Positions 1-64,000 of a DNA stretch of 64,000 bases are shown piece by piece. The notes beneath the pieces are model-generated. The model did no database searches. It saw only the letters and a list, made by a program, of their open reading frames with translations, and was not told the origin of the DNA. The translations under genes were made by a program, and so were the position numbers. This DNA comes from a virus: positions 1-64,000 of the IMG/VR virus record IMGVR_UViG_3300015263_000599. The stretch is one strand, 5' to 3'. The number at the start of each line of letters is the position of its first letter. Within the stretch, counting starts at the first letter, position 1.

Positions 1-298
1 CATTGATGGCCTTATCGACCTGCTCTTGAAGAACACCTTTGGACTGCAAGCCAGTTGCTTGCCAGACAGACTCTCCGTCCTTCAGCAAGACAAGCTTCGG
101 GATAGATGAAACGCCGTGTTGGACGGCCAACTGTTGATTCTCATCGACGTTGACCTTCACGACCTTGACGTTCTCCAATTGTTCAAGAACTGGCCCCAGC
201 ATTCGACACGGGCCGCACCATGGAGCCCAAAAGTCTACGAGGACAAGTCCGGTTGAGGTTTCTTCAGTAAATGTTTTTTCATTGACATCGAGTGCCAT
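1..298 (-). CDS. trxA: Thioredoxin (3' end runs off window)
   Basis: Manual translation MALDVNEKTF...VDFWAPWCGPCRMLGPVLEQL...SIPKL; WCGPC active site; AGGAGG RBS upstream. Confidence 0.93.
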   Translation of the reverse strand, partial: MALDVNEKTFTEETSTGLVLVDFWAPWCGPCRMLGPVLEQLENVKVVKVNVDENQQLAVQHGVSSIPKLVLLKDGESVWQATGLQSKGVLQEQVDKAIN

Positions 299-360
299 TT
301 CGGCCTCCTTGTTGTGTTAATAGTTCAGGTAGCATACTATAATAGCGAGGGTAGTGCAAT

Positions 361-715
361 ATGATCTTTAAGAAACGCCAACCGGTCGAACGTATCTGTA
401 AAAACTGCAAGCTGTTCAACGCTCAGGCAGGCCATTGTCAGATTGTCGTTCTTTATGAAGGCCGCAGAACTCACGTCCCGATGGACCCCGAGGACGAGTG
501 CTTGTACGAAGAGGGAAAACTTCACAGACGACATTAAAGAAGTGAAATTTTGGGTCGAAAACGAACAGGGCGAGAAAACTGCTGGAGACGGGATCGTTAA
601 GATGGAGTATCCCGAGGGTTTCTTCGGTGAAAAAGACCCGTTCGATCTTGCCACAGACGAAGAGTACCAGAAATACGTCAAAGAAGTAGAAGACCAGCTT
701 GGATTAGATGGCTGA
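361..715 (+). pseudogene. Small Cys-rich hypothetical protein split by an apparent +1 frameshift (or sequencing error) near 511-518
   Basis: Frame from ATG 361 (MIFKKRQPVERICKNCKLF...ECLYEEG) continues seamlessly into ORF 443..715 (ENFTDDIKEVKFW...) if one G of GAGGGAAAAC is removed. Confidence 0.55.
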
Positions 716-947
716 TTCCCCATCCAGCGAGCCAGAAGATGCTCAGCGTTCCCAAGAGCGTAACGAACCAAGTGTAGGCAAAGACAAGAACTGCCACAGC
801 CTTCGACTCACAGTCATCCATGCTGCGCCATTCTTCTTGCATTTGATGGCAGAGCATTGCGAACGGGTACGCCATGATCAGCACTGGCACCAGAATAGCC
901 ATGACAATCGGCGTGCGTCCAAGCTCTAAAAACCATCGTCTTGCCAT
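678..947 (-). CDS. Hypothetical membrane protein (2 TM)
   Basis: Hydrophobic segments IVMAILVPVLIMAYPFAML and VLVFAYTWFVTLLGTLSIFWLAGWG; start uncertain. Confidence 0.6.
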   Translation of the reverse strand: MARRWFLELGRTPIVMAILVPVLIMAYPFAMLCHQMQEEWRSMDDCESKAVAVLVFAYTWFVTLLGTLSIFWLAGWGISHLIQAGLLLL

Positions 948-1219
948 GAGAGTCCCAGATCTTCTTGCTCCTCTTCCCAGTCGTCGTCCCAATCTCGGGC
1001 CTCCCTGTCTTCATCACGATTGTAGAACTTCTCAAGCACAATGTTCCCATTGTCGTTCTCGATCACCCGGCAGGCCGACTTCTCTGTGAGCACGGCGTTG
1101 TGGCACGAACGTATGGCGGAATCAAGCCTGTCTTCGTCGTAATGACAAAGCGGCATCCAGCCTGTCTCTGTTTGCACCTGAAGCGTGTATGGCAAGGCTG
1201 TTCTTGTGGGAATCATCAT
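926..1219 (-). CDS. Hypothetical protein, C-terminus WQDDGF
   Basis: ORF in tightly coupled operon; acidic tail. Confidence 0.75.
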   Translation of the reverse strand: MMIPTRTALPYTLQVQTETGWMPLCHYDEDRLDSAIRSCHNAVLTEKSACRVIENDNGNIVLEKFYNRDEDREARDWDDDWEEEQEDLGLSWQDDGF

Positions 1220-1497
1220 CAGAATCCTTCGTCTTTCCAGTCTCCCTTTGGCTCCTCAATCTTCTTCTTGATCATTTGAGGAGGCGTTGCATTTGCCGCT
1301 TGCGATATTTCCTCAACAGTCATGATTCGATCTTCCCATGTGTCCTTGATCTCCATCCTGACCGTGCCGTCCGGGTCATACTGACACATCCATCGCACCG
1401 CTGACTCAACCGTGCCAAACTTTGGCATCGGATACATCTCGCCGCCGATCTCAACTAAGACAACGAATCTCTCTGTGGGTGATCTTCCCCAAATCAA
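1219..1497 (-). CDS. Hypothetical protein, C-terminus WKDEGF
   Basis: ORF with overlapping start/stop junctions on both sides. Confidence 0.75.
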   Translation of the reverse strand: MIWGRSPTERFVVLVEIGGEMYPMPKFGTVESAVRWMCQYDPDGTVRMEIKDTWEDRIMTVEEISQAANATPPQMIKKKIEEPKGDWKDEGF

Positions 1498-1772
1498 AAG
1501 CCCTCCTCATGCCAATTTACTGTGACACTGGCAGCATCAGAGAGGTTCAAACAAGGGATCAAATCCTGCAAACGCTCAATCTCCACCCACTCGTCAATCG
1601 TGTTCTCGTCAATCCACCACGACAAATTCACATCCCAAATTTTGTAGTGGTAGTCAGGATGGTTTCGGTATTCCCTCAAAAGAGCCCGAAGGGCAGATAG
1701 AAAATCCGGGTAGTCTCCGACACGAGCCTGCCAGATACCATCGCCGACCTCATACAAAATGAAATTAGACAC
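1494..1772 (-). CDS. Hypothetical protein, C-terminus WHEEGF
   Basis: Probable GTG start overlapping the helicase stop. Confidence 0.7.
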   Translation of the reverse strand: MSNFILYEVGDGIWQARVGDYPDFLSALRALLREYRNHPDYHYKIWDVNLSWWIDENTIDEWVEIERLQDLIPCLNLSDAASVTVNWHEEGF

Positions 1773-3822
1773 TGATGCTCTCTTTGAGGACAATCTCCTC
1801 TGCACCTTTACGAGCTTCCTCGGCTAACTTCTTGCTGCATTTCATGATGCCTGCCAGATGTGCCGCACTGTGCTTCAGCATGTCCTCTGCGTTCTTGATT
1901 CCCGACTTCCGCAGACGTTCGCCACGGACAGCCCCGACATTGGGAATCTGACAAACTTGAACCAGTTCGGGGCCGACACCATACTGGAGTCGCAATCTGA
2001 GTGTTTTCAGCCACTCTTTGTTGTCTCCCTTATTTCCCATCGCATCCAGCGAATAGAGCACCTGCATGGTTCGATCCAAATCAAACATGAGACCGGTCTG
2101 CAACGCTTGAAACGCCGGGACGTTTCTTTTGCCCTTCAGCATGTTGAAGTAGGCATAGCCGTGCTTCACAGAACCATCATGGTGCGTGTACTCACCAAAC
2201 ATGCGGTTGATCTTGCCTTGGAACGTCGCCATCTGCTCCTTCTCATATCGATTGCAGATTGCCCAACGGTTGGAGTCCACCGCTCCGAGTGCCATGGCAA
2301 TTGCGAAATCGTCCTTCTGTTGATTCTTGTCGAACAAGTGGTAGAAGTTTCGCTTCAGATCGCTGACATCAAATGGAGAGTAGTAGTACATCGAGGCAAT
2401 GGTTCCGACGATTGTTGTCTTGTACTCTCCATCCTCGATCTTGATGGCCCGGTACTGTTCCAACAATTGGATTGTCTTCTCCAAGATCTCTTCGTTGAAC
2501 CCGATATCTTGGTAGTGGGCCAGACTACGATTGAACCACTGTTTGAACCCTTCCGGCGTCTTGATTGATCCCTGATGGATCTCACTGACAATATGGAAGG
2601 CCAGCGTCTTGTAGTGCGGACTCTTCTCTGTTCCGACGTATTCCAGAAGCGTTGAGCGAATCAACGTGTCCTTGCGGAGCATGTCAATGGTCTCTTTCTT
2701 TTGGCTCTCGGGGACCAGAATGTAGGCGTCCCCACGATCATCGTAGCGGGGTCGTCCCGCTCGACCGATCATCTGTCGGATGTCGTAGTTTTCGACGATT
2801 GAGAGCCCTCTGTGGACGCCTGTGACGATCACACGGCGAGCGGGCAGGTTGAGCCCCCAAGCCAGCGTCGAAGTAGCCACAATGACCCGGAAACTGGGAT
2901 CATTCTTGAATTTGTCTTCCAGCTTCTTGCGTTCTGCGAACTTCAGATCGGCATTGTGGAATTCAGCCTGAACGCCATAGCGACCGAGCGTCTGTACCAT
3001 CAACTGGCCGGTTCGCTTGGTGTGAACGAAGATCAAGAACTTGTCGTCTTCGTAATACTCAACGATGGCACAGGCCGTCGCCACCTTCTGCATCTCCTTG
3101 GCGTCGTAGCTTCGGTCGCCGTCGTAATACTCTTCGTAGTGGACGTTGAGCGGGCAGGGGCGATAGTCCGATTCCAAGAAGTAGGTGTCTCGCCCAGTAA
3201 GATTGCATGTCCAACCACAGATCTCGTGGACGTTCGGCATGGTGGCCGACAACAGAACAATGCGAACATCTGGGTTGATTTCGGCCATCTTCATCAAGGC
3301 GACTTCGATATGATCGCCACGGCCCGGCACCGTCAACAGATGGGATTCGTCGAAGACGATAGTGCCAACATCCTTCAAGAACGTGCTCTTCTCAGACTTG
3401 TGGTTGCGGCAGCGGCTCGCCAGCATTTCGGGAGTCATCACGATGATGTCCGACTTGTCGAGTTCTTTAATTCGCTGCGGCGTCATGCGGAAGTCGCCGG
3501 TGACGATGGCGACATCCATGTCATGGAAGTGGTGGCCGTCGTCCGTCCAATCTTGTTCTTTCTCGCTGGCAAGGGCTTTCAGGGGTCCAATGTAGGCTGC
3601 CTTGCCGCCACGGTGCCGTGTCTCATAAGCCATGTACATCTCGGCACATACGGTCTTACCGGCACTCGTGGCGGCGGCAATCGCAATGTTGCTGTCCCCA
3701 CTGTAGGTTTCCAGAAGTCGGGTCTGGACTGGATTGAACTGATCGAAGTCCCACTTGGCATACTTGTATTTGCTGATGGGAGCTAGTTTATCACAATCCT
3801 CGATCTTGATGACTTCTGGCAT
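1765..3822 (-). CDS. Ski2/Hel308-like SF2 helicase with C-terminal HhH
   Basis: FNPVQ Q-motif, ATSAGKT, DESH, LSAT, ATSTLAWGLNLPA, QMIGRAGRP, IPNVGAVR HhH. Confidence 0.92.
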   Translation of the reverse strand: MPEVIKIEDCDKLAPISKYKYAKWDFDQFNPVQTRLLETYSGDSNIAIAAATSAGKTVCAEMYMAYETRHRGGKAAYIGPLKALASEKEQDWTDDGHHFHDMDVAIVTGDFRMTPQRIKELDKSDIIVMTPEMLASRCRNHKSEKSTFLKDVGTIVFDESHLLTVPGRGDHIEVALMKMAEINPDVRIVLLSATMPNVHEICGWTCNLTGRDTYFLESDYRPCPLNVHYEEYYDGDRSYDAKEMQKVATACAIVEYYEDDKFLIFVHTKRTGQLMVQTLGRYGVQAEFHNADLKFAERKKLEDKFKNDPSFRVIVATSTLAWGLNLPARRVIVTGVHRGLSIVENYDIRQMIGRAGRPRYDDRGDAYILVPESQKKETIDMLRKDTLIRSTLLEYVGTEKSPHYKTLAFHIVSEIHQGSIKTPEGFKQWFNRSLAHYQDIGFNEEILEKTIQLLEQYRAIKIEDGEYKTTIVGTIASMYYYSPFDVSDLKRNFYHLFDKNQQKDDFAIAMALGAVDSNRWAICNRYEKEQMATFQGKINRMFGEYTHHDGSVKHGYAYFNMLKGKRNVPAFQALQTGLMFDLDRTMQVLYSLDAMGNKGDNKEWLKTLRLRLQYGVGPELVQVCQIPNVGAVRGERLRKSGIKNAEDMLKHSAAHLAGIMKCSKKLAEEARKGAEEIVLKESISV

Positions 3823-3833
3823 GGGTCAGCACC

Positions 3834-4397
3834 TTAAACATTGAACTTGTATCGGACACAACGAATCACATCCATTGCATCTTCGACAGCCGTGTGGTCA
3901 ACAGTCTTCTCGATTCCGGCTCGCTTCAAGCAATCTTCCAAGCCGGGCGGCACTTCATCGATCCGGGGATCAAAGAACATGCTCCCCGGATCGATGACTC
4001 GATGATGAAGTCGAGTCTTTGTACCAAATCCGATTGTCTTAAGGAATGGCAAATCGAAACCTGAGAAGTTTTTTCCAGCCACGACGATCTTGTCTTTCTC
4101 GCCGTAGCCTTGTTCCTGCAACCACTCAGCAAACACCTCATCCAGCAGATCTTCTGGGATGTAGCTGTAGCCGGGTTCACGTTTGGCGATGCGTTCGAAG
4201 ATGCTACTCTTCGAGTGCATAAACATCGCATACACGTCTCCCTTGTAGATATTCCTCGGCTTGGTCAAATAGCAGTGGAACGTCGGGAGATCTTTCAGTG
4301 GCGATTCGAAGTCGTCAATGACGGCTCCAAACTCAACGATGTCGCAGCAAGTTGGATCGAGACCGAGGGTCTCGATATCGATACTGACGTACCTCAT
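3834..4397 (-). CDS. DEDDh 3'-5' exonuclease
   Basis: SIDIETLG, GKNFSGFD, HTAVEDA motifs. Confidence 0.88.
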   Translation of the reverse strand: MRYVSIDIETLGLDPTCCDIVEFGAVIDDFESPLKDLPTFHCYLTKPRNIYKGDVYAMFMHSKSSIFERIAKREPGYSYIPEDLLDEVFAEWLQEQGYGEKDKIVVAGKNFSGFDLPFLKTIGFGTKTRLHHRVIDPGSMFFDPRIDEVPPGLEDCLKRAGIEKTVDHTAVEDAMDVIRCVRYKFNV

Positions 4398-4455
4398 TTC
4401 AGACTCCTTTCTGAAAGAAAAGAAGGCCGAGCGAGTGCTCGGCCTTGCGGGTAAG

Positions 4456-4716
4456 TTATGCGGCCTGCCCCTTGAGAATGAGGCCCTTCTTCCTGCATTC
4501 TCGATGTAACAGATCTCGTACTTCGTCGCACTTGTCGAACAACTCGAAGGCGGATTTCGCCGACGAAAAGATGTTGTCCATCCCCTTGTGCTTGCTCATG
4601 AAGTTGAGAGCTTCGGACAGATCGCCTGACAGGCGTTCGGTGAGTCGTTGAGTTAGCCACTTCAATTCTTCTTCAGAAATCGTGGCAGCGAACTCTACTA
4701 CAGTATTCTTGTTCAT
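4456..4716 (-). CDS. Hypothetical protein
   Basis: ORF with GGTGG RBS-like site, helical composition. Confidence 0.65.
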   Translation of the reverse strand: MNKNTVVEFAATISEEELKWLTQRLTERLSGDLSEALNFMSKHKGMDNIFSSAKSAFELFDKCDEVRDLLHRECRKKGLILKGQAA

Positions 4717-4730
4717 GATTCCACCTTTAC

Positions 4731-5066
4731 ATGGAAAACGTCATCAATCAATCGAAGTTGGAGCTTCTGCTCCAATCACACTGGGCTGAGTTCCTTGACC
4801 AGACGCAGATGTTGCGCCTTGTCTTAACGAACGCTCAGCATACCGATTACAGAATTCTTAAGCAACCGGAAATTCCTCCTAGACGGGTTTCGCTGACGAT
4901 CACACGGTTTGCGTTAGCTGGTGACGAGTTTGAGGTGTGGGCTGAGTTTTCCGTGCCGAAAGGTGATGGTGTCGTTGTCGGGACGCACGTTCTCTCTCTG
5001 AAACTCTCTGGCGAGATACGCCTTAAAGAATCGCATGGAACTCACTTTCTGCCCGAAAGTTCTTAA
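4731..5066 (+). CDS. Hypothetical protein
   Basis: 111-aa ORF filling the gap between minus-strand genes. Confidence 0.65.
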   Translation: MENVINQSKLELLLQSHWAEFLDQTQMLRLVLTNAQHTDYRILKQPEIPPRRVSLTITRFALAGDEFEVWAEFSVPKGDGVVVGTHVLSLKLSGEIRLKESHGTHFLPESS

Positions 5067-5356
5067 ACAACGTCCAACGAACGAACAAGCACGCCGTCAT
5101 CATCTAGCTCGGCGTCTTCGTAGATCAGTATATCCTTTTCGTCCTCATACCGCAATCCGAGATTGTAGCTGTCGAGCAACGTGGATTTACCATCTCTGGA
5201 GGCCACAACGTAGCAGTAATCATCAGTCTTCTTAAGCTCACCATACTTGTCTTCTTGGGTGATGCCGATTTCAATCGTGATTCCGTCTGGAAGAATCAAT
5301 TCGACGGTGCCTTGCTTGAGAAGTTGTTTGATAAGAAGGTACTGGAGTTTGTTCAT
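5063..5356 (-). CDS. Hypothetical protein
   Basis: 97-aa ORF, GAGGT RBS. Confidence 0.7.
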   Translation of the reverse strand: MNKLQYLLIKQLLKQGTVELILPDGITIEIGITQEDKYGELKKTDDYCYVVASRDGKSTLLDSYNLGLRYEDEKDILIYEDAELDDDGVLVRSLDVV

Positions 5357-5422
5357 TGTGTTACCTCACTTTTTAACGGCGTGTACGAACTGTACGCTCT
5401 ATTTATCCGCCGCACACTTAAA

Positions 5423-5863
5423 TCAGAACAAATCCGCCGTACCGGGATTGAGGATTCGAAATTCGTACCCTTCAAACTCGGCGGGTCTGCTCCTCTTCGT
5501 AGGAGGTAAAATCTGCCCTTCTATGTGTTTGACTGCCCAACAATAAACCTTCTTGTCATTCTTGAAGAAATCCACATATGCCAGCAATCCATTGCCGAAA
5601 AACATCTTCCCCAACTTGCAGATCACTGCGAACGGAAGAAACGGTGCATGGTAAGACTGGATTTGTAATGAATCCAAGAAATACTTCCCGTAGTCAGCCC
5701 GACTGAAGCAGAGTGTGACTTGATAACCATCTATGGTGACGATTCGTTGTTTAAGGCACAAAACAGCTTGTTCATCTTCGAACTCGGCTTGAGGCCAAGT
5801 GTGAGGAATGAGCATGTTCGCCATGCCCTTCATTTCCGATATGGTTTTTTCGAGTGGATTCAT
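5423..5863 (-). CDS. Hypothetical protein
   Basis: ORF MNPLEKTISEMK...; start uncertain (5863 or 5902). Confidence 0.65.
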   Translation of the reverse strand: MNPLEKTISEMKGMANMLIPHTWPQAEFEDEQAVLCLKQRIVTIDGYQVTLCFSRADYGKYFLDSLQIQSYHAPFLPFAVICKLGKMFFGNGLLAYVDFFKNDKKVYCWAVKHIEGQILPPTKRSRPAEFEGYEFRILNPGTADLF

Positions 5864-5879
5864 CTCGTGTATATACGAG

Positions 5880-6908
5880 TCAGAGAATCCACTTCCTTCC
5901 ATAGATCTTGTCTTCAGATTCATCGCTAAATTCTGTGGCATCGTACATCTCCAAGAAATTCTTCCTCGCCGCACTACGTCCTTCCTTGGACCAAACACCA
6001 TTCTCAATACGACTTTCGCCGTACCGATAAATCCTGTCCATGAACCACTCCTTCACTTGCTGGAGGCCCGGCGAGAGCGGCTGGTCAAACTTCAGCACCT
6101 TAAAAACGTCTTGTGGGTCCAGCCATAGAAGACCAGACCACGGATCGTTTTCACGGTAAGGAGAAGGCAGCGGCAAGTGCATTGTCGTGTCCACAAAGTG
6201 CAACAACAGTCGTACCCAGTTCTTTGTGATTATCGGATCGAGACATGCCATGTTCTCGGCAATCCGAAATTCAATGGCCTTCTTCCTGTTCTCATCTCGA
6301 AGCATCCCTTGGCGATAATGGTATGCGTTCATCGAGTAGTATTTGACGCCAGAGACAGCCTCGAACAAACTGTCTGGCGTGAACTCGTCATCATGTGAGA
6401 ACATGTCCGTGATGCCCAACGGTTGACAGTAGCGATTGTTTTTGCGGCTGTCTGGCATGGCATCGAGAAAAACGTGCTCACACTTGATATAGTAAGCTAT
6501 CACAGACGCCAACTGTTGATGCGACAAATCATCCACAGACACATGAACGTGCAGAGAACATCGCTCATCACAGTACGGCCATTGGCGACCTAGAGCGTCA
6601 ACGACCTTCAACAACCTTTTGAGACCCCGCCATCCTTTAAGCACAGGCGAGTTGATCTCAATCCCACAACTCATGTCATACTTTATGACCCAGACCATGT
6701 TGTTGTGGACATAATCCCACCCTTGGATTTCCACATCGTCTCCAGAAGCGTGCCTGACAATGTGACCCACCTCGTCCGAACCCGGCATGATTTCGCCGTT
6801 GCTCGTATCCGGGCGGCGAAAAAGCTCATCGCTCTTCGTGTTCAATTCCAGTTCAACACCGAATCTTCTGAGAGATTGGCAATCTAAAGGGCTATCCATA
6901 ATTTGCAA
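5880..6908 (-). CDS. Putative amidoligase (COOH-NH2 ligase / Amidoligase_2 family)
   Basis: FGVELE, EINSPVL, CSLHVHV, KYYSMN, IEFR motifs. Confidence 0.85.
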   Translation of the reverse strand: MQIMDSPLDCQSLRRFGVELELNTKSDELFRRPDTSNGEIMPGSDEVGHIVRHASGDDVEIQGWDYVHNNMVWVIKYDMSCGIEINSPVLKGWRGLKRLLKVVDALGRQWPYCDERCSLHVHVSVDDLSHQQLASVIAYYIKCEHVFLDAMPDSRKNNRYCQPLGITDMFSHDDEFTPDSLFEAVSGVKYYSMNAYHYRQGMLRDENRKKAIEFRIAENMACLDPIITKNWVRLLLHFVDTTMHLPLPSPYRENDPWSGLLWLDPQDVFKVLKFDQPLSPGLQQVKEWFMDRIYRYGESRIENGVWSKEGRSAARKNFLEMYDATEFSDESEDKIYGRKWIL

Positions 6909-6936
6909 TTTTATGTAGAATCGGCCATAATGTCAA
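6908..6936 (-). promoter_or_regulatory. sigma70-like promoter TTGACA-N17-TAAAAT, overlapping a divergent TTGCAA-N17-CATAAT
   Basis: Direct reading of the divergent intergenic region. Confidence 0.6.
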
Positions 6937-6943
6937 TTCTAAG

Positions 6944-7438
6944 ATGATGGGGAAACCACATATGAAGACATGTTTGCTTCTGAGAACCAAAGACAAGAGA
7001 AAATTTCTCACAGAAGAAGGTAATCTACCTTCTCTTATAGAATACAGCAAGACCTTCCTTGCCGAGATCTTCCGGGTCGAATACCAGCGGGGGAAGATCT
7101 TGGAACTCAAGGCCCTTGCTCTAGCCTTGTGCAAACAAGACTACCGTGAGCCCATGCAGGTCAGGAAGATCGAGAAGATCTACCCGAAACCTAAGAAGTC
7201 CCGCCAAGCGATCCTCACCAACGCTCGCAAGATCCAGACCTTTATCCGTCGCCGGTTATTGAGCGGCAAGCCACTGTCCCTCAAGGAACTGAAGGACAAG
7301 TATAGTGACATGGAAGTAACAGATGCTTGTCTCTGCAATCATCTGGCGACCGTGCGGAATGTATTGGCCGAGGAAGGCCATCAGTTCCGCAAGACGGGAG
7401 CCGGAACGTATTGTTTGGCAGACTCTACAAGACGATAA
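6944..7438 (+). CDS. Basic hypothetical protein, possible C-terminal winged helix
   Basis: LSLKELKDKY...LCNHLATVRNVLAEEGHQFRKTGAGTY pattern. Confidence 0.65.
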   Translation: MMGKPHMKTCLLLRTKDKRKFLTEEGNLPSLIEYSKTFLAEIFRVEYQRGKILELKALALALCKQDYREPMQVRKIEKIYPKPKKSRQAILTNARKIQTFIRRRLLSGKPLSLKELKDKYSDMEVTDACLCNHLATVRNVLAEEGHQFRKTGAGTYCLADSTRR

Positions 7439-7665
7439 GAAGATTGTTCGCTCGGGAGACCCGAGCCGTTCGTGGGCCTTTTGTAGACATCACCAATGAT
7501 CCTGAAGGGATCAGGTTCACTCGCTTTCCAGAATACAGACCACTGCGTATTCGCCAAGACGAGATCAGCGATGAACAAATTTTGGAATGGCTGATGGAAG
7601 GCGAAGAAAAAAGGGAGATGGCCGATCCCGACCATCTCCCTTATGATCCCCCGAAGGGTTTCTGA
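7411..7665 (+). CDS. Hypothetical protein (C-terminus PPKGF)
   Basis: Probable TTG start at 7411. Confidence 0.5.
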   Translation: MFGRLYKTIRRLFARETRAVRGPFVDITNDPEGIRFTRFPEYRPLRIRQDEISDEQILEWLMEGEEKREMADPDHLPYDPPKGF

Positions 7666-8919
7666 TCACTCATCTCCCTCATCGTCGAACTCGTCGGCCT
7701 CGAAGGGATTGCCTTCAGCGTCAAACTGAACGGTCTTCTCGCCGTATGCACCGCTCTCGGATGCTGCAAGGCCGCTGCCCCAGACATCCAGATAGTCTTG
7801 GACTTCTTGAGCGTCTTTCGCATCGATGAGCTTGGGGCAATCCAGAAGCACCTGAAGCGGGATGCGGTTGTCCGCCTTCTTCGCCTTGAAGGTGTACTTC
7901 TCTTGTCCCTCTGGCAGATAGGCTTCGGCGACCGAATAGGTGCCTTTGCCTGTGATCCGCTCTTCTTGAATCAACGGCACCAGCAATCCACTGATCGGAT
8001 CGACGCCCTGATCGAAGTACAACTTCACATCATCTGCGACCACGAATGGCCGGAACGTGCGGTTCTTGATGTTCTTCACTTGCAGGTTGATGCCAGAGAA
8101 GATTCCCAGATCACGATGCTCGATCTTCTTCTTCGACGCTGTGCGGAATCGCAGAGAAGCGTAGAACTTCATGGCGTTGCCGCCCGGTGTGGTTTCCGGG
8201 TTGCCATACATGACGCCGATCTTGTCACGGGTCTGGTTGATGATGTAGCAGGTGATGTTCTTCTTCACCACTTCTGCTTGCAGCTTTCTCAGTTCCGCCG
8301 AGATCACCTTCGCTCGCTCGCCGGGCTGCTCTTTCGCCCCCACGAGTTTCTTCCATTCAGTGACGGTGAAGTCCAGCGGAAGATTGTTTTCACGAAGTTC
8401 TCGTTCGCACGGCGGAACCGTCAAAGAGTCGAACACAACGACGATGGGTTTGTGAACCACATCCGTCTTCTGTAACTTTGCCAGTTCAATTTCACGCTCA
8501 CGGATCTTGTTGGCCGCAACATGAATTTGCCGGAACGCTCGTTCCAAGCTGGGAGGCGTGTAGCGAATCACACGCTTCAAGTTCAGATGGCTGACACGCT
8601 CCATGAACTCCCCGTTCGAGGCGTTTTCGCAGTCCAGCAGGATGCACCATGCGTCGATACGCTGGGCTCCATAAAGGACGTTCGAACCGAAGAGCGACTT
8701 TCCTGAAGCTTCCGGGCCGAAGGCTTCTGTGATTCGGCCACCGGGAATGCCGCCGTTAATGAATCGGCCTGAACAAGAGTAGTTCACGGCCAAGTTGCCT
8801 GTGTCGATGTAGAAATCGACAGTCTCAAGCTGATCGAGGACATCGCCGCCTGTGTCTGCTGCCAGATCGGCGTACACGTCGTCCATATTGATGTCGTCTG
8901 TTGCCTTTTTGCGGGCCAT
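7666..8919 (-). CDS. uvsX: RecA/UvsX-like recombinase
   Basis: GIPGGRITEAFGPEASGKS, VVFDSL, INQTRDKIGVMYGNPETTPGGNAMKFYASLR. Confidence 0.95.
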   Translation of the reverse strand: MARKKATDDINMDDVYADLAADTGGDVLDQLETVDFYIDTGNLAVNYSCSGRFINGGIPGGRITEAFGPEASGKSLFGSNVLYGAQRIDAWCILLDCENASNGEFMERVSHLNLKRVIRYTPPSLERAFRQIHVAANKIREREIELAKLQKTDVVHKPIVVVFDSLTVPPCERELRENNLPLDFTVTEWKKLVGAKEQPGERAKVISAELRKLQAEVVKKNITCYIINQTRDKIGVMYGNPETTPGGNAMKFYASLRFRTASKKKIEHRDLGIFSGINLQVKNIKNRTFRPFVVADDVKLYFDQGVDPISGLLVPLIQEERITGKGTYSVAEAYLPEGQEKYTFKAKKADNRIPLQVLLDCPKLIDAKDAQEVQDYLDVWGSGLAASESGAYGEKTVQFDAEGNPFEADEFDDEGDE

Positions 8920-8979
8920 TGGTCAATCTCCTGTTCTGTGGATTCGATTTCTCCTTTCTTGTAAAGGAGGCGCAGAAAA

Positions 8980-9008
8980 TAGGGTGCCCCGACCATCGGG
9001 GCACCCTT
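8980..9008 (-). terminator. GC-rich hairpin between SSB and uvsX
   Basis: AGGGTGCCCCG...CGGGGCACCCT inverted repeat. Confidence 0.6.
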
Positions 9009-9023
9009 GTCTCTCAGGAAGGT

Positions 9024-10058
9024 TTAGCCTTCCATGTCCTGAAGTTCCTTGAGGAAGTCCTCATCTTCGATGGGAGCATCCTCTGCGGCAGGAGCAGCAG
9101 GAGTGCTTGTCGTTTCCACAGATGCAACGGTTTCAGTTGCAGGAGCCGAAGCGGGAACGTCGGCTGGAACGCTCACTCCACCCGGAGTGTGCTCCATGAG
9201 TTCGTTCACTTCGTCTTGAGCCTTCTGACGCCACTTGGCATCGAACTCGTCGGTGTTGAAGGATTCGGTGTCGTCCGGGATCAAGCCACGGTGAATGGCG
9301 AGTTCCTTTTCGAGATATTCCATGTCCTTCGGGTTCCGAAGCTTTGTGAGATCGTGCAGGGCTTCCTGCCACTTCTCGATCTCGGAAGGTTCGCCAGCAG
9401 GGCTTGCCTGACGAGCGAAATCGGAACGGTCGTACTTGGGGAAGTTGTCCGCACCGGGCGTAACTTCCTTGCGAACGATGAAGTCGAAACCGGCCTTCAG
9501 ATCGGTGATGTTACCGAGCTTCGAATCGGGATCATTCTCGTCGCCGACGATGGCCCGAATGATCATCTTGTGCAGGATCTTGCCCACAGACAGGATGCGA
9601 GGACCAGCGTTCTTCTCGGTCTTGCCGTCTTCACCGACAAGGGTGCGGACGATTGCGTTGTAGTAGTAACGCTCGACAGGCTTCATGCTTCTGGCTTCGT
9701 CCTTCAGCTTTTCAGCTTCGACGCCATGACCAGCCTTTTCGAGCTTGTCGATCTGCTTCCACAGTCCGCTGTAGTAATCACAGATCGGACAGGGAACATT
9801 GCGATCCCACTTGCCGTTGATCAGTGGTCGTGGGCAGTGGATCTTACGACCGTTCAACGTGTGAACACGGTTGTATTGAAACAGCTTGCCGCCCTTGACG
9901 GGAGGCAGAATGCGGAGTGCGACGGTCCCGGTTTGGCCGGGCTTCACATTCGGCATGGGAACGAACTGGTCGAGGAAGTTGTTGGTTCCGCCAGCTTCGT
10001 TGAGGCGATCATCTTCGCCTTGCATCTCTTCGAGGTTAAGTGTACCGAATTCGGACAT
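9024..10058 (-). CDS. T4 gp32-like single-stranded DNA-binding protein
   Basis: LRILPP, HC...CPICD Zn site, RYYYNAIV, GFDF, YDRSDF, acidic tail DEDFLKELQDMEG; adjacent to uvsX. Confidence 0.9.
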   Translation of the reverse strand: MSEFGTLNLEEMQGEDDRLNEAGGTNNFLDQFVPMPNVKPGQTGTVALRILPPVKGGKLFQYNRVHTLNGRKIHCPRPLINGKWDRNVPCPICDYYSGLWKQIDKLEKAGHGVEAEKLKDEARSMKPVERYYYNAIVRTLVGEDGKTEKNAGPRILSVGKILHKMIIRAIVGDENDPDSKLGNITDLKAGFDFIVRKEVTPGADNFPKYDRSDFARQASPAGEPSEIEKWQEALHDLTKLRNPKDMEYLEKELAIHRGLIPDDTESFNTDEFDAKWRQKAQDEVNELMEHTPGGVSVPADVPASAPATETVASVETTSTPAAPAAEDAPIEDEDFLKELQDMEG

Positions 10059-10131
10059 GACTCTCTCCTTGGTTCTTGAAGTAATTGAAAGTCAGCTACG
10101 GGTTGTAACTCGTTTCGTAACTGTGACTGTC

Positions 10132-10160
10132 TTATACTTCTTTTCGATGGAGAGGTCAAC
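10132..10160 (-). promoter_or_regulatory. Promoter TTGACC-N17-TATAAG for SSB
   Basis: Direct reading. Confidence 0.55.
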
Positions 10161-10176
10161 AGACTTTAGCGGCTTC

Positions 10177-10674
10177 TTAAATTTCCTCGTCATTCTTTAT
10201 GACTGAAACTTCCGCCGTGTCTGTAGGAACGGTATTTACAGACATTTTGCAGTCTGCGGAGCCGCCAACGCCAACGCCTTGTTCGGCCATCTGTTCCTTA
10301 AGAGTCGCTTGCTGGAGAGCTTCCATTTTCTCTTCCAGCGTCACATAACCCTTGGATTCAAGCTCTTCGTTGAGTTCCTGCTTGGCCGAGAGTTCCTTCT
10401 CGTGCTCCGCTTCCAAAGCTCGAAGAATCTCGATGTTCTTCTCCAATTGGGAAAGTGTCGATTCAGGTGCGGCCATCAACATCTCTTTCTCGAAGTGCTG
10501 GTCCATTGCATAAAGATCCCGCTGGAGCTTGTCGATCCGTCGCTCACGTCGAGCTTCTTCTCGATCTTCCTTGGCCTTTGTACGAAGTTCGGCTCGACGA
10601 GCCAAGACCTTCTGGCGGGCGTCCTTCTCACGTTGCTTACGCTTCTTAAGCTTTCTCTGTTCCTTGGATACCAT
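10177..10674 (-). CDS. Coiled-coil hypothetical protein
   Basis: K/R/E-rich helical sequence, GAGGA RBS. Confidence 0.75.
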   Translation of the reverse strand: MVSKEQRKLKKRKQREKDARQKVLARRAELRTKAKEDREEARRERRIDKLQRDLYAMDQHFEKEMLMAAPESTLSQLEKNIEILRALEAEHEKELSAKQELNEELESKGYVTLEEKMEALQQATLKEQMAEQGVGVGGSADCKMSVNTVPTDTAEVSVIKNDEEI

Positions 10675-10691
10675 GGTGTCCTCTTTCTGTC

Positions 10692-11717
10692 TTAAAATTT
10701 CTTTCCGGGTCTCAGATCGGGAATCTCAAACATCTCTTCTGGGAGCGTGCCATCATCTAAGGGGATGTCCCCCGGAATATCCATCTGAACATTCTGATTG
10801 GCAGGCATACCAGTTTGAGGATTGATCCTCTTATATGGTTGACCGTTGCCTTGCATCGCCGCCACCGCTGCGGCTCGCTTCTCTTCTGGATGTTCGTAGA
10901 ACATTTGATCTTCGAAGGCGAGCTTTGGTTCTCGGCGTCGTTGTCCTCTTGGTTCAGAAAACCCTAGCTCGGCATCGCCGAGCAACCCCTGTCCTGCGGA
11001 AGTAAAGAACTTCTCGTCTAAAATTACCATCTGTCCTGAATCGTCAGTGACAGCAATCTTCTGTGCGTCCAACTTTCCGGTCGCAGATGGAATTACCGCA
11101 TGAACTGGGTACTTGGTGTCTTCTGTGAACTTAAGTTTCATTGATCTGGCTTCCGCCATGTGCAAGTACGGCTCGTAGTACACATAATACAAACGCTTGC
11201 TTTTATCAATAGTTCTTGGATCGACGGTATGCCGAACCGTCACTGGCTTGTTGGGATTTCCATACAAGTCGTTTGGATCTTGTTGTTGCGTTCTGATCAA
11301 CTCGTGCGGCTGCACGTTGGGCGGCAGATTCGCCGGGATCATCGCCGTCTGGGCCTGTGGAGCTTGCGCCACTGGCACCATTTGCATCGGTGGCGTCGGT
11401 GGGGCCTCCACCACGTCCTCTGCAACCATCTGGGCCGTCTCATTGAGAGAGAACCTTCTGTTCTTCAAGACGATGCCCTTGCCGTCCTTGGACTCCTTGA
11501 AGGTGATTTCTTTCTTCACCAATTCAAAGACTTCAACATCAACCACCCAGATGTCTCGTCGGGCCAGTTGTGCCATGATCGCCGCCGCACACTTCTCCAA
11601 CGGCGTATCGTCGAAGGGCTTGCCAACCTTGGATCGCTTCTCTTCAGTGATCTCTTCGTTGTAGCCCGGACCTTCCTCTTTACGGGGATGGTAGGTGTAT
11701 TTGATCTCATATCCCAT
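10692..11717 (-). CDS. Hypothetical protein with P/Q-rich linker
   Basis: 341-aa ORF. Confidence 0.8.
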   Translation of the reverse strand: MGYEIKYTYHPRKEEGPGYNEEITEEKRSKVGKPFDDTPLEKCAAAIMAQLARRDIWVVDVEVFELVKKEITFKESKDGKGIVLKNRRFSLNETAQMVAEDVVEAPPTPPMQMVPVAQAPQAQTAMIPANLPPNVQPHELIRTQQQDPNDLYGNPNKPVTVRHTVDPRTIDKSKRLYYVYYEPYLHMAEARSMKLKFTEDTKYPVHAVIPSATGKLDAQKIAVTDDSGQMVILDEKFFTSAGQGLLGDAELGFSEPRGQRRREPKLAFEDQMFYEHPEEKRAAAVAAMQGNGQPYKRINPQTGMPANQNVQMDIPGDIPLDDGTLPEEMFEIPDLRPGKKF

Positions 11718-11730
11718 ATTTGCCTCGCTG

Positions 11731-12357
11731 TTACCTTGTAAGAATCCCGACCCCGTGCCGTGTCTCGTAAATCACGGGCTCTCGGTTCTTCACCCTACAA
11801 AACTTCAGAAAGGCTCCGTGGAGATCCGGCGACGGTGCAGGAATACTTTCTGATATATAGTCGGCCACTAATAATCCTTCCTCCTTAAGATTGTCCCAAG
11901 CGTACTCCAGATACTTTGTGAAACGATCTTTGACGCACATCGAGGAAACGATCACCATGTCCCATTTGAACCGGCGAAGTTTGATTTCCCAATCTTCCAG
12001 CGTTCCCACCAGAATAGGGGCGTCTCCTTCATTCATCATGTGGCTTTTGATGTTGGATCGCACAAATCCCGCCTGCCATCCTGTCAGCCCTTCGGCCATC
12101 ACGAACCAGTTGTGGACCGACTTGCAACTCTGTAAGAAACAAGGGGCAATGTACATCGAAGAGCCCGTAACTCCAATCTGGAGCACCTCCCCAACCTGAA
12201 GTTGCTTCCCCATGTGGTAGTAGAAAGGAAGGTTGTTGGGATCTGTGAACTCGGCTGTCTCTTTCGCCCGTTCATTCAAGAACTTGACATTACTCAGAAG
12301 AATCTGAGGAGAGATGATTTTGGAGTCGAGTTTTTCTTTAAGAAGTAGGTGGTCCAT
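11731..12357 (-). CDS. Class I SAM-methyltransferase-like protein (divergent)
   Basis: VLQIGVTG, WDMVIV, AWDNLKEEGLLVADY, HGVGIL pattern of Methyltransf_24-like folds. Confidence 0.55.
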   Translation of the reverse strand: MDHLLLKEKLDSKIISPQILLSNVKFLNERAKETAEFTDPNNLPFYYHMGKQLQVGEVLQIGVTGSSMYIAPCFLQSCKSVHNWFVMAEGLTGWQAGFVRSNIKSHMMNEGDAPILVGTLEDWEIKLRRFKWDMVIVSSMCVKDRFTKYLEYAWDNLKEEGLLVADYISESIPAPSPDLHGAFLKFCRVKNREPVIYETRHGVGILTR

Positions 12358-12380
12358 GACCTAAGAGAGTGTGCCAAACG

Positions 12381-12412
12381 AAAAAAGGCAGCAGGGATTA
12401 CTCCCTGCTGCC
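12381..12412 (-). terminator. Intrinsic terminator downstream of hsp20
   Basis: GGCAGCAGGGA-GTAA-TCCCTGCTGCC followed by T7 on minus strand. Confidence 0.75.
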
Positions 12413-12513
12413 CTTCCAAACCTACGTTTGGATTAGATGGAGGTTGTTGGGGACTTCCTTATCCCATAGCCGCAGTAACCATCTACACTATGAGAGTACA
12501 ACCTCTGAATTTC

Positions 12514-12975
12514 TCAATCTGATTTCAAAGAAATCTTTCGGACACCTTCGACCTCTGGTTTTTCGGCGACATTCCATGCCAAACTCAGAATTCCATCCTT
12601 CATAGAAGTCTCAGGATCACCATCAACAAAATCTGGCAAAACTACGCTTCTCTCGAATGAAGATTGTCGCAGTTCCTTGAGATAGTACGACGATCCCTCT
12701 GGGGATTCATACTCAGAAGACATTTTGCCACGAATTGTCAACGTGTTGTTGGAGTCAATCTCGACATCCAAATCTTCCGAGGTCATCCCCGGCACAGCAA
12801 ACGTCAACCCAAACTTGCCGTCACTCTTCCAAGCGTTCATTTTGGGATACCCGCTGGCCGACTTGACTTTGGCAAGGGGCGAGGACTTCGAGAAGAAGTC
12901 ATTGAAGAAGCCATCGAAAGCTTGTTCGATGGGGAAAAAGAGATCGTCACGACGTGGTACAAGATTAGTATTCAT
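12514..12975 (-). CDS. hsp20: Small heat-shock protein Hsp20
   Basis: YPKMN, AVPGMTSEDLDVEI, LTIRG, SFERSVVLP, MKDGIL alpha-crystallin motifs. Confidence 0.92.
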   Translation of the reverse strand: MNTNLVPRRDDLFFPIEQAFDGFFNDFFSKSSPLAKVKSASGYPKMNAWKSDGKFGLTFAVPGMTSEDLDVEIDSNNTLTIRGKMSSEYESPEGSSYYLKELRQSSFERSVVLPDFVDGDPETSMKDGILSLAWNVAEKPEVEGVRKISLKSD

Positions 12976-13079
12976 TGGGTTTACCTCCAATTGTTTAAGA
13001 CGCCTCACCATGAGTGCGTCAATCGCAGACCCGCACTGGTGTCTGCTCATCTTATATTATCGTCAGATCAGGAAAAATT

Positions 13080-13253
13080 TCAATCATCGGAATTCAAAAT
13101 TTCCATGATCTTCTGGGCAAGTCGTTTTTGACCAGAATCGTAGCCATCATGCCATGTTTCTTCCCAATCGTTGTGGTCATAAGCACTGAACGTGGGCTTC
13201 AACTTCAACAATGGTTTGATCAGCTTCTTGATCTGTTTAGTTTTGTCTACCAT
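13080..13253 (-). CDS. Small hypothetical protein
   Basis: MVDKTKQIKK..., GGAGG RBS. Confidence 0.55.
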   Translation of the reverse strand: MVDKTKQIKKLIKPLLKLKPTFSAYDHNDWEETWHDGYDSGQKRLAQKIMEILNSDD

Positions 13254-13662
13254 GATGGGCCTCCAAAATCGTCCTATACACCAACATGTTCGGCGTCTTC
13301 TTCTCGAACCAATGATTATCGGCCCCAGACCCGTATTTGATATTCTCGATTGCCGCTGCAACCGCTGGCGAGCGAGACATTCCCGCCGCACAATGCACCA
13401 TGATGCAGTCCACCTTGTCCCAAACCTCATCAACGAATTGCAAAATTTGTAGTGCGTCGTTGTGATCAAACACCTTGAAATTCTCTGACTGACGATTGAA
13501 CTCAATGTCGGCGAATTCCAGATCCAATCTGGCAAACAGATTGATTGGATCTAAGGCTGGATGCTCGTCCGCAAAGGTCATGACGCTGATTGCGGCCCAA
13601 GGGGCATTACACGAAAATGCCTTAGCATCAGTTAGGCTTCTTACCTCAATCAATTTCTTCAT
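13237..13662 (-). CDS. Dual-specificity/tyrosine phosphatase-like protein
   Basis: VHCAAGMSRS (CX5R) P-loop. Confidence 0.88.
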   Translation of the reverse strand: MKKLIEVRSLTDAKAFSCNAPWAAISVMTFADEHPALDPINLFARLDLEFADIEFNRQSENFKVFDHNDALQILQFVDEVWDKVDCIMVHCAAGMSRSPAVAAAIENIKYGSGADNHWFEKKTPNMLVYRTILEAHHGRQN

Positions 13663-13704
13663 AACTTTCCCCTTCTGGCACTCTTATATATCACGGAGGA
13701 CAAT

Positions 13705-13920
13705 ATGAGCAATAGAAGAGTAAGACGTATTGAGGAAATGGGCAACGCCCAGAGAGTCTCGGAATACTGGTTGGACGATACAGATGCTCTTGTGCAACCA
13801 GATGGATTGACCGTTGATCAAGTGGCAGAATGGGATCGAGTGATTGCTGTACTGCAAACAGAAGGTCTTGAGCACATTGTGGACGGCGTGCGACTATCAG
13901 ATCATTGTCGCAACTTCTAA
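13705..13920 (+). CDS. Hypothetical protein
   Basis: 71 aa, GGAGG RBS. Confidence 0.6.
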   Translation: MSNRRVRRIEEMGNAQRVSEYWLDDTDALVQPDGLTVDQVAEWDRVIAVLQTEGLEHIVDGVRLSDHCRNF

Positions 13921-14129
13921 AAGAAAAGGGAGCTAAACGTCAACACAACGAGTAGCTCCCAATGGTTGTTACACCGGCGAGGTTGGTATGGCCTTTCACT
14001 CACGAAGAATGATCAATTCCCCCTGTAAACCATTGCCTCGCTATGAACTCTGGATGCGACATCATCAGGGTTAGCCTCAACCATCGTGGTCCATAGCACT
14101 GACGGACATACCCTATATATGGCCGTTCT

Positions 14130-14564
14130 TTAGTTTTTTGTGAGAGCCTGCACGCCCCACCAGCAACACCAGATGAGCGGGTAAAAGGCCCAACTGAGCA
14201 TCCATGGAATCGCCATCAGCGAAACCACGCCCAGCAATAAGCACAACGCCAACCACATTCGTTCAGTCTGAAACTTGACCGTGCGGCCATACCTTCTAAG
14301 AACTTCTTCTTTTCTGTGGTTGTGGATTCCCTCGAAGTAACCCTCAAACCACCAAGGAGCACATGTGTTCTCGTGGTGAGGGCGGGAATTCCTGAAGTGT
14401 AGAACATGGCCGCTTTTGTTTAAGATGATGTAGTGGTGCGGCCACCACTTTGACTGACTGCTGACAGCAACTATCTTTGAGGCTTTGCCTCTCAGGATCA
14501 AATAGATCGCAGCCAAAAGACAATTGCTGTATGTCTTTCGAGTACGCAAACGGTACACCTCCAT
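14130..14564 (-). CDS. Hypothetical membrane protein
   Basis: C-terminal hydrophobic helices. Confidence 0.6.
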   Translation of the reverse strand: MEVYRLRTRKTYSNCLLAAIYLILRGKASKIVAVSSQSKWWPHHYIILNKSGHVLHFRNSRPHHENTCAPWWFEGYFEGIHNHRKEEVLRRYGRTVKFQTERMWLALCLLLGVVSLMAIPWMLSWAFYPLIWCCWWGVQALTKN

Positions 14565-14596
14565 GTTGAGAGCAACAACACAGGTATGTACTCATA

Positions 14597-15010
14597 TTAG
14601 GGGTTGAGAGAATGACTCAGATTCTTGAATTTGAATGTTAATTTGATATCGTCTACGTTGTATCCAGAACCCAGCGATTCGTAAGACAAATCTCGGAGTT
14701 CGAATCTCTCCAGTTCGGTCTTCGACATGATGCTATTGTACTTCCTCAAACAAGTTCGCATGTCAGTCATGCCGCCCTGTGAAGACTCTGAAAGAAAGTC
14801 TAACAACTCATGGTCGTTGGTGTTGTTTAAGGCACCGGGAAAGACCACCCCGATACGACCGTTGTTCTGACTGAATTGGCCCAAGCTGTAATTGGCATCC
14901 TGCACCCTAACTTGTCGTGGCTGCAAGACGAAAAGTCCATTCTTACTGAACTCTGCCGTCCAAATGATGTTCTTCTTACGTCTGTGTACTTCGAGCCAAT
15001 GATTCTTCAT
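14597..15010 (-). CDS. Hypothetical protein
   Basis: 137 aa, GAGGT RBS. Confidence 0.7.
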   Translation of the reverse strand: MKNHWLEVHRRKKNIIWTAEFSKNGLFVLQPRQVRVQDANYSLGQFSQNNGRIGVVFPGALNNTNDHELLDFLSESSQGGMTDMRTCLRKYNSIMSKTELERFELRDLSYESLGSGYNVDDIKLTFKFKNLSHSLNP

Positions 15011-15632
15011 CTGTACCTCTCTGCTTATTCCAAATCTTCAGGTCGAGATCAGCAGGGGTCGTATCCATGGCCGCTGCGATCCTCAAGAAGACCTTCTCAA
15101 GTTCGAGGTATTTATTCTTGGACGGACTCTTTCTCACATCATGCCCAGTGTAATAACTAAGCCATTCCAGAATGTGCGTGTCGAGGCAAGCGACCTGAGC
15201 ATCAGGCCGGGTGTGCAAAATGAAGAACCGAGATGTCTTCATCCCAAAGCCGGGAATCGTCTCCAGTTCCTCTGGCGTACAAGTTCGCAGATCGATGTCC
15301 TTGCTCACCAAGACCTGAAGACCATCCGACTTAACCGAAGTGTTGCCAAATCGGAAATTCTCGACAAACCATCGATAGCTCTTTCGCTTCTCTGATCTGG
15401 TTGTCTTAATCGCCCCGAAGTGATCAAGAGGCGGGTGCCGTCGATAGACACAATCTGCCTCATCCCATACCAACTTCTCATTAACGGTATGGTGGCAGTA
15501 TTTGAGAAAGCGATCCAGCTTAACCGCTGTCTGATTGGCATTCTTATTGAACACCATCAGGCAAAACAAAGCATACTCTTGTAGGCCCTTGTCGTTCAGT
15601 TTGTAGTTGGTGAACTTCTCGGGAACAATCAT
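14976..15632 (-). CDS. HhH-GPD DNA glycosylase (8-oxoG glycosylase-like)
   Basis: LETIPGFGMKTSRFFIL HhH with Lys, ACLDTHIL, YLELEKVF...DLDLKIW. Confidence 0.85.
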   Translation of the reverse strand: MIVPEKFTNYKLNDKGLQEYALFCLMVFNKNANQTAVKLDRFLKYCHHTVNEKLVWDEADCVYRRHPPLDHFGAIKTTRSEKRKSYRWFVENFRFGNTSVKSDGLQVLVSKDIDLRTCTPEELETIPGFGMKTSRFFILHTRPDAQVACLDTHILEWLSYYTGHDVRKSPSKNKYLELEKVFLRIAAAMDTTPADLDLKIWNKQRGTDEESLARSTQT

Positions 15633-15649
15633 GTCGTCTTCCTTGACGG

Positions 15650-15841
15650 TTAGGCTTCTTCTTCGACAGCCTCCTTGGCTATCATCAACGCCTCTTGGAT
15701 GGTTTCTTGAACTTCTTGTTCCTTCTCGCCATCCAGAGCGTCGAAGCTTTTGAGGTACTTCATCACCGCCTCTTCAACTTCCTCTGTTCCCAGAGCTTCG
15801 GCGATGTATCCAAAGAATTCTCGTTTCACTGAGTCACGCAT
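15650..15841 (-). CDS. Small acidic hypothetical protein
   Basis: 63-aa ORF in operon. Confidence 0.6.
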   Translation of the reverse strand: MRDSVKREFFGYIAEALGTEEVEEAVMKYLKSFDALDGEKEQEVQETIQEALMIAKEAVEEEA

Positions 15842-15849
15842 CTCTCACC

Positions 15850-16431
15850 TTAATAGAGGTTGTCCAAGCCCAGATCGGTTTCGAAACCGCTGGTGTCTTC
15901 GTCTTGTTTGGAAGGTTCTCGCTCAGGTTCCCAGTGCGTAGTACGCACGGTTCTGGCGATAGCGTCATCAAGGCCCGGAATCTCAGATGGATCAAGTCCA
16001 GCCGTTCTCATGCTGATCTCGGCGTGCAGCTTGTCGATCTGCTTGCGTAACATATGGCCCATCGACTGAGCATTGTCGTGGTTCTTATCCCACGCACGAA
16101 GATGCTGCTTGAGTCGATTGACGATGTACTTGGCCTCAATGACTTCATCTTTGAGGGCCGTGACGACGGGATCGACCTTCGCTTTGGCTTCCGCCAGTGC
16201 AACAGCCGCACCATCCTCTTTGGCCTCAATGAATCGCTCATTGTAGAGCTTCTCGTACATAGTCTCTTTGTTCTGTAAGTTTCGCTCGGCGAGAGAAAGA
16301 AAGGCACCAAAATAGTCGTAATAGCCCCCTTCTTTCTGAATGTATTCATTCAGGGTTGTCTCGTCGAATCGAAGGTTATTGGGGTCCACGTCAACAACGT
16401 GTCCTCCAAATTCAAGTTTCTCAACACCCAT
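15850..16431 (-). CDS. UvsY-like recombination mediator (tentative)
   Basis: Helical protein directly downstream of DnaB; AKVDPVVTALKDEVIEAKY...LRAWDK resembles UvsY. Confidence 0.45.
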   Translation of the reverse strand: MGVEKLEFGGHVVDVDPNNLRFDETTLNEYIQKEGGYYDYFGAFLSLAERNLQNKETMYEKLYNERFIEAKEDGAAVALAEAKAKVDPVVTALKDEVIEAKYIVNRLKQHLRAWDKNHDNAQSMGHMLRKQIDKLHAEISMRTAGLDPSEIPGLDDAIARTVRTTHWEPEREPSKQDEDTSGFETDLGLDNLY

Positions 16432-16476
16432 GATTCTCTCCCTGTTGTGGTCTAAGTGGTTGCTTGATTATCGGCA

Positions 16477-18018
16477 CTACTGGTCGTCTTCTGAAGGTTG
16501 AAACCGTGCTTTCGCAGCTTCTTTGGCGTTGTCAACCGCCGCCTCTTCCCAAGCGTCCTTGCCGGTGTAGTTGTGGATCGCATCGATCTCTACCTCGTCG
16601 TTTACACGCTCCTTATGAGAGTTTCGCATCGAGAGGTAGGTGTCCTTTGCAATTTGAGTAATTCTGAGATTTTCTTTGTCAAAACGCAAGAAGATCTGAT
16701 ATCGACTCTTGCCGTCACGTTGCTTAATAACGTAGGCACGACCCAAACCAAGCTCCTTCTCAATGTCGTTTTGGTTTAAGGAGATACATCCGTCGAGCGG
16801 ACGAATCTGGCCGAACGAGTCAGCGAGATTGTTGTCGTCGATGCGGTTCTTGTCGTTCTTTTGCTCTTCTTTTGAGCCACGGTTGGGCTGCATGGCGGTG
16901 GCAAGGAACACTTGCTCTTCGGTCGCCATGCCTCTCAGATCACGCACAATGCGTTCTCTGGACTCATAAGTCTTGAGGCCGGGGATGTCCTGCATTTCGC
17001 CCACATAGTCCACGATCACGAAGTCGGGATCGAAGCCATGGAAACGCAACTGGGACAGGTATGCACGGATGGTGTTCACAGATGCCGTACCGGCTGCGAA
17101 CTGCTTGATCACCAGCGGCATCGCACATTCTCTGTCGATGCCTTCCAACGTATCCAGCTTGTCGAAGATCTCTTCTTTGTGCGAATACAACATTTGGATT
17201 GGGAAACCAGTGAGGATGGCGTCCATACGATCCGCCACCTTCCGCTCGGCCAGTTCCAACGTGATGTAGACGCCCTTCTTGCCTCTCAGAAGGTTGGTGG
17301 CCGTGATGCAAGCCAACATGACTGACTTGCCGACACCGGAGCCAGCCACGATGGAGATCATTTCGCCACGCAGATAGCCGCCGCCGTTGATCTCTAAGTC
17401 GATACCATCGAGACCTGTGATGAAGCGATCTTGGTTCTCGCCCTCTTCCAACATCTCGGCATAGCGATCCCGAATGGATTGGAAGTAGTTGGTGCCCAAA
17501 TCGTAGTTGGCGGTGGTGGTGACAACCTTCTCAATCTCATCATAGATCTTCTGCCAGTTCTGCTCACTCTCGGGGTTGTCATCCAAGAGCTTCAGACCTT
17601 CGTGGAAGGCTTTGCGGAACGCCTGCATCTTGGCGAAGTAGGCGATCTTGTCCATGAGATATTCACGAGCATCGAGCCCCGGCTGGAAGTAGTCGTACAC
17701 GACGTTGACTTCGCCGAGATAGAATGCCAGTGATTTGTCATCCTTGGAATCGTTCTTGATCTCTTGAACGATGAAGTCCTTCTTCGGCAGCAGCCGATAC
17801 TTGCGGAAGAACTGGAACGCAATAGAGCACATCTTCTGGTGTGCTTTGTTGGTGAAGTAAGCAGGCTTCACCAGATCGACCGACTGAAGCATGAATTGCC
17901 TGTCGGCCACCAGCAACGCAATGATATGTCGCTGAAACTCTTCATCCCACTTGTATCGTGCATCCAGTTCGGAATCTGGGTCTGCAAGAGTGGGGTCATT
18001 CAAAAACGGGTCATCCAT
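16477..18018 (-). CDS. dnaB: Replicative DnaB/gp41-like helicase
   Basis: ITGLDGID, AGSGVGKS, YITLEL, VIVDY, TAMQPNR, LADSFG, KQRDG. Confidence 0.93.
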   Translation of the reverse strand: MDDPFLNDPTLADPDSELDARYKWDEEFQRHIIALLVADRQFMLQSVDLVKPAYFTNKAHQKMCSIAFQFFRKYRLLPKKDFIVQEIKNDSKDDKSLAFYLGEVNVVYDYFQPGLDAREYLMDKIAYFAKMQAFRKAFHEGLKLLDDNPESEQNWQKIYDEIEKVVTTTANYDLGTNYFQSIRDRYAEMLEEGENQDRFITGLDGIDLEINGGGYLRGEMISIVAGSGVGKSVMLACITATNLLRGKKGVYITLELAERKVADRMDAILTGFPIQMLYSHKEEIFDKLDTLEGIDRECAMPLVIKQFAAGTASVNTIRAYLSQLRFHGFDPDFVIVDYVGEMQDIPGLKTYESRERIVRDLRGMATEEQVFLATAMQPNRGSKEEQKNDKNRIDDNNLADSFGQIRPLDGCISLNQNDIEKELGLGRAYVIKQRDGKSRYQIFLRFDKENLRITQIAKDTYLSMRNSHKERVNDEVEIDAIHNYTGKDAWEEAAVDNAKEAAKARFQPSEDDQ

Positions 18019-18095
18019 TCTGTGCCTCTCTCTGGTATTTCTTATCTAACCTTATGATCCCGCCTTTGTACCAGAAACTTTAAGATGCGCCCATC

Positions 18096-18722
18096 TCAAT
18101 CTTTGAAGAACCGGCTCTTAATCTTCCGAAGCTTCTTATGAAGCTCCTCGCAGGGTGTAACCCCTTGATCACCAAGGTATTCTGAGTCCGCCGAAATGTA
18201 GGCGTGACACTCATCTTTAAGAACCTCTTCGCAATACTTCTTGCTTCTTAACCAATCTTCCACTTCGGACAAATCCCATTCGTCCAAAGCTGCATCCACC
18301 GCCGCTCTGTACTTTGGGATCGTGTAGTACAGGCCGTGACAGATCTCGTGATCGATGGCTTCTTCATTTCCGACACCTGTGCCAATCACATAGAACTTAT
18401 CGGTGCGGTAACGGAAGAGTTCGATGATCTCTTCCTCGGCTTCTGTGAGTGGATCGAAGAGACCTTGGATGAATGGCTTAAGCACCCAGTCGGGTATGTT
18501 GAAGCCGCCCCAGTCATGTTCATAGGTGTTTCCGCCGTGCTTCTGGGCGTACCAACTTTTGTACTGACCGATTGTGAATATCTTCCCCCGATACTCTGGG
18601 CCTTCATAATGCTCCTGAAACCTCATGAAAGCCAACGATACAGTGCGACCACAGACGTATTCGAGATGTGTGATGTGGTCTGTGATTTGATGCACATCTT
18701 TGAGTCCAGTCTCAGTCGTCAT
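18096..18722 (-). CDS. Hypothetical protein with HExxH motif
   Basis: HEICHGLY...DECHAY zincin-like. Confidence 0.65.
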   Translation of the reverse strand: MTTETGLKDVHQITDHITHLEYVCGRTVSLAFMRFQEHYEGPEYRGKIFTIGQYKSWYAQKHGGNTYEHDWGGFNIPDWVLKPFIQGLFDPLTEAEEEIIELFRYRTDKFYVIGTGVGNEEAIDHEICHGLYYTIPKYRAAVDAALDEWDLSEVEDWLRSKKYCEEVLKDECHAYISADSEYLGDQGVTPCEELHKKLRKIKSRFFKD

Positions 18723-25429: not shown

Positions 25430-25950
25430 GCCGCTTGCTGTCCCAACAAGTACAAATTGGTTTCATGCGAAGAAGCAGTTGCCATCAGAAAGTCATCCAG
25501 ACCGAGAGACAACTCTTTCCGCTGTGACATCGTGTCGTAGGTGTATCTCAACAACGCTTGAAAGTCTTTCTCGGACTTGATCGCCGTAGCGATCTCGTTG
25601 CCTCTCCACTCCTTCAACCACTTCTCGGCTCGGTCCATCGAATCCATTCGCTCAACAGATTCGGCCCCAAAGTAACCCACCATCTTCTCGGCCATGGTGT
25701 CGATCTCGTCGCCCAACCCACCATAGATGCGTTCATACAAGAGATGAAGTTGGTAGAAATTGCTACCCTTGGCCTGCCAATGCAAACTTTGGAATAGCCA
25801 ACTCTGGGCTCGCAACGCACCCAGCACCTCTTTCAGTAGCTCAAGGCCGCTCTTCCCACGCAATCGGTCGATCAGCTTGCCTTCGACGCTGTTGGCTGGG
25901 GTGGATGCTTCGTTGATCGGACGGATCTCTTTGCAGTATGGCTGTGACAT
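25426..25950 (-). CDS. dps: Dps/ferritin-like protein
   Basis: HWQAKGSNFYQLHLLYERIY...DTMAEK ferroxidase motif. Confidence 0.9.
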   Translation of the reverse strand: MSQPYCKEIRPINEASTPANSVEGKLIDRLRGKSGLELLKEVLGALRAQSWLFQSLHWQAKGSNFYQLHLLYERIYGGLGDEIDTMAEKMVGYFGAESVERMDSMDRAEKWLKEWRGNEIATAIKSEKDFQALLRYTYDTMSQRKELSLGLDDFLMATASSHETNLYLLGQQAA

Positions 25951-25959
25951 TTCGATTCC

Positions 25960-26736
25960 TTAGTAGTATTTGAAGTGAACTGCCAGACACTCCGAGATCT
26001 CTTCCCGACTTTGTGTCGGAAAGAAGTAAATGTCCAAGTCACTCTCCATAATGTTCCAAGAATGAGGTCCGCCAACCGGCGATTCGATGTTGTAATTGAA
26101 GACACGAATCGTGCCCTGATCTCGGTCATATGCAACGACCGTTTGGTTTTGCTCAACTCTTCTTTGGTCTTGAGCTTCCAGACCGTGCCCTCGCACACCA
26201 AGTGTCAAGATGTAGACGTTATCGTTGACCTTTTTGATGCCCTCGGGAATGAAGATGTCTTTAGAAACCCTCTTCATCTTGTTATAGATGTGTGTCACAA
26301 GGCTATCGAGGTCGTGGTAGTCTTCCAAAGGAGCGTCCAATTGTCCTTGGTAATACTTCTCCAAGTGCTCGTAAATTTCCTGCGAGACAGCATCTTCCAG
26401 CCCCCCGTATCCACTTCGATTCAACTGGAACATCCTCTTCGTGACCCAACGGGGGTTGCCTGTCTTATCCACGCCAAGCCGCTTGATGTAGAAGGTGAGG
26501 CCAGTATCGACTTCCAGACGAATTGCGCCCGGCTGACTGCCCCACTGAATTTCATTCACAAACCGACTCATGGGAATCTGATGTCCAATCGGCTTTTTGG
26601 ACAGCAAGTCCATCATCAATTCTAAGTTGAACTGGTTGATAGGCTTACTTAACATATTATCATCGGCCCGCTCAGTCGCTCGCTCCTGATCGAATCCGAA
26701 TATGTCTGTCGCTTCAAAATACGTCTTGAACCTCAT
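25960..26736 (-). CDS. Hypothetical protein (N-terminus MRFKTYFE)
   Basis: 258-aa ORF from ATG 26736. Confidence 0.8.
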   Translation of the reverse strand: MRFKTYFEATDIFGFDQERATERADDNMLSKPINQFNLELMMDLLSKKPIGHQIPMSRFVNEIQWGSQPGAIRLEVDTGLTFYIKRLGVDKTGNPRWVTKRMFQLNRSGYGGLEDAVSQEIYEHLEKYYQGQLDAPLEDYHDLDSLVTHIYNKMKRVSKDIFIPEGIKKVNDNVYILTLGVRGHGLEAQDQRRVEQNQTVVAYDRDQGTIRVFNYNIESPVGGPHSWNIMESDLDIYFFPTQSREEISECLAVHFKYY

Positions 26737-26794
26737 ACCAGTATGTAGTAGATTCAAGCAGTTTTGTGGCACTCGAAGGCGTCAGGGAAAGACC

Positions 26795-27706
26795 ATGAGT
26801 ATTCTCACGACCGAAGACTTCATCAACGTGGGCGAGTGGATGGAGTCAATTGCCGGGTTTGATAACGCCAATCGTCCCACCCAGACCTTAAAAAACAAGG
26901 TTCTCGCATCGGTCTTTCTCGAACCTTCCACCCGCACACGCCTCTCTTTTGAGGCCGCAATGTGCCGTTTGGGCGGAAAAGTGATCACCGTGGCAGACGG
27001 CAAGATGAGTTCTGCCATGAAGGGGGAGACGCTTTACGATACCCTCATGACTGTCGGCCAATATGCCGATGGAATCGTCGTGCGAAACCCAGAGGCTCTG
27101 GGAGCACCGTCTCGCTGGGCAAACCTACCCTGCCCGATCATCAATGCGGGAGACGGTGCCAACCACCATCCCACGCAAGCTCTGCTCGACGCCTACACCA
27201 TCTGGAAGCACAAAGGCACACTGGAGTATCTCAAAATTTGTGTTGTGGGAGACTTGGAGAATAGTCGTGCCATCCGGTCGTTCGTCGATCTGATGGGCCG
27301 TAATGCCAGCAATGTCATCTTCTCCTTCAACAGTCTGGAAGACAAACAGCTTCCGAAACGATTTGGAGCATCGGCTCAGATCCATCATCTGGGGAACCAA
27401 GAAGAGTTCGACCATCATCTTCCCGAGTTCGACGTGCTCTATCTCAACCGTGTTCAGACAGAACGGCATTTGGATCGAGTGGACGGACTTGCCACCCTGT
27501 TGTTCGCTGGGTTTGCGTTCGGAAGTTTCAGACTCAATCTGAGCCACATGTCGTCGTTGAAGCGAGACGCTCTGGTGATGAATCCGGGGCCTCGATTGCA
27601 GGAACTACCGCCTGACTTTGACAACGACCCAAGGGTTGTCTTCTTTGAACAGGCAAGGAACGGGGTGGCCGCTCGGATGGCCGTACTCTCCACTGTTATG
27701 CAGTAG
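26795..27706 (+). CDS. pyrB: Aspartate carbamoyltransferase catalytic subunit
   Basis: FLEPSTRTRLSFE, KGETLYDT, INAGDG..HPTQALLD, VGDL, RVQTER, QARNGV..RMA. Confidence 0.95.
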   Translation: MSILTTEDFINVGEWMESIAGFDNANRPTQTLKNKVLASVFLEPSTRTRLSFEAAMCRLGGKVITVADGKMSSAMKGETLYDTLMTVGQYADGIVVRNPEALGAPSRWANLPCPIINAGDGANHHPTQALLDAYTIWKHKGTLEYLKICVVGDLENSRAIRSFVDLMGRNASNVIFSFNSLEDKQLPKRFGASAQIHHLGNQEEFDHHLPEFDVLYLNRVQTERHLDRVDGLATLLFAGFAFGSFRLNLSHMSSLKRDALVMNPGPRLQELPPDFDNDPRVVFFEQARNGVAARMAVLSTVMQ

Positions 27707-28516
27707 ATCGTTCCAGTCCCCGAAGGGGAATGTTCTCTGCTGGTAGTACGGATGCAATTTTTGGAATTCCATGTCTCGAACCTGCTTGGCCGCAGCATTG
27801 GTGAGATTGTCGTTCCACTTCTCTTGTTGACGACGCTTCTGCTCCCAGCCTTGTGAGACGGCGGGATCAGCTTGTGGGGCCATCTGCATTCCCTGTTCGG
27901 GTTCTGGCTCTGCTGAATTAAGACGCCCGGCTTCGAGTTCTGCCAGCGTCACATCGTAATTCTGGTCGCCATAGACACTGATGCTAAACTCGGCATCGTC
28001 GGCCAGATACTCGTCGATCTCTCCGATTCCTCTGGCGATCACTTGCATATCGTGGGGCGTCAGGGACGCACTCTCGATGTTGTTGCCAGCAACTCGCTTC
28101 CAACCCCATTTCATGATGGCGTATTCTCTGGCATCCCCAAATCCATTAGCAAGATATAGCTTCTCTTCGGCATTTTGAGGGTCGCTCTCCATCATCTTCT
28201 GTAAGATGATGGGATCTGCACCCTCATCGTCATAGAGTTCTTCTAGGGGTGCTCTTTCTTCGGGGGTTGAATCGTCGAGGATTTCTTGGACGATCTTTGC
28301 TTTGGTCTCATCCCAGTCAGAGAACTCAGGCTCGGCATCGACACCAAATTCATCGGCAATTTGCCCCTGAAGTTGCATAATGACATAGCCTTCGTGATTG
28401 TAGTCGCCCACATCCCCATCAGCGTACATGACGGAGCCATCATCGGTGATCCAGTATTCACCGTTGAGTTCATAACGCTTTTCGTCCCAGTTTTCGATCC
28501 AAGCCTTAAATCTCAT
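27605..28516 (-). CDS. Acidic hypothetical protein (N-terminus MRFKAWIE)
   Basis: Long ORF from ATG 28516 with GAGGGAG RBS; 3' end overlaps pyrB convergently. Confidence 0.8.
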   Translation of the reverse strand: MRFKAWIENWDEKRYELNGEYWITDDGSVMYADGDVGDYNHEGYVIMQLQGQIADEFGVDAEPEFSDWDETKAKIVQEILDDSTPEERAPLEELYDDEGADPIILQKMMESDPQNAEEKLYLANGFGDAREYAIMKWGWKRVAGNNIESASLTPHDMQVIARGIGEIDEYLADDAEFSISVYGDQNYDVTLAELEAGRLNSAEPEPEQGMQMAPQADPAVSQGWEQKRRQQEKWNDNLTNAAAKQVRDMEFQKLHPYYQQRTFPFGDWNDLLHNSGEYGHPSGHPVPCLFKEDNPWVVVKVRR

Positions 28517-28547
28517 TTTCTCCCTCGTTACTTCTATATACTTTGCC

Positions 28548-29159
28548 ATGGGTAATTTCAGAAATTGGTTCGAAGCTCTGGAGAGCGACAAAGATAAGCA
28601 GATTCAAGGCGTTTGGGCCGACACATTCAAAGCATTGGGTGTGGGCGGTTTAAGCGACGAAGATGCCGCACATCAATCGTTATCAAAGATCACATATGGG
28701 GCTCGCAGACCCAGCGATAGTGGGATGTCCACTTTCAAGGGGAAACGTGCCACATACAAGCGACTTGAAAACGGCCAGATTTTCAACCGACTGCAACAAA
28801 TCGGCGATCCCGAGTTGAACAAAAACATTGAGGACACCAAAGCTTGGTTGGGCCAGAATGATGTTAAGGACAACGGCGACACAACTATCAGCACACTTCT
28901 GCAAAAACTATTCGGCCCACGTCACTTTGAACAACTGATTGATGCTGACGTGCCTCATGTAGACGCCAAACTCACCAAGGCTCCTGCTCAGCCTCCCAAA
29001 CAAGATATGGGAATGCAGCAACCAGAGCCAATGCCACAAATGGATCAGGGTCCAGAGATGCCTCCTCAGCCACCTCAGTCTCCTGCTCAGCAGCAACAGA
29101 ACTCACCCAAGCAACCAATGCCACCAGTGGGTCAGCCGATGCCGCCAATGGGCATGTGA
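28548..29159 (+). CDS. Hypothetical protein with P/Q/M-rich tail (N-terminus MGNFRNWFE)
   Basis: 203-aa ORF. Confidence 0.8.
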   Translation: MGNFRNWFEALESDKDKQIQGVWADTFKALGVGGLSDEDAAHQSLSKITYGARRPSDSGMSTFKGKRATYKRLENGQIFNRLQQIGDPELNKNIEDTKAWLGQNDVKDNGDTTISTLLQKLFGPRHFEQLIDADVPHVDAKLTKAPAQPPKQDMGMQQPEPMPQMDQGPEMPPQPPQSPAQQQQNSPKQPMPPVGQPMPPMGM

Positions 29160-29189
29160 TTTGAGTTTTCTTAAAGAATGGGGTAAGCT

Positions 29190-30098
29190 ATGTCGTGTTG
29201 TGGAGGAAGGTCTGGGCGCAGCCGTGCCGGAATTTCTCGAAGTCGTTTGAGAAAACCACCCAAGCAAGTTCAGGCCCAACAAGTAAAGGCTCAAATGGCT
29301 CAGAAAGTGGGTCCGCCTGTGGCAAAGTTCTTACTGGTTCGGCCACAATTCTTTGGAATCAGCTATTCCATCAACCCTTGGATGAACACCAGCAATGACG
29401 CTGACCGTCCCAAGGCTCTCCATCAATGGAATCAACTTGATGGAACTCTCAGAAGACTCAAAGCCCAAGTGCGTCATCTCGGTCCTCGTCGAGATCTCCC
29501 GGATATGGTTTTTACAGCCAATGCCGGGTTTTTTATTAAGGGGACAGAGATCGTCGTATTGTCGAATTTCAAACACAATCAGCGGGAGCCCGAAGAGTTT
29601 TGGTTCGAGAGGTACTTTGAGAGCGAGGGGTACTATGTTCGAAAAATCAATAACCATTTTGAAGGGGCTGGGGATTGTCTATATCTTGGCGATAAGCCTG
29701 TTGGTGGGTATGGTTTTCGCAGTGATCCAGCCGTATATGAGACTCTCGTTCCCGGAGTCGTGGCATGTGAACTCGTTGACCCCTACTTCTACCACCTTGA
29801 CACTTGCTTTTGTCCTCTTGAGGGAATGGATTATCTGATCTGGCCCGGAGCCTTCTCGTCCGATGCGTTGCAGAAGATCAGAAGTCTTGGCGGCAACGAA
29901 ATCGATGTTCCTGAGAATGAAGCACGACAGTTTGCTTGTAATGCTGTAGTTGTCGGCAAGAACGTCATTCTTCCTTCTGATTGCCCAACCACTGAAAAGA
30001 AACTTCAGAGTGCCGGATATACGACCTTCCCATTGGAGATGTCTGAATTCATTAAGTCTGGTGGAGCCTGCAAATGTCTCACATTGAGACTCCCTTAA
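29190..30098 (+). CDS. Amidinotransferase/DDAH-fold enzyme (arginine dihydrolase-like)
   Basis: YSINPWM, LPDMVFTANAG, FEGAGD, FYHLDTCF, EFIKSGGACKCLTL; start may be 29295. Confidence 0.9.
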   Translation: MSCCGGRSGRSRAGISRSRLRKPPKQVQAQQVKAQMAQKVGPPVAKFLLVRPQFFGISYSINPWMNTSNDADRPKALHQWNQLDGTLRRLKAQVRHLGPRRDLPDMVFTANAGFFIKGTEIVVLSNFKHNQREPEEFWFERYFESEGYYVRKINNHFEGAGDCLYLGDKPVGGYGFRSDPAVYETLVPGVVACELVDPYFYHLDTCFCPLEGMDYLIWPGAFSSDALQKIRSLGGNEIDVPENEARQFACNAVVVGKNVILPSDCPTTEKKLQSAGYTTFPLEMSEFIKSGGACKCLTLRLP

Positions 30099-30107
30099 CG
30101 TGAGGTA

Positions 30108-30986
30108 ATGATGGCAGGATTTCGAAAAAGAACACTTGGCCCCGGACAATATGAGATGGTCCCTGATGAGGATGTCGCTCCAGAAGAGTTGAAAGACACT
30201 GGGTGCGGAAAAATTCTGGTGGGTTCAATCTTCATTAACGACAGCGAGCAACAATGCAAGTGGCTCGATCTTCAATTGTCGTTTCTTAGAGAGACCACGA
30301 CCAATTTCCATCACGCCGCCGTGGTGTTCAAAAAGACCACCGATTACTTCCAGAATCACACTCATGTCATTCCATTTAATGGAAAGCCTTCTATGAATAG
30401 TGCGGCGCACATCATGGGCCTTAAGATTGTTCTGGATCATTTCAAGAGTGTTAGAAACCAATACAGTTGGTTCTTGTTTCTCGACAGCGATGCGTTTCCC
30501 ATTCGCAAGAACTGGCTGTCAATACTTCAAGCCAAAATGACAGGCTATGATGTGGCAGTGCCCATTCGGTTCGAAAATCTCGAACAACGACTACACGCAT
30601 CCATTCTGCTTTCTCGGAAAGAAGGCTTAGAGAACCTTAACTTTGGCTCTCGTAAAATTGGCACAGATCTTCTTAGAGGAGTCGAGAACGATGTGACTAT
30701 TGGAAAGTATCAGGATGAATTCCGTAGTAAGGCTTATGTGCTTATGAGATCAAACCAATACAACGTCAACCCTCTTCTTTGCGGCGTTTACTATGATATG
30801 TTCTACCACCATTGTTGCGGATCGGGTCGATCTTACAACATGCGTGGCAGGAATTATTGGAATCATGTGGCCCCAATGGGCACAGATGTCGGCAAGTTTA
30901 CTGATGAGTTGATGGAAAACCCCAAGAAGTTCATTGCTAAGTTGGCCGGATGGAATCCCGGAAGTTACCCTGCGGAGGAAAATTGA
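30108..30986 (+). CDS. Putative GT-A glycosyltransferase
   Basis: AHIMGL...FLFLDSDAFPIRKNW (DxD), FYHH; upstream of DegT. Confidence 0.6.
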   Translation: MMAGFRKRTLGPGQYEMVPDEDVAPEELKDTGCGKILVGSIFINDSEQQCKWLDLQLSFLRETTTNFHHAAVVFKKTTDYFQNHTHVIPFNGKPSMNSAAHIMGLKIVLDHFKSVRNQYSWFLFLDSDAFPIRKNWLSILQAKMTGYDVAVPIRFENLEQRLHASILLSRKEGLENLNFGSRKIGTDLLRGVENDVTIGKYQDEFRSKAYVLMRSNQYNVNPLLCGVYYDMFYHHCCGSGRSYNMRGRNYWNHVAPMGTDVGKFTDELMENPKKFIAKLAGWNPGSYPAEEN

Positions 30987-32107
30987 ATATCCCAATGTTT
31001 AAGGTCTTCATGGCCGACGATGCCCCAGACCTCGTGAGAGATGTCCTTGTGTCTGGGTATGTTGGACAGGGACCAAAAGTCGAAGAGTTTGAAGAGGGTC
31101 TGCGAGCATTCACCGGCAACCCTTATGTCTGCACCGTCAATTCCGGCACATCCGCATTGCACTTGGCTCTACATCTGATCAAAGATGATAAAGAGCCTTG
31201 GCGTGACGAAGTTCTAACCACCCCTCTTACATGTACAGCCACAAACTTTCCGATCCTAGCAAATGGATTGAAGCTCAAGTGGGTGGACATCAACACCGAA
31301 ACATACAATCTTGATCTCGATGATTTAAGACGCAAAATTTCAGAACGAACCCGAGCCATCATGGTCGTCCATTGGGGCGGCTATCCGTTGGATCTCGACG
31401 AACTGCGAGACATCCAAGATGATTGTGAGCGGTTGTACGGTTTCCGCCCACCAATCATAGAAGACTGTGCCCACGCAATGGGGGCCACCTACAAGCGGAA
31501 GGTAGTCGGCAACCACGGCAACATCTGCATGTTCAGCTTTCAAGCCATCAAACATCTCACAACCGTCGATGGCGGAATGCTTGTGTTGCCCAGCGACGAT
31601 CTGTACCAGCGATCCAAGCTACTGCGGTGGTTTGGTCTGGACAGAACTCGGAGTGCTGACTTCCGCTGCGAACAGAACATCAAAGAGTGGGGATACAAGT
31701 TCCAGATGAATGACATGACGGCAGCAGTTGGCATTCGCAACCTTGTTCATCTTCCATGGATCTTACAACAACATCGAACCAACGGTCACTTCTTTGACGA
31801 ACAACTGAAGTCGATCCCCGGCATCATGGGTGTGCAAGAGCACAAGCCTGACAGAGAGTCAGCGTACTGGGTTTACACGATGTTGATCGATGACCGAGAT
31901 GGGTTCATGCGAAAGATGAAAGAGAAGGGTATCGCTGTCAGTCGAGTTCATGATCGCAACGACAAGCACGAGTGTCTTCGTGAGTATCGCACGTTGTTGC
32001 CCAACACTGATTACGTCTGTCGAAATATGTGCTGCATCCCGAGTGGTTGGTGGGTCGGCCAAGAAGAACGGGAATACATCTTGGATTGCATCAAGCAGGG
32101 GTGGTGA
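30983..32107 (+). CDS. DegT/DnrJ/EryC1/StrS sugar aminotransferase
   Basis: VNSGTSALHLAL, VVHWGG, IEDCAHA, FSFQAIKHLTTVDGG (PLP Lys). Confidence 0.93.
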   Translation: MNIPMFKVFMADDAPDLVRDVLVSGYVGQGPKVEEFEEGLRAFTGNPYVCTVNSGTSALHLALHLIKDDKEPWRDEVLTTPLTCTATNFPILANGLKLKWVDINTETYNLDLDDLRRKISERTRAIMVVHWGGYPLDLDELRDIQDDCERLYGFRPPIIEDCAHAMGATYKRKVVGNHGNICMFSFQAIKHLTTVDGGMLVLPSDDLYQRSKLLRWFGLDRTRSADFRCEQNIKEWGYKFQMNDMTAAVGIRNLVHLPWILQQHRTNGHFFDEQLKSIPGIMGVQEHKPDRESAYWVYTMLIDDRDGFMRKMKEKGIAVSRVHDRNDKHECLREYRTLLPNTDYVCRNMCCIPSGWWVGQEEREYILDCIKQGW

Positions 32108-32598
32108 TGGTTTCATTCCGAAAATTGGAACGGGCCGACTTACCCCGACTTCTGAGCCTCAAGCTGGAGAGTTTTGAGACGACACACCATGTCACGATTG
32201 CGAACATGGAAGATCAGGAACGCTGGTTCAATTCTCTCGACCATCACGTTCACACACCACGCAGTCTTGCGTTGATTGGTTCCTCAGAAGAGGCGTCTGA
32301 TTTCGGTCTCATCAAAGTCACGGGAATCGACTGGGTAAGCCGCTCGGCTGATCTGGCTTGGGATGTGTTCAAGGAGCACCGTGGCAAAGGTCTTGGCAAG
32401 CCACTTGTCACGGCTGGCGTCCGGTACTGCTTCGACATCCTCAATCTCAGAAGACTGACGGCGGAAGTGCTGGAAAACAACCCTGCCTCCACAAAGTGCG
32501 CACTTGCGGCTGGTTTTGTGCAAGAAGGCGTAAAAAGGGCTGCTGTCTTCAAAGGCAATGTCTACCTCAACAGCGTCGTTTACGGAGTTCTGAGGTAA
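32107..32598 (+). CDS. GNAT N-acetyltransferase (RimJ/PseH-like)
   Basis: HRGKGLGK, LNLRRLTAEVLENN, GFVQEG. Confidence 0.88.
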   Translation: MVSFRKLERADLPRLLSLKLESFETTHHVTIANMEDQERWFNSLDHHVHTPRSLALIGSSEEASDFGLIKVTGIDWVSRSADLAWDVFKEHRGKGLGKPLVTAGVRYCFDILNLRRLTAEVLENNPASTKCALAAGFVQEGVKRAAVFKGNVYLNSVVYGVLR

Positions 32599-32613
32599 GT
32601 CAAAAATTTGGCT

Positions 32614-32642
32614 TTACAACCAAATCTCTTTCGGCTATAACA
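32614..32642 (+). promoter_or_regulatory. Promoter TTTACA-N17-TATAAC
   Basis: Direct reading upstream of pyrE. Confidence 0.55.
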
Positions 32643-32672
32643 TGTGCGACCCCTTCCTCACGGAGTTGGAAC

Positions 32673-33242
32673 ATGATCGAGACGCCGAAGAAAGACAAGC
32701 TGATCGCCGCTGTCAAAGAGTACGCTCTGGAGTTTGCCCCAGAGGGTCAACCCTTCATTCTGAAGAGCGGGGCTTCGTCGATGTTCTACCTCGACTGCCG
32801 CAATCTGCATCTCACCCCGGTTGGTCTGCATCTGGTCGTCTGCACGCTGTGGCAGATGATGTCATCGTTGAAGTTCGATGCTTTTGGTGGCCCATGTGTG
32901 GGGGCCGATCCGATCATCGGTGGACTCACCTTCTTTGCTGGGATGGCTCCCAGTCCTCAACGCTACACGGGCTTCATGATTCGTCCCGAATCCAAGGACC
33001 ACGGCAAAGGTGGTCGGATTGTCGGGCCACTGAAGGAAGATGCACGTTGCATCATCATTGAAGACGTGGTAACATCCGGTGGCTCATCAATTGGAGCCAT
33101 TGAAGCAGTCGAAGATTTCGGGGCCAAAGTTGTCCACGTTTTCTCAGTAGTAGATCGACTGCAAGGAGGAGCGGAGCGTTTTGCAGAGAAGGGAATCCCG
33201 TACACACCGCTTCTTACAATCAACGATCTGGGAATTGCCTGA
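32673..33242 (+). CDS. pyrE: Orotate phosphoribosyltransferase
   Basis: FILKSGASSMFYLDCR, KDHG, IIIEDVVTSGGS, VVDR. Confidence 0.93.
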   Translation: MIETPKKDKLIAAVKEYALEFAPEGQPFILKSGASSMFYLDCRNLHLTPVGLHLVVCTLWQMMSSLKFDAFGGPCVGADPIIGGLTFFAGMAPSPQRYTGFMIRPESKDHGKGGRIVGPLKEDARCIIIEDVVTSGGSSIGAIEAVEDFGAKVVHVFSVVDRLQGGAERFAEKGIPYTPLLTINDLGIA

Positions 33243-33254
33243 ACAGGAGCAAGG

Positions 33255-33743
33255 ATGCTTAAAAAGATCATATCAGGCGGTCAGACCGGAGCCGACATTG
33301 CTGGCTTAGAAGTCGCCAAGAAGTTTGGGTTACAAACTGGCGGCTGGATGCCCTTCGGCTTCAAGACTCTGGATGGCTGCAAACCAGAGTATGCGGAGAT
33401 GTATGGCATCGTTCCGCACCACTCCTCAAGCTACGTCCCACGCACCCGGCTGAACGCCAAGACGGGAGACGGGACGATCCGCCTTGCCTACGACTTCGAT
33501 TCAAAGGGAGAGGTGTGTACCTTACGAGCGATCAAAGATTTTGGAAAACCACATTTTGATGTCGATTTGAATGATCCGCCGCCCGTCGCTGACGTTATTG
33601 CATGGTTGGAAGAGCACAACATCGAGACATTGAATGTGGCAGGGAACTCGGAACAAACTGCCGAGGGGACGCACGAGGCTGTCTCAGCGTACCTAACGGA
33701 ATTACTGTCAGAATTAGGTCTCACGGATGCCAGAGGAAATTGA
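33255..33743 (+). CDS. SLOG-family protein (putative molybdenum carrier / cpYpsA-like)
   Basis: IISGGQTGAD, GGWMP, RTRLN..DGT, LNVAGN. Confidence 0.85.
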   Translation: MLKKIISGGQTGADIAGLEVAKKFGLQTGGWMPFGFKTLDGCKPEYAEMYGIVPHHSSSYVPRTRLNAKTGDGTIRLAYDFDSKGEVCTLRAIKDFGKPHFDVDLNDPPPVADVIAWLEEHNIETLNVAGNSEQTAEGTHEAVSAYLTELLSELGLTDARGN

Positions 33744-33891
33744 TGAAACATGCTCACATTGCGGAAAACGATACAACATCGAATGGACTGGCTACCGCCG
33801 AGACGGTCGGCACTTTTGCGGGAAACCTGAGTGCGAAGAGGATATGGAGAAGAGAGGCTTGAAAGAGCCAAAAAAGAAAGATAGGCGGTGA
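33727..33891 (+). CDS. Small Zn-finger-like protein
   Basis: MPEEIDETCSHCG...HFCGKPEC (manual translation). Confidence 0.5.
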   Translation: MPEEIDETCSHCGKRYNIEWTGYRRDGRHFCGKPECEEDMEKRGLKEPKKKDRR

Positions 33892-33951
33892 ACTGATTCG
33901 CCGCAGTCGTGTCATGGATAAGACACGACTTCATCCACATGGACGTGAACA

Positions 33952-34482
33952 ATGGACAAAACACTGATCATCATGCGGGGACTCCCGTGGACCGGGAAAT
34001 CCTATCGAGCAAAAGAACTGGCAGGCGACGACGGACTGATTTTCAGTACCGATGACTATTGGTACGAAGTCAATAAACCGGACAAGCCCGACGAATACTC
34101 CTTCAACCCCCGGTTTTTGGGAGCCGCACACAAATGGAACATCCTGCGAGCACAGCGGGCAATCGACATTGCCACTCCGCTCATTATCATTGACAATACG
34201 AATACCACGGCATCGGAGCCTCAGCCCTACGTCCAGTATGCTGACTGGCAGGAATACAAAATTTGTATTGAGGAGCCGACCAGTGAACGGTGGCAAGAGA
34301 TTGCACAACTGCTCACCCGGAAACGTGACAACAAGAAGGAACTCAAGCAGTGGGCCGAAAAGCTCGCTGAAGGAAGCAAGGAAACCCACAAAGTTCCAGC
34401 GTGGGCAATCGAACGAATGATGTGGCGGTGGCAATGTGGCCTTACCGTCGAACAAATTCTGGAATCCAAACCACCTCAGTAA
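33952..34482 (+). CDS. P-loop kinase (AAA_33 / N4BP2-like)
   Basis: IMRGLPWTGKS, STDDYW, IIDNTN, HKVP..AIERM. Confidence 0.85.
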   Translation: MDKTLIIMRGLPWTGKSYRAKELAGDDGLIFSTDDYWYEVNKPDKPDEYSFNPRFLGAAHKWNILRAQRAIDIATPLIIIDNTNTTASEPQPYVQYADWQEYKICIEEPTSERWQEIAQLLTRKRDNKKELKQWAEKLAEGSKETHKVPAWAIERMMWRWQCGLTVEQILESKPPQ

Positions 34483-34499
34483 ACCAAGGGAGGGAAGTC

Positions 34500-36362
34500 A
34501 TGAAGCGACTAACATCCGTTGTCGCAATGCTCGTCGCATTGTTCTGCGTGGGCAATGCCCAAGCACAACAGCAAACCGCCAAGGGCCTCATCGGTGATGT
34601 GGCTGTTGGGCCACCGCCGACAACCACAGGGGAAGTCAACGTCCCGATCATTCTGTGGGGCGGCGAAGCTGCAACTTTCTGGGCCAATGGTGGAGTTTCA
34701 ACAACCAACGACTCCATCTATGGTCAGTCCGGTCTCAAGATCAAGTTGACGCCGGGCGACGATTCCATTCAACAGGCGAGGGACTACATCAGCGGCAAGT
34801 CGCCAATGTATCGTGGCACCTATCGCATGGCGTGTCTCTTCGCCGAGCAATTCAACGCCGATGCTCGCACGAAACCCGTGATGATCATGCAACTCAGCTA
34901 CAGTCTGGGCGATCACATGGTTGCCGTTGAACAGATCAAGACGTTGAACGATTTGCTCAAGCCGCTCAATGGGAAGAAGGTGCGTGTCGCTCTGCAACAA
35001 GGCGGGCCGCACTTGGGACTCGTTGAAGACTCACTGAAGTCAGTTGGCGGCAAGTGGTCAGACATCGAAGTTGTCTGGACGAAGAACCTCACAGGGGATG
35101 ACAGCCCGGCTGCTGCGTTGCGAGAAGGCAAATGCGATGTGGCTTGTGTTGTCACGCCTGACATGATCGGCCTTTGCTCTGGCATCGACCAGAAAGGTTC
35201 TGGTGCTGAAGGTACTGTCAAGGGATCGCATGTCGTTAACTCGACAGCCACGATGAGCCGCTCGATTGCCGACGTGTACCTTGTCCGCAAGGACTTCTTT
35301 GATGCCAACAAGGAGTGGGTGCAGAAATTCGTCACCGGCTACTTGAAGGCAACCGAAGCTGTCGTCACGGCTCGCAAGGATTACAGCGAGAGCAAGAAGG
35401 TTCCTCAGTACACAACCGTCATGACTCAGATGCAGACGTTCTTTGGAGCGGAAGCTCTGCCGACGATTGAAGAAGATGTTCACGGATTGATTCTGGACTG
35501 TGCCTTCGCACGCATCCCCGGCAACGAAGTCTTCTTCAACGACTCCAACAATCTGACCGGCTTCGCTGCCAAGCAGACTTCTGGTTTGCAACTCGCCGTC
35601 GATCTCGGGTACTCGACTCAGAAGTTGGGATTCGAGACTGCTGGGTGGGATTACAAGGCAATCTCAGAAGCGGCTGGCGTGAAGTACGTCAAACCCGTCT
35701 ATGCGACAGGCCGTATTCGAGCCGAGGTTGCGGACTTTGGGAACGACTTGGATAGCTCGACGATTTTCTCGTTCGAGATCAACTTCCAGCCTGAACAGAC
35801 GACGTTCTCGCTGGAGACATACGCTTCCGACTTCAAGCGGTTCTGTGAAGCACAGGCCACTTACGGAAACGCAGCCATCATCATCGAAGGCCACTCCGAC
35901 CCTACGCTGGCACTCCAGCACTTCTATTGGTCGGCTCGGGCGGCAGGTTTGTTGACTGGCGACAACGGCCAGTACAAATTCAACGGACAACCTCTATCGC
36001 TGACGGAAACGTCTGCCATCATCAATGCCATCCAGAACACCAATCTGGCAGGTCAGAGACGTGTGGATAGTGATGGCAAGACGGTAGAAATTCCTGATCC
36101 GAAGACAACCGTTGCGGCGGCTCTGACACTTTCTCAATCACGAGCGACTTCTGTGAAGAAAGCGATTGAGGAGTTCGCCAAGAACAGTGGCTACCAAATT
36201 GACCTGTCGGCAGTGTTGCCGCACGGCGTCGGCATTGCTCAGCCCATCAACGCTCGTCCTCGAAACATGGCTCAGGCCAAGGAAAACATGCGAGTGGTTT
36301 TCCGAGTGGTTCGTGTCAAGGCTGAAGCTCTGTCCGAAGATGACTTCAACTTCGACAAATAA
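34500..36362 (+). CDS. Secreted substrate-binding (NMT1/SsuA-like) protein with C-terminal OmpA-like domain
   Basis: Signal peptide AQA|Q; IADVYLVRKDF; INF...IIIEGHSD...LSQSRATSVK...NMRVVF. Confidence 0.8.
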   Translation: MKRLTSVVAMLVALFCVGNAQAQQQTAKGLIGDVAVGPPPTTTGEVNVPIILWGGEAATFWANGGVSTTNDSIYGQSGLKIKLTPGDDSIQQARDYISGKSPMYRGTYRMACLFAEQFNADARTKPVMIMQLSYSLGDHMVAVEQIKTLNDLLKPLNGKKVRVALQQGGPHLGLVEDSLKSVGGKWSDIEVVWTKNLTGDDSPAAALREGKCDVACVVTPDMIGLCSGIDQKGSGAEGTVKGSHVVNSTATMSRSIADVYLVRKDFFDANKEWVQKFVTGYLKATEAVVTARKDYSESKKVPQYTTVMTQMQTFFGAEALPTIEEDVHGLILDCAFARIPGNEVFFNDSNNLTGFAAKQTSGLQLAVDLGYSTQKLGFETAGWDYKAISEAAGVKYVKPVYATGRIRAEVADFGNDLDSSTIFSFEINFQPEQTTFSLETYASDFKRFCEAQATYGNAAIIIEGHSDPTLALQHFYWSARAAGLLTGDNGQYKFNGQPLSLTETSAIINAIQNTNLAGQRRVDSDGKTVEIPDPKTTVAAALTLSQSRATSVKKAIEEFAKNSGYQIDLSAVLPHGVGIAQPINARPRNMAQAKENMRVVFRVVRVKAEALSEDDFNFDK

Positions 36363-36434
36363 TCATTCCTGTCCCCGTGCCGCAGTCACCCGCACGATTA
36401 GCTGCGGCACGGAGGACAGTTTCAGGAGACCCAC

Positions 36435-36842
36435 ATGGCAACTTCAACCAAACCTATGATCCCCACCAAAGTCAAGCTGATTGGCGGCGGCATTCTGCTG
36501 GTCTTGCTGATCGGCTTGGGATATATCAAACTCGGCAACGTCACCTATTCAGAGGGCGAGCGGTCGGGCGTCATCACCAAGTTTTCCCACAAAGGGATGA
36601 TGGTCAAAACGTGGGAAGGCGAACTGAACATGGGCGGCTTCGATCAAGGTGGAGTCGCAAGCGTGTGGCAGTTCAGTGTTGATGACCCTGAAGTTGTCAC
36701 AAAGCTTCAAGAAGCTCAACGGGCCGGTGGTCGATGGACCCTGCATTACCGCCAACAGTTCATGGCTCAATCATGGAAGGGACAAACCGACTATTTCGTC
36801 ATCGGGGTTGAACCCGCTGGCAATAACCCGAACCAACGCTAA
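36435..36842 (+). CDS. Single-TM hypothetical protein (YSEGERSG...KTWEGEL family)
   Basis: N-terminal TM, small extracytoplasmic domain. Confidence 0.75.
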   Translation: MATSTKPMIPTKVKLIGGGILLVLLIGLGYIKLGNVTYSEGERSGVITKFSHKGMMVKTWEGELNMGGFDQGGVASVWQFSVDDPEVVTKLQEAQRAGGRWTLHYRQQFMAQSWKGQTDYFVIGVEPAGNNPNQR

Positions 36843-36857
36843 GGAAGGGAGTTCGAC

Positions 36858-37787
36858 ATGAGAAGTCTGATCCTCGCCGCCTTGGTGGTTTTAACTACCA
36901 GCGTGGCTCAAGCTCAGCAAACCGATTCAATCGTCATCGTGCTCGACACCTCGGGTTCGATGGGCGATTCAATGAGTGGTGGCAAGACTCGAATGCAGGT
37001 GGCTCAGGATTCACTGATCACCGTGTTGAAGAATACGCCACCCACTACAAAAGTTGGAATCCTCACCTTCGAGGGGTGGATTTATGATCTCCAGAAGGTC
37101 AACCAGCAACAACTTGAAGCGGCGATCCGAAGCACACGACCGGGCGGCGGAACACCGTTGTATGAGTACCTTCGAGCGGGCGCAACCCGGTTGCTTGAAG
37201 AGCGACAGTCGCAGAATAACACCGGTTACTACAAGTTGATTGTCGTCACCGATGGACAGGCTGGTGATGATAGCCTGAACCGTGAGAGTCGGTTCTCAGA
37301 TGGATCGACAAAGCCCGGCGTTCTGACAGACATCATCAGCCGCAATCTGATCGTGGATGTCATTGCACTCGACATGGGCGAAGACCATGACCTGATGAGG
37401 CTGAACAACGGTGCCGACATGAAGGGGAACGACCCTGCCAGTCTCACTTCATCGATCCGTAAGGCCGTCGCTGAGGTTGGTTTCGGCAACCAGAAAGACA
37501 CGTCCGAATCTGCCTTCAAGGAATTGGACGGACTGCCTGACGATTTCTGTCTGGCTGCCATCAAAGGACTGACGACATTCCGCAATCATCCGATTGGAGA
37601 GAAGCCGCCAGTTCCGATTGTGCAAGCAGATGGAACAGTGACGATGCAGCCCGATCCTGCCAACGAAGCTGTTCCACCGCCCGGAGAGGGTGGGGGAATC
37701 GGAGGCATCCTTTTGATTGTCCTTGTCGCAGGGGTAGGAATTGTCTTCTTCCTTGTGATCCTCACCAAAGCAGGCCGGGGGTACTAA
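36858..37787 (+). CDS. VWA-domain membrane protein
   Basis: Signal peptide, DTSGSM MIDAS, GGTPL, VVTDG, C-terminal TM. Confidence 0.9.
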   Translation: MRSLILAALVVLTTSVAQAQQTDSIVIVLDTSGSMGDSMSGGKTRMQVAQDSLITVLKNTPPTTKVGILTFEGWIYDLQKVNQQQLEAAIRSTRPGGGTPLYEYLRAGATRLLEERQSQNNTGYYKLIVVTDGQAGDDSLNRESRFSDGSTKPGVLTDIISRNLIVDVIALDMGEDHDLMRLNNGADMKGNDPASLTSSIRKAVAEVGFGNQKDTSESAFKELDGLPDDFCLAAIKGLTTFRNHPIGEKPPVPIVQADGTVTMQPDPANEAVPPPGEGGGIGGILLIVLVAGVGIVFFLVILTKAGRGY

Positions 37788-37790
37788 ACC

Positions 37791-39347
37791 ATGAGCGATG
37801 ACACGACGATGACGAAAGCACGCATCGTGGCAATGGCGATGATCTGGTTTTTCATCCTCGGTATCGTCGTGGTGGCGTGGAAGTTCTGGTGGGCTCCTCG
37901 ACAGCAGGAGATTGCTCAGAACGAACAGGAGCAGCACGAGCAAGAAGTGCTGGACAGAACCAGTTCACAAAGCCGCTACAAGTACGAACTCAACTGGGCG
38001 ATGGACGGGTTTTCCGGCTACGCCCCGTTCCGAAGCCAGATGTTTCGTGATGAGATGGGTCGCTTCGGCGGCAAAGTCAACATCATTGATGACAAGGCCA
38101 ACTACACCGAACGTCTGGGCAACCTCCAGAGCGGCAAGGTGGACATGGCTGTCTTTACCATCGACGCCCTTTACAAAGCATCCGCAGAGTTGGGAGACAT
38201 CCCGGCCACGATTGTCGATTTCATCGATGAGACCAAGGGCGCAGATGCCATGGTCGGGCCGGGAGGATTATTCCCCAACATTGACTCCCTCAACGATCCT
38301 GATTTGAAGATTGTTTGCACTCCCGATTCGCCATCGGAGACGCTGGCACGGGTGGTGATGGCATACTTCAACCTGACCCACATCTCGGACAAGAACTTCG
38401 AGTTCGTTGATGGGGCAGCAGCGGTGTTCGACGCATACAAGAATTCGAAACCCACAGACAAGAAAGTCTTCGTGTTGTGGGAACCTTACGTCAGCCGCAT
38501 TGTGTCCAACCCTGACTACCATGTCATTGTGGACTCATCGAAATTCCGTGGCTACATCGTCGATGTCATTGTGGTCAACAGAGACTTTCTGGTGAAGCAC
38601 GAAGACATGGTGACGGAAGCCGTTAAGGCATATCGAACAACGATCTTCAACAACCGTCGTTCGCCCGACATGGTTGCATTGGTGCAAGCAGATGCTCAAC
38701 AAATTGGTGAGCCGGTGACTCAGGATCAGGCTGTGAAGTTGGTTGGAAACATTTGGTGGAAGAACACACAAGAGAGTTTCGGCCACTTCGGTTTGACCAG
38801 CGGCACAGGGCTGCAACACATCGAGGATATCTGCAACAACATTGCTCGTGTGCTGGTGCGAACTGGTGCCATCCAAAGTGATCCGACAGGTGGGCAACCC
38901 AACAAGTTGTACTACGATGGCATCATGCGGAAGTTGTTCGACTCATCATGGCATCCCGGATTCGCTCAAGAGACGGTGCGGAAAGAGAAGACTCTTGCCG
39001 TGCTGTCGGACGACGAATGGAAAGCCTTGAAGCCAGTCGGAACCTTACAAGTTCCACGACTGGTGTTTGCCAGAGGAACGGAACGCCTCTCAGATCGCAG
39101 CTTTGCGACACTCGACGAACTGGCAAACAAGCTGGAGTCGTGGCCGCAATACTACTTGGTTGTGAGAGGCAACGTGTCTTCCGAAGGAGATGTGGATGCC
39201 AACCGCCAGTTGGCCCAATCTCGTGCAGATGCTACTATCGAGTATCTGGTTGGGAAGGGCGTGGCCCGACAGCGAATCCATGCTGAAACCAGTCATCCCA
39301 ACGGTTCTTCTACAGTGGCCTTCATTCTGGGCGAAGTGCCGTACTAG
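37791..39347 (+). CDS. Membrane-anchored substrate-binding protein with OmpA-like domain
   Basis: N-terminal TM, DETKGADA, LWEPY, IVDVIVV; C-terminal ANRQLAQSRADA. Confidence 0.82.
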   Translation: MSDDTTMTKARIVAMAMIWFFILGIVVVAWKFWWAPRQQEIAQNEQEQHEQEVLDRTSSQSRYKYELNWAMDGFSGYAPFRSQMFRDEMGRFGGKVNIIDDKANYTERLGNLQSGKVDMAVFTIDALYKASAELGDIPATIVDFIDETKGADAMVGPGGLFPNIDSLNDPDLKIVCTPDSPSETLARVVMAYFNLTHISDKNFEFVDGAAAVFDAYKNSKPTDKKVFVLWEPYVSRIVSNPDYHVIVDSSKFRGYIVDVIVVNRDFLVKHEDMVTEAVKAYRTTIFNNRRSPDMVALVQADAQQIGEPVTQDQAVKLVGNIWWKNTQESFGHFGLTSGTGLQHIEDICNNIARVLVRTGAIQSDPTGGQPNKLYYDGIMRKLFDSSWHPGFAQETVRKEKTLAVLSDDEWKALKPVGTLQVPRLVFARGTERLSDRSFATLDELANKLESWPQYYLVVRGNVSSEGDVDANRQLAQSRADATIEYLVGKGVARQRIHAETSHPNGSSTVAFILGEVPY

Positions 39348-39364
39348 GAGTTTGGGGATGTTCA

Positions 39365-40102
39365 ATGAGCAAAGATTTACGCAAGCAGATTCTACTCGAC
39401 CTGTTTATCACGCCAGCGACGGTGATCCCATTCCTGATCGGAGGGACGCTGTTGATGCTGTCGGCGATACTGGGCGGGTACTCGGCATTCCTTGGGTTTG
39501 TCGGGATTCTCCTGTCTTTTGGAGCTTTGTTGACTAACTGGGTATTCAACCTCGGAAAGATCAGCCGCAACGCCGTGAAGCGGTTGCACCAACAGGAGAA
39601 ACAACAACGAGAAGCGGAACTAGATGCCCTCGATGCAAAACTCGTAACGAATAAAGATCCACGGGATCAAACGGCTCTGCGAAATCTGCGAGCTTTATAC
39701 AACTCGTTCTGTGACGATTTGCATGACGGCAAGGTCACTCGCAATGTGCCTCCAAAGCTGTTGCAGTTGATCGAAGAAATTTTCGGCGAGTGTGTGACCA
39801 ATCTGAGTCGTGCATGGGACATCTGGAACACCTCTCGCAGCCTTCAAGGCGATCTCAAAGAGAAGCTCTTGGAGCAGCGAGAAAACCTGATCGTAGAAGT
39901 TGAGAGCAGTGTCCACATCTTGGCAGAAACGATCAACGAAGTTCGGGCGTTGAAGCTGAAGACTGATGCGGGTGAAATGGAGCGTTTGAGGCAGAAACTT
40001 GTGTCTCAATTGCAGGTCGCTAAAGCGACAGAAGAAAGCGTGGCGTCACTCGACGCAGAACTCAACTCGAAGAGTTACGACGAGTACGCCGATTACAAAT
40101 GA
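39365..40102 (+). CDS. 2-TM coiled-coil protein (XpaC-like architecture)
   Basis: Two N-terminal TMs then helical bundle. Confidence 0.7.
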   Translation: MSKDLRKQILLDLFITPATVIPFLIGGTLLMLSAILGGYSAFLGFVGILLSFGALLTNWVFNLGKISRNAVKRLHQQEKQQREAELDALDAKLVTNKDPRDQTALRNLRALYNSFCDDLHDGKVTRNVPPKLLQLIEEIFGECVTNLSRAWDIWNTSRSLQGDLKEKLLEQRENLIVEVESSVHILAETINEVRALKLKTDAGEMERLRQKLVSQLQVAKATEESVASLDAELNSKSYDEYADYK

Positions 40103-40176
40103 GTTGACCTTTACAGGCCAGTCTCGATCCCTACAATGGATCGGATGGCATCGCACGACAAAAGGAGATTGCGACG

Positions 40177-40968
40177 ATGGGACGATACTTCAAAGCCCTC
40201 TGGTACATGTTGACCGGGCGATTCAGTGCAGCAGCCGACGCACTGCAAAGCAACAAGTATGTGATGGCGGCGACCTACGACAAGTCGATTGAGAAAGGTG
40301 CGGATCGTTTCAATACGGTGAAAGACGCCGTAGCGAAGCTGATGAGCATCGAGCAAGATCGGGTGGCTACCATCAAGACGCTCTCGGGGGATGTCGAGAG
40401 TCTGACGAAGAAGATGAATGGCGCACAAGTCGCCATGCAGAAGCGAATCAACGCTCTCAAAGCCGAGGGCAAGACCAAGGAACAAATCGAGGCCGATGCC
40501 GAGTTCATCAAGCATCGTGGGGCCTTCATGGATATGAAGTCCACGATTGCTGAGAAGGATGCCCGGATCGGCGAACTCGAAGAAGACCTGAAGAACCGTC
40601 GCCAGCAGATCGCCACCTACAAGGCAGAACTGCAACAGATGCAACGTCAGCAAGCTTCTCTCAAAGAAGAGAAACACGAAGCTCTGGCCGACGTGGCGAT
40701 TGCCGAACAGGCAGAAGCCATCAACTCTGTGCTGGCCGGTATCTCAGAAGACACTACAGACAAGGATTTGCAAGCAGCACGAGAAGCTCGTAAGGCAGCC
40801 AAAGCCAAAGCGGCAATCACCTCCGAACTGGCAGGTAACGATGCACGGCTGGCCGAGAACGAGTACCTTCAGTATGCTGCTGAATCTGAAGCTGACAGCG
40901 AGCTTGATGATCTGCTCGACTGGGGCGAGAGCGATTCGGAAATGAAGGATGTGCAAATCCCCGAGTAA
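40177..40968 (+). CDS. PspA/IM30-like coiled-coil protein
   Basis: N-terminal amphipathic helix MGRYFKALWYMLTGRF, long coiled coil, ELDDLL tail. Confidence 0.65.
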   Translation: MGRYFKALWYMLTGRFSAAADALQSNKYVMAATYDKSIEKGADRFNTVKDAVAKLMSIEQDRVATIKTLSGDVESLTKKMNGAQVAMQKRINALKAEGKTKEQIEADAEFIKHRGAFMDMKSTIAEKDARIGELEEDLKNRRQQIATYKAELQQMQRQQASLKEEKHEALADVAIAEQAEAINSVLAGISEDTTDKDLQAAREARKAAKAKAAITSELAGNDARLAENEYLQYAAESEADSELDDLLDWGESDSEMKDVQIPE

Positions 40969-41032
40969 CTCAAGCCCAATCGACACGACCGGATGTTCCG
41001 GTCGAAACATCACCTACAAGGAGTGAAGGACA

Positions 41033-42157
41033 ATGAAGCGAATTGCAATTTTTGGAATGTTGCTCGCTGTGACAACCCTCATCGGTTGCGGCGGCAACGA
41101 CGGTGGCGATGCTGCCCCCGACAACAGCGGAGAACAGGCCAGCGGCCAAACCGGACAAACCAGCAACGACAGCTATCCAGCGTTTGTCCACACAGCGTCA
41201 GAGTATCCCTCGTGGTCAACCTTCATGGTGGCCGCAAAAGCAGGGCTCATCAATCCCGAGCAGGGCGGTCAGCACGGCACTCTGGAAACCAAGTACGGCG
41301 TCGATGTCGTGCTTCAGGTGAAGGACTACGATCCGTGCATCACCCTCTATGCCAACGGCACCTGTGATTCAACGTGTATCACCAACATGGATGCCCTGAA
41401 TCCCGCCATGGGACGCAAGACAACGATCATCATGCCGACCAGCACCTCAGCCGGTGCCGACAAGGTGATTGCTGTGGGCGCAACATCCATTGACGATCTG
41501 AAGGGATTGACCACCTACGGTCTGGCGAAGAGTGTCAGCCAATACTGCTTTGTGCGAGGTTTGCAGACGCAAGGTCTCAATCCGGCTGATTTCCAGTTCA
41601 AGAATCTCGATCCTGCCCCGGCTGCTACTGCTTTGCAGACTGGCAGCGGCGACGTGAAGGCGATCTCTGTCTGGAATCCGTTTGCCCTTCAGACTCTCCG
41701 CACCAACAAGGACGCCAAGGAAATCTTCTCGTCCACGACGATCCCAGAAGAGATCATCGACTGCGTGGTGATCGGCAATGATTCGTTGGAGAAGCCCAAG
41801 GGCAAGGAGTATGCTGCCTGCCTTTGCGAAATCTTCTATGAAGTCAACAAGCGTCTGAACTCTTCGGACAGCAGTGTCTCTGACGCCACACTGACGGCGT
41901 TGGGCGAAGACTTCTCGAAGCTACCTCTCGAAGACATGCGAATCGTCGTGCAGGAAACTCGATTCTACGGAACGCCTGCTGCCGGTATCGCTCTGTTCGA
42001 GAATCAGAAGTTCCAGACGCAGACCATGCCCACTGTGATCACGACATGCCAGCAGATCGGCGTGCTCGAAGAAGGACAGCAGCCTACTGTCGGCTTCAAT
42101 GACGACAGCAAGCAACTCAACTTCACGACGGAGTTCATGCGTCAGGCATCTCAGTAA
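41033..42157 (+). CDS. ABC transporter substrate-binding lipoprotein (NMT1/SsuA-like)
   Basis: Lipobox LIGC; TNMDAL, STSAGAD, VWNPF, IPEEIID. Confidence 0.85.
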   Translation: MKRIAIFGMLLAVTTLIGCGGNDGGDAAPDNSGEQASGQTGQTSNDSYPAFVHTASEYPSWSTFMVAAKAGLINPEQGGQHGTLETKYGVDVVLQVKDYDPCITLYANGTCDSTCITNMDALNPAMGRKTTIIMPTSTSAGADKVIAVGATSIDDLKGLTTYGLAKSVSQYCFVRGLQTQGLNPADFQFKNLDPAPAATALQTGSGDVKAISVWNPFALQTLRTNKDAKEIFSSTTIPEEIIDCVVIGNDSLEKPKGKEYAACLCEIFYEVNKRLNSSDSSVSDATLTALGEDFSKLPLEDMRIVVQETRFYGTPAAGIALFENQKFQTQTMPTVITTCQQIGVLEEGQQPTVGFNDDSKQLNFTTEFMRQASQ

Positions 42158-42339
42158 GGGCCAATAGCTCAGCGGTAGAGCACTCGTTGATTTCGTGGAG
42201 TATGCGTGACCGAGCTTGGTAAGGTGCGTGATTCTTCACGGTACGGACTTAAAAAGCCGTGGGAAGTTCGAATCTTCTCGCCAATGCTGTGCGAAATCGA
42301 TGAGAAGGGGGTGGGTTCGAGCCTCACCTTGGTCCACCA
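42158..42339 (+). ncRNA. tRNA-like RNA with a nested second tRNA-like domain in place of the anticodon loop
   Basis: Outer acceptor GGGCCAA/TTGGTCC-A-CCA, D arm GCTC/GAGC, T loop TTCGAGC; 14-bp stem leading to an inner cloverleaf with its own D arm, T loop TTCGAAT and long variable arm. Confidence 0.8.
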
Positions 42340-42345
42340 AACACC

Positions 42346-42382
42346 AAGCCCGTCCGTCCCAAGCGACGGGCGGGCTTTTTTG
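42346..42382 (+). terminator. Intrinsic terminator after the tRNA-like RNA
   Basis: AAGCCCGTCCGTC...GACGGGCGGGCTTTTTT. Confidence 0.8.
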
Positions 42383-42443
42383 CTAAACCCCTCTCCAAAT
42401 TATCCTTACAATGCTGATGACCTCATAACGAAGGAAACCGGAT

Positions 42444-43391
42444 ATGTTGGGCGGCTTACTCGCAGGGATTGTTCTCATCCTTTTGGGATGGCTGCTCGTT
42501 GTGTTCAGCGGTTCTGGACGGATCAAGCAACATCTTACGACTCGCAGCAAAATCATTTGGGGAGTCGCAGGTGTCTCTGTGCTGGCTGTGACCTATAGCT
42601 GGCTCTCTTTTCGCCAACACGAACGCAACCCCGACGACACCACGATTCCGACATTCAGTCAGTTGGCACATGGGTTCATGCGAACCGTCACGCCATCTTC
42701 CGACGACAAAGAGAACGCTTTACGAGTGGCCTTCGGCCAACCCACGCAAGAGAAAACTTTCTGGCAGAAAGTTCAATCGACTTGGCTCTATCAAGACTCT
42801 GTGGCGACTTATGGTCGTCTCATCAAAGGTCTAGTGTGGGGCTGCATGTTGTCCATTGTTCTCGGCACACTCATGGGATGCTACGAGTGGCTAGGGAGTT
42901 TCCTGTTGCCTCCGCTTGCTCTGCTTGCCAAGACGCCGGGGACAGCCATGCTGGCCGTCTTCTTTGTGATCGTCGGCACTGGCGAGCCAATGTTCATTAC
43001 GATGATTGGCTTCGGGGTTCTCCCGACGCTGACACAAACGATCTACTTGGCGGCGAAGGACGATCTTCATAGAGAGCAGATCGATAAGGCATATACGCTC
43101 GGTGCGGACAACACTGAACTTGTATGCAATGTCGTGTTTCCTCAGATACTTCCGAAGGTGATCGACAGCGTGCGATTGCAAATCGGGCCAGCTATGGTAT
43201 TCTTGATTGCCGCCGAAATGTTGGTCGGCGATGTCGGCATGGGATACCAAATCCGAATGCAGCAAAGGCTGCAACAGATGAACATCGTTTACAACTACTT
43301 GTTCTTGCTAGGGATCACCGGTCTGCTTATGGATCAAGCCATGATTCGTCTGCGGCAATGGTTGTGCCCGTGGTTCGACATCAAAAGGTAG
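42444..43391 (+). CDS. ABC transporter permease (SsuC/TauC-like)
   Basis: Multiple TMs, AYTLGA EAA-like loop, LIAAEM..GMGY. Confidence 0.9.
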   Translation: MLGGLLAGIVLILLGWLLVVFSGSGRIKQHLTTRSKIIWGVAGVSVLAVTYSWLSFRQHERNPDDTTIPTFSQLAHGFMRTVTPSSDDKENALRVAFGQPTQEKTFWQKVQSTWLYQDSVATYGRLIKGLVWGCMLSIVLGTLMGCYEWLGSFLLPPLALLAKTPGTAMLAVFFVIVGTGEPMFITMIGFGVLPTLTQTIYLAAKDDLHREQIDKAYTLGADNTELVCNVVFPQILPKVIDSVRLQIGPAMVFLIAAEMLVGDVGMGYQIRMQQRLQQMNIVYNYLFLLGITGLLMDQAMIRLRQWLCPWFDIKR

Positions 43392-43394
43392 GTC

Positions 43395-44357
43395 ATGTCG
43401 GTGAACAACATAGCGTTAAACATCAAAGGTGTCAGTCAGTGGTTCGGCGATAACCGTGTGCTGTACGACATCAATCTGAAAATCGTGCAAGGTCAGTTCG
43501 TCGCACTCGTAGGAGAAAGCGGATGCGGAAAGAGCACTTTGCTTCGTGCCATTCTCGGGACTCTCCCGCCCAAGGAAGGCACCATCGAAACTGACGGAAT
43601 TCCCGTCACTGGCCCCAACCACAACGTCGGCGTCGTCTACCAGCATTACGACTTGTATGATTGGATGACAGCCGAGAAGAACGTCGCCTTCGGCCCCATG
43701 CTGCATCAGACCAGCATTTGGAATCGCACGTTCGGGTTCTTGAAATGGATGAAGTTGCGAAAGCAACACTTGGCGCAAGCGAGGGACATGCTGACTCGCT
43801 TCCGACTTGGCAACGCATATGATCGCTATCCTGCCGAGCTTTCGGGCGGGATGCAACAGCGGGTGGCGATTGCCCAAGCCCTCATCATGAAGCCGAAGAT
43901 TTTGCTTCTTGACGAGCCCTTTGGGGCTTTGGATGAGGCGACCAGAGAGGAACTGCAAGGGGTTCTTCTCATGCTCTATGCCGAAAACATGGAAGCTCGC
44001 AAGCGTGGTGAGATGCCGCCGTGGACGGTGATGATCATCACACATGAGCTTGATGAAGCCTTCTATGTGTCTGATCGAGTGATAGGACTCTCTCGACAGT
44101 GGTATGAAGACACCGACACGGGCCGCAAGGAAGGCAAGGCGTGCGGTGCAACTAAAGTCTGGGACAAATCCGCTCCCGTTTATCACCCTGACGATGAGCG
44201 TGACTTCAGCAGGTTCCACGATGCCAAGCTGGAGTTGCGAAGCAAGGTGATCAAAGCGGAGGCTCCCATGGAACGATCCGAACATGTCTCATTTTGGTCC
44301 GACCTAGAAAACGGAGTCGGATCAGGAGTCGCATTCACAAGGAGTCCTCATGTCTGA
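43395..44357 (+). CDS. ABC transporter ATP-binding protein (SsuB/TauB-like)
   Basis: GESGCGKS, LSGGMQQR, LLLDEPFGALD, ITHELDEA. Confidence 0.95.
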   Translation: MSVNNIALNIKGVSQWFGDNRVLYDINLKIVQGQFVALVGESGCGKSTLLRAILGTLPPKEGTIETDGIPVTGPNHNVGVVYQHYDLYDWMTAEKNVAFGPMLHQTSIWNRTFGFLKWMKLRKQHLAQARDMLTRFRLGNAYDRYPAELSGGMQQRVAIAQALIMKPKILLLDEPFGALDEATREELQGVLLMLYAENMEARKRGEMPPWTVMIITHELDEAFYVSDRVIGLSRQWYEDTDTGRKEGKACGATKVWDKSAPVYHPDDERDFSRFHDAKLELRSKVIKAEAPMERSEHVSFWSDLENGVGSGVAFTRSPHV

Positions 44358-44910
44358 TTCAGTCGCCACGCCCGAAAGTTCCCTCAAATCGTTCGCAGAA
44401 TCGTGTGCGAATCTATTGGTGGAACTCAATGAGCGAGTCGTGTTCGCTGAAAGCTGCACGGGTGGAATGTTGAGTTCCACACTGGCCGGGGTTCCCGGCA
44501 TTTCGAGTTACCACTGTGGTTCATTGGTGACTTATCGTCCAAATTCAAAGAGACGCTGGTTGGGAGTCAACAAGTCCACCATCAACCAGTACACCACCGA
44601 AAGCAATGAAGTGGTGGAAGAGATGGCGTTGGGGGCTCTCAAGATGACTCCCGAGGCCAGTTGGTCGGTCGCCATCGTCGGACATCTGGGGCCAGATGCG
44701 CCCAAAGACAAGGACGGCCATGTGTGGATCGCCATTGGTCGTCGTTCACGGAAAGGCAACCTCAAGGTGAAGTCGATTTCCGAGCATGTCCTCGCTGGCA
44801 CAGATCGCATTCTGCGTCAACGGGCTGCCACAGAGACCGCTCTCACCCTGTTTTCGAGAGCCTTGGTGAACAAGTCGAGCAAAGACAATGGCAAGCGTCG
44901 GACGGCTTAA
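44350..44910 (+). CDS. pncC: CinA C-terminal / PncC NMN deamidase family
   Basis: FAESCTGG, PGIS, VTY..SK, EMALGA, GHLGP, GHVWIAI. Confidence 0.88.
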   Translation: MSDSVATPESSLKSFAESCANLLVELNERVVFAESCTGGMLSSTLAGVPGISSYHCGSLVTYRPNSKRRWLGVNKSTINQYTTESNEVVEEMALGALKMTPEASWSVAIVGHLGPDAPKDKDGHVWIAIGRRSRKGNLKVKSISEHVLAGTDRILRQRAATETALTLFSRALVNKSSKDNGKRRTA

Positions 44911-45298
44911 AGAGATCGCCGAGCGGCAAATCCGCTCATGGCCTTTGTACGCCGACCGTCACAAAATTTGTGTTCGTGACATTGGGAACGGTGTCTGGCT
45001 GGGGTATCGAACATCCCCGTCCAACATCACCCATGGGACAAGCCATTTCGATGTCAACATCATTGGCAATGTCTTCTATGTCCTGTCTATCGCCGTCGCC
45101 CCAGAGGGGCGTGGCAAGGGGCACGGAGCGGCCCTCTACAGGGTCTTAGAAGACATCGCCTCGGAATGGGGTTGTCGAAGAGTCCAGATGACTCCCTCTG
45201 GATGTACATCAACTGGCGAAAGCCGAAAGGATTATCTGCTGCGACGAGGCTACAAGCCCTACGGCGACAGCGAAGTGATAAAGGTGCTGCATGACTGA
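44888..45298 (+). CDS. GNAT acetyltransferase
   Basis: IAVAPEGRGKGHGAALY...RRGY. Confidence 0.8.
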   Translation: MASVGRLKEIAERQIRSWPLYADRHKICVRDIGNGVWLGYRTSPSNITHGTSHFDVNIIGNVFYVLSIAVAPEGRGKGHGAALYRVLEDIASEWGCRRVQMTPSGCTSTGESRKDYLLRRGYKPYGDSEVIKVLHD

Positions 45299-45614
45299 GC
45301 AACGCAAACCCTTCACGCCCAAGCAGGCGGAAGACAAGAAGATCGAGGTCATTCCCCCTCAAGTCATCGAGGCTTTCGAGGAACTGATCGTCGAGAATCT
45401 CAGAGGCGGCACCGCCACCATCAAACAAGATGATGTGGTCAATCGGATTCACGAGAAGATGACAGGCGTGAAGACCCAAGAGATGTTCGACAAAGGATGG
45501 CTGGATGTCGAAGATCTCTTTCGCAAGGCTGGGTGGGAGGTCGAGTATGACAAACCCGGTTTCAATGAATCGTACCCGGCCACCTTCACCTTCTCGAAAA
45601 AGAGGAAACGATGA
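45291..45614 (+). CDS. Hypothetical phage protein
   Basis: 107-aa coupled ORF. Confidence 0.75.
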   Translation: MTEQRKPFTPKQAEDKKIEVIPPQVIEAFEELIVENLRGGTATIKQDDVVNRIHEKMTGVKTQEMFDKGWLDVEDLFRKAGWEVEYDKPGFNESYPATFTFSKKRKR

Positions 45615-46582
45615 GTAAGGAAATCGCAATCGTCATCGGCTACAATGCTGCCGGGAAAAGTACACTCGTGCGAGAGTTCGAGCAGGACGGATATCATCGA
45701 ATCAATCGTGACCTAACGGGCGGGACCATCGAGGCGCAGGTCGAGCTTGCTCGCAAAGCGTTAACGACCCATGACAGGGTTGTATTGGACAACACCTACC
45801 CCACGATTGAGAGTCGTGAGTCAATCGTGGCCCTCGGCCAACAAATGGGAATTCCCGTTCGCTGCGTTTGGCTCACGACATCTTTTGAAGACGCCCAACT
45901 CAATGCTTGTCTTCGCATGATGGAGCAGAGAGATCAGCTTCTCATGCCAGAGGATTTCAAGAAAGAGAAGAGTCCCAATCTCTTCCCGCCTGTCGCCCTC
46001 TTCACCTACAAGAACAAGTTCGAGAACAAGAAGGGCGAGCAGAAGCATCCCGGCAAGCAAGACCCCAAGAAAGAACACGGGTTCTTTGTGGTCGAAAAAC
46101 GCCCGTTCGTTCGCCAGTGGCCTGCGGAGTTCTGCAACAAGGCTTTGTTGCTCGACTACGACGATACGTTAAGGCGAAGCAAGGGCGATAAGAACTGGCC
46201 CGAGAAACCAGAAGATGTGGAGATCCTTCCGAACCGCAAAGAGGTTCTGGACGAGTATGTGGCTAATGGATGGAGGTTGCTGGGCGTCAGCAATCAGTCG
46301 GCCATTGCCAAGGGTCTTAAACGAGAAGACGCCGTTGCGTGCTTCGAGCGGACCAACGAACTTCTGGGGCACGACATCGAATACATGTTCTGTCCTCATC
46401 AAGTGCCGCCTGTGAATTGCTACTGTCGCAAACCACATCCGGGGATGGGAGCACACTTCATCTGGAAGTATAAGTTGCTGCCGAGTGCTTGTATTATGGT
46501 CGGCGACCAAACTTCTGACAAAACATTTGCGTCCCGATGCGGATTCGTGTATAAAGAAGCCGAAGAGTTCTTCGCTCTTTAA
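45611..46582 (+). CDS. Polynucleotide kinase/3'-phosphatase (AAA_33 + HAD-IIIA)
   Basis: GYNAAGKS, INRD, VLDNT; DYDDT, VSNQS, CRKPHPGM, MVGD..SD. Confidence 0.9.
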   Translation: MSKEIAIVIGYNAAGKSTLVREFEQDGYHRINRDLTGGTIEAQVELARKALTTHDRVVLDNTYPTIESRESIVALGQQMGIPVRCVWLTTSFEDAQLNACLRMMEQRDQLLMPEDFKKEKSPNLFPPVALFTYKNKFENKKGEQKHPGKQDPKKEHGFFVVEKRPFVRQWPAEFCNKALLLDYDDTLRRSKGDKNWPEKPEDVEILPNRKEVLDEYVANGWRLLGVSNQSAIAKGLKREDAVACFERTNELLGHDIEYMFCPHQVPPVNCYCRKPHPGMGAHFIWKYKLLPSACIMVGDQTSDKTFASRCGFVYKEAEEFFAL

Positions 46583-46668
46583 CACGGGTCAGTCGTCAGG
46601 GATAAGACCTTTGCGCCGTTCAGGGATTCGGAAGGCGGGCTGGCCCGCCTTTTTTCATGGAGACTCGC

Positions 46669-46809
46669 ATGATTAAAGGAATCGTTGCACTTCTGGTGTT
46701 CATCGCCGTGGTCTGGGGAGCCAGCCACTTCTTGCACCTTTCCTACTTCTGGAGTCTCGTGATTGCTTTTGGCGGCGTTTTTGCTCTGCGATCTGTAAGG
46801 AAACGCTGA
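46669..46809 (+). CDS. 46-aa 2-TM microprotein
   Basis: MIKGIVALLVFIAVVWG...; GGAG RBS, TGATG coupling to the AAA gene. Confidence 0.55.
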   Translation: MIKGIVALLVFIAVVWGASHFLHLSYFWSLVIAFGGVFALRSVRKR

Positions 46810-48536
46810 TGGAATTCGTCGCCGAACTCAAGCGAATCATCAATAGCGGCCTGTCCCGCTCTATCATTCTCACAGGCAACATCTACGACATCTTCTTTGA
46901 TGGCGAAGACTATGTGCCCGTGCTTAATCTTTTGGGCACAAAACTCAAAGCCGAGCCTAAAGAAGATCAGCGTGGCCTCACGCACATTGTATATGAACTC
47001 AACAACCCGATTGAGATCAGAGGGGAAGCTGCCCCCGGATCATATACGGGGGCCGATCTCCATGCGGCTTGGAACGTCATCCACTCGCCAGAGAAGAAGA
47101 AGCTGGCAGATCGACTCCTTGAGTCCAACGGCAACTCCACCTATGCTCTGGAACTTCTCAGACAACTCTCAGAAGTCAATCGTCGCTCCAGTAAGACGAG
47201 GAACAACCTGCTGATCATGGTTGAGTCGGCAGACATGCTCATCCCAGACTGCGAGATCAGCCGGATGAACATGCAGGATCGCCGCCGTGTCGCCATCGTC
47301 TATGACTGGTTCTCCGATCCAAAGTTTCTCAATAACGGCGATACCGCCATCTTTCTCTCGGAGTCACGATCCAGCTTGCACCACAGAGTCGCACGGCTTC
47401 CGCAAGTTGTTTCGGTCGAGATTCCTCTGCCTGACATGGAATCTCGAAAGGCGTTCCTCAAGTGGTTCGCCAAGAAGAAGAACATCACCGGTCTGAAGTA
47501 CGACGACATCGCCACAAAGACTTCTGGCCTGTCGCTGCACGCTCTGCGTCAATTGGTGCTGACCGGAGAAATCTCAGATGAAGCCATCGCCAAGAAGGTC
47601 GAAGAGTACATGATCTCACAACTCGGCGAAGGCGTCGTCGAGTTCAAGCGTCCTAAGCATAAAATGAAGGATGTGATCGGGAACCACAGAATCAAACAGT
47701 TCATGAAGAACGAACTGATCCCCGGCTTCCTCGATGGAGAGATCAGCGGCGCAGCCGTAGGTGGTCCTATTGGTGGCGGTAAGACATTCATCTGTGAAGC
47801 CGTCGCTGCCGAACTGGGCGTACCTGTCATCACCTTGAAGAATATCCGCTCGAAGTGGTTTGGTGAGACAGACAAGATCTTCGAACGTCTGGAACGATTG
47901 CTGGAGTGTTTCCACAAGATCGTCATCTTCGTCGATGAGGCCGACACTCAGTTTGGTAGCATCGAGGGTGGACATGAGACCGAACGGCGGCTCACTGGTA
48001 AGATTCAAGCCATGATGAGCGATGTGCGACTCAAAGGCCAGATTGTCTGGTTCCTGATGACGGCACGCATCCATCTGTTGAGCCCAGACATTCGGCGACC
48101 GGGCCGCATGGATTTGATCATTCCTATTCTGGACCCAGAGGGCGATGATCGTAGAGAGTTTCTGGCGTGGGTTGGCGAGTCACTACCCAACACATCGCCG
48201 AACTTACCTGCGGACACAAAGAAGTTAGCCAGCATCGAACTGTTGGATCGGTTGATCCCTCAAAACGCATCTGCTGCCATGTTTGCCATGATCCGGGCTC
48301 GGATCAAACGCTGTGCCGACTATGAAGAAGTGAAGGCCGCAGTCCACGATATGGTGTTGCCAGACATCGCTGAGGCCCGAGAATATCAGACCTTGCAGGC
48401 CAAGGTGAACTGCACTCGCAAGTCGCTTCTCTTTGACGAAGAGATGTTGGCGAAAATGGAAGACACACACTTCGAGGAGACTCGCAAGGGCTGGCGTGAA
48501 CAAATCCAAAAGTTGGAACGGAAGGGGATAGCATGA
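46809..48536 (+). CDS. AAA+ ATPase (Ycf46/SpoVK-like; inactive N-terminal plus active C-terminal module)
   Basis: GPIGGGKT, SKWFGET pore loop, IFVDEAD, RRPGRMD. Confidence 0.9.
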   Translation: MEFVAELKRIINSGLSRSIILTGNIYDIFFDGEDYVPVLNLLGTKLKAEPKEDQRGLTHIVYELNNPIEIRGEAAPGSYTGADLHAAWNVIHSPEKKKLADRLLESNGNSTYALELLRQLSEVNRRSSKTRNNLLIMVESADMLIPDCEISRMNMQDRRRVAIVYDWFSDPKFLNNGDTAIFLSESRSSLHHRVARLPQVVSVEIPLPDMESRKAFLKWFAKKKNITGLKYDDIATKTSGLSLHALRQLVLTGEISDEAIAKKVEEYMISQLGEGVVEFKRPKHKMKDVIGNHRIKQFMKNELIPGFLDGEISGAAVGGPIGGGKTFICEAVAAELGVPVITLKNIRSKWFGETDKIFERLERLLECFHKIVIFVDEADTQFGSIEGGHETERRLTGKIQAMMSDVRLKGQIVWFLMTARIHLLSPDIRRPGRMDLIIPILDPEGDDRREFLAWVGESLPNTSPNLPADTKKLASIELLDRLIPQNASAAMFAMIRARIKRCADYEEVKAAVHDMVLPDIAEAREYQTLQAKVNCTRKSLLFDEEMLAKMEDTHFEETRKGWREQIQKLERKGIA

Positions 48537-48877
48537 GCGACGACGCAAAGGACGCCATACCTGCCGGTTACTATCTCGAACAAGACAAACCCGGAAAGGT
48601 CTATCGAGCCTTCCGTCAAGGCCCGCCAATGCGGGTTACAGAATGTCAAGATTGGGAACAAGGAGATGCCATCGTCGTCGAGTATGAGGACATGGTGAAG
48701 TTGATGGAACGTGACATGTTCAATGCAGATGTGGACCCCACCGTGCGAATCTGCTTGGCTGTCAGTGATGCCCGCTTTCTGGTCGTTGGCTTGATACAAG
48801 CTCTCGCTGGTGGCGGTGACGTTGTGGCAAAGAAACTGGAAGAAGCACTGATTGAGGTCAGGGAAGATGACATCTGA
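48533..48877 (+). CDS. Hypothetical protein
   Basis: ATGA-coupled ORF. Confidence 0.7.
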   Translation: MSDDAKDAIPAGYYLEQDKPGKVYRAFRQGPPMRVTECQDWEQGDAIVVEYEDMVKLMERDMFNADVDPTVRICLAVSDARFLVVGLIQALAGGGDVVAKKLEEALIEVREDDI

Positions 48878-49127
48878 ATTCACGAAAGCTCAAAAAGTTT
48901 GGCAGGGCTTGAAGTATTTGGAAAATCAAGCCGCCATGCTCACAGGACGAGTGGACATCTGCGCCGAGCATGACACAATCTACTCCATGATCAACTATGA
49001 TCACCAGAATCCCACTGCGGAGCCAAAGGTTGCCGAGGTTCAACGGGACATGGTTGAGACCTTCGATTGGATGATTGACGAAGAAAACACATATACAGGC
49101 ACACTGGCTTTCAAAATCTTCGTCTAG
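48867..49127 (+). CDS. Hypothetical protein
   Basis: MTSEFTKAQKVWQG...ICAEHDTIY. Confidence 0.65.
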   Translation: MTSEFTKAQKVWQGLKYLENQAAMLTGRVDICAEHDTIYSMINYDHQNPTAEPKVAEVQRDMVETFDWMIDEENTYTGTLAFKIFV

Positions 49128-49915
49128 GTCCGCCGCTTCTGGTCTCGGAGCCTTCGAGGAATCCATGTGGACTCCGAATCCCTGTCGATCTTCCACGCAT
49201 CCGGCATGTGCTGCGGCTTCATCGTCTTGATGAAATGGATGCGCCAGTCTTTGGCAAACTCGTTGTAGTCGTCCACGCTGTAGGCGACGGTCTTTGATAT
49301 GTTGAAGTAGTCTGGCCGCTCCTTGATCTTGTGATCTCGAACGGTCTGCAAATCTTCAGCAGTGATCTCGTCTTTCCCAACGAACTCACAAACGATTTGT
49401 GTGAGTTCTTGCTTGCGATCTTCGGGAATCTTCTCGCTGTATTTCTGCAAGGCGGCAGCGGCCCCCATGGCTCGACGGATGTTGCGAAGCTCTTCGTCGG
49501 CCACACCGCAAACGGGGATGCCGAGATCTTTGGCCCATTGTTTTTTTCTTTCGAAGGCGATGCGTTCGTATTCGCCGTGGCAGTCCTCGCAGAGCAAGAA
49601 GATGTCTCGAACGACATCTACCTTATACTTCACTTCCATGTACTTGATGTAGCAGTACGGAATGATGTGATGCCGGGTCAAATCTTCTGTGCATCCACAG
49701 ACAACACAGAGATTCGGTTTGCCGTTCATCAGAAGGGGGTCGTTTGTTCCCTCTCGCCCTCTGGGTTCGAATCTGAGACGGATCGTTAGCGGGTCGTAAT
49801 CGACAATATCAGCCAAGTTCCGGCTGACGTACCAATCGACCTTTTTCTTGCCGCACCTACTGAGATTCTGTCCATCGGGTGCTTGGATGAGACAGTTATC
49901 GAATGAAACGCCCAT
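49124..49915 (-). CDS. HNH-like protein resembling the EXD2 C-terminal domain
   Basis: APDG..LSRC.KKKVDWYV, CVVCG...LTRHHIIPYCY...LLCEDCH, WRIHF..TMKPQHMP..W. Confidence 0.7.
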   Translation of the reverse strand: MGVSFDNCLIQAPDGQNLSRCGKKKVDWYVSRNLADIVDYDPLTIRLRFEPRGREGTNDPLLMNGKPNLCVVCGCTEDLTRHHIIPYCYIKYMEVKYKVDVVRDIFLLCEDCHGEYERIAFERKKQWAKDLGIPVCGVADEELRNIRRAMGAAAALQKYSEKIPEDRKQELTQIVCEFVGKDEITAEDLQTVRDHKIKERPDYFNISKTVAYSVDDYNEFAKDWRIHFIKTMKPQHMPDAWKIDRDSESTWIPRRLRDQKRRT

Positions 49916-51366
49916 CAGAAGTCAATCTTTTCTTTGATGGTAACGCTGTGTCCTTCTTGTTGCAACACTTCGATTCTCCATTCAGAATGTTTTCTGAGGT
50001 AGTCATTGATGACGAACAAGAAGTCATAGTATTTGAGGACTTCTTTGTCATCAGCAGTTCTGAGTCCACGACCCATTTGCTGGATGACGTTGTGTGCGCC
50101 TTCGCCGCCAGCGGCATTGATGAGATTGTGAATCTTGACATCGATGCCAGCCGTGATGATCGGCTTCATGATGATCGCAATGCACGACTCGCCTTTCTTG
50201 AGTGCGTTGATGACCGGCTCCCGTTCCTTCAGGGAGTTCTTGCCCTGAATCCAGTGAGCCTCGGGCAGCAACGACTTGAGATATTCACCCTGCTCGATTC
50301 GCTCGACGACGATGAGCGTGCGACCTTCTAGTGAGCGTGCCAGTCGCTTAACGATGTCGTGAAAGTGGAAGTTCTGTTCGATCCCCAGTTTGACTGCATC
50401 TTGGTAAGGCTCATATGCCAGATTGGGCCGGTCAATGGGATAGATCGTGCAATCGCTGTGGGCGAGGTCTCCACGATCCTGAAGTTCCTTCGTGGTCAAC
50501 AGACCTGATGATGTGACTTGCGTTTTGAAGACGGGGCCAAAGTAACCCTTCACGGTGTACTTGTGGCATTCATCGATCTTCTTCTTGTTCCATTTGAAAG
50601 GCGTGGCAGAGAAGCCGATTCTCACAGCCGCACTGCTCATCTTCTTATATGCTCGCATCGGGATGTCCGAGATACAGTCGTGAACTTCGTCCACAACCAA
50701 AGCTCGGAACTTCGGCAGCAACTTCTTGATTGAATCGAAGGTTTGTTTGTGTGCCGTGCAGCACATCACATAGTTGGGTTCTTTGTATCCGCCATACCAA
50801 CGACCCAGACCTTCTACGCCCCACTCTTTCATTTGCTGCCAGTTCTGATGAACCAAGCTGGCGTTCTTAGTGATAAACAGAGTTGGAGTTTTGGGAGGCA
50901 AAGATTTGAGTACAGAGATGAGAATGAATGTTTTGCCCGCACCGGTCGGAGCTTGTACGATTCCCCGGTTATACTTTAAGCACATGTTGACCAGATCAGA
51001 TTGGAAGTCACGCAGTGTGATCGGATCAAAGTCAGGCGGAAGCCATTCATTAAGAAACTGTTGATCGATGGAGTCGTATCGCCATTGAACGGCGTTTCTC
51101 TCGTCGATGAATGTATATGGCTTCTTTAAGAAACGGAGAGCGGCCCGGACTTCTGGGAGAAGTCCAGTCATGAATCGACCAGATTTTTTGTCGAAGAACT
51201 CCTTCCATCCGTCCCACTTCTTCCGCTTGTATGCAGCGTTGTGCCAATAGTTCTTTGGCCTGAAGCGAAGCTTGCGATGGAGGATATCGACCAGATCTGT
51301 GTCGGTAGTGATAAGTCGGCTGAAAACATTTTCAGCGTGCAAAACCGTCGTGGTTGTCATCGCCAT
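49915..51366 (-). CDS. uvsW: UvsW-like SF2 helicase
   Basis: LRDFQ, APTGAGKT, DEVH, GFSATP, TAGID, QQMGRGLR. Confidence 0.9.
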   Translation of the reverse strand: MAMTTTTVLHAENVFSRLITTDTDLVDILHRKLRFRPKNYWHNAAYKRKKWDGWKEFFDKKSGRFMTGLLPEVRAALRFLKKPYTFIDERNAVQWRYDSIDQQFLNEWLPPDFDPITLRDFQSDLVNMCLKYNRGIVQAPTGAGKTFILISVLKSLPPKTPTLFITKNASLVHQNWQQMKEWGVEGLGRWYGGYKEPNYVMCCTAHKQTFDSIKKLLPKFRALVVDEVHDCISDIPMRAYKKMSSAAVRIGFSATPFKWNKKKIDECHKYTVKGYFGPVFKTQVTSSGLLTTKELQDRGDLAHSDCTIYPIDRPNLAYEPYQDAVKLGIEQNFHFHDIVKRLARSLEGRTLIVVERIEQGEYLKSLLPEAHWIQGKNSLKEREPVINALKKGESCIAIIMKPIITAGIDVKIHNLINAAGGEGAHNVIQQMGRGLRTADDKEVLKYYDFLFVINDYLRKHSEWRIEVLQQEGHSVTIKEKIDF

Positions 51367-51430
51367 CCTTCCTTGGATATGTATGACAGTGTACCCGAAA
51401 ACGGCTTTCTTGGGAAAGAGGAATGCAGCT

Positions 51431-51459
51431 TTGACCGACCGCAAAAACTGCCGTATAAT
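51431..51459 (+). promoter_or_regulatory. Promoter TTGACC-N17-TATAAT
   Basis: Near-consensus sigma70 promoter upstream of the ArgRS-like gene. Confidence 0.7.
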
Positions 51460-51473
51460 GAGGGAAATTCCTT

Positions 51474-52778
51474 TTGTGCGGAGATGGCACCATGCTGCGA
51501 CCCATGCCTGCGAAATACGGTATCGGATTCACCTCACCAGAGCCCGTGGCTCCCGATCTGGTGGAAGGCTACCGGTATGAGCAGACAGGAAATCACCACA
51601 ACTACTTCGTCACCCCTCAGCGGTGGGATTGGCCCGAGAGATTCGATTTCGGGTCCGTCGCTCCGGTCATTGATGGGTTCTCTCCGAACCTCAATAAACA
51701 GTTGCACGTTGGGCACTTACGCAACCTTGCCCTCGCCAACTCCCTCTCTCGCATCCTGAAGAACGCAAAATTTGTATCGCTGCTTGGATGCAGTCTTGGA
51801 GTGCGTTTCGCAGCCCTCGAAGGCTGGAAGTATTGGACGGAATTCTTGGGGTTCCAGCCGGAAGTCTACTATGACTGTGCTCTGCCCGACGATCTGATCC
51901 CAACCAGAGAGCCAACAGTTGCCGAGGTTGAATCAGACCTAATCGATCCCAATGAAGGCGACGATCTGACATTGCCGGAATTATGGGATGGCCCCAATGG
52001 TCCGGTGATCGTTAAGCGATCCGACAAGCGACCACTCTATGCCTATCACGATCTGGCGTTCGCTCAGATCGTTGGTCCCGATCACTACATCACAGGCGAA
52101 GAACAAAAGATTCATTTCGCTTCGTTAGGTCTGGGTGACAAACACTTGCCAATGGGTTTGGTGTTGGGACTTGACGGCAAGAAGATGAAGTCTCGTGAAG
52201 GCGATGTCCTTCTGGCAACCGAGGCTGTGCAGATGGTTAAAGAGCATTTGCGACAAACACAGCACGCTGATCAACTGGCGTGGAACATTCTTGCTTGGAA
52301 CTTTTTACACACGGCCCGAAAGTCGAATCTGAAGTTTGAGGCTGAAAAATGGACGCAGCCAGATTCACCGGGAATGTACATCAGCTACACTTACGCTCGG
52401 ACGTGGAACGCATTGGAAGAAGCGGTCCCCCTTCGCAACCCCATTCCGATTGGCCCCTTTTATGGATTCGACCCGGATTACTTGAAAATCCTGAAGCGTT
52501 CGGGTTCCACTGTTGATACGGAAATCACAGAGATCGATCTCGACCTGTTAGGTCTTTCTGAGCAATACATCTTCTACTACCAGCAAGCCATCGAACGACT
52601 CGATCCGGCACCGGTTGCGAATTACGCTCATGACTTAGCCCGCCTAATCGGCGTGGCGTATGAGAGGGAGCGAATTCAAGAGGGTCGCCCTGTCTTCCAG
52701 CGTGCAATGGCACATGCGATCTGGCGTCTGGAACACTGCTTGCAAGATCTTGGCATGTTCAAGCTCCAAACAGTCTGA
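51474..52778 (+). CDS. argS: Compact arginyl-tRNA synthetase-like protein
   Basis: FSPNLNKQLHVGHLRN (HIGH), KRSD..PLY..DLA, GEEQ..HF, GKKMKSREG, YISYTYAR and DALR-like C-terminus; start uncertain. Confidence 0.85.
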   Translation: MCGDGTMLRPMPAKYGIGFTSPEPVAPDLVEGYRYEQTGNHHNYFVTPQRWDWPERFDFGSVAPVIDGFSPNLNKQLHVGHLRNLALANSLSRILKNAKFVSLLGCSLGVRFAALEGWKYWTEFLGFQPEVYYDCALPDDLIPTREPTVAEVESDLIDPNEGDDLTLPELWDGPNGPVIVKRSDKRPLYAYHDLAFAQIVGPDHYITGEEQKIHFASLGLGDKHLPMGLVLGLDGKKMKSREGDVLLATEAVQMVKEHLRQTQHADQLAWNILAWNFLHTARKSNLKFEAEKWTQPDSPGMYISYTYARTWNALEEAVPLRNPIPIGPFYGFDPDYLKILKRSGSTVDTEITEIDLDLLGLSEQYIFYYQQAIERLDPAPVANYAHDLARLIGVAYERERIQEGRPVFQRAMAHAIWRLEHCLQDLGMFKLQTV

Positions 52779-52855
52779 CTGATCTTGACTCCGGTGGTAC
52801 TTCTCCTATAAATTGGGTTGCGTCGTTCACGGACGAAACCCCATAGAAAGGAGTC

Positions 52856-54025
52856 GTGACCATGTTTCGATTCGGCAAACCTCTTGCTCTAGTGGTTGCC
52901 CTGCTTTTTCTCGGAGCAACGTGCTTCGAACATGGTGCGTATGCACAAAAGCGAAGCAGCGGTAGCAGCAGGCCCAGTTCGGGCAGCAGTCGGCCTTCTT
53001 CATCATCATCGAAGCCCAAGTACGGGTCTCCCAACAGCGGCAGCAAGCCGCCTTCTTCCAAGCCCCCATCGAGCAAGCCGCCTTCGACCAGCAGCGGTTC
53101 CAAGCCCAAGTTCGGTTCGCCAAACAGCGGCCAGTCTTCCAAGCCACCTGCAAGCAACAGCGGTTCCAAACCGCCTTCGACCAGCAGCGGCAGCAAGCCC
53201 AAATTCGGTTCGCCCAACAGTGGTCAGACCCCCTCGACAGGCAGTGGTTCCAAGCCGCCTTCGACCAGCAATAGTTCCAAACCCAAGTTCGGCTCGCCGA
53301 ATGCAGGGAACCCTTCTTCTCCCACTACTTCTCGGAATCCCAACACCAGCAGTCGCCCTCCCACTTCATCCAGCGGAGCCAAGGAGCGGGCTAATCAAGC
53401 GGCGACAAGCAAGCGGGTTTATCAGGAAACGCAGCGTGCAACTGCACCTCCGAAGCCGTCCTACACTACGTCGGATGGGCATACGGTCAATGTGCGGACA
53501 AATTCCGCTCATGTGCAAGCGATGCGAAGCAAACCATCCTCGTATTACACGCCCGCCGCACGACAGACTCGGATCACCAATCACATTCATCATTACCATT
53601 ACGCCCACGACTATAACTGGTACTACAGCCAGCCGCACTACTATGTCGGCGGTGGGTACAGTTCGTCATTCTGGTGGATGATGATGGAGTGGTCGGCTGA
53701 GCGACGAGCCAGATGGCTATACCATAATCGGTATAGCATCGAAGCGGCTGCATACCAACGTGGTTTGCAGGATGCCGCTGTTGCTGCACAGATTCAGCAG
53801 CTTGAGGCACAAAACGTGGCCCGTAACACGGACTATGTTGACCCCGAGTTTGCTGAAAATCCCAGCATGATGTATAGCCAAGAGTACATCGAAGCTGCTT
53901 ACAACCCCACGGTGCTATCACCGGGGTCAGATGCAGCATTGACAGTCCTTCTGTGGATAATCATCATTGGGGTGGTCGGGTATGCCATCTTCCTCTTCAT
54001 GACGAAGGTGAGATTCGGCAGGTAA
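52856..54025 (+). CDS. Exported low-complexity Ser/Pro/Lys-rich membrane protein
   Basis: Signal peptide AYA|Q, SKP repeats, Tyr/His/Trp-rich domain, C-terminal TM. Confidence 0.75.
   Translation: MTMFRFGKPLALVVALLFLGATCFEHGAYAQKRSSGSSRPSSGSSRPSSSSSKPKYGSPNSGSKPPSSKPPSSKPPSTSSGSKPKFGSPNSGQSSKPPASNSGSKPPSTSSGSKPKFGSPNSGQTPSTGSGSKPPSTSNSSKPKFGSPNAGNPSSPTTSRNPNTSSRPPTSSSGAKERANQAATSKRVYQETQRATAPPKPSYTTSDGHTVNVRTNSAHVQAMRSKPSSYYTPAARQTRITNHIHHYHYAHDYNWYYSQPHYYVGGGYSSSFWWMMMEWSAERRARWLYHNRYSIEAAAYQRGLQDAAVAAQIQQLEAQNVARNTDYVDPEFAENPSMMYSQEYIEAAYNPTVLSPGSDAALTVLLWIIIIGVVGYAIFLFMTKVRFGR
52955..53375 (+). repeat. Coding tandem repeats (4x KPK[FY]GSPN[SA]G plus SKPPS[ST] units)
   Basis: Repeated AAGCCCAAGTTCGGTTCGCC and AAGCCGCCTTCGACCAGCA variants. 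Confidence 0.8.
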
Positions 54026-54074
54026 CATCCTCAGTGTCAGGATGACAGGTTGTTGTCACACGAAAGGACTAAAC

Positions 54075-54806
54075 ATGACTTCGGCAGATGGCAGAGGGCG
54101 AACGCTGTTCGAAATCCTCACCGGTCGAAACAAGAAAGACATGCGGCCTCTGGAATTCCAGTATCACAATCCACTGGAAGCCAAGGTCGGATGTACGATC
54201 AGTTTCGACCACGAACCTGAGATCAGCGGCATCAATTTTGTGATCGAGAAAATCTCGGTTTACAAGACGACGATTGACCGCAAAGACTTCTACCACACAG
54301 ACTATCACCTCAAGGGGATTAGCCTCGACCACAACAAACCGGTCAGAATGAGGCTGCGTCTGATTCCCGACGAGAACGTCATCGATCAACTCGGTCACAA
54401 GGTGCAGTTGATGTACCTGTACGACGAGGTGCCCTATGACGAAGGCTTGCACAAAACGGTGCTGGCCGATCCCTCGGGTGAGTTCTGGGTGAACTACGAC
54501 GATGAAGGCAACGAGCTTCAGGAGCCACGCACCTACTGGCGTGTCGGTTCCAACGAGCATTGCCCTTGTCCCGATCCTTACAGTGCTCGTTGCACTATCC
54601 TCTCAGACGTGGATGGCGACGGCACGGTCGAAGACGACGAACTGGAACACTACAGCACGACGTACTGGGAGTTCAGCCGCATGACTGACGACCAGAACGG
54701 ACAAGAGTTCGAAGAGTTCCTGACCGTCGAGATGAATGACGACTCTGGCTTCTTCACGTTCCTGCGTGGATCGGAAGTCAAGCCTTCTCAGATCATGGTG
54801 TTCTAA
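54075..54806 (+). CDS. Hypothetical acidic protein (DUF4178-like, tentative)
   Basis: MTSADG...; YWEFSR...FLTVEM...FLRGSEV. Confidence 0.7.
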   Translation: MTSADGRGRTLFEILTGRNKKDMRPLEFQYHNPLEAKVGCTISFDHEPEISGINFVIEKISVYKTTIDRKDFYHTDYHLKGISLDHNKPVRMRLRLIPDENVIDQLGHKVQLMYLYDEVPYDEGLHKTVLADPSGEFWVNYDDEGNELQEPRTYWRVGSNEHCPCPDPYSARCTILSDVDGDGTVEDDELEHYSTTYWEFSRMTDDQNGQEFEEFLTVEMNDDSGFFTFLRGSEVKPSQIMVF

Positions 54807-54828
54807 CAACGGCAGTAGCCGTCCCCAA

Positions 54829-54866
54829 AGGGGGCGCAGGCGACATCACCCTGCGTCCCCTTTTTC
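54829..54866 (+). terminator. Intrinsic terminator
   Basis: GGGGGCGCAGG...CCTGCGTCCCC-TTTTT. Confidence 0.7.
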
Positions 54867-54899
54867 ATTCAATGGAGGCTTACGTTCAGGGAGGAAGTC

Positions 54900-55934
54900 A
54901 TGGACGTACTATATTTGCTGGGCGGATCGTTCGCTGTTGGATTTCTGGCCTTCTCTGCCGTCACGGCCTTCAAGGCTTCTCGCCGCAAACCCGCCGTCGC
55001 TGTTCCCAAGGAAGAACCACTCATACTTGCTGGCGATGTGCCGCCTGAATTTCAGGCTGCTGCCTCTCGTATGGAAAATGTGGTTGTCCAATCAGAACCG
55101 GAACCAACCAAACAAGAAGAGGACAAGCCCAAGTTCGTCGATCCAAAATTTGGACTGCACGAATATCCTCCTCCTTTCCCCAACGGTTTCTTGCAGCTTG
55201 AGCACGGAGTCAACAAGATCAGGTTGTTGCCTCCAGTCAAAGGGCACCCATTCTTCGTGGCCCGACGCCAGCACTACAATTTGGAAGACAGGAAAAATTC
55301 TGTCGTCCAGTGCAACAAAGAGAAGGAGTCAGGCAAGGACTGGAAAGGGAACTGCCCCATTTGTGATGCGTGGAAGGCCCTCTGGAAAGAGGCTCAAGCC
55401 GCAGAAGAAAAGGGAAACTGGCAACGAGCCAATGAACTCAGCAGTCAAGCTCGCCAAATCAAGCCGGTCGAGCGGTATTACTACAACGCCATCGCCAGAG
55501 ACAGAGGAACTGGGCAGCCACAAATTCTGGCTGTTCCGAAGGCGATCCATCAAGAGATTGTTCGCATCGTCATTGGAGATGAAGAACAAGGCGAAGAAGG
55601 GTACGGCGACATTTCTGATGTTCATACTGGCCGAGACATCAAGATTATCAAAGAGACGCTGGGAAGATCTCAGTGGCCTCGCTACACAGTGATGCCGGTC
55701 TACAAAGAATCTGTGATCAGTGAATCTGTGGAAGCCGCCAACGAATTTCTGACCACTCTGTGGAATCTGGAAGCGGCAGCCCATTCATGGGAGAAGGATC
55801 AATCGATCATCCAGCGTGTCGCCGCAAGAGTCATGGCTCGTAGCAACGTCCAACAGCGAGAGAACGACGCCGAGTTGTGCGATGAAGAGTTTCTTGCTGA
55901 ATTGAACAATCTGTCTGCCAACTACCTTCAGTGA
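54900..55934 (+). CDS. Second gp32-like SSB paralogue with N-terminal transmembrane anchor
   Basis: IRLLPPVKG, CPICD..ALWK, KPVERYYYNAI, IH..IVRIVIGDE, DEEFLAEL match ORF 9024..10058; N-terminal hydrophobic helix. Confidence 0.85.
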   Translation: MDVLYLLGGSFAVGFLAFSAVTAFKASRRKPAVAVPKEEPLILAGDVPPEFQAAASRMENVVVQSEPEPTKQEEDKPKFVDPKFGLHEYPPPFPNGFLQLEHGVNKIRLLPPVKGHPFFVARRQHYNLEDRKNSVVQCNKEKESGKDWKGNCPICDAWKALWKEAQAAEEKGNWQRANELSSQARQIKPVERYYYNAIARDRGTGQPQILAVPKAIHQEIVRIVIGDEEQGEEGYGDISDVHTGRDIKIIKETLGRSQWPRYTVMPVYKESVISESVEAANEFLTTLWNLEAAAHSWEKDQSIIQRVAARVMARSNVQQRENDAELCDEEFLAELNNLSANYLQ

Positions 55935-56038
55935 AAGCTTTACCCGCCCTCTAAACTGTCATACAATGGCATAGGAGGGTTGATCGCACGTCGCACAGCC
56001 CCCGCAAACACGGGGGCTTTTTTGTTGGAGAGGTATGA

Positions 56039-57142
56039 ATGCTCACACGAGACAAGATCAAAGGTATGCTCATTGGCGGGGCCATCGGGGACGCATGGGG
56101 CATGGGCGTAGAGACTTGGACGCCCGAGAAGATCCTAGAAGTGCATCCCAATGGTCTTCCTCGTTTTGTTGCGCCCATCGGCCACAAGTGGTTCGATCCA
56201 GAAAAACATCCACCGGGAACCACCACCGACGACACACAACTCACAATTGCTACCATGCGGGGACTGCTGGATGGAAAGGCCGCTGCGGACCAGTCCCGCA
56301 GCTTCGATGATTTCATGGACGCCATCGCCAAAGCCCACTGCGAAGCCATGCAGGAAACGGATGCTGGGTGGGGCAACACAACCCGTGAGGCCATCAGGCG
56401 GCTCCAGAACGGCGTCAGTTGGCGTGTATCTGGCAAGACCAGTGAGCGGCATCGAGGCACCGGCAATGGCATCCCCATGAAGATCTCTCCACTCGGAGCG
56501 TGGTATGCGACCCCTTATGGGGCTGATCTTTGTGACGCAAAGCAGGGTTTCAATCAACGCTGCGTCGAATACTCGGCGATGACCCATTACACACAGATGT
56601 CGGCTCAGGCTGGAATCATCCATGCCCACGCCGTCTTCTTCTGTCTGTGGTCTTCGCCAGAGCGATTCCACCGTGACGACTTCTTCGATCTCGTTTCGGA
56701 TTGCGTCTGGGAATGGGGCGAAGGCAAAACAGAGGCAGATCGCAACGATCACACCTTCTACGATGTCTCGCACCTCAATGAGACCGAAGACAATCTGAAG
56801 GATCAGTTCGTCAAGTTGTGGCAGTTCCGGGACGAAATGACCGACGAGAAGATTCACGAACTCTTCGGTCCCGGCTCGTGCTATGTCTATGAGAGCCTGC
56901 CGTTCAGTTACGCATGGTTCTTGCGTGACTGGTCGTCAATGCAAATTTTGCAACGGGTCGTTGAGGCTGGGGGAGACACCGATACCAACGCCAAAATGGT
57001 CGGGGAAATGCTGGGAGCGTTGCACGGCATGTCCTTGTTCGAGCGAGAAGAAAACAAGTGGGCCATCGAAGATCTCGATGACACCGTTTACACGCTTGTC
57101 GATCTCGCCGACGAATTCTGTGACGCTTTCGGGATTGAATGA
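56039..57142 (+). CDS. ADP-ribosylglycohydrolase (DraG/ARH family)
   Basis: GAIGDAWG, TTDDTQ, GNGIPMK, MTH, GGDTDT..MVGEMLGA. Confidence 0.92.
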   Translation: MLTRDKIKGMLIGGAIGDAWGMGVETWTPEKILEVHPNGLPRFVAPIGHKWFDPEKHPPGTTTDDTQLTIATMRGLLDGKAAADQSRSFDDFMDAIAKAHCEAMQETDAGWGNTTREAIRRLQNGVSWRVSGKTSERHRGTGNGIPMKISPLGAWYATPYGADLCDAKQGFNQRCVEYSAMTHYTQMSAQAGIIHAHAVFFCLWSSPERFHRDDFFDLVSDCVWEWGEGKTEADRNDHTFYDVSHLNETEDNLKDQFVKLWQFRDEMTDEKIHELFGPGSCYVYESLPFSYAWFLRDWSSMQILQRVVEAGGDTDTNAKMVGEMLGALHGMSLFEREENKWAIEDLDDTVYTLVDLADEFCDAFGIE

Positions 57143-57327
57143 TGGAAGTCGGAGACAAGGTGGTCGATTCGCCGGTCGGATGCGGCCAAATCACAGATTT
57201 TACCGAACGAGGGTTTCCGAGAGTGAACCATGTGGCAGTCGCATGGCTCCAATTGGAGGATGGTCGAGTGTTCGACCCATGGGGTGCCCGCCAACAAAGC
57301 CTAGATCAAAATCCAGAAAATGGTTAG
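57139..57327 (+). CDS. Small hypothetical protein
   Basis: ATGA-coupled 62-aa ORF. Confidence 0.55.
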   Translation: MMEVGDKVVDSPVGCGQITDFTERGFPRVNHVAVAWLQLEDGRVFDPWGARQQSLDQNPENG

Positions 57328-57336
57328 AATGCACAC

Positions 57337-57624
57337 ATGAATGAACAACAACCACAAGGATGTGAGTTGTGCGACCGTGACAAACCTTTGACAGAACACC
57401 ATCTGATTCCCCGAGCGGTACATTCGAAGAAGAGATTCATCAACCGGTTCGGCAAGGAAGAAATGAAGAAGCGAAAGCTGATGTGTTGTAAGGAATGTCA
57501 TGACGGAATACACGACATCATCCCCGACGAGAAGGAGTTGGCCGACAAGTTTAACACGAAGGAACTCTTGATGGCCGATGAACGAATCCAGAAACACGTT
57601 GAATGGGCAAGGAAGCAGAAATGA
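57337..57624 (+). CDS. Small HNH-like Zn-finger protein (YisB-like)
   Basis: CELC...LTEHHLIP...CKECHDGIH. Confidence 0.8.
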   Translation: MNEQQPQGCELCDRDKPLTEHHLIPRAVHSKKRFINRFGKEEMKKRKLMCCKECHDGIHDIIPDEKELADKFNTKELLMADERIQKHVEWARKQK

Positions 57625-57914
57625 AGAAGCTGATTTTGATCGCCGCCTGTCTCGCCGTCGCCGGATGTAAGCAAGAGCCTGCGCCGCCACCGCCGAAACC
57701 GTCGATTGAAGTTGAGATGACGGACAACACCGAATGGACTGGAATGACGGTGTATTTCCGGCATCACACGGTTGGACAGCAGACTGGGCCATACGTCACC
57801 CTGAACACACCACAAGACATTCAGGATTACAAGAAACAAGTCGAGTTTCTCTTGAAGCGACTCGACGAAGCTGAAACGAAGATGAATATCCATGAGCCAG
57901 TTCAAGACCCGTGA
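57621..57914 (+). CDS. Lipoprotein
   Basis: MKKLILIAACLAVAG|C lipobox. Confidence 0.75.
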   Translation: MKKLILIAACLAVAGCKQEPAPPPPKPSIEVEMTDNTEWTGMTVYFRHHTVGQQTGPYVTLNTPQDIQDYKKQVEFLLKRLDEAETKMNIHEPVQDP

Positions 57915-58308
57915 CTTGAAGGTCGCATTTGGGATGGGGATGATGGTAGCCGTTTTCCTCAAGGCTTTCTTCTCCATCGCCTTCGGGACGGGTTTTGCGC
58001 CGATGCTGGTGGCTCTGAATGGAATAGGATTCATCATCGGATTGTTTCTTGCGGTGTGGGGAACCAGCGGGTCACGCTATCTCGGGCAAGTTGCCGCCGC
58101 ATCGCTCATGGCCCCGGTGTCCGCACTGTGGGCTCTTTACGTTTTCCAACATTACCCTTTGGGTATTCGGGACAAGGTGGACGGCCTGACGTATGCTTGG
58201 GTCCATCTGCAAGTTCATCGGGACTTGTACATTTTTCCGATCCTCATGTTCTCAGGAGCCTTATTGCTCGCTGCTTGGAAGCCAAAGTCAAATGAAACGG
58301 TTCAGTGA
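57892..58308 (+). CDS. 4-TM membrane protein
   Basis: Hydrophobic ORF. Confidence 0.7.
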   Translation: MSQFKTRDLKVAFGMGMMVAVFLKAFFSIAFGTGFAPMLVALNGIGFIIGLFLAVWGTSGSRYLGQVAAASLMAPVSALWALYVFQHYPLGIRDKVDGLTYAWVHLQVHRDLYIFPILMFSGALLLAAWKPKSNETVQ

Positions 58309-58999
58309 TCAAAAACGAGTTCTGCCAGCGTTCCCCCGAACGCCGCATCTTCCGTGGAGCCAAAACACAGAAGATGACGATCTCATTGCGGAACAAGCTG
58401 AACTTCAACCGTTGTTCGATAATCCGGTCAACGTCGAAGAGAAAATCGATGGTGCCAGCGTTGGTATGACATTCTGGCAAGGCCACCCCCTCATTCGTAA
58501 CCGTGACCACATACTTCGTAAGGGGTATGTGAAAGACACACCGGCGAAGAAGCAATTCGCCCCCATCTGGAACTGGTTCTACGATAACCAGAAAAAGTTT
58601 GAGTACATTCTGAGCCATGGGCCGCTTAGTGTGTATGGGGAGTGGATGGTCGCTCGCCACGGCATCTACTATGACCGGCTTCCAGATTTGTTCATCGCCT
58701 ACGATGTGTACAACTACGAGGCCGACTACTTCCTCTCGCCAACCATCGCTCGTCCAATGCTCGAAGAGTGCGGCTTCGCCATCCCTCGCCTGTTTCATCA
58801 AGGCGACCCCCTTCCCTCGGAACTTCCCGACTGGATCAACTCACAAGGGCAGTGGTGCGATAGCGTCGTAGAAGGTCTGTACTTCAAGGTTCACAATGGC
58901 GAACGAATCACTCACCGATTCAAACAAGTGAGTGATCAGTTTGTGCGTGGGCAGTTTTGGGACGGAAAGACGTTGCTCAAGAACGGAGTCGCCAAATGA
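58292..58999 (+). CDS. ATP-dependent RNA ligase family protein
   Basis: FPRTPHLPWS, EEKIDG (motif I), YGEW, FIAYDV, EGLYFK, RFKQV. Confidence 0.88.
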   Translation: MKRFSDQKRVLPAFPRTPHLPWSQNTEDDDLIAEQAELQPLFDNPVNVEEKIDGASVGMTFWQGHPLIRNRDHILRKGYVKDTPAKKQFAPIWNWFYDNQKKFEYILSHGPLSVYGEWMVARHGIYYDRLPDLFIAYDVYNYEADYFLSPTIARPMLEECGFAIPRLFHQGDPLPSELPDWINSQGQWCDSVVEGLYFKVHNGERITHRFKQVSDQFVRGQFWDGKTLLKNGVAK

Positions 59000-59574
59000 G
59001 CGATACTACCAGAAGAGTCATTCATCCCGATTGCTGCGAAGAGATGCGGAAATACCAATCCATCTCTCTTTCGCTTCCTGACTCCTTCTATGGTGGAGAT
59101 ATTGAGACACCGCCCATCTGGCGTGTGGCTGGTTGGCGATCTTTCCGCATCGACATGATTAAGGTCGAAAAGGATGGTCAAGTTGATTTCCAATGGCCCC
59201 CAGAGAAGGACTGGCCGGTTCCTGATGTCGATGATGAATTGACCCGATGGGCTTTTGAGGCCAAGTATTGTCCGTACTGTGGCGAACATGTGCCACCCAT
59301 CGTGCCTCGCACTATTTGCGTCCCAGAACGTATTGCGATCTGTTCTGATGGTGGGTACTATTGCGACACTTGTTCTGAGAGGCTCATGTGCTGTCAGTGC
59401 TATCCGCCGCAATGGCGTTGGATGCCATACAAGTATTACCCGGAGTTCGGTGACAACAAATTGTGTCGATGTGGACACCACTACTATCGACACTTCGATC
59501 CGTTCGACGATCCTCCCAACAGGGCTGTGGGATGCAAGTATTGCGATTGCCACATCTTTGAGGAACAAAAATGA
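58996..59574 (+). CDS. Cys-rich multi-Zn-finger hypothetical protein
   Basis: CPYCG, CDTC, CRCGH, CKYCDC. Confidence 0.7.
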   Translation: MSDTTRRVIHPDCCEEMRKYQSISLSLPDSFYGGDIETPPIWRVAGWRSFRIDMIKVEKDGQVDFQWPPEKDWPVPDVDDELTRWAFEAKYCPYCGEHVPPIVPRTICVPERIAICSDGGYYCDTCSERLMCCQCYPPQWRWMPYKYYPEFGDNKLCRCGHHYYRHFDPFDDPPNRAVGCKYCDCHIFEEQK

Positions 59575-60197
59575 GCATCAACATGACACAAGCGTTGGTA
59601 TTCGAAACCGACGACTTGCAATCGTTCGGAAAGTTGTTAGAACCTGTGTCTCAGATTCTCTTCGAAACGAAGAGCGGGAAGTACAAGCCGAAAGTGATCC
59701 TGAAGCCACCGAGCTATTGGGAAGACGGCCAGTACGAGGACTACGACCATCATTCTGCTCAGCCCATGATGTTGCCCATCATGGACACAGAGACAGATGT
59801 ACTTCTGGTCGAGCCATGTGCAACCTTCGGCGGGGCAACGCAACTGAAGGTTGTGGACAACGCCGCCACTCTCGATGAAGCGGCTCGCAAAGCTTGTGCC
59901 AAACGGCAAAAGCCACTGCCCAAAAGGCAGTGGATTTGTACAATTGAAAATTACGTCGAACAAAGGGACTTCAAACGAGGTGAGTATGTGTCGCCCAAGA
60001 ACCATCAGGAACTTGTGGGCGTCGTTCTGGAACTCTGTAGCAACGTAGACAAGGAGAAATTCCGCCATGATTTTGCCGACATAGAAGATCGCTACTTCGA
60101 TGGTAGCGTTGGTGTGGGCTATCGGATGCAATGGAGACCCAACGGAGGTTGGAATGTCCTCGACATTTCGATGGTCCATGCGTATTACGGAAAGTAA
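59571..60197 (+). CDS. Hypothetical phage protein
   Basis: C-terminal DGSVGVGY...HAYYGK. Confidence 0.75.
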   Translation: MSINMTQALVFETDDLQSFGKLLEPVSQILFETKSGKYKPKVILKPPSYWEDGQYEDYDHHSAQPMMLPIMDTETDVLLVEPCATFGGATQLKVVDNAATLDEAARKACAKRQKPLPKRQWICTIENYVEQRDFKRGEYVSPKNHQELVGVVLELCSNVDKEKFRHDFADIEDRYFDGSVGVGYRMQWRPNGGWNVLDISMVHAYYGK

Positions 60198-60241
60198 TGT
60201 CATGCCCTTTCGAGGAAGGGTCTACACGGAGGGGATACTCC

Positions 60242-60754
60242 ATGGGATTGTATCTGAGCCACTATGTCGGTCCCGTGCTGTTGGCAAAGCAGCACCCCGA
60301 GGAAGAGGACAGCAAATTCAAAGCCTGCTCAAACACTCAATGCGATTTATATCGCAAACCAGATCGAGCTAAAGGCAAACACTGTCACGAGTGCGGCAGT
60401 GAAATCAAAGAGTACAAAGGCAAACCCCAGCGAATCAAGAAGCCCAAGTGGTTCGATGTCCAAGAAGAACTGGTCCGCAACAGCCTGAACTCCGAAGCTC
60501 TCTGGTGCAACGACTTTGCTGAGACTCCTGAAGGGTTCGATGTTCTGCTCTTCCCCAACAACTATCTCGGAATCGAACCGCCGAGAGACTTTCAGCCCGA
60601 AAACGCATCGCACTGCACGACGCTTCTAAGTAGCGTCGATCCGAAGGGCGAGATCGCATGGTTCAAGACAACCTATGCGGCGCACATCAAGACGCTTACG
60701 CAACTCTATGATGAAGTTGTGGTCGAGTGGGGAGTGTTCAACTACCAAAGTTAA
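60242..60754 (+). CDS. Hypothetical protein with Zn ribbon
   Basis: CSNTQC...HCHECG; ATG 60242 with GGAGG RBS. Confidence 0.7.
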   Translation: MGLYLSHYVGPVLLAKQHPEEEDSKFKACSNTQCDLYRKPDRAKGKHCHECGSEIKEYKGKPQRIKKPKWFDVQEELVRNSLNSEALWCNDFAETPEGFDVLLFPNNYLGIEPPRDFQPENASHCTTLLSSVDPKGEIAWFKTTYAAHIKTLTQLYDEVVVEWGVFNYQS

Positions 60755-60756
60755 TG

Positions 60757-60785
60757 TTGACGACTCATTTCTGAGACGTTAGCAT
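60757..60785 (+). promoter_or_regulatory. Promoter TTGACG-N17-TAGCAT
   Basis: Direct reading. Confidence 0.55.
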
Positions 60786-60833
60786 TTATTGGTTGAGTTT
60801 TTCATTTCCGACACTTTCTGGAGGGATTCTCGC

Positions 60834-61952
60834 ATGACAACTACGCTGGAACCAATTCGTACAACTCTCGCAACACAACTGCCGCCGCCGACTGAAGCAA
60901 GTCGGCCCAAGTTCCATGAGGCGTATTGGGCCGTCCTCAACAACAGCCGCCTCAAACGCATCATCGATGGTTTGGAGCCAGCGACCAACTGGACCAATGC
61001 CATCAACGAAGATGTGGCGAATGCTCATCAGTTCATTCGCAACTTCGCCGCCGACATGTCCCGGATCACCGGGCGTCGAATGGACATCGAAGGCACCCAA
61101 CGGTTGTTCTCTGTCAAACAGCCAGAACACTCCTGCGGCAGCCTGAAGGAACGGCTGGAAAAGGTTCATTCCGAATTCGAGTCTTCGTTCCGATCCGCCG
61201 TGCTCGGGATGAAGAAGAACCTGAAATCCATTCGGGAGAAAGAGTGGGGCTTCATCAAGACGAAGAACCACTTCCTGCCGATCTCCAAGATCGAGATCAC
61301 CGGCACACCATCGACCGGCGAGACTCTGCTTGAGTCTGGCGGTGCTGTGGCTGGTTTCACGCACCTCGGCGTCGATCACGTCGTTCGCTCCATCCAGTTC
61401 GCCGAACCTTGCTTCAAGCCGGTGGACGACTTCACACGTTCGATTCCCAAGCACGCCCAGCGGAAGCTGAAGGTGCTGGAATCGACTCACTACGACTACG
61501 AGCCGAAGATCCTCGACGGCGTGCTGGTCTCCGAGAAGGAAGAACAGCGTGCTACGCCGTTCCAAGACTGGTGTGAGTGGATGCAAGACCCTGCTCTCGC
61601 CATCCGTATCGACGGCCCTACTCAGGGATCATACCGGGACGACACGGCTGCGGCCTTTGACCGCTATGCCATCGACTTCTGGCGTGAGCCCTATCAGGGC
61701 GATCTCCAGCGAACTTGGACATGGGCCAAGAACAACCCCATCATGAAGGCGTTGTTCGTCTGGATGCCGCTGGCCGTCGCCATGTTCTTCGTCGCCTTCG
61801 TGCTCGGCAAAATGCCATGGAATGCCGAGGCGTCGTTCCTCCAAGGAACCATCGGTGTTCTCGGTGTCCTCGCTATGCTGGGCGTGGTCATCGCCACGGT
61901 GATCAAGTGCTGGTCACACACTTATCTTCGCAACTGCCGCTGGCGGCTGTAA
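60834..61952 (+). CDS. Hypothetical protein with two C-terminal TMs
   Basis: ATG 60834 with GGAGAGG RBS; own promoter and terminator. Confidence 0.75.
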   Translation: MTTTLEPIRTTLATQLPPPTEASRPKFHEAYWAVLNNSRLKRIIDGLEPATNWTNAINEDVANAHQFIRNFAADMSRITGRRMDIEGTQRLFSVKQPEHSCGSLKERLEKVHSEFESSFRSAVLGMKKNLKSIREKEWGFIKTKNHFLPISKIEITGTPSTGETLLESGGAVAGFTHLGVDHVVRSIQFAEPCFKPVDDFTRSIPKHAQRKLKVLESTHYDYEPKILDGVLVSEKEEQRATPFQDWCEWMQDPALAIRIDGPTQGSYRDDTAAAFDRYAIDFWREPYQGDLQRTWTWAKNNPIMKALFVWMPLAVAMFFVAFVLGKMPWNAEASFLQGTIGVLGVLAMLGVVIATVIKCWSHTYLRNCRWRL

Positions 61953-61980
61953 GGTTGGGGGGTCGGAACTGGGGAAGACG

Positions 61981-62017
61981 AGCCCTCGGTGATGGGGATC
62001 ACCGGGGGCTTTTTATT
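61981..62017 (+). terminator. Intrinsic terminator
   Basis: AGCCCTCGGTGAT-GGGG-ATCACCGGGGGCT-TTTT. Confidence 0.75.
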
Positions 62018-63585
62018 TACCCTTCAAACGTGAGAGCAAAGCCTCTTCGGTTTTTGGCGTCGTTTAGAATCAATGTATGTCCGGTGCCAATTTTGTTCAT
62101 GTATCCGATGATATCGTTTCCAGCATCGGCGACATAAATCAGGTCGGTTGCCAGATCCAACGAAATGTCATCTGGGAGAGCCCACACATCGCTATCGACG
62201 GCAAAAGCGTTACTTCCATCGGTGTCCATTCTATAGATGTAGAAAGGGATTCCCACATAGATGTGGCCGTTGGCTAGGTCCAACGTGATGCCTCGCACAT
62301 TGTTGATCCCAGAATCTTTCACCACGGTTGGTGTGCCGCCAGCCGTACTGAGCTTCACCACCCTGCCCGTGCTGCTGTTGTTGGATTCCGTCCAATAGAC
62401 AATGCCGTCAGATCCAACTGCGATTCTTTTGAGTTGGAATACTGTGTTGGCAAACAAGGCGTCATTTGAACCATCCAGATCACATCGACGGATTTGAGTT
62501 CCTGTTCCATAGTAAAGCTTGCCATTCGCCAAATCTAAGGTGATGCCCAAAGGAGATGTTGTTGTAAGAAGAGTGACTTGTCCAGTGCCAGCAGTCGTGG
62601 CCCGGCGAATAGCTCCGGTGTCGTACTCACACCAATACAAGTAACCGTTTGTTGAATCCAGTGCGATCTCATCAATGTTGTTGACGCCCGAAATCAGGGT
62701 TGAGACCGAATACGATTCTGTCATTCTTTCCAAAATCAAATCATCGCTGTTAGCCATATACATGAGGATGTCGTTGGCGACAGCAACATGAGCCGTTCCT
62801 GCGGCCACTACGCCGCCAGAAGTAACTTCGTAGAATGGAGTCACAATAGCTTCGCCACCCACCACAACACCACCAGATGTCGGTGGTGTTGCTGTATAAG
62901 ACCGATCTGCCGCCCCAGCCGCCACGACGCCACCAGATGTTGGCATGTTGCTGATGAACAAGGCCGAACCACCAGCCACAACACCGCCGCCAACAGTGGT
63001 TTTTACTGTCACGCTGGCCGAACCACCGACCACGACGCCGCCAGATGGATACTCGTTGAAGGGTCGCACTTTGGCTTCGCCGCCGACCACAGCACCACCA
63101 GATGGATACGCATATTGGTTGTAAGGTGCGTGCCCGCCAGCTACGACGCCACCCTCTCGGCCCTTGTTGATCCACGATTCTTCAGCCGTGCCACCAACCA
63201 CGACGCCGCCCCGAGGGTAATCGGTCAGATACAGGCCGCAGACTCTTGGAACGCTCTGGAAGGCTTTGATCGTCTCCCGGACATTATCCTTGATGGCCCG
63301 TTGCTCAATCTTGATGATGATGTCGTATAACGTCACCAGATCGTCGAAGACATCTGAGCTATAGGTGGTCAGACGAACGCAGTTCTTGAAGAGATCGAGG
63401 TAGATCACCGAGTTGATTTTGGTGATGACGAAATCGTACTCGTACTTATCAGACGTGTATTGTGCAGGCTGGAGAGTTTTGCTCCATACCATACAACACT
63501 GCTCTGTGTTTTTGATGAGTTCGAGAAAGAGTCTTCTTTTGCGAACATTCTTGATTTCGACCAGATTGTTTTCAGCCATGCTCAC
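62017..63585 (-). CDS. Probable virion/surface protein: 8 GGVVxGG repeats plus YWTD-like beta-propeller
   Basis: SGGVVVGG.A repeats; GITLDLANGKLYY, IVYWTE, LYWCE propeller blades. Confidence 0.75.
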   Translation of the reverse strand: MSMAENNLVEIKNVRKRRLFLELIKNTEQCCMVWSKTLQPAQYTSDKYEYDFVITKINSVIYLDLFKNCVRLTTYSSDVFDDLVTLYDIIIKIEQRAIKDNVRETIKAFQSVPRVCGLYLTDYPRGGVVVGGTAEESWINKGREGGVVAGGHAPYNQYAYPSGGAVVGGEAKVRPFNEYPSGGVVVGGSASVTVKTTVGGGVVAGGSALFISNMPTSGGVVAAGAADRSYTATPPTSGGVVVGGEAIVTPFYEVTSGGVVAAGTAHVAVANDILMYMANSDDLILERMTESYSVSTLISGVNNIDEIALDSTNGYLYWCEYDTGAIRRATTAGTGQVTLLTTTSPLGITLDLANGKLYYGTGTQIRRCDLDGSNDALFANTVFQLKRIAVGSDGIVYWTESNNSSTGRVVKLSTAGGTPTVVKDSGINNVRGITLDLANGHIYVGIPFYIYRMDTDGSNAFAVDSDVWALPDDISLDLATDLIYVADAGNDIIGYMNKIGTGHTLILNDAKNRRGFALTFEG

Positions 63586-63618
63586 CTCGGTTGGACATGG
63601 TATTTACGGTTTGCATGG

Positions 63619-64000
63619 TCATCTTACAGAGAATCCCAATTCTTCCAGTGCTGTGAGAATCTCTTCCAGATAATAGGATGGAGTGGCTCCGTCCGGGGTG
63701 TCGTACTTATAGGCAAACTCATCTCTGTCAGAAAGCCCGTTGGGAGGAGCATAAAATCCCGTTCCGTTTTCCACAGCTTGAATAAGCTGCTTAAATCCAG
63801 CATATGGCTCCACTTGGAAAATCACCGCTCGATAGAAATATGTAGGAAACGTGTCCAGCCTCGCTCTCAATGCCGTCATATCTGTAATGAATCTTGAATT
63901 TGGCATTGGTGGAAACGTGAGATCTGCTGAATAGTAGCTCGATTCATCTTGAAACAGCAAAACCACGACATTACCAGCATCTTCCGGGAACTCATTCGAT
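63619..64000 (-). CDS. Hypothetical protein (5' end outside window)
   Basis: Frame of ORF 63619..63966 stays open to the window edge. Confidence 0.6.
   Translation of the reverse strand, partial: SNEFPEDAGNVVVLLFQDESSYYSADLTFPPMPNSRFITDMTALRARLDTFPTYFYRAVIFQVEPYAGFKQLIQAVENGTGFYAPPNGLSDRDEFAYKYDTPDGATPSYYLEEILTALEELGFSVR

Follow-up and report, generated by a model that had tools for sequence, protein, structure and literature searches.

A non-decoding 182-nt RNA with a tRNA-shaped domain in the place of its anticodon loop, encoded in a phage transporter cassette

The window, that is the whole stretch of 64,000 nucleotides analysed here, belongs to a 94,452-bp IMG/VR virus record. The record encodes a DnaB-like helicase, a short family-A polymerase, a RecA-like protein and DEAD-box and ResIII-type helicases, together with a gp32-like protein and an HNH endonuclease. 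By its gene content the replicon is a large phage fragment with cargo genes like those of Pirellulales planctomycetes. An envelope and transport cassette occupies positions 34401-44357 of the + strand and comprises two fusions of a substrate-binding protein (SBP) to OmpA, a VWA protein, two unknown proteins, an SBP, a permease and an ATPase. Most or all of this cassette, from the OmpA-fusion gene to the ATPase, is shared in syntenic order by several related uncultured phage contigs (L185/L186, L007, L003, and L009), with 50-69% protein identity. The SBP of the transporter is encoded in identical form by two other contigs, and its cellular homologues are found in Pirellulales and other Planctomycetia MAGs.

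The TAA stop codon of the SBP gene (42155-42157) directly adjoins, with zero spacer, the first base of a 182-nt RNA that has the shape of a tRNA carrying a second tRNA (Table 1). The RNA is followed by an intrinsic terminator, which had already been noticed in an initial annotation made from the letters of the sequence and which we could place exactly. No promoter-like site was seen on the + strand at the locus. The zero spacer after the stop codon, the absence of such a promoter-like site and the strong terminator after the CCA indicate that the RNA would be co-transcribed with the SBP gene, and the terminator is predicted to end this SBP plus RNA transcript.

Further along the record lies a set of genes related to RNA repair and NAD (44350-46582, 56039-57142, and 58193-58999), which encode CinA/PncC, GNAT, Pnk-like, ADP-ribosylglycohydrolase and PF09414 ligase proteins. 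A kinase-phosphatase of the Pnk kind is an RNA end-healing enzyme. The + strand also carries, at 51474-52778, a 434-aa open reading frame that resembles a divergent and shortened arginyl-tRNA synthetase; it has HIGH and KMSK-like motifs, matches the argS model only in part and has no N-terminal domain. A link of the RNA to this nearby gene was considered and rejected, since ArgRS reads the anticodon and A20 and the RNA has no anticodon. At the contig end, the last ~50 bases of the record (L032:10400-10452, - strand) correspond to the T arm, acceptor strand, A73 and CC of an ordinary tRNA, of which only the 3' half is left. As the record ends inside a partial tRNA, the phage's own tRNA array probably lies beyond the contig end; two relatives of the phage have tRNA arrays, of 19 and 7 genes.

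Table 1. Positions of the 182-nt RNA, its parts and the neighbouring features in the window.
Feature	Positions	Strand	Basis or remark
NitT/TauT-type substrate-binding protein (SBP) of the phage-borne ABC transporter	41033-42157	+	Homologue names
Composite tRNA-shaped RNA, 182 nt (outer body, connector helix and inner domain)	42158-42339	+	Sequence, RNAfold, pair check
Outer 5' part: acceptor strand, U8-A9, D arm, nt 26	42158-42182	+	Sequence, RNAfold
Connector helix, 5' strand (first 5 nt are the outer anticodon stem)	42183-42197	+	RNAfold, pair check
Inner class-II-like tRNA-shaped domain	42199-42288	+	Rfam tRNA model, relaxed ARAGORN, pair check
Connector helix, 3' strand	42290-42304	+	RNAfold, pair check
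Outer 3' part: variable loop, T arm, acceptor strand, A73, CCA	42305-42339	+	Sequence, RNAfold, pair check
Intrinsic terminator, 13-pair stem then T run	42346-42377	+	Terminator scan of the locus
ABC transporter permease (42444-43391) and ATPase (43395-44357)	42444-44357	+	Downstream, same transporter as the SBP
Polynucleotide kinase-phosphatase, T4 Pnk layout (kinase N-terminal, HAD phosphatase C-terminal)	45611-46582	+	Context only
RNA ligase (PF09414)	58193-58999	+	Context only; no solved relative by sequence

When the nested double cloverleaf was written out explicitly, all 57 of its 57 pairs were standard (49 Watson-Crick and 8 G.U, with no mismatch) and its energy was -65.5 kcal/mol. RNAfold, unaided, returned the outer acceptor stem, D arm and T arm, the connector helix of 15 bp and, capping this helix, a closed multi-branch inner domain. 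The minimum free energy was -72.2 kcal/mol as compared with -57.8 ± 4.2 in dinucleotide shuffles (z = -3.41), and none of 200 shuffles equalled it. The minus strand (reverse complement) reached only -49.1 (z = -1.42), and since it folds this poorly the structure is specific to the + strand. No pseudoknots were predicted in the RNAfold run on the 182-nt RNA. The elbow nucleotides (G18, G19, and T54-C56) were found in both domains along with acceptor, D and T arms, and in each domain the T loop and the GG motif of the D loop are unbroken. The nested double cloverleaf claimed in the initial annotation was therefore recovered in every listed element at its place, and folding gave back the nesting itself. 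Read from the sequence, the RNA is made of two host-like tRNA bodies set head-to-tail, the inner one occupying the position of the outer anticodon loop.

The outer acceptor stem pairs 42158-42164 with 42329-42335, and the outer D arm (42167-42181) has a canonical 4-bp D stem with A14, G18, and G19 in its loop. On the 3' side, a variable loop (42305-42309) is followed by the T arm (42310-42328, loop TTCGAGC), whose stem has 6 bp (42310-42315 / 42323-42328), giving an acceptor/T stack of 13 bp rather than 12. This 6-bp T stem might hinder interactions with RNase P, CCA or EF-Tu. The acceptor end presents G1:C72, G2:C71, and G3:U70 (G42160.T42333, positions 3:70), with C:G at 4:69, A73 at 42336 and an encoded CCA at 42337-42339; the features that the initial annotation had singled out here, G3-U70, A73 and the CCA, are all in place. 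G3:U70 is reportedly the major determinant for AlaRS, and from the sequence of this acceptor end (G3:U70, A73, G1:C72, G2:C71, and CCA) AlaRS would probably be expected to charge it. The first 25 nt of the outer 5' part are almost identical to Pirellulales tRNA-Lys and tRNA-Met, so the outer body, as judged from its sequence, is not descended from tRNA-Ala. Since it resembles a host Lys/Met-type tRNA and not tRNA-Ala, the G.U at 3:70 could be incidental; with 8 G.U among 57 pairs we put the chance of this, for a G.U in that orientation, at about 7%, and the pair may otherwise have been selected.

In place of the outer anticodon loop there is a continuous helix of 15 bp with 11 Watson-Crick and 4 G.U pairs. 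The extension of the anticodon stem had been seen before, but its length had been given as 14 bp, one G.U pair too few. The connector joins the inner closing helix through a single 1x1 G.G mismatch, and ~24 bp thus form one rod. Ten of its pairs lie beyond an ordinary anticodon stem, and 3 of these 10 are G.U pairs that are workable only in the + strand RNA. The 10 added pairs could not come from the decay of a tRNA, and the earlier argument that preserved pairing speaks against simple decay is upheld by these strand-dependent pairs and by the full complement of standard pairs.

The inner domain is closed by a helix of 5+3 bp with a CA bulge (42199-42206 / 42279-42288). It contains a D arm (42209-42225) with a 3-bp stem and an 11-nt loop containing GG, a hairpin (42227-42240) with a 5-bp stem and a 4-nt loop TTCT, a variable arm of 4 bp (42243-42260) and a canonical T arm (42262-42278). 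Downstream of 42288, one unpaired G is followed by the connector strand, so that the insert, whose size is ~90-105 nt, is without a free single-stranded tail.

Standard detectors hardly see this RNA. ARAGORN at default settings reported 0 tRNA and 0 tmRNA genes, whether for the window or for the complete 94-kb record, and Rfam gave 0 matches at gathering thresholds, which leaves the RNA outside the known Rfam families, an assignment that the initial annotation had held to be adverse to its reading. In a permissive local Rfam scan the tRNA model (RF00005) matched the inner domain only (42200-42286), at 21.9 bits against a threshold of 29; the match spans the full model (positions 1-71) with a long variable-arm insertion. 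ARAGORN likewise detected the inner domain at a relaxed threshold only. The atypical or partial hits that had been anticipated from these programs were thus obtained for the inner domain, whereas default searches gave none. In intron mode ARAGORN called a tRNA-Glu(CTC) of 97 nt with an 85-nt intron, which we rejected as forced, for it cuts the inner T loop and arm and breaks the 15-bp helix.

Two architecture scans of IMG/VR were carried out, one for an outer D arm with a T loop 60-90 nt on and a second T loop 30-55 nt further, and one for the two T loops alone, which gave at least the matches listed. Both found many genuine nested tRNAs on unrelated contigs, a number to be read as a lower bound. 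In six of them (L034, L048, L170, L037, L042, and L183) a tRNA or minihelix, running from +1 to N73-CCA (CCC in L183), makes up the inner unit, and the exact deletion of this unit restores a 7-nt loop in 6 of 6, as judged by eye in L170 and L183. The restored loop is CU-NNN-AA in five of the six and CC-UUU-AA in L037, and the insertion points range from 33/34 to 36/37. Reduced, non-canonical inner domains with pairing between intron and anticodon were found at L033/65, L052/56, L053, and L075. At L051/L054/L069, L111, L057, and L044, removal of the inner tRNA leaves 6, 8 or 10 nt or no clean stem, and the inner tRNAs of L051/L054/L069 and L111 have A33 instead of U33. A conserved phage tRNA family on at least six contigs (L072, L117, L124, L157, L160, and L167) has a ~60-nt anticodon-loop insert with a 7-bp closing helix; this insert shows a T arm and then a D-arm-like hairpin, in permuted order, and its sequence varies. 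The only description found in the literature is that of Devoto et al. 2019 (PMC6784885, Fig. 4 and Table S6), who described "enigmatic introns" in tRNAs of Lak megaphages and wrote of one of these introns that it "itself may encode a tRNA." In the Lak intron of Table S6 a T arm is combined with a closing helix, and a T4 Rnl2-type ligase is encoded by the Lak phages (PMC6784885). No mechanistic paper was found. Neither the phage replicon nor membership in this recurrent class of tRNA-shaped inserts had been part of the initial annotation.

Like the Lak tRNAs and the other members of the class, the 182-nt element belongs to a phage, has an outer tRNA body that is complete, with an insert in the anticodon-loop position, has as its second domain an acceptor-like closing helix on a canonical T arm, and shares its genome with an RNA ligase gene. 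By analogy, its architecture would descend from the phage class in which a tRNA-shaped insert sits in a tRNA anticodon loop. The differences are nevertheless clear. Inserts of the class end in a free N73-CCA-like tail, whereas that of the 182-nt element has none and its closing helix leads into a perfect connector of 15 bp. In the class, a 7-nt anticodon loop is obtained when the insert is removed exactly, whereas here no loop can be restored and the inner loop has 4 nt. The element lies in the 3' region of an mRNA and not in a tRNA array, and it has no sequence homology to the class. Both levels of the element look like anticodon-less tRNA-shaped elements rather than tRNA genes. The element is a real + strand gene, though a strange variant of the phage tRNA-shaped inserts. 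The insert architecture itself is not unique; the tail-less insert and the irrecoverable outer anticodon set the element apart.

A canonical anticodon arm (7-nt loop, U33, purine 37, and 5-bp stem) exists at neither level, the outer loop being a helix and the inner loop having 4 nt. The D arm and nt 26 leave only 42183-42187 / 42300-42304 for the outer anticodon stem. Nucleotide 33 of a rebuilt outer loop is G42189 if two or more 5' loop bases are kept and A if none or one is kept; as only G or A can come to stand there, U33 cannot be obtained by any excision. In a brute-force series of 777 trial excisions ARAGORN gave only forced calls, and a U33 anticodon loop was never restored. Calls of tRNA-Ile(GAT) in this series were rejected, as they have a 3-bp stem that absorbs nt 26, and U37. 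Since no excision restores a U33 loop and the inner loop has 4 nt, neither cloverleaf level can read codons, and the RNA is non-decoding, as had been supposed from the letters.

These results bear directly on the possibility of an intron-containing decoding tRNA, from which the inner domain would be spliced by cuts of the RNase P/Z type and by the phage Pnk and RNA ligase. Both enzymes are encoded in the record, and the geometry is that of the class, in the six members of which removal of the inner unit restores a 7-nt loop. However, with the outer stem fixed the wrong base always occupies position 33, and the trial excisions yielded nothing unforced. Removal of the insert by the rule of the class (which begins the insert at the closing helix's first base and ends it three bases past N73) leaves exons that form a 12-bp stem capped by 4 nt, and the insert has no single-stranded tail. 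As the leader and trailer of the inner domain are fully paired, we infer that neither RNase P nor RNase Z would set it free. A spliced tRNA is thus very improbable. Other intron types were also rejected: a group I intron needs a ribozyme core (P3-P9) and more than ~200 nt as compared with the ~90-105 nt of the insert, and no Rfam intron matched even at E <= 10, while an archaeal-type intron would have a bulge-helix-bulge where exon and intron meet, which is absent from a connector that is continuous over 15 bp and has only the 1x1 G.G mismatch at its end.

The initial annotation had proposed a tag-less mini-tmRNA among the possible roles, which would enter stalled ribosomes with SmpB. The RNA does share with tmRNA the alanine identity set (G3:U70, A73, and CCA), a T arm and a long helix that replaces the anticodon arm, a combination that resembles the tRNA-like domain plus helix 2 of tmRNA. 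Yet neither the tmRNA mode of ARAGORN nor the permissive Rfam scan gave a tmRNA match, and the distal domain of the 182-nt RNA is tRNA-shaped and not mRNA-like. A canonical D stem is present and, together with the anticodon stem, fills the space that SmpB takes in tmRNA. The sole short frames of the inner domain that end in TAA (42220-42222 and 42250-42252) hold no tag-like sequence, so that there is no tag frame, and the pseudoknots of tmRNA were not predicted. An identity as tmRNA was rejected on these grounds, and the tag-less version proposed earlier did not survive them either, being the least probable of the explanations considered.

Two other systems invite comparison. YrlA, a bacterial Y RNA, is said to be a tRNA-mimicking module on a long stem that is bound by Rsr/Ro. 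Like it, the 182-nt RNA is a non-decoding tRNA mimic with unbroken D and T arms, a long helix and RNA-repair genes nearby. In YrlA, however, the termini of the RNA are found at the other end of the stem and the arm that resembles an acceptor is closed, whereas here the acceptor end is open and carries CCA. An identity as a Y RNA of the YrlA kind was rejected, given this different topology and the lack of an Rfam match, and no TROVE-domain protein was seen. Engineered tRNA scaffold RNAs have also reportedly been made, and in them, as here, the extended anticodon stem of a tRNA body carries a foreign structured RNA. Such scaffold RNAs are processed and stabilised by the tRNA machinery. The tRNA scaffold is artificial, whereas the 182-nt RNA is natural and its cargo is itself tRNA-shaped.

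The conservation of the element was examined among related phage contigs, whose AAA ATPase shows 45-57% identity. In the contigs that share the cassette and in L187 the terminator hairpin follows directly after the SBP stop codon, and the RNA is absent. By this comparison of sequences the element is a lineage-specific insertion between stop codon and terminator, and because the syntenic relatives carry the terminator only, it is dispensable for the cassette. The spacer between the SBP and permease genes is ~60 nt in L185/L186/L007, ~310 nt in L003 (3605-3980) and ~800 nt in L009 (3580-4440), and, on these sequences, it is a site that gathers different insertions in different relatives.

A blastn search of the RNA gave no homologue at 29 syntenic or related loci, and in the phage database it gave only generic tRNA-Val 5' halves. 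A covariance model (R1) built from the 182-nt element itself had no match in 5 related phage records and found only ordinary 75-nt tRNAs (Lys, Met, and Trp) in 141 Pirellulales genomes. Among ~170 IMG/VR loci the nested tRNAs scored highest, with 38-49 bits over the full model as compared with ~40 bits for the best ordinary tRNAs, and none of these R1 matches was a sequence relative of the element. With the inner D and T loops as the motif, a scan met with a single chance match, which lies inside a coding sequence, and a scan for the outer 5' arm gave one truncated tRNA fragment and no homologue. On a viral contig other than this record (L217:1669-1693) a 25-nt tRNA 5' fragment is identical to the outer 5' arm and is followed by unrelated sequence; it looks, from its letters, like a truncated tRNA or an att remnant. 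There is no second copy of the element in the 94,452-bp record. The homologue search that had been proposed earlier therefore found none, and the element, absent from all syntenic relatives, is unconserved by the standard of the initial annotation itself. It is a singleton so far, and the syntenic relatives offer no covariation support.

Set against the array tRNAs of related phages, each of the two domains was similar to them only at background level. A stretch of 21 nt that covers the inner T arm and four further bases (42262-42282) is exactly identical to a tRNA-Pro(CGG) of a Pirellulales genome (G060, L194). This identity may be a trace of origin or an att-like core, or it may be due to chance. 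Its reading as an attP site was rejected, for no integrase was present among the ORFs scanned and so short a match in a conserved arm may be fortuitous.

The singleton status of the element gives weight to the possibility that it is a functionless by-product, that is, an ectopic and degenerate nested copy of the (probably mobile) insert elements that is tolerated in a harmless 3' untranslated spot. Such an insert class exists and is widespread, no homologue was found in the loci, phage records and Pirellulales genomes searched, the relatives have their terminator directly after the stop codon, the SBP-permease spacer varies among them (~60, 310, and 800 nt), and an HNH gene lies 7 kb away. On the other hand, the 57 intact pairs with their 8 G.U and the strand-specific fold look like selection, although a very recent origin would look identical. 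Inserts of the class have a free N73-CCA-like tail and a host loop that can be restored, neither of which is true of the element, and the record holds no second copy. We regard an inert by-product as the main rival explanation, possible but somewhat doubtful.

The position of the element also suggests a cis-acting role in the mRNA, in which RNase P would be recruited to cut after the SBP stop codon, or in which the RNA would be a protective structure at the 3' end, and which would set the ratio of SBP to permease and ATPase. The element abuts the stop codon, precedes the terminator and lies between the gene of a typically abundant SBP and those of the membrane components. Processing signals of tRNA-like shape at 3' ends are known, as in MALAT1/mascRNA, and so is the RNase P cleavage of operon mRNAs. 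But the relatives have the same gene arrangement with a plain terminator, and RNase P cleavage leaves the mRNA without a 3' hairpin. Moreover, a single tRNA shape would be enough for this purpose, and the encoded CCA, G3:U70 and the second domain are left unexplained. A cis-acting element is accordingly unlikely.

The explanation that we prefer, though only tentatively, is a stable non-decoding tRNA mimic, probably alanine-accepting, that derives from the insert class. It is favoured since the complete pairing of the nested structure, the 8 G.U pairs without any mismatch and the 10-bp extension of the connector suggest selection; taken at the level of sequence, this suggests that selection acts on the RNA structure. 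In the proposed mechanism the RNA would be transcribed as the tail of the SBP mRNA up to the terminator, RNase P would cut at G42158, right after the stop codon, and the 3' side would be trimmed to CCA42339. The inner domain would remain joined, as there are no single-stranded flanks where its closing helix passes into the connector. This would leave a stable RNA of 182 nt that has two tRNA elbows and a single free acceptor end, and AlaRS would be expected to charge that end on account of G3:U70, A73, G1:C72, and G2:C71. It would act through the acceptor end or the elbows and not by codon reading. Its preferred role would be to draw off, as a decoy or sink, those host factors by which tRNAs are attacked or sensed; it may alternatively be an aminoacyl donor. 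The idea of a decoy comes from the neighbouring genes related to RNA repair and NAD, and by this analogy of gene neighbourhood a phage decoy is perhaps to be preferred as the role of the RNA. In its most specific form, this explanation would make the RNA an alanine-charged, anticodon-less "double-elbow" mimic, domesticated from phage tRNA inserts, that works off the ribosome, either as a decoy that absorbs host defence enzymes directed at tRNAs (tRNA nucleases or modifiers of the acceptor end) or as an alanine donor for an envelope-modifying enzyme of the adjacent cassette; so specific a role has a rather low probability.

Phage tRNA genes that are interrupted by tRNA-shaped inserts have hardly been described so far and still lack an explanation. 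The element presented here shows a possible endpoint of this architecture, in which all helices and both elbows are kept, both anticodons are gone, the location is outside a tRNA array and a free acceptor end is predicted to take alanine. If it is inert, it marks the ectopic landing of insert elements and bears on their mobility. Should it prove to be expressed and charged, a DNA phage would here possess a natural tRNA mimic that does not decode, and the element would bear on how phages counter tRNA-directed defences and on the uses of aminoacyl-tRNA off the ribosome.

Follow-up and report, generated by a model that had tools for sequence, protein, structure and literature searches.

[quoted passage not shown] How and why phage replication is membrane-associated is an old question, on which the locus analyzed here bears; in older work gp69 is said to be a membrane-associated T4 replication protein. 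The window, a 64,000-nucleotide stretch of DNA analyzed here as a whole, belongs to a 94,452-base IMG/VR virus record that is estimated to be 67% complete, and exactly two gp32 genes were found. One encodes a canonical SSB. The other lies 45 kb from this copy, outside the UvsX/SSB cluster, and is referred to below as the anchored SSB gene for the predicted transmembrane (TM) segment of its product. The features of both loci are collected in Table 1.

Table 1. Positions in the window of the two gp32-type genes, of the elements of the anchored SSB and of neighboring features.
Feature	Position	Strand	Basis or remark
Anchored gp32-type SSB gene	54900..55934	+	344 aa plus stop; ORF list, Pfam gp32, phrog_1192, AF2 model
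Predicted transmembrane anchor, residues 3-24	54906..54971	+	hydrophobic helix without charged residues, contains Gly14
Basic cluster KASRRK, residues 25-30	54972..54989	+	immediately after the helix; marks the cytoplasmic side
Pro/Glu/Lys-rich linker, residues 31-90	54990..55169	+	predicted disordered
gp32 core (OB fold), residues 91-300	55170..55799	+	Foldseek, profile search, Pfam
Putative zinc ligands His125, Cys138, Cys152, Cys155	55272..55364	+	clade alignment
Presumed ssDNA-contacting strand K188-P-V-E-R192-Y-Y194-Y-N196	55461..55487	+	clade alignment
C-terminal acidic tip D-E-E-F-L-A-E-L, residues 328-335	55881..55904	+	end of long C-terminal helix
Shine-Dalgarno GGAGG	54890..54894	+	5 nt ahead of ATG; direct sequence reading
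Terminator-like hairpin and T run, 3′ of the upstream gene	54827..54863	+	RNA fold
Intrinsic-terminator-like hairpin and T run, 3′ of the anchored SSB gene	55997..56018	+	
Conserved upstream neighbor, 254 aa, acidic	54042..54806	+	61% counterpart, same position in relative
ADP-ribosylglycohydrolase, conserved downstream neighbor	56039..57142	+	PF03747, E 1e-46; 54% counterpart
Polynucleotide kinase/phosphatase-like protein and RNA ligase	45611-46582, 58193-58999	+	around the anchored SSB gene
Canonical soluble gp32-type SSB	9024..10058	-	Pfam 45 bits; adjoins UvsX-like gene
UvsX-like recombinase gene	7666..8919		phrog_97, E 7e-53

The product of the second gene is a gp32-family SSB by its Pfam match, its predicted core and its identity to the canonical copy. 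It matched PF08804 with 39.2 bits over residues 102-297 and the canonical SSB matched with 45.4 bits (curated cut-off 26.8), while phrog_1192 was matched by both copies (E 1.4e-24 for the anchored one). A preliminary description of this DNA, made from the letters alone, had proposed that the two proteins are paralogues, and our comparison bore this out: all of the motifs that it listed are present in both (LPPVKG, CPICD, LWK, an identical KPVERYYYNAI, H..I.R...GDE and a tail of the form D-E-[ED]-F-L-x-E-L), and BLASTP aligned them with 39% identity over 183 aa of the core (E 7e-34). An AlphaFold2 (AF2) model of the anchored SSB, built from a 29-sequence alignment and having a mean pLDDT of 84, contains a compact core at residues 91-300 (pLDDT >90) followed by a long C-terminal helix (residues 301-343). 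Using Foldseek, the core was matched to RB69 gp32 (2a1k; E 3.5e-8, TM 0.71, probability 1.00), to T4 gp32 (1gpc; TM 0.65, probability 1.00) and to the gp32-Dda complex 8gme, and nothing significant was returned beyond gp32 structures. Similarly, a profile of the anchored clade recovered RB69 gp32 from the PDB (2a1k/2atq) at E 3e-4, a PDB search with the single anchored sequence gave no match, and an ESM Atlas search again led to a gp32 assignment.

The residues expected to matter most for such a fold are retained. Throughout the 29-sequence clade alignment the putative zinc ligands H125, C138, C152 and C155 do not vary, and the canonical copy has a matching H...C...CxxC pattern that aligns with them by BLASTP. 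In the presumed ssDNA-contacting strand, K188, R192 and Y194 are likewise invariant and N196 is nearly so; in the profile match, K188-x-x-x-R192-x-Y194-x-N196 was aligned to K-R-K-T-S-Y-W-A-N of RB69 gp32. Because these invariant residues serve the fold and DNA contact, ssDNA binding by the anchored SSB is most likely retained.

The two ends of the protein were also compared with those of known gp32 proteins. In T4 gp32, partners in replication and recombination dock on the acidic C-terminus. The canonical copy ends in the same tip motif as the anchored SSB (E-D-E-D-F-L-K-E-L), and 15 of 32 anchored relatives have the motif, versus 59 of 112 canonical proteins. The acidic region of the anchored SSB is short, however, with only ~32 aa beyond the core match, versus roughly 95 aa in the canonical protein after residue 250, where its Pfam match ends. 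The N-terminal segment of T4 gp32 mediates cooperative binding. Residues 1-91 of the anchored SSB did not align to the N-terminus of the canonical copy in BLASTP, and the conserved N-terminal segment of the latter has no clear counterpart there; the low-confidence helix at residues 49-60 or an L..L..LR stretch that precedes the core in one subclade might be such a counterpart, both stretches being very short.

In the place of that segment lies the element that raised our question. The hydrophobic N-terminal helix and the basic KASRRK stretch pointed out in the preliminary description are both there: residues 3-24 are uncharged, the best 19-residue Kyte-Doolittle mean is 1.97, as against 1.14 in the soluble canonical copy, and KASRRK comes next. 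This is the pattern of a signal anchor, 22 uncharged residues followed by a basic cluster, and the same pattern occurs in 32 relatives. Among 20 homologues from our first search the best window did not exceed 1.56, except in one cluster representative (P0009), itself anchored at the N-terminus (2.38). In the AF2 model, residues 2-28 form a single helix with pLDDT >90, and the values for the linker (about residues 30-90) lie at 44-58; a linker of 60 residues has a contour length of roughly 20 nm.

Whether homologues keep such a helix had been set beforehand as the check on which the anchor could fail. When 1.84 billion cluster representatives were searched exhaustively with HMMER, 389 matched at E <=0.001; the best 150 of the 389, together with the proteins of the first search, made up a scanned set of 168 representative homologues, in which a TM segment was called clear when a window starting within the first 41 residues had a Kyte-Doolittle mean of >=1.6. 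Among the 32 clusters with >=60 aa ahead of the core, 27 have a clear N-terminal TM segment and three are borderline. The two that have none are P0022 and P0058, of which the latter is placed among the canonical proteins by the tree described below. None of the ~120 canonical-length gp32 proteins in the 168 scanned has an N-terminal helix of the anchor type. The check thus came out in favor of the anchor, which homologues retain.

In ~30 clusters the layout is the same, namely a stub of 0-4 residues (often Met-Asp/Glu), an uncharged helix of 18-25 residues, 3-7 Lys/Arg within the 15 residues behind it (five in the anchored SSB), a linker of variable length and the core; the entire stretch ahead of the core measures from about 60 to 310 aa. 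Since this one layout is common to ~30 homologue clusters, the N-terminal helix is not an accident of annotation. Furthermore, Met1 and Gly14, the latter in the context F-x-x-G-x-x-x-F, are invariant in the 29-sequence alignment, and the invariant glycine within the anchor suggests helix-helix packing, in the form of either self-association or docking to a membrane partner. The exception, P0022 (696 aa), is the closest relative of the anchored SSB among the matches listed, with 43% identity; its N-terminal extension of 375 aa has neither a hydrophobic helix nor a Pfam match and is either a swapped targeting module or the result of a merged gene call.

Two further features were seen in the relatives. 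A fragment of ~40 aa that is homologous to the K-P-x-E-R-Y-Y-Y-N strand of the core lies inside the linker of P0026 (86-122), P0044 (175-213), P0065 (130-167) and P0157 (312-340), so that part of the core is repeated ahead of its complete copy (domain E 1e-7 to 2e-3). In one subclade, found on contigs of up to 664 kb, a zinc-ribbon-like, Cys-rich insert with many CxxC pairs separates the core from the acidic tip (P0009, P0030, P0044, P0056, P0062, P0065, P0069, P0083, P0101, P0123 and P0136); P0056 and P0062 carry it twice, and one of the proteins with the insert was named 'rubrerythrin' by JGI. Pfam searches of the relatives' long linkers and Cys-rich inserts gave nothing convincing, with weak zinc-finger hints only.

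Is the anchored copy a recent duplicate of the canonical gene? In a FastTree phylogeny of 152 cores, 26 anchored proteins fell inside one set of 30 rows with a support of 97. The other four rows were P0136, which is anchored but was missed by our filter, P0035, which has a short hydrophobic start, the fragment P0137, and P0022. Two long-branch anchored proteins were placed at the base of the opposite side. In a quick IQ-TREE analysis of 57 cores (LG+C20 PMSF), the label 'anchored' changed once on the tree, on a branch with an SH-aLRT of 65. These trees are read most simply as showing that the anchor arose once, long ago, although this is not strongly proven. The canonical SSB of the window sits deep within the canonical group (79% identical to P0008) and the anchored SSB in a separate clade, and the two are thus old paralogues; a recent duplication within this genome was rejected, as the copies belong to different old clades. 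Judged by these comparisons of sequence, the anchored SSB is a rare but old and conserved gp32 variant that is kept beside the soluble SSB.

A second genome allowed the surroundings of the gene to be compared. IMG/VR record 3300027976_003308 (64.7 kb; G001 in our numbering), of which 3300027983_001732 is a near-identical twin, is collinear with the window phage over most of its length and also has both gp32 genes. Its anchored copy, P0170, occupies the slot between the homologues of the 254-aa ORF (61%) and of the ADP-ribosylglycohydrolase (54%). The median identity of the two phages is 56.8% over 43 protein pairs and their canonical SSBs are 71% identical, whereas the anchored copies share only 27% identity over 221 aa. 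The anchored copy is thereby the lowest-identity syntenic gene of the 43 pairs, the next real (non-shadow) pair having 37%, and the two syntenic copies sit in different subclades of the IQ-TREE tree. Because its identity is below that of all syntenic genes and the subclades differ, the anchored gene either changes much more quickly than the genes around it or was exchanged within its slot. A conflict-related role, or replacement of the gene, fits such divergence no worse than does a housekeeping organizer.

The protein encoded immediately upstream (54042..54806), unmatched in both Pfam and PHROG, is a possible functional partner of the anchored SSB. With the ADP-ribosylglycohydrolase, the polynucleotide kinase/phosphatase-like protein and the RNA ligase around it, the neighborhood looks like an (RNA-)repair or counter-defence set rather than a replication module. 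Two genes farther upstream, neither of which has a counterpart in the syntenic relative, are also of note. The first (52856-54025, +) encodes a 389-aa protein without a family match that has a signal-like N-terminus, a long Ser/Pro/Lys-rich repeat region with units like G-S-K-P-P-S-T-S, and a C-terminal TM helix. The second (51474-52778, +; 434 aa) weakly matches the catalytic domain of arginyl-tRNA synthetase (E 2e-8, a span of only 33 residues) and also the DALR anticodon-binding domain; it could be a synthetase that has been reduced or repurposed. Elsewhere, a set of envelope and membrane genes (36858-44357, +) that includes vWA, OmpA-domain, ABC permease and ATPase genes is kept in the syntenic relative, and a lipoprotein-type signal sequence is present at 41033..42157. 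A PspA-like identity for one member of this set was not borne out by Pfam at E 0.001. Because of the OmpA domain and the lipoprotein signal, the host of the window phage is probably diderm. In a rough scan of the whole genome, the anchored SSB was the sole DNA-metabolism protein with an N-terminal TM segment.

By cluster look-ups, clade members sit on contigs as long as 664 kb (P0044) and 477 kb (P0062), and on shorter ones of 49 kb (P0030) and 28 kb (P0065); huge phages therefore carry the anchored family. The coexistence of anchored and canonical gp32 was seen in two related phages, the only ones for which genomic context was available. Scans of IMG/VR, both with alignments and with single proteins, returned canonical gp32 only, except in the two near-identical records of the G001 type, and neither JGI metagenomes nor GTDB genomes yielded further anchored members. 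With a degenerate DNA pattern for A-N-L-W-D-L-E, 11 chance matches were obtained, none of them gp32. Among cultured phages, tblastn with the anchored SSB as query (E <=1e-5) matched four records, Bacillus and Lysinibacillus phages among them; in the one that was inspected, LR756511.1 (595 kb), the match is a canonical copy beside a RecA-like gene.

What might such a protein do? The domain layout suggests tethering of replication or recombination complexes to the membrane, and we consider it on balance probable that the anchored SSB is a gp32-family membrane tether for ssDNA and for the partners of the gp32 tail at the inner membrane. We infer that the protein inserts into the membrane, binds ssDNA and recruits partners, as well as the process that this serves: one N-terminal transmembrane helix would hold a gp32-type SSB in the host cytoplasmic membrane, its short N-terminus outward and all else on the cytoplasmic side. 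About 60 flexible residues would link this anchor to an intact gp32 core, complete with its putative zinc site and OB-fold strand, which would bind ssDNA exposed at replication forks or in recombination intermediates. The C-terminal tip would recruit the partners of the soluble SSB, that is, recombinase, helicases and polymerase; the window phage encodes a UvsW-like helicase, a DnaB-like helicase and a PolA-type polymerase. Part of the phage DNA metabolism would thereby be held at the inner membrane, as it is by p16.7 in phi29. Several observations stand against the tether: about half of the clade lacks the acidic tip, P0022 lacks a TM segment, the cooperativity segment has no clear counterpart, the divergence is extreme and the neighbors are repair-like. 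If it does hold, a conserved clade that is tied to the membrane and accompanies the soluble form would give phage DNA metabolism a spatial dimension where no protein nucleus is built. The locus also offers a testable handle, being one small gene with a clean domain layout and having the soluble paralogue as a built-in control.

We also speculate, with somewhat less confidence than an even chance would warrant, that the tether is part of something larger, a membrane-tethered gp32 hub that fixes the replication and recombination of large non-nucleus-forming phages, those of the 477-664 kb contigs included, to the inner membrane. The invariant anchor glycine would then mediate oligomerization or docking to a membrane partner. 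Such a hub would be a widespread gp32-based counterpart of p16.7, and membrane-attached replication factories would be general in big phages.

The domain layout of the anchored SSB differs from that of every described gp32. It shares with T4 and RB69 gp32 (PF08804; 1gpc, 2a1k, 8gme) the OB fold, the putative His/Cys3 zinc site, the aromatic strand and the acidic tip; in contrast to these, it has a predicted TM anchor and a disordered linker in place of the short N-terminal cooperativity segment and is encoded in addition to a canonical gp32. The preliminary description had stated that no equivalent is known in this family. That part stands so far: no description of a membrane-anchored gp32 was found in the full text that we covered, which included a jumbo-phage genomics survey and lay outside most subscription journals; beyond the family, a functional analogue does exist in p16.7. 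The membrane anchor of p16.7, too, sits at the N-terminus. This phi29 membrane protein binds ssDNA and terminal protein and gathers intermediates of replication at the membrane (PMC4974454, PMC11476376). The likeness is functional only, each being a phage membrane protein with a cytoplasmic ssDNA-binding part, which in the anchored SSB is predicted. The p16.7 structures (1zae, 2bnk, 2c5r) were absent from the listed Foldseek matches, there was no family match to p16.7, and whereas p16.7 belongs to a small protein-primed Bacillus phage, the anchored SSB is a gp32 paralogue of large phages with a probably diderm host. An inner-membrane storage pool has also been proposed, in discussion, for E. 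coli SSB and its partners (PMC7584906); that protein, however, is of an unrelated family without a transmembrane segment, and its association was proposed to occur via condensates rather than an anchor (PMC7584906).

The main rival to the tether is that the anchored copy acts in conflict, serving at the membrane as a decoy, a shield or a regulator, which we regard as unlikely but deserving of weight. The anchored copy might titrate some factor of host defence by which phage SSB, or ssDNA coated with SSB, is sensed, or it might sequester the partners of the gp32 tail for timing. Of the genes in synteny between the two related phages it has diverged most (27% versus a 57% median), and its two copies sit in different subclades; this is consistent with such a role, as are the wide variation of linkers and added domains, including the Cys-rich inserts and the partial core-strand repeat, and the presence of ADP-ribosylglycohydrolase, RNA ligase and polynucleotide kinase/phosphatase-like genes nearby. 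However, the invariant putative zinc ligands and OB-fold strand point to real ssDNA binding and not to surface mimicry, the clade is old and widespread with a conserved anchor, and no defence or anti-defence family was matched in our searches outside the PADLOC library. If true, this reading would reveal a new, membrane-located type of counter-defence built from an SSB.

An SSB that is predicted to bind ssDNA close to the membrane on a flexible tether could also, as the preliminary description suggested in second place, capture ssDNA entering there, whether by conjugation, by transformation or from ssDNA phages, or could interfere with superinfecting phages. We consider this improbable: tailed phages deliver double-stranded DNA, the locus holds nothing that resembles an entry or exclusion system, and the retained tip, presumably partner-binding, would be of no obvious use in exclusion.

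In the membrane tether that we prefer, the SSB domain would face the cytoplasm. By the positive-inside rule, the positively charged flank of a membrane helix marks its cytoplasmic side. Net charge, averaged over 32 clade members, is +2.8 behind the helix and +0.4 ahead of it, a pattern that predicts an N-out/C-in topology with a cytoplasmic SSB domain and disfavors a cleavable secretion signal. The N-terminal segment is hydrophobic, as a secretion signal sending the SSB domain to the periplasm would need to be, but no positively charged region precedes it, its 18-25 residues are long for a signal peptide, the immediate Lys/Arg cluster, a pattern shared by 32 proteins, opposes export of the C-terminal part, and beyond the cytoplasm there is no obvious substrate for a zinc-finger protein that binds ssDNA. 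Export is thus very improbable, and a signal peptide was rejected on the charge pattern around the helix.

Least credible of all is an artefact in which translation really starts at Met58 and the hydrophobic segment is never made: an in-frame Met does occur at this position (codon at 55071), but no Shine-Dalgarno-like site lies ahead of it, GGAGG stands at 5-nt spacing before the first ATG, and the helix, invariant Gly and basic cluster are kept in ~30 clusters at 25-45% protein identity, so that the internal start, for which the preliminary description had asked for a check, was rejected. The annotated ATG is the earliest ATG, GTG or TTG available in frame, and the ribosome-binding site ahead of it is the GGAGG that had been claimed. 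The anchored SSB gene has, in addition to its own ribosome-binding site, a terminator-like hairpin on either side. On the upstream side, an RNA fold of 54800-54905 contains a G+C-rich stem of 14 bp (-41.4 kcal/mol, z -3.3 versus shuffles), and the hairpin on the downstream side has an 8-bp stem with seven G-C pairs, followed by TTTTTTGTT.
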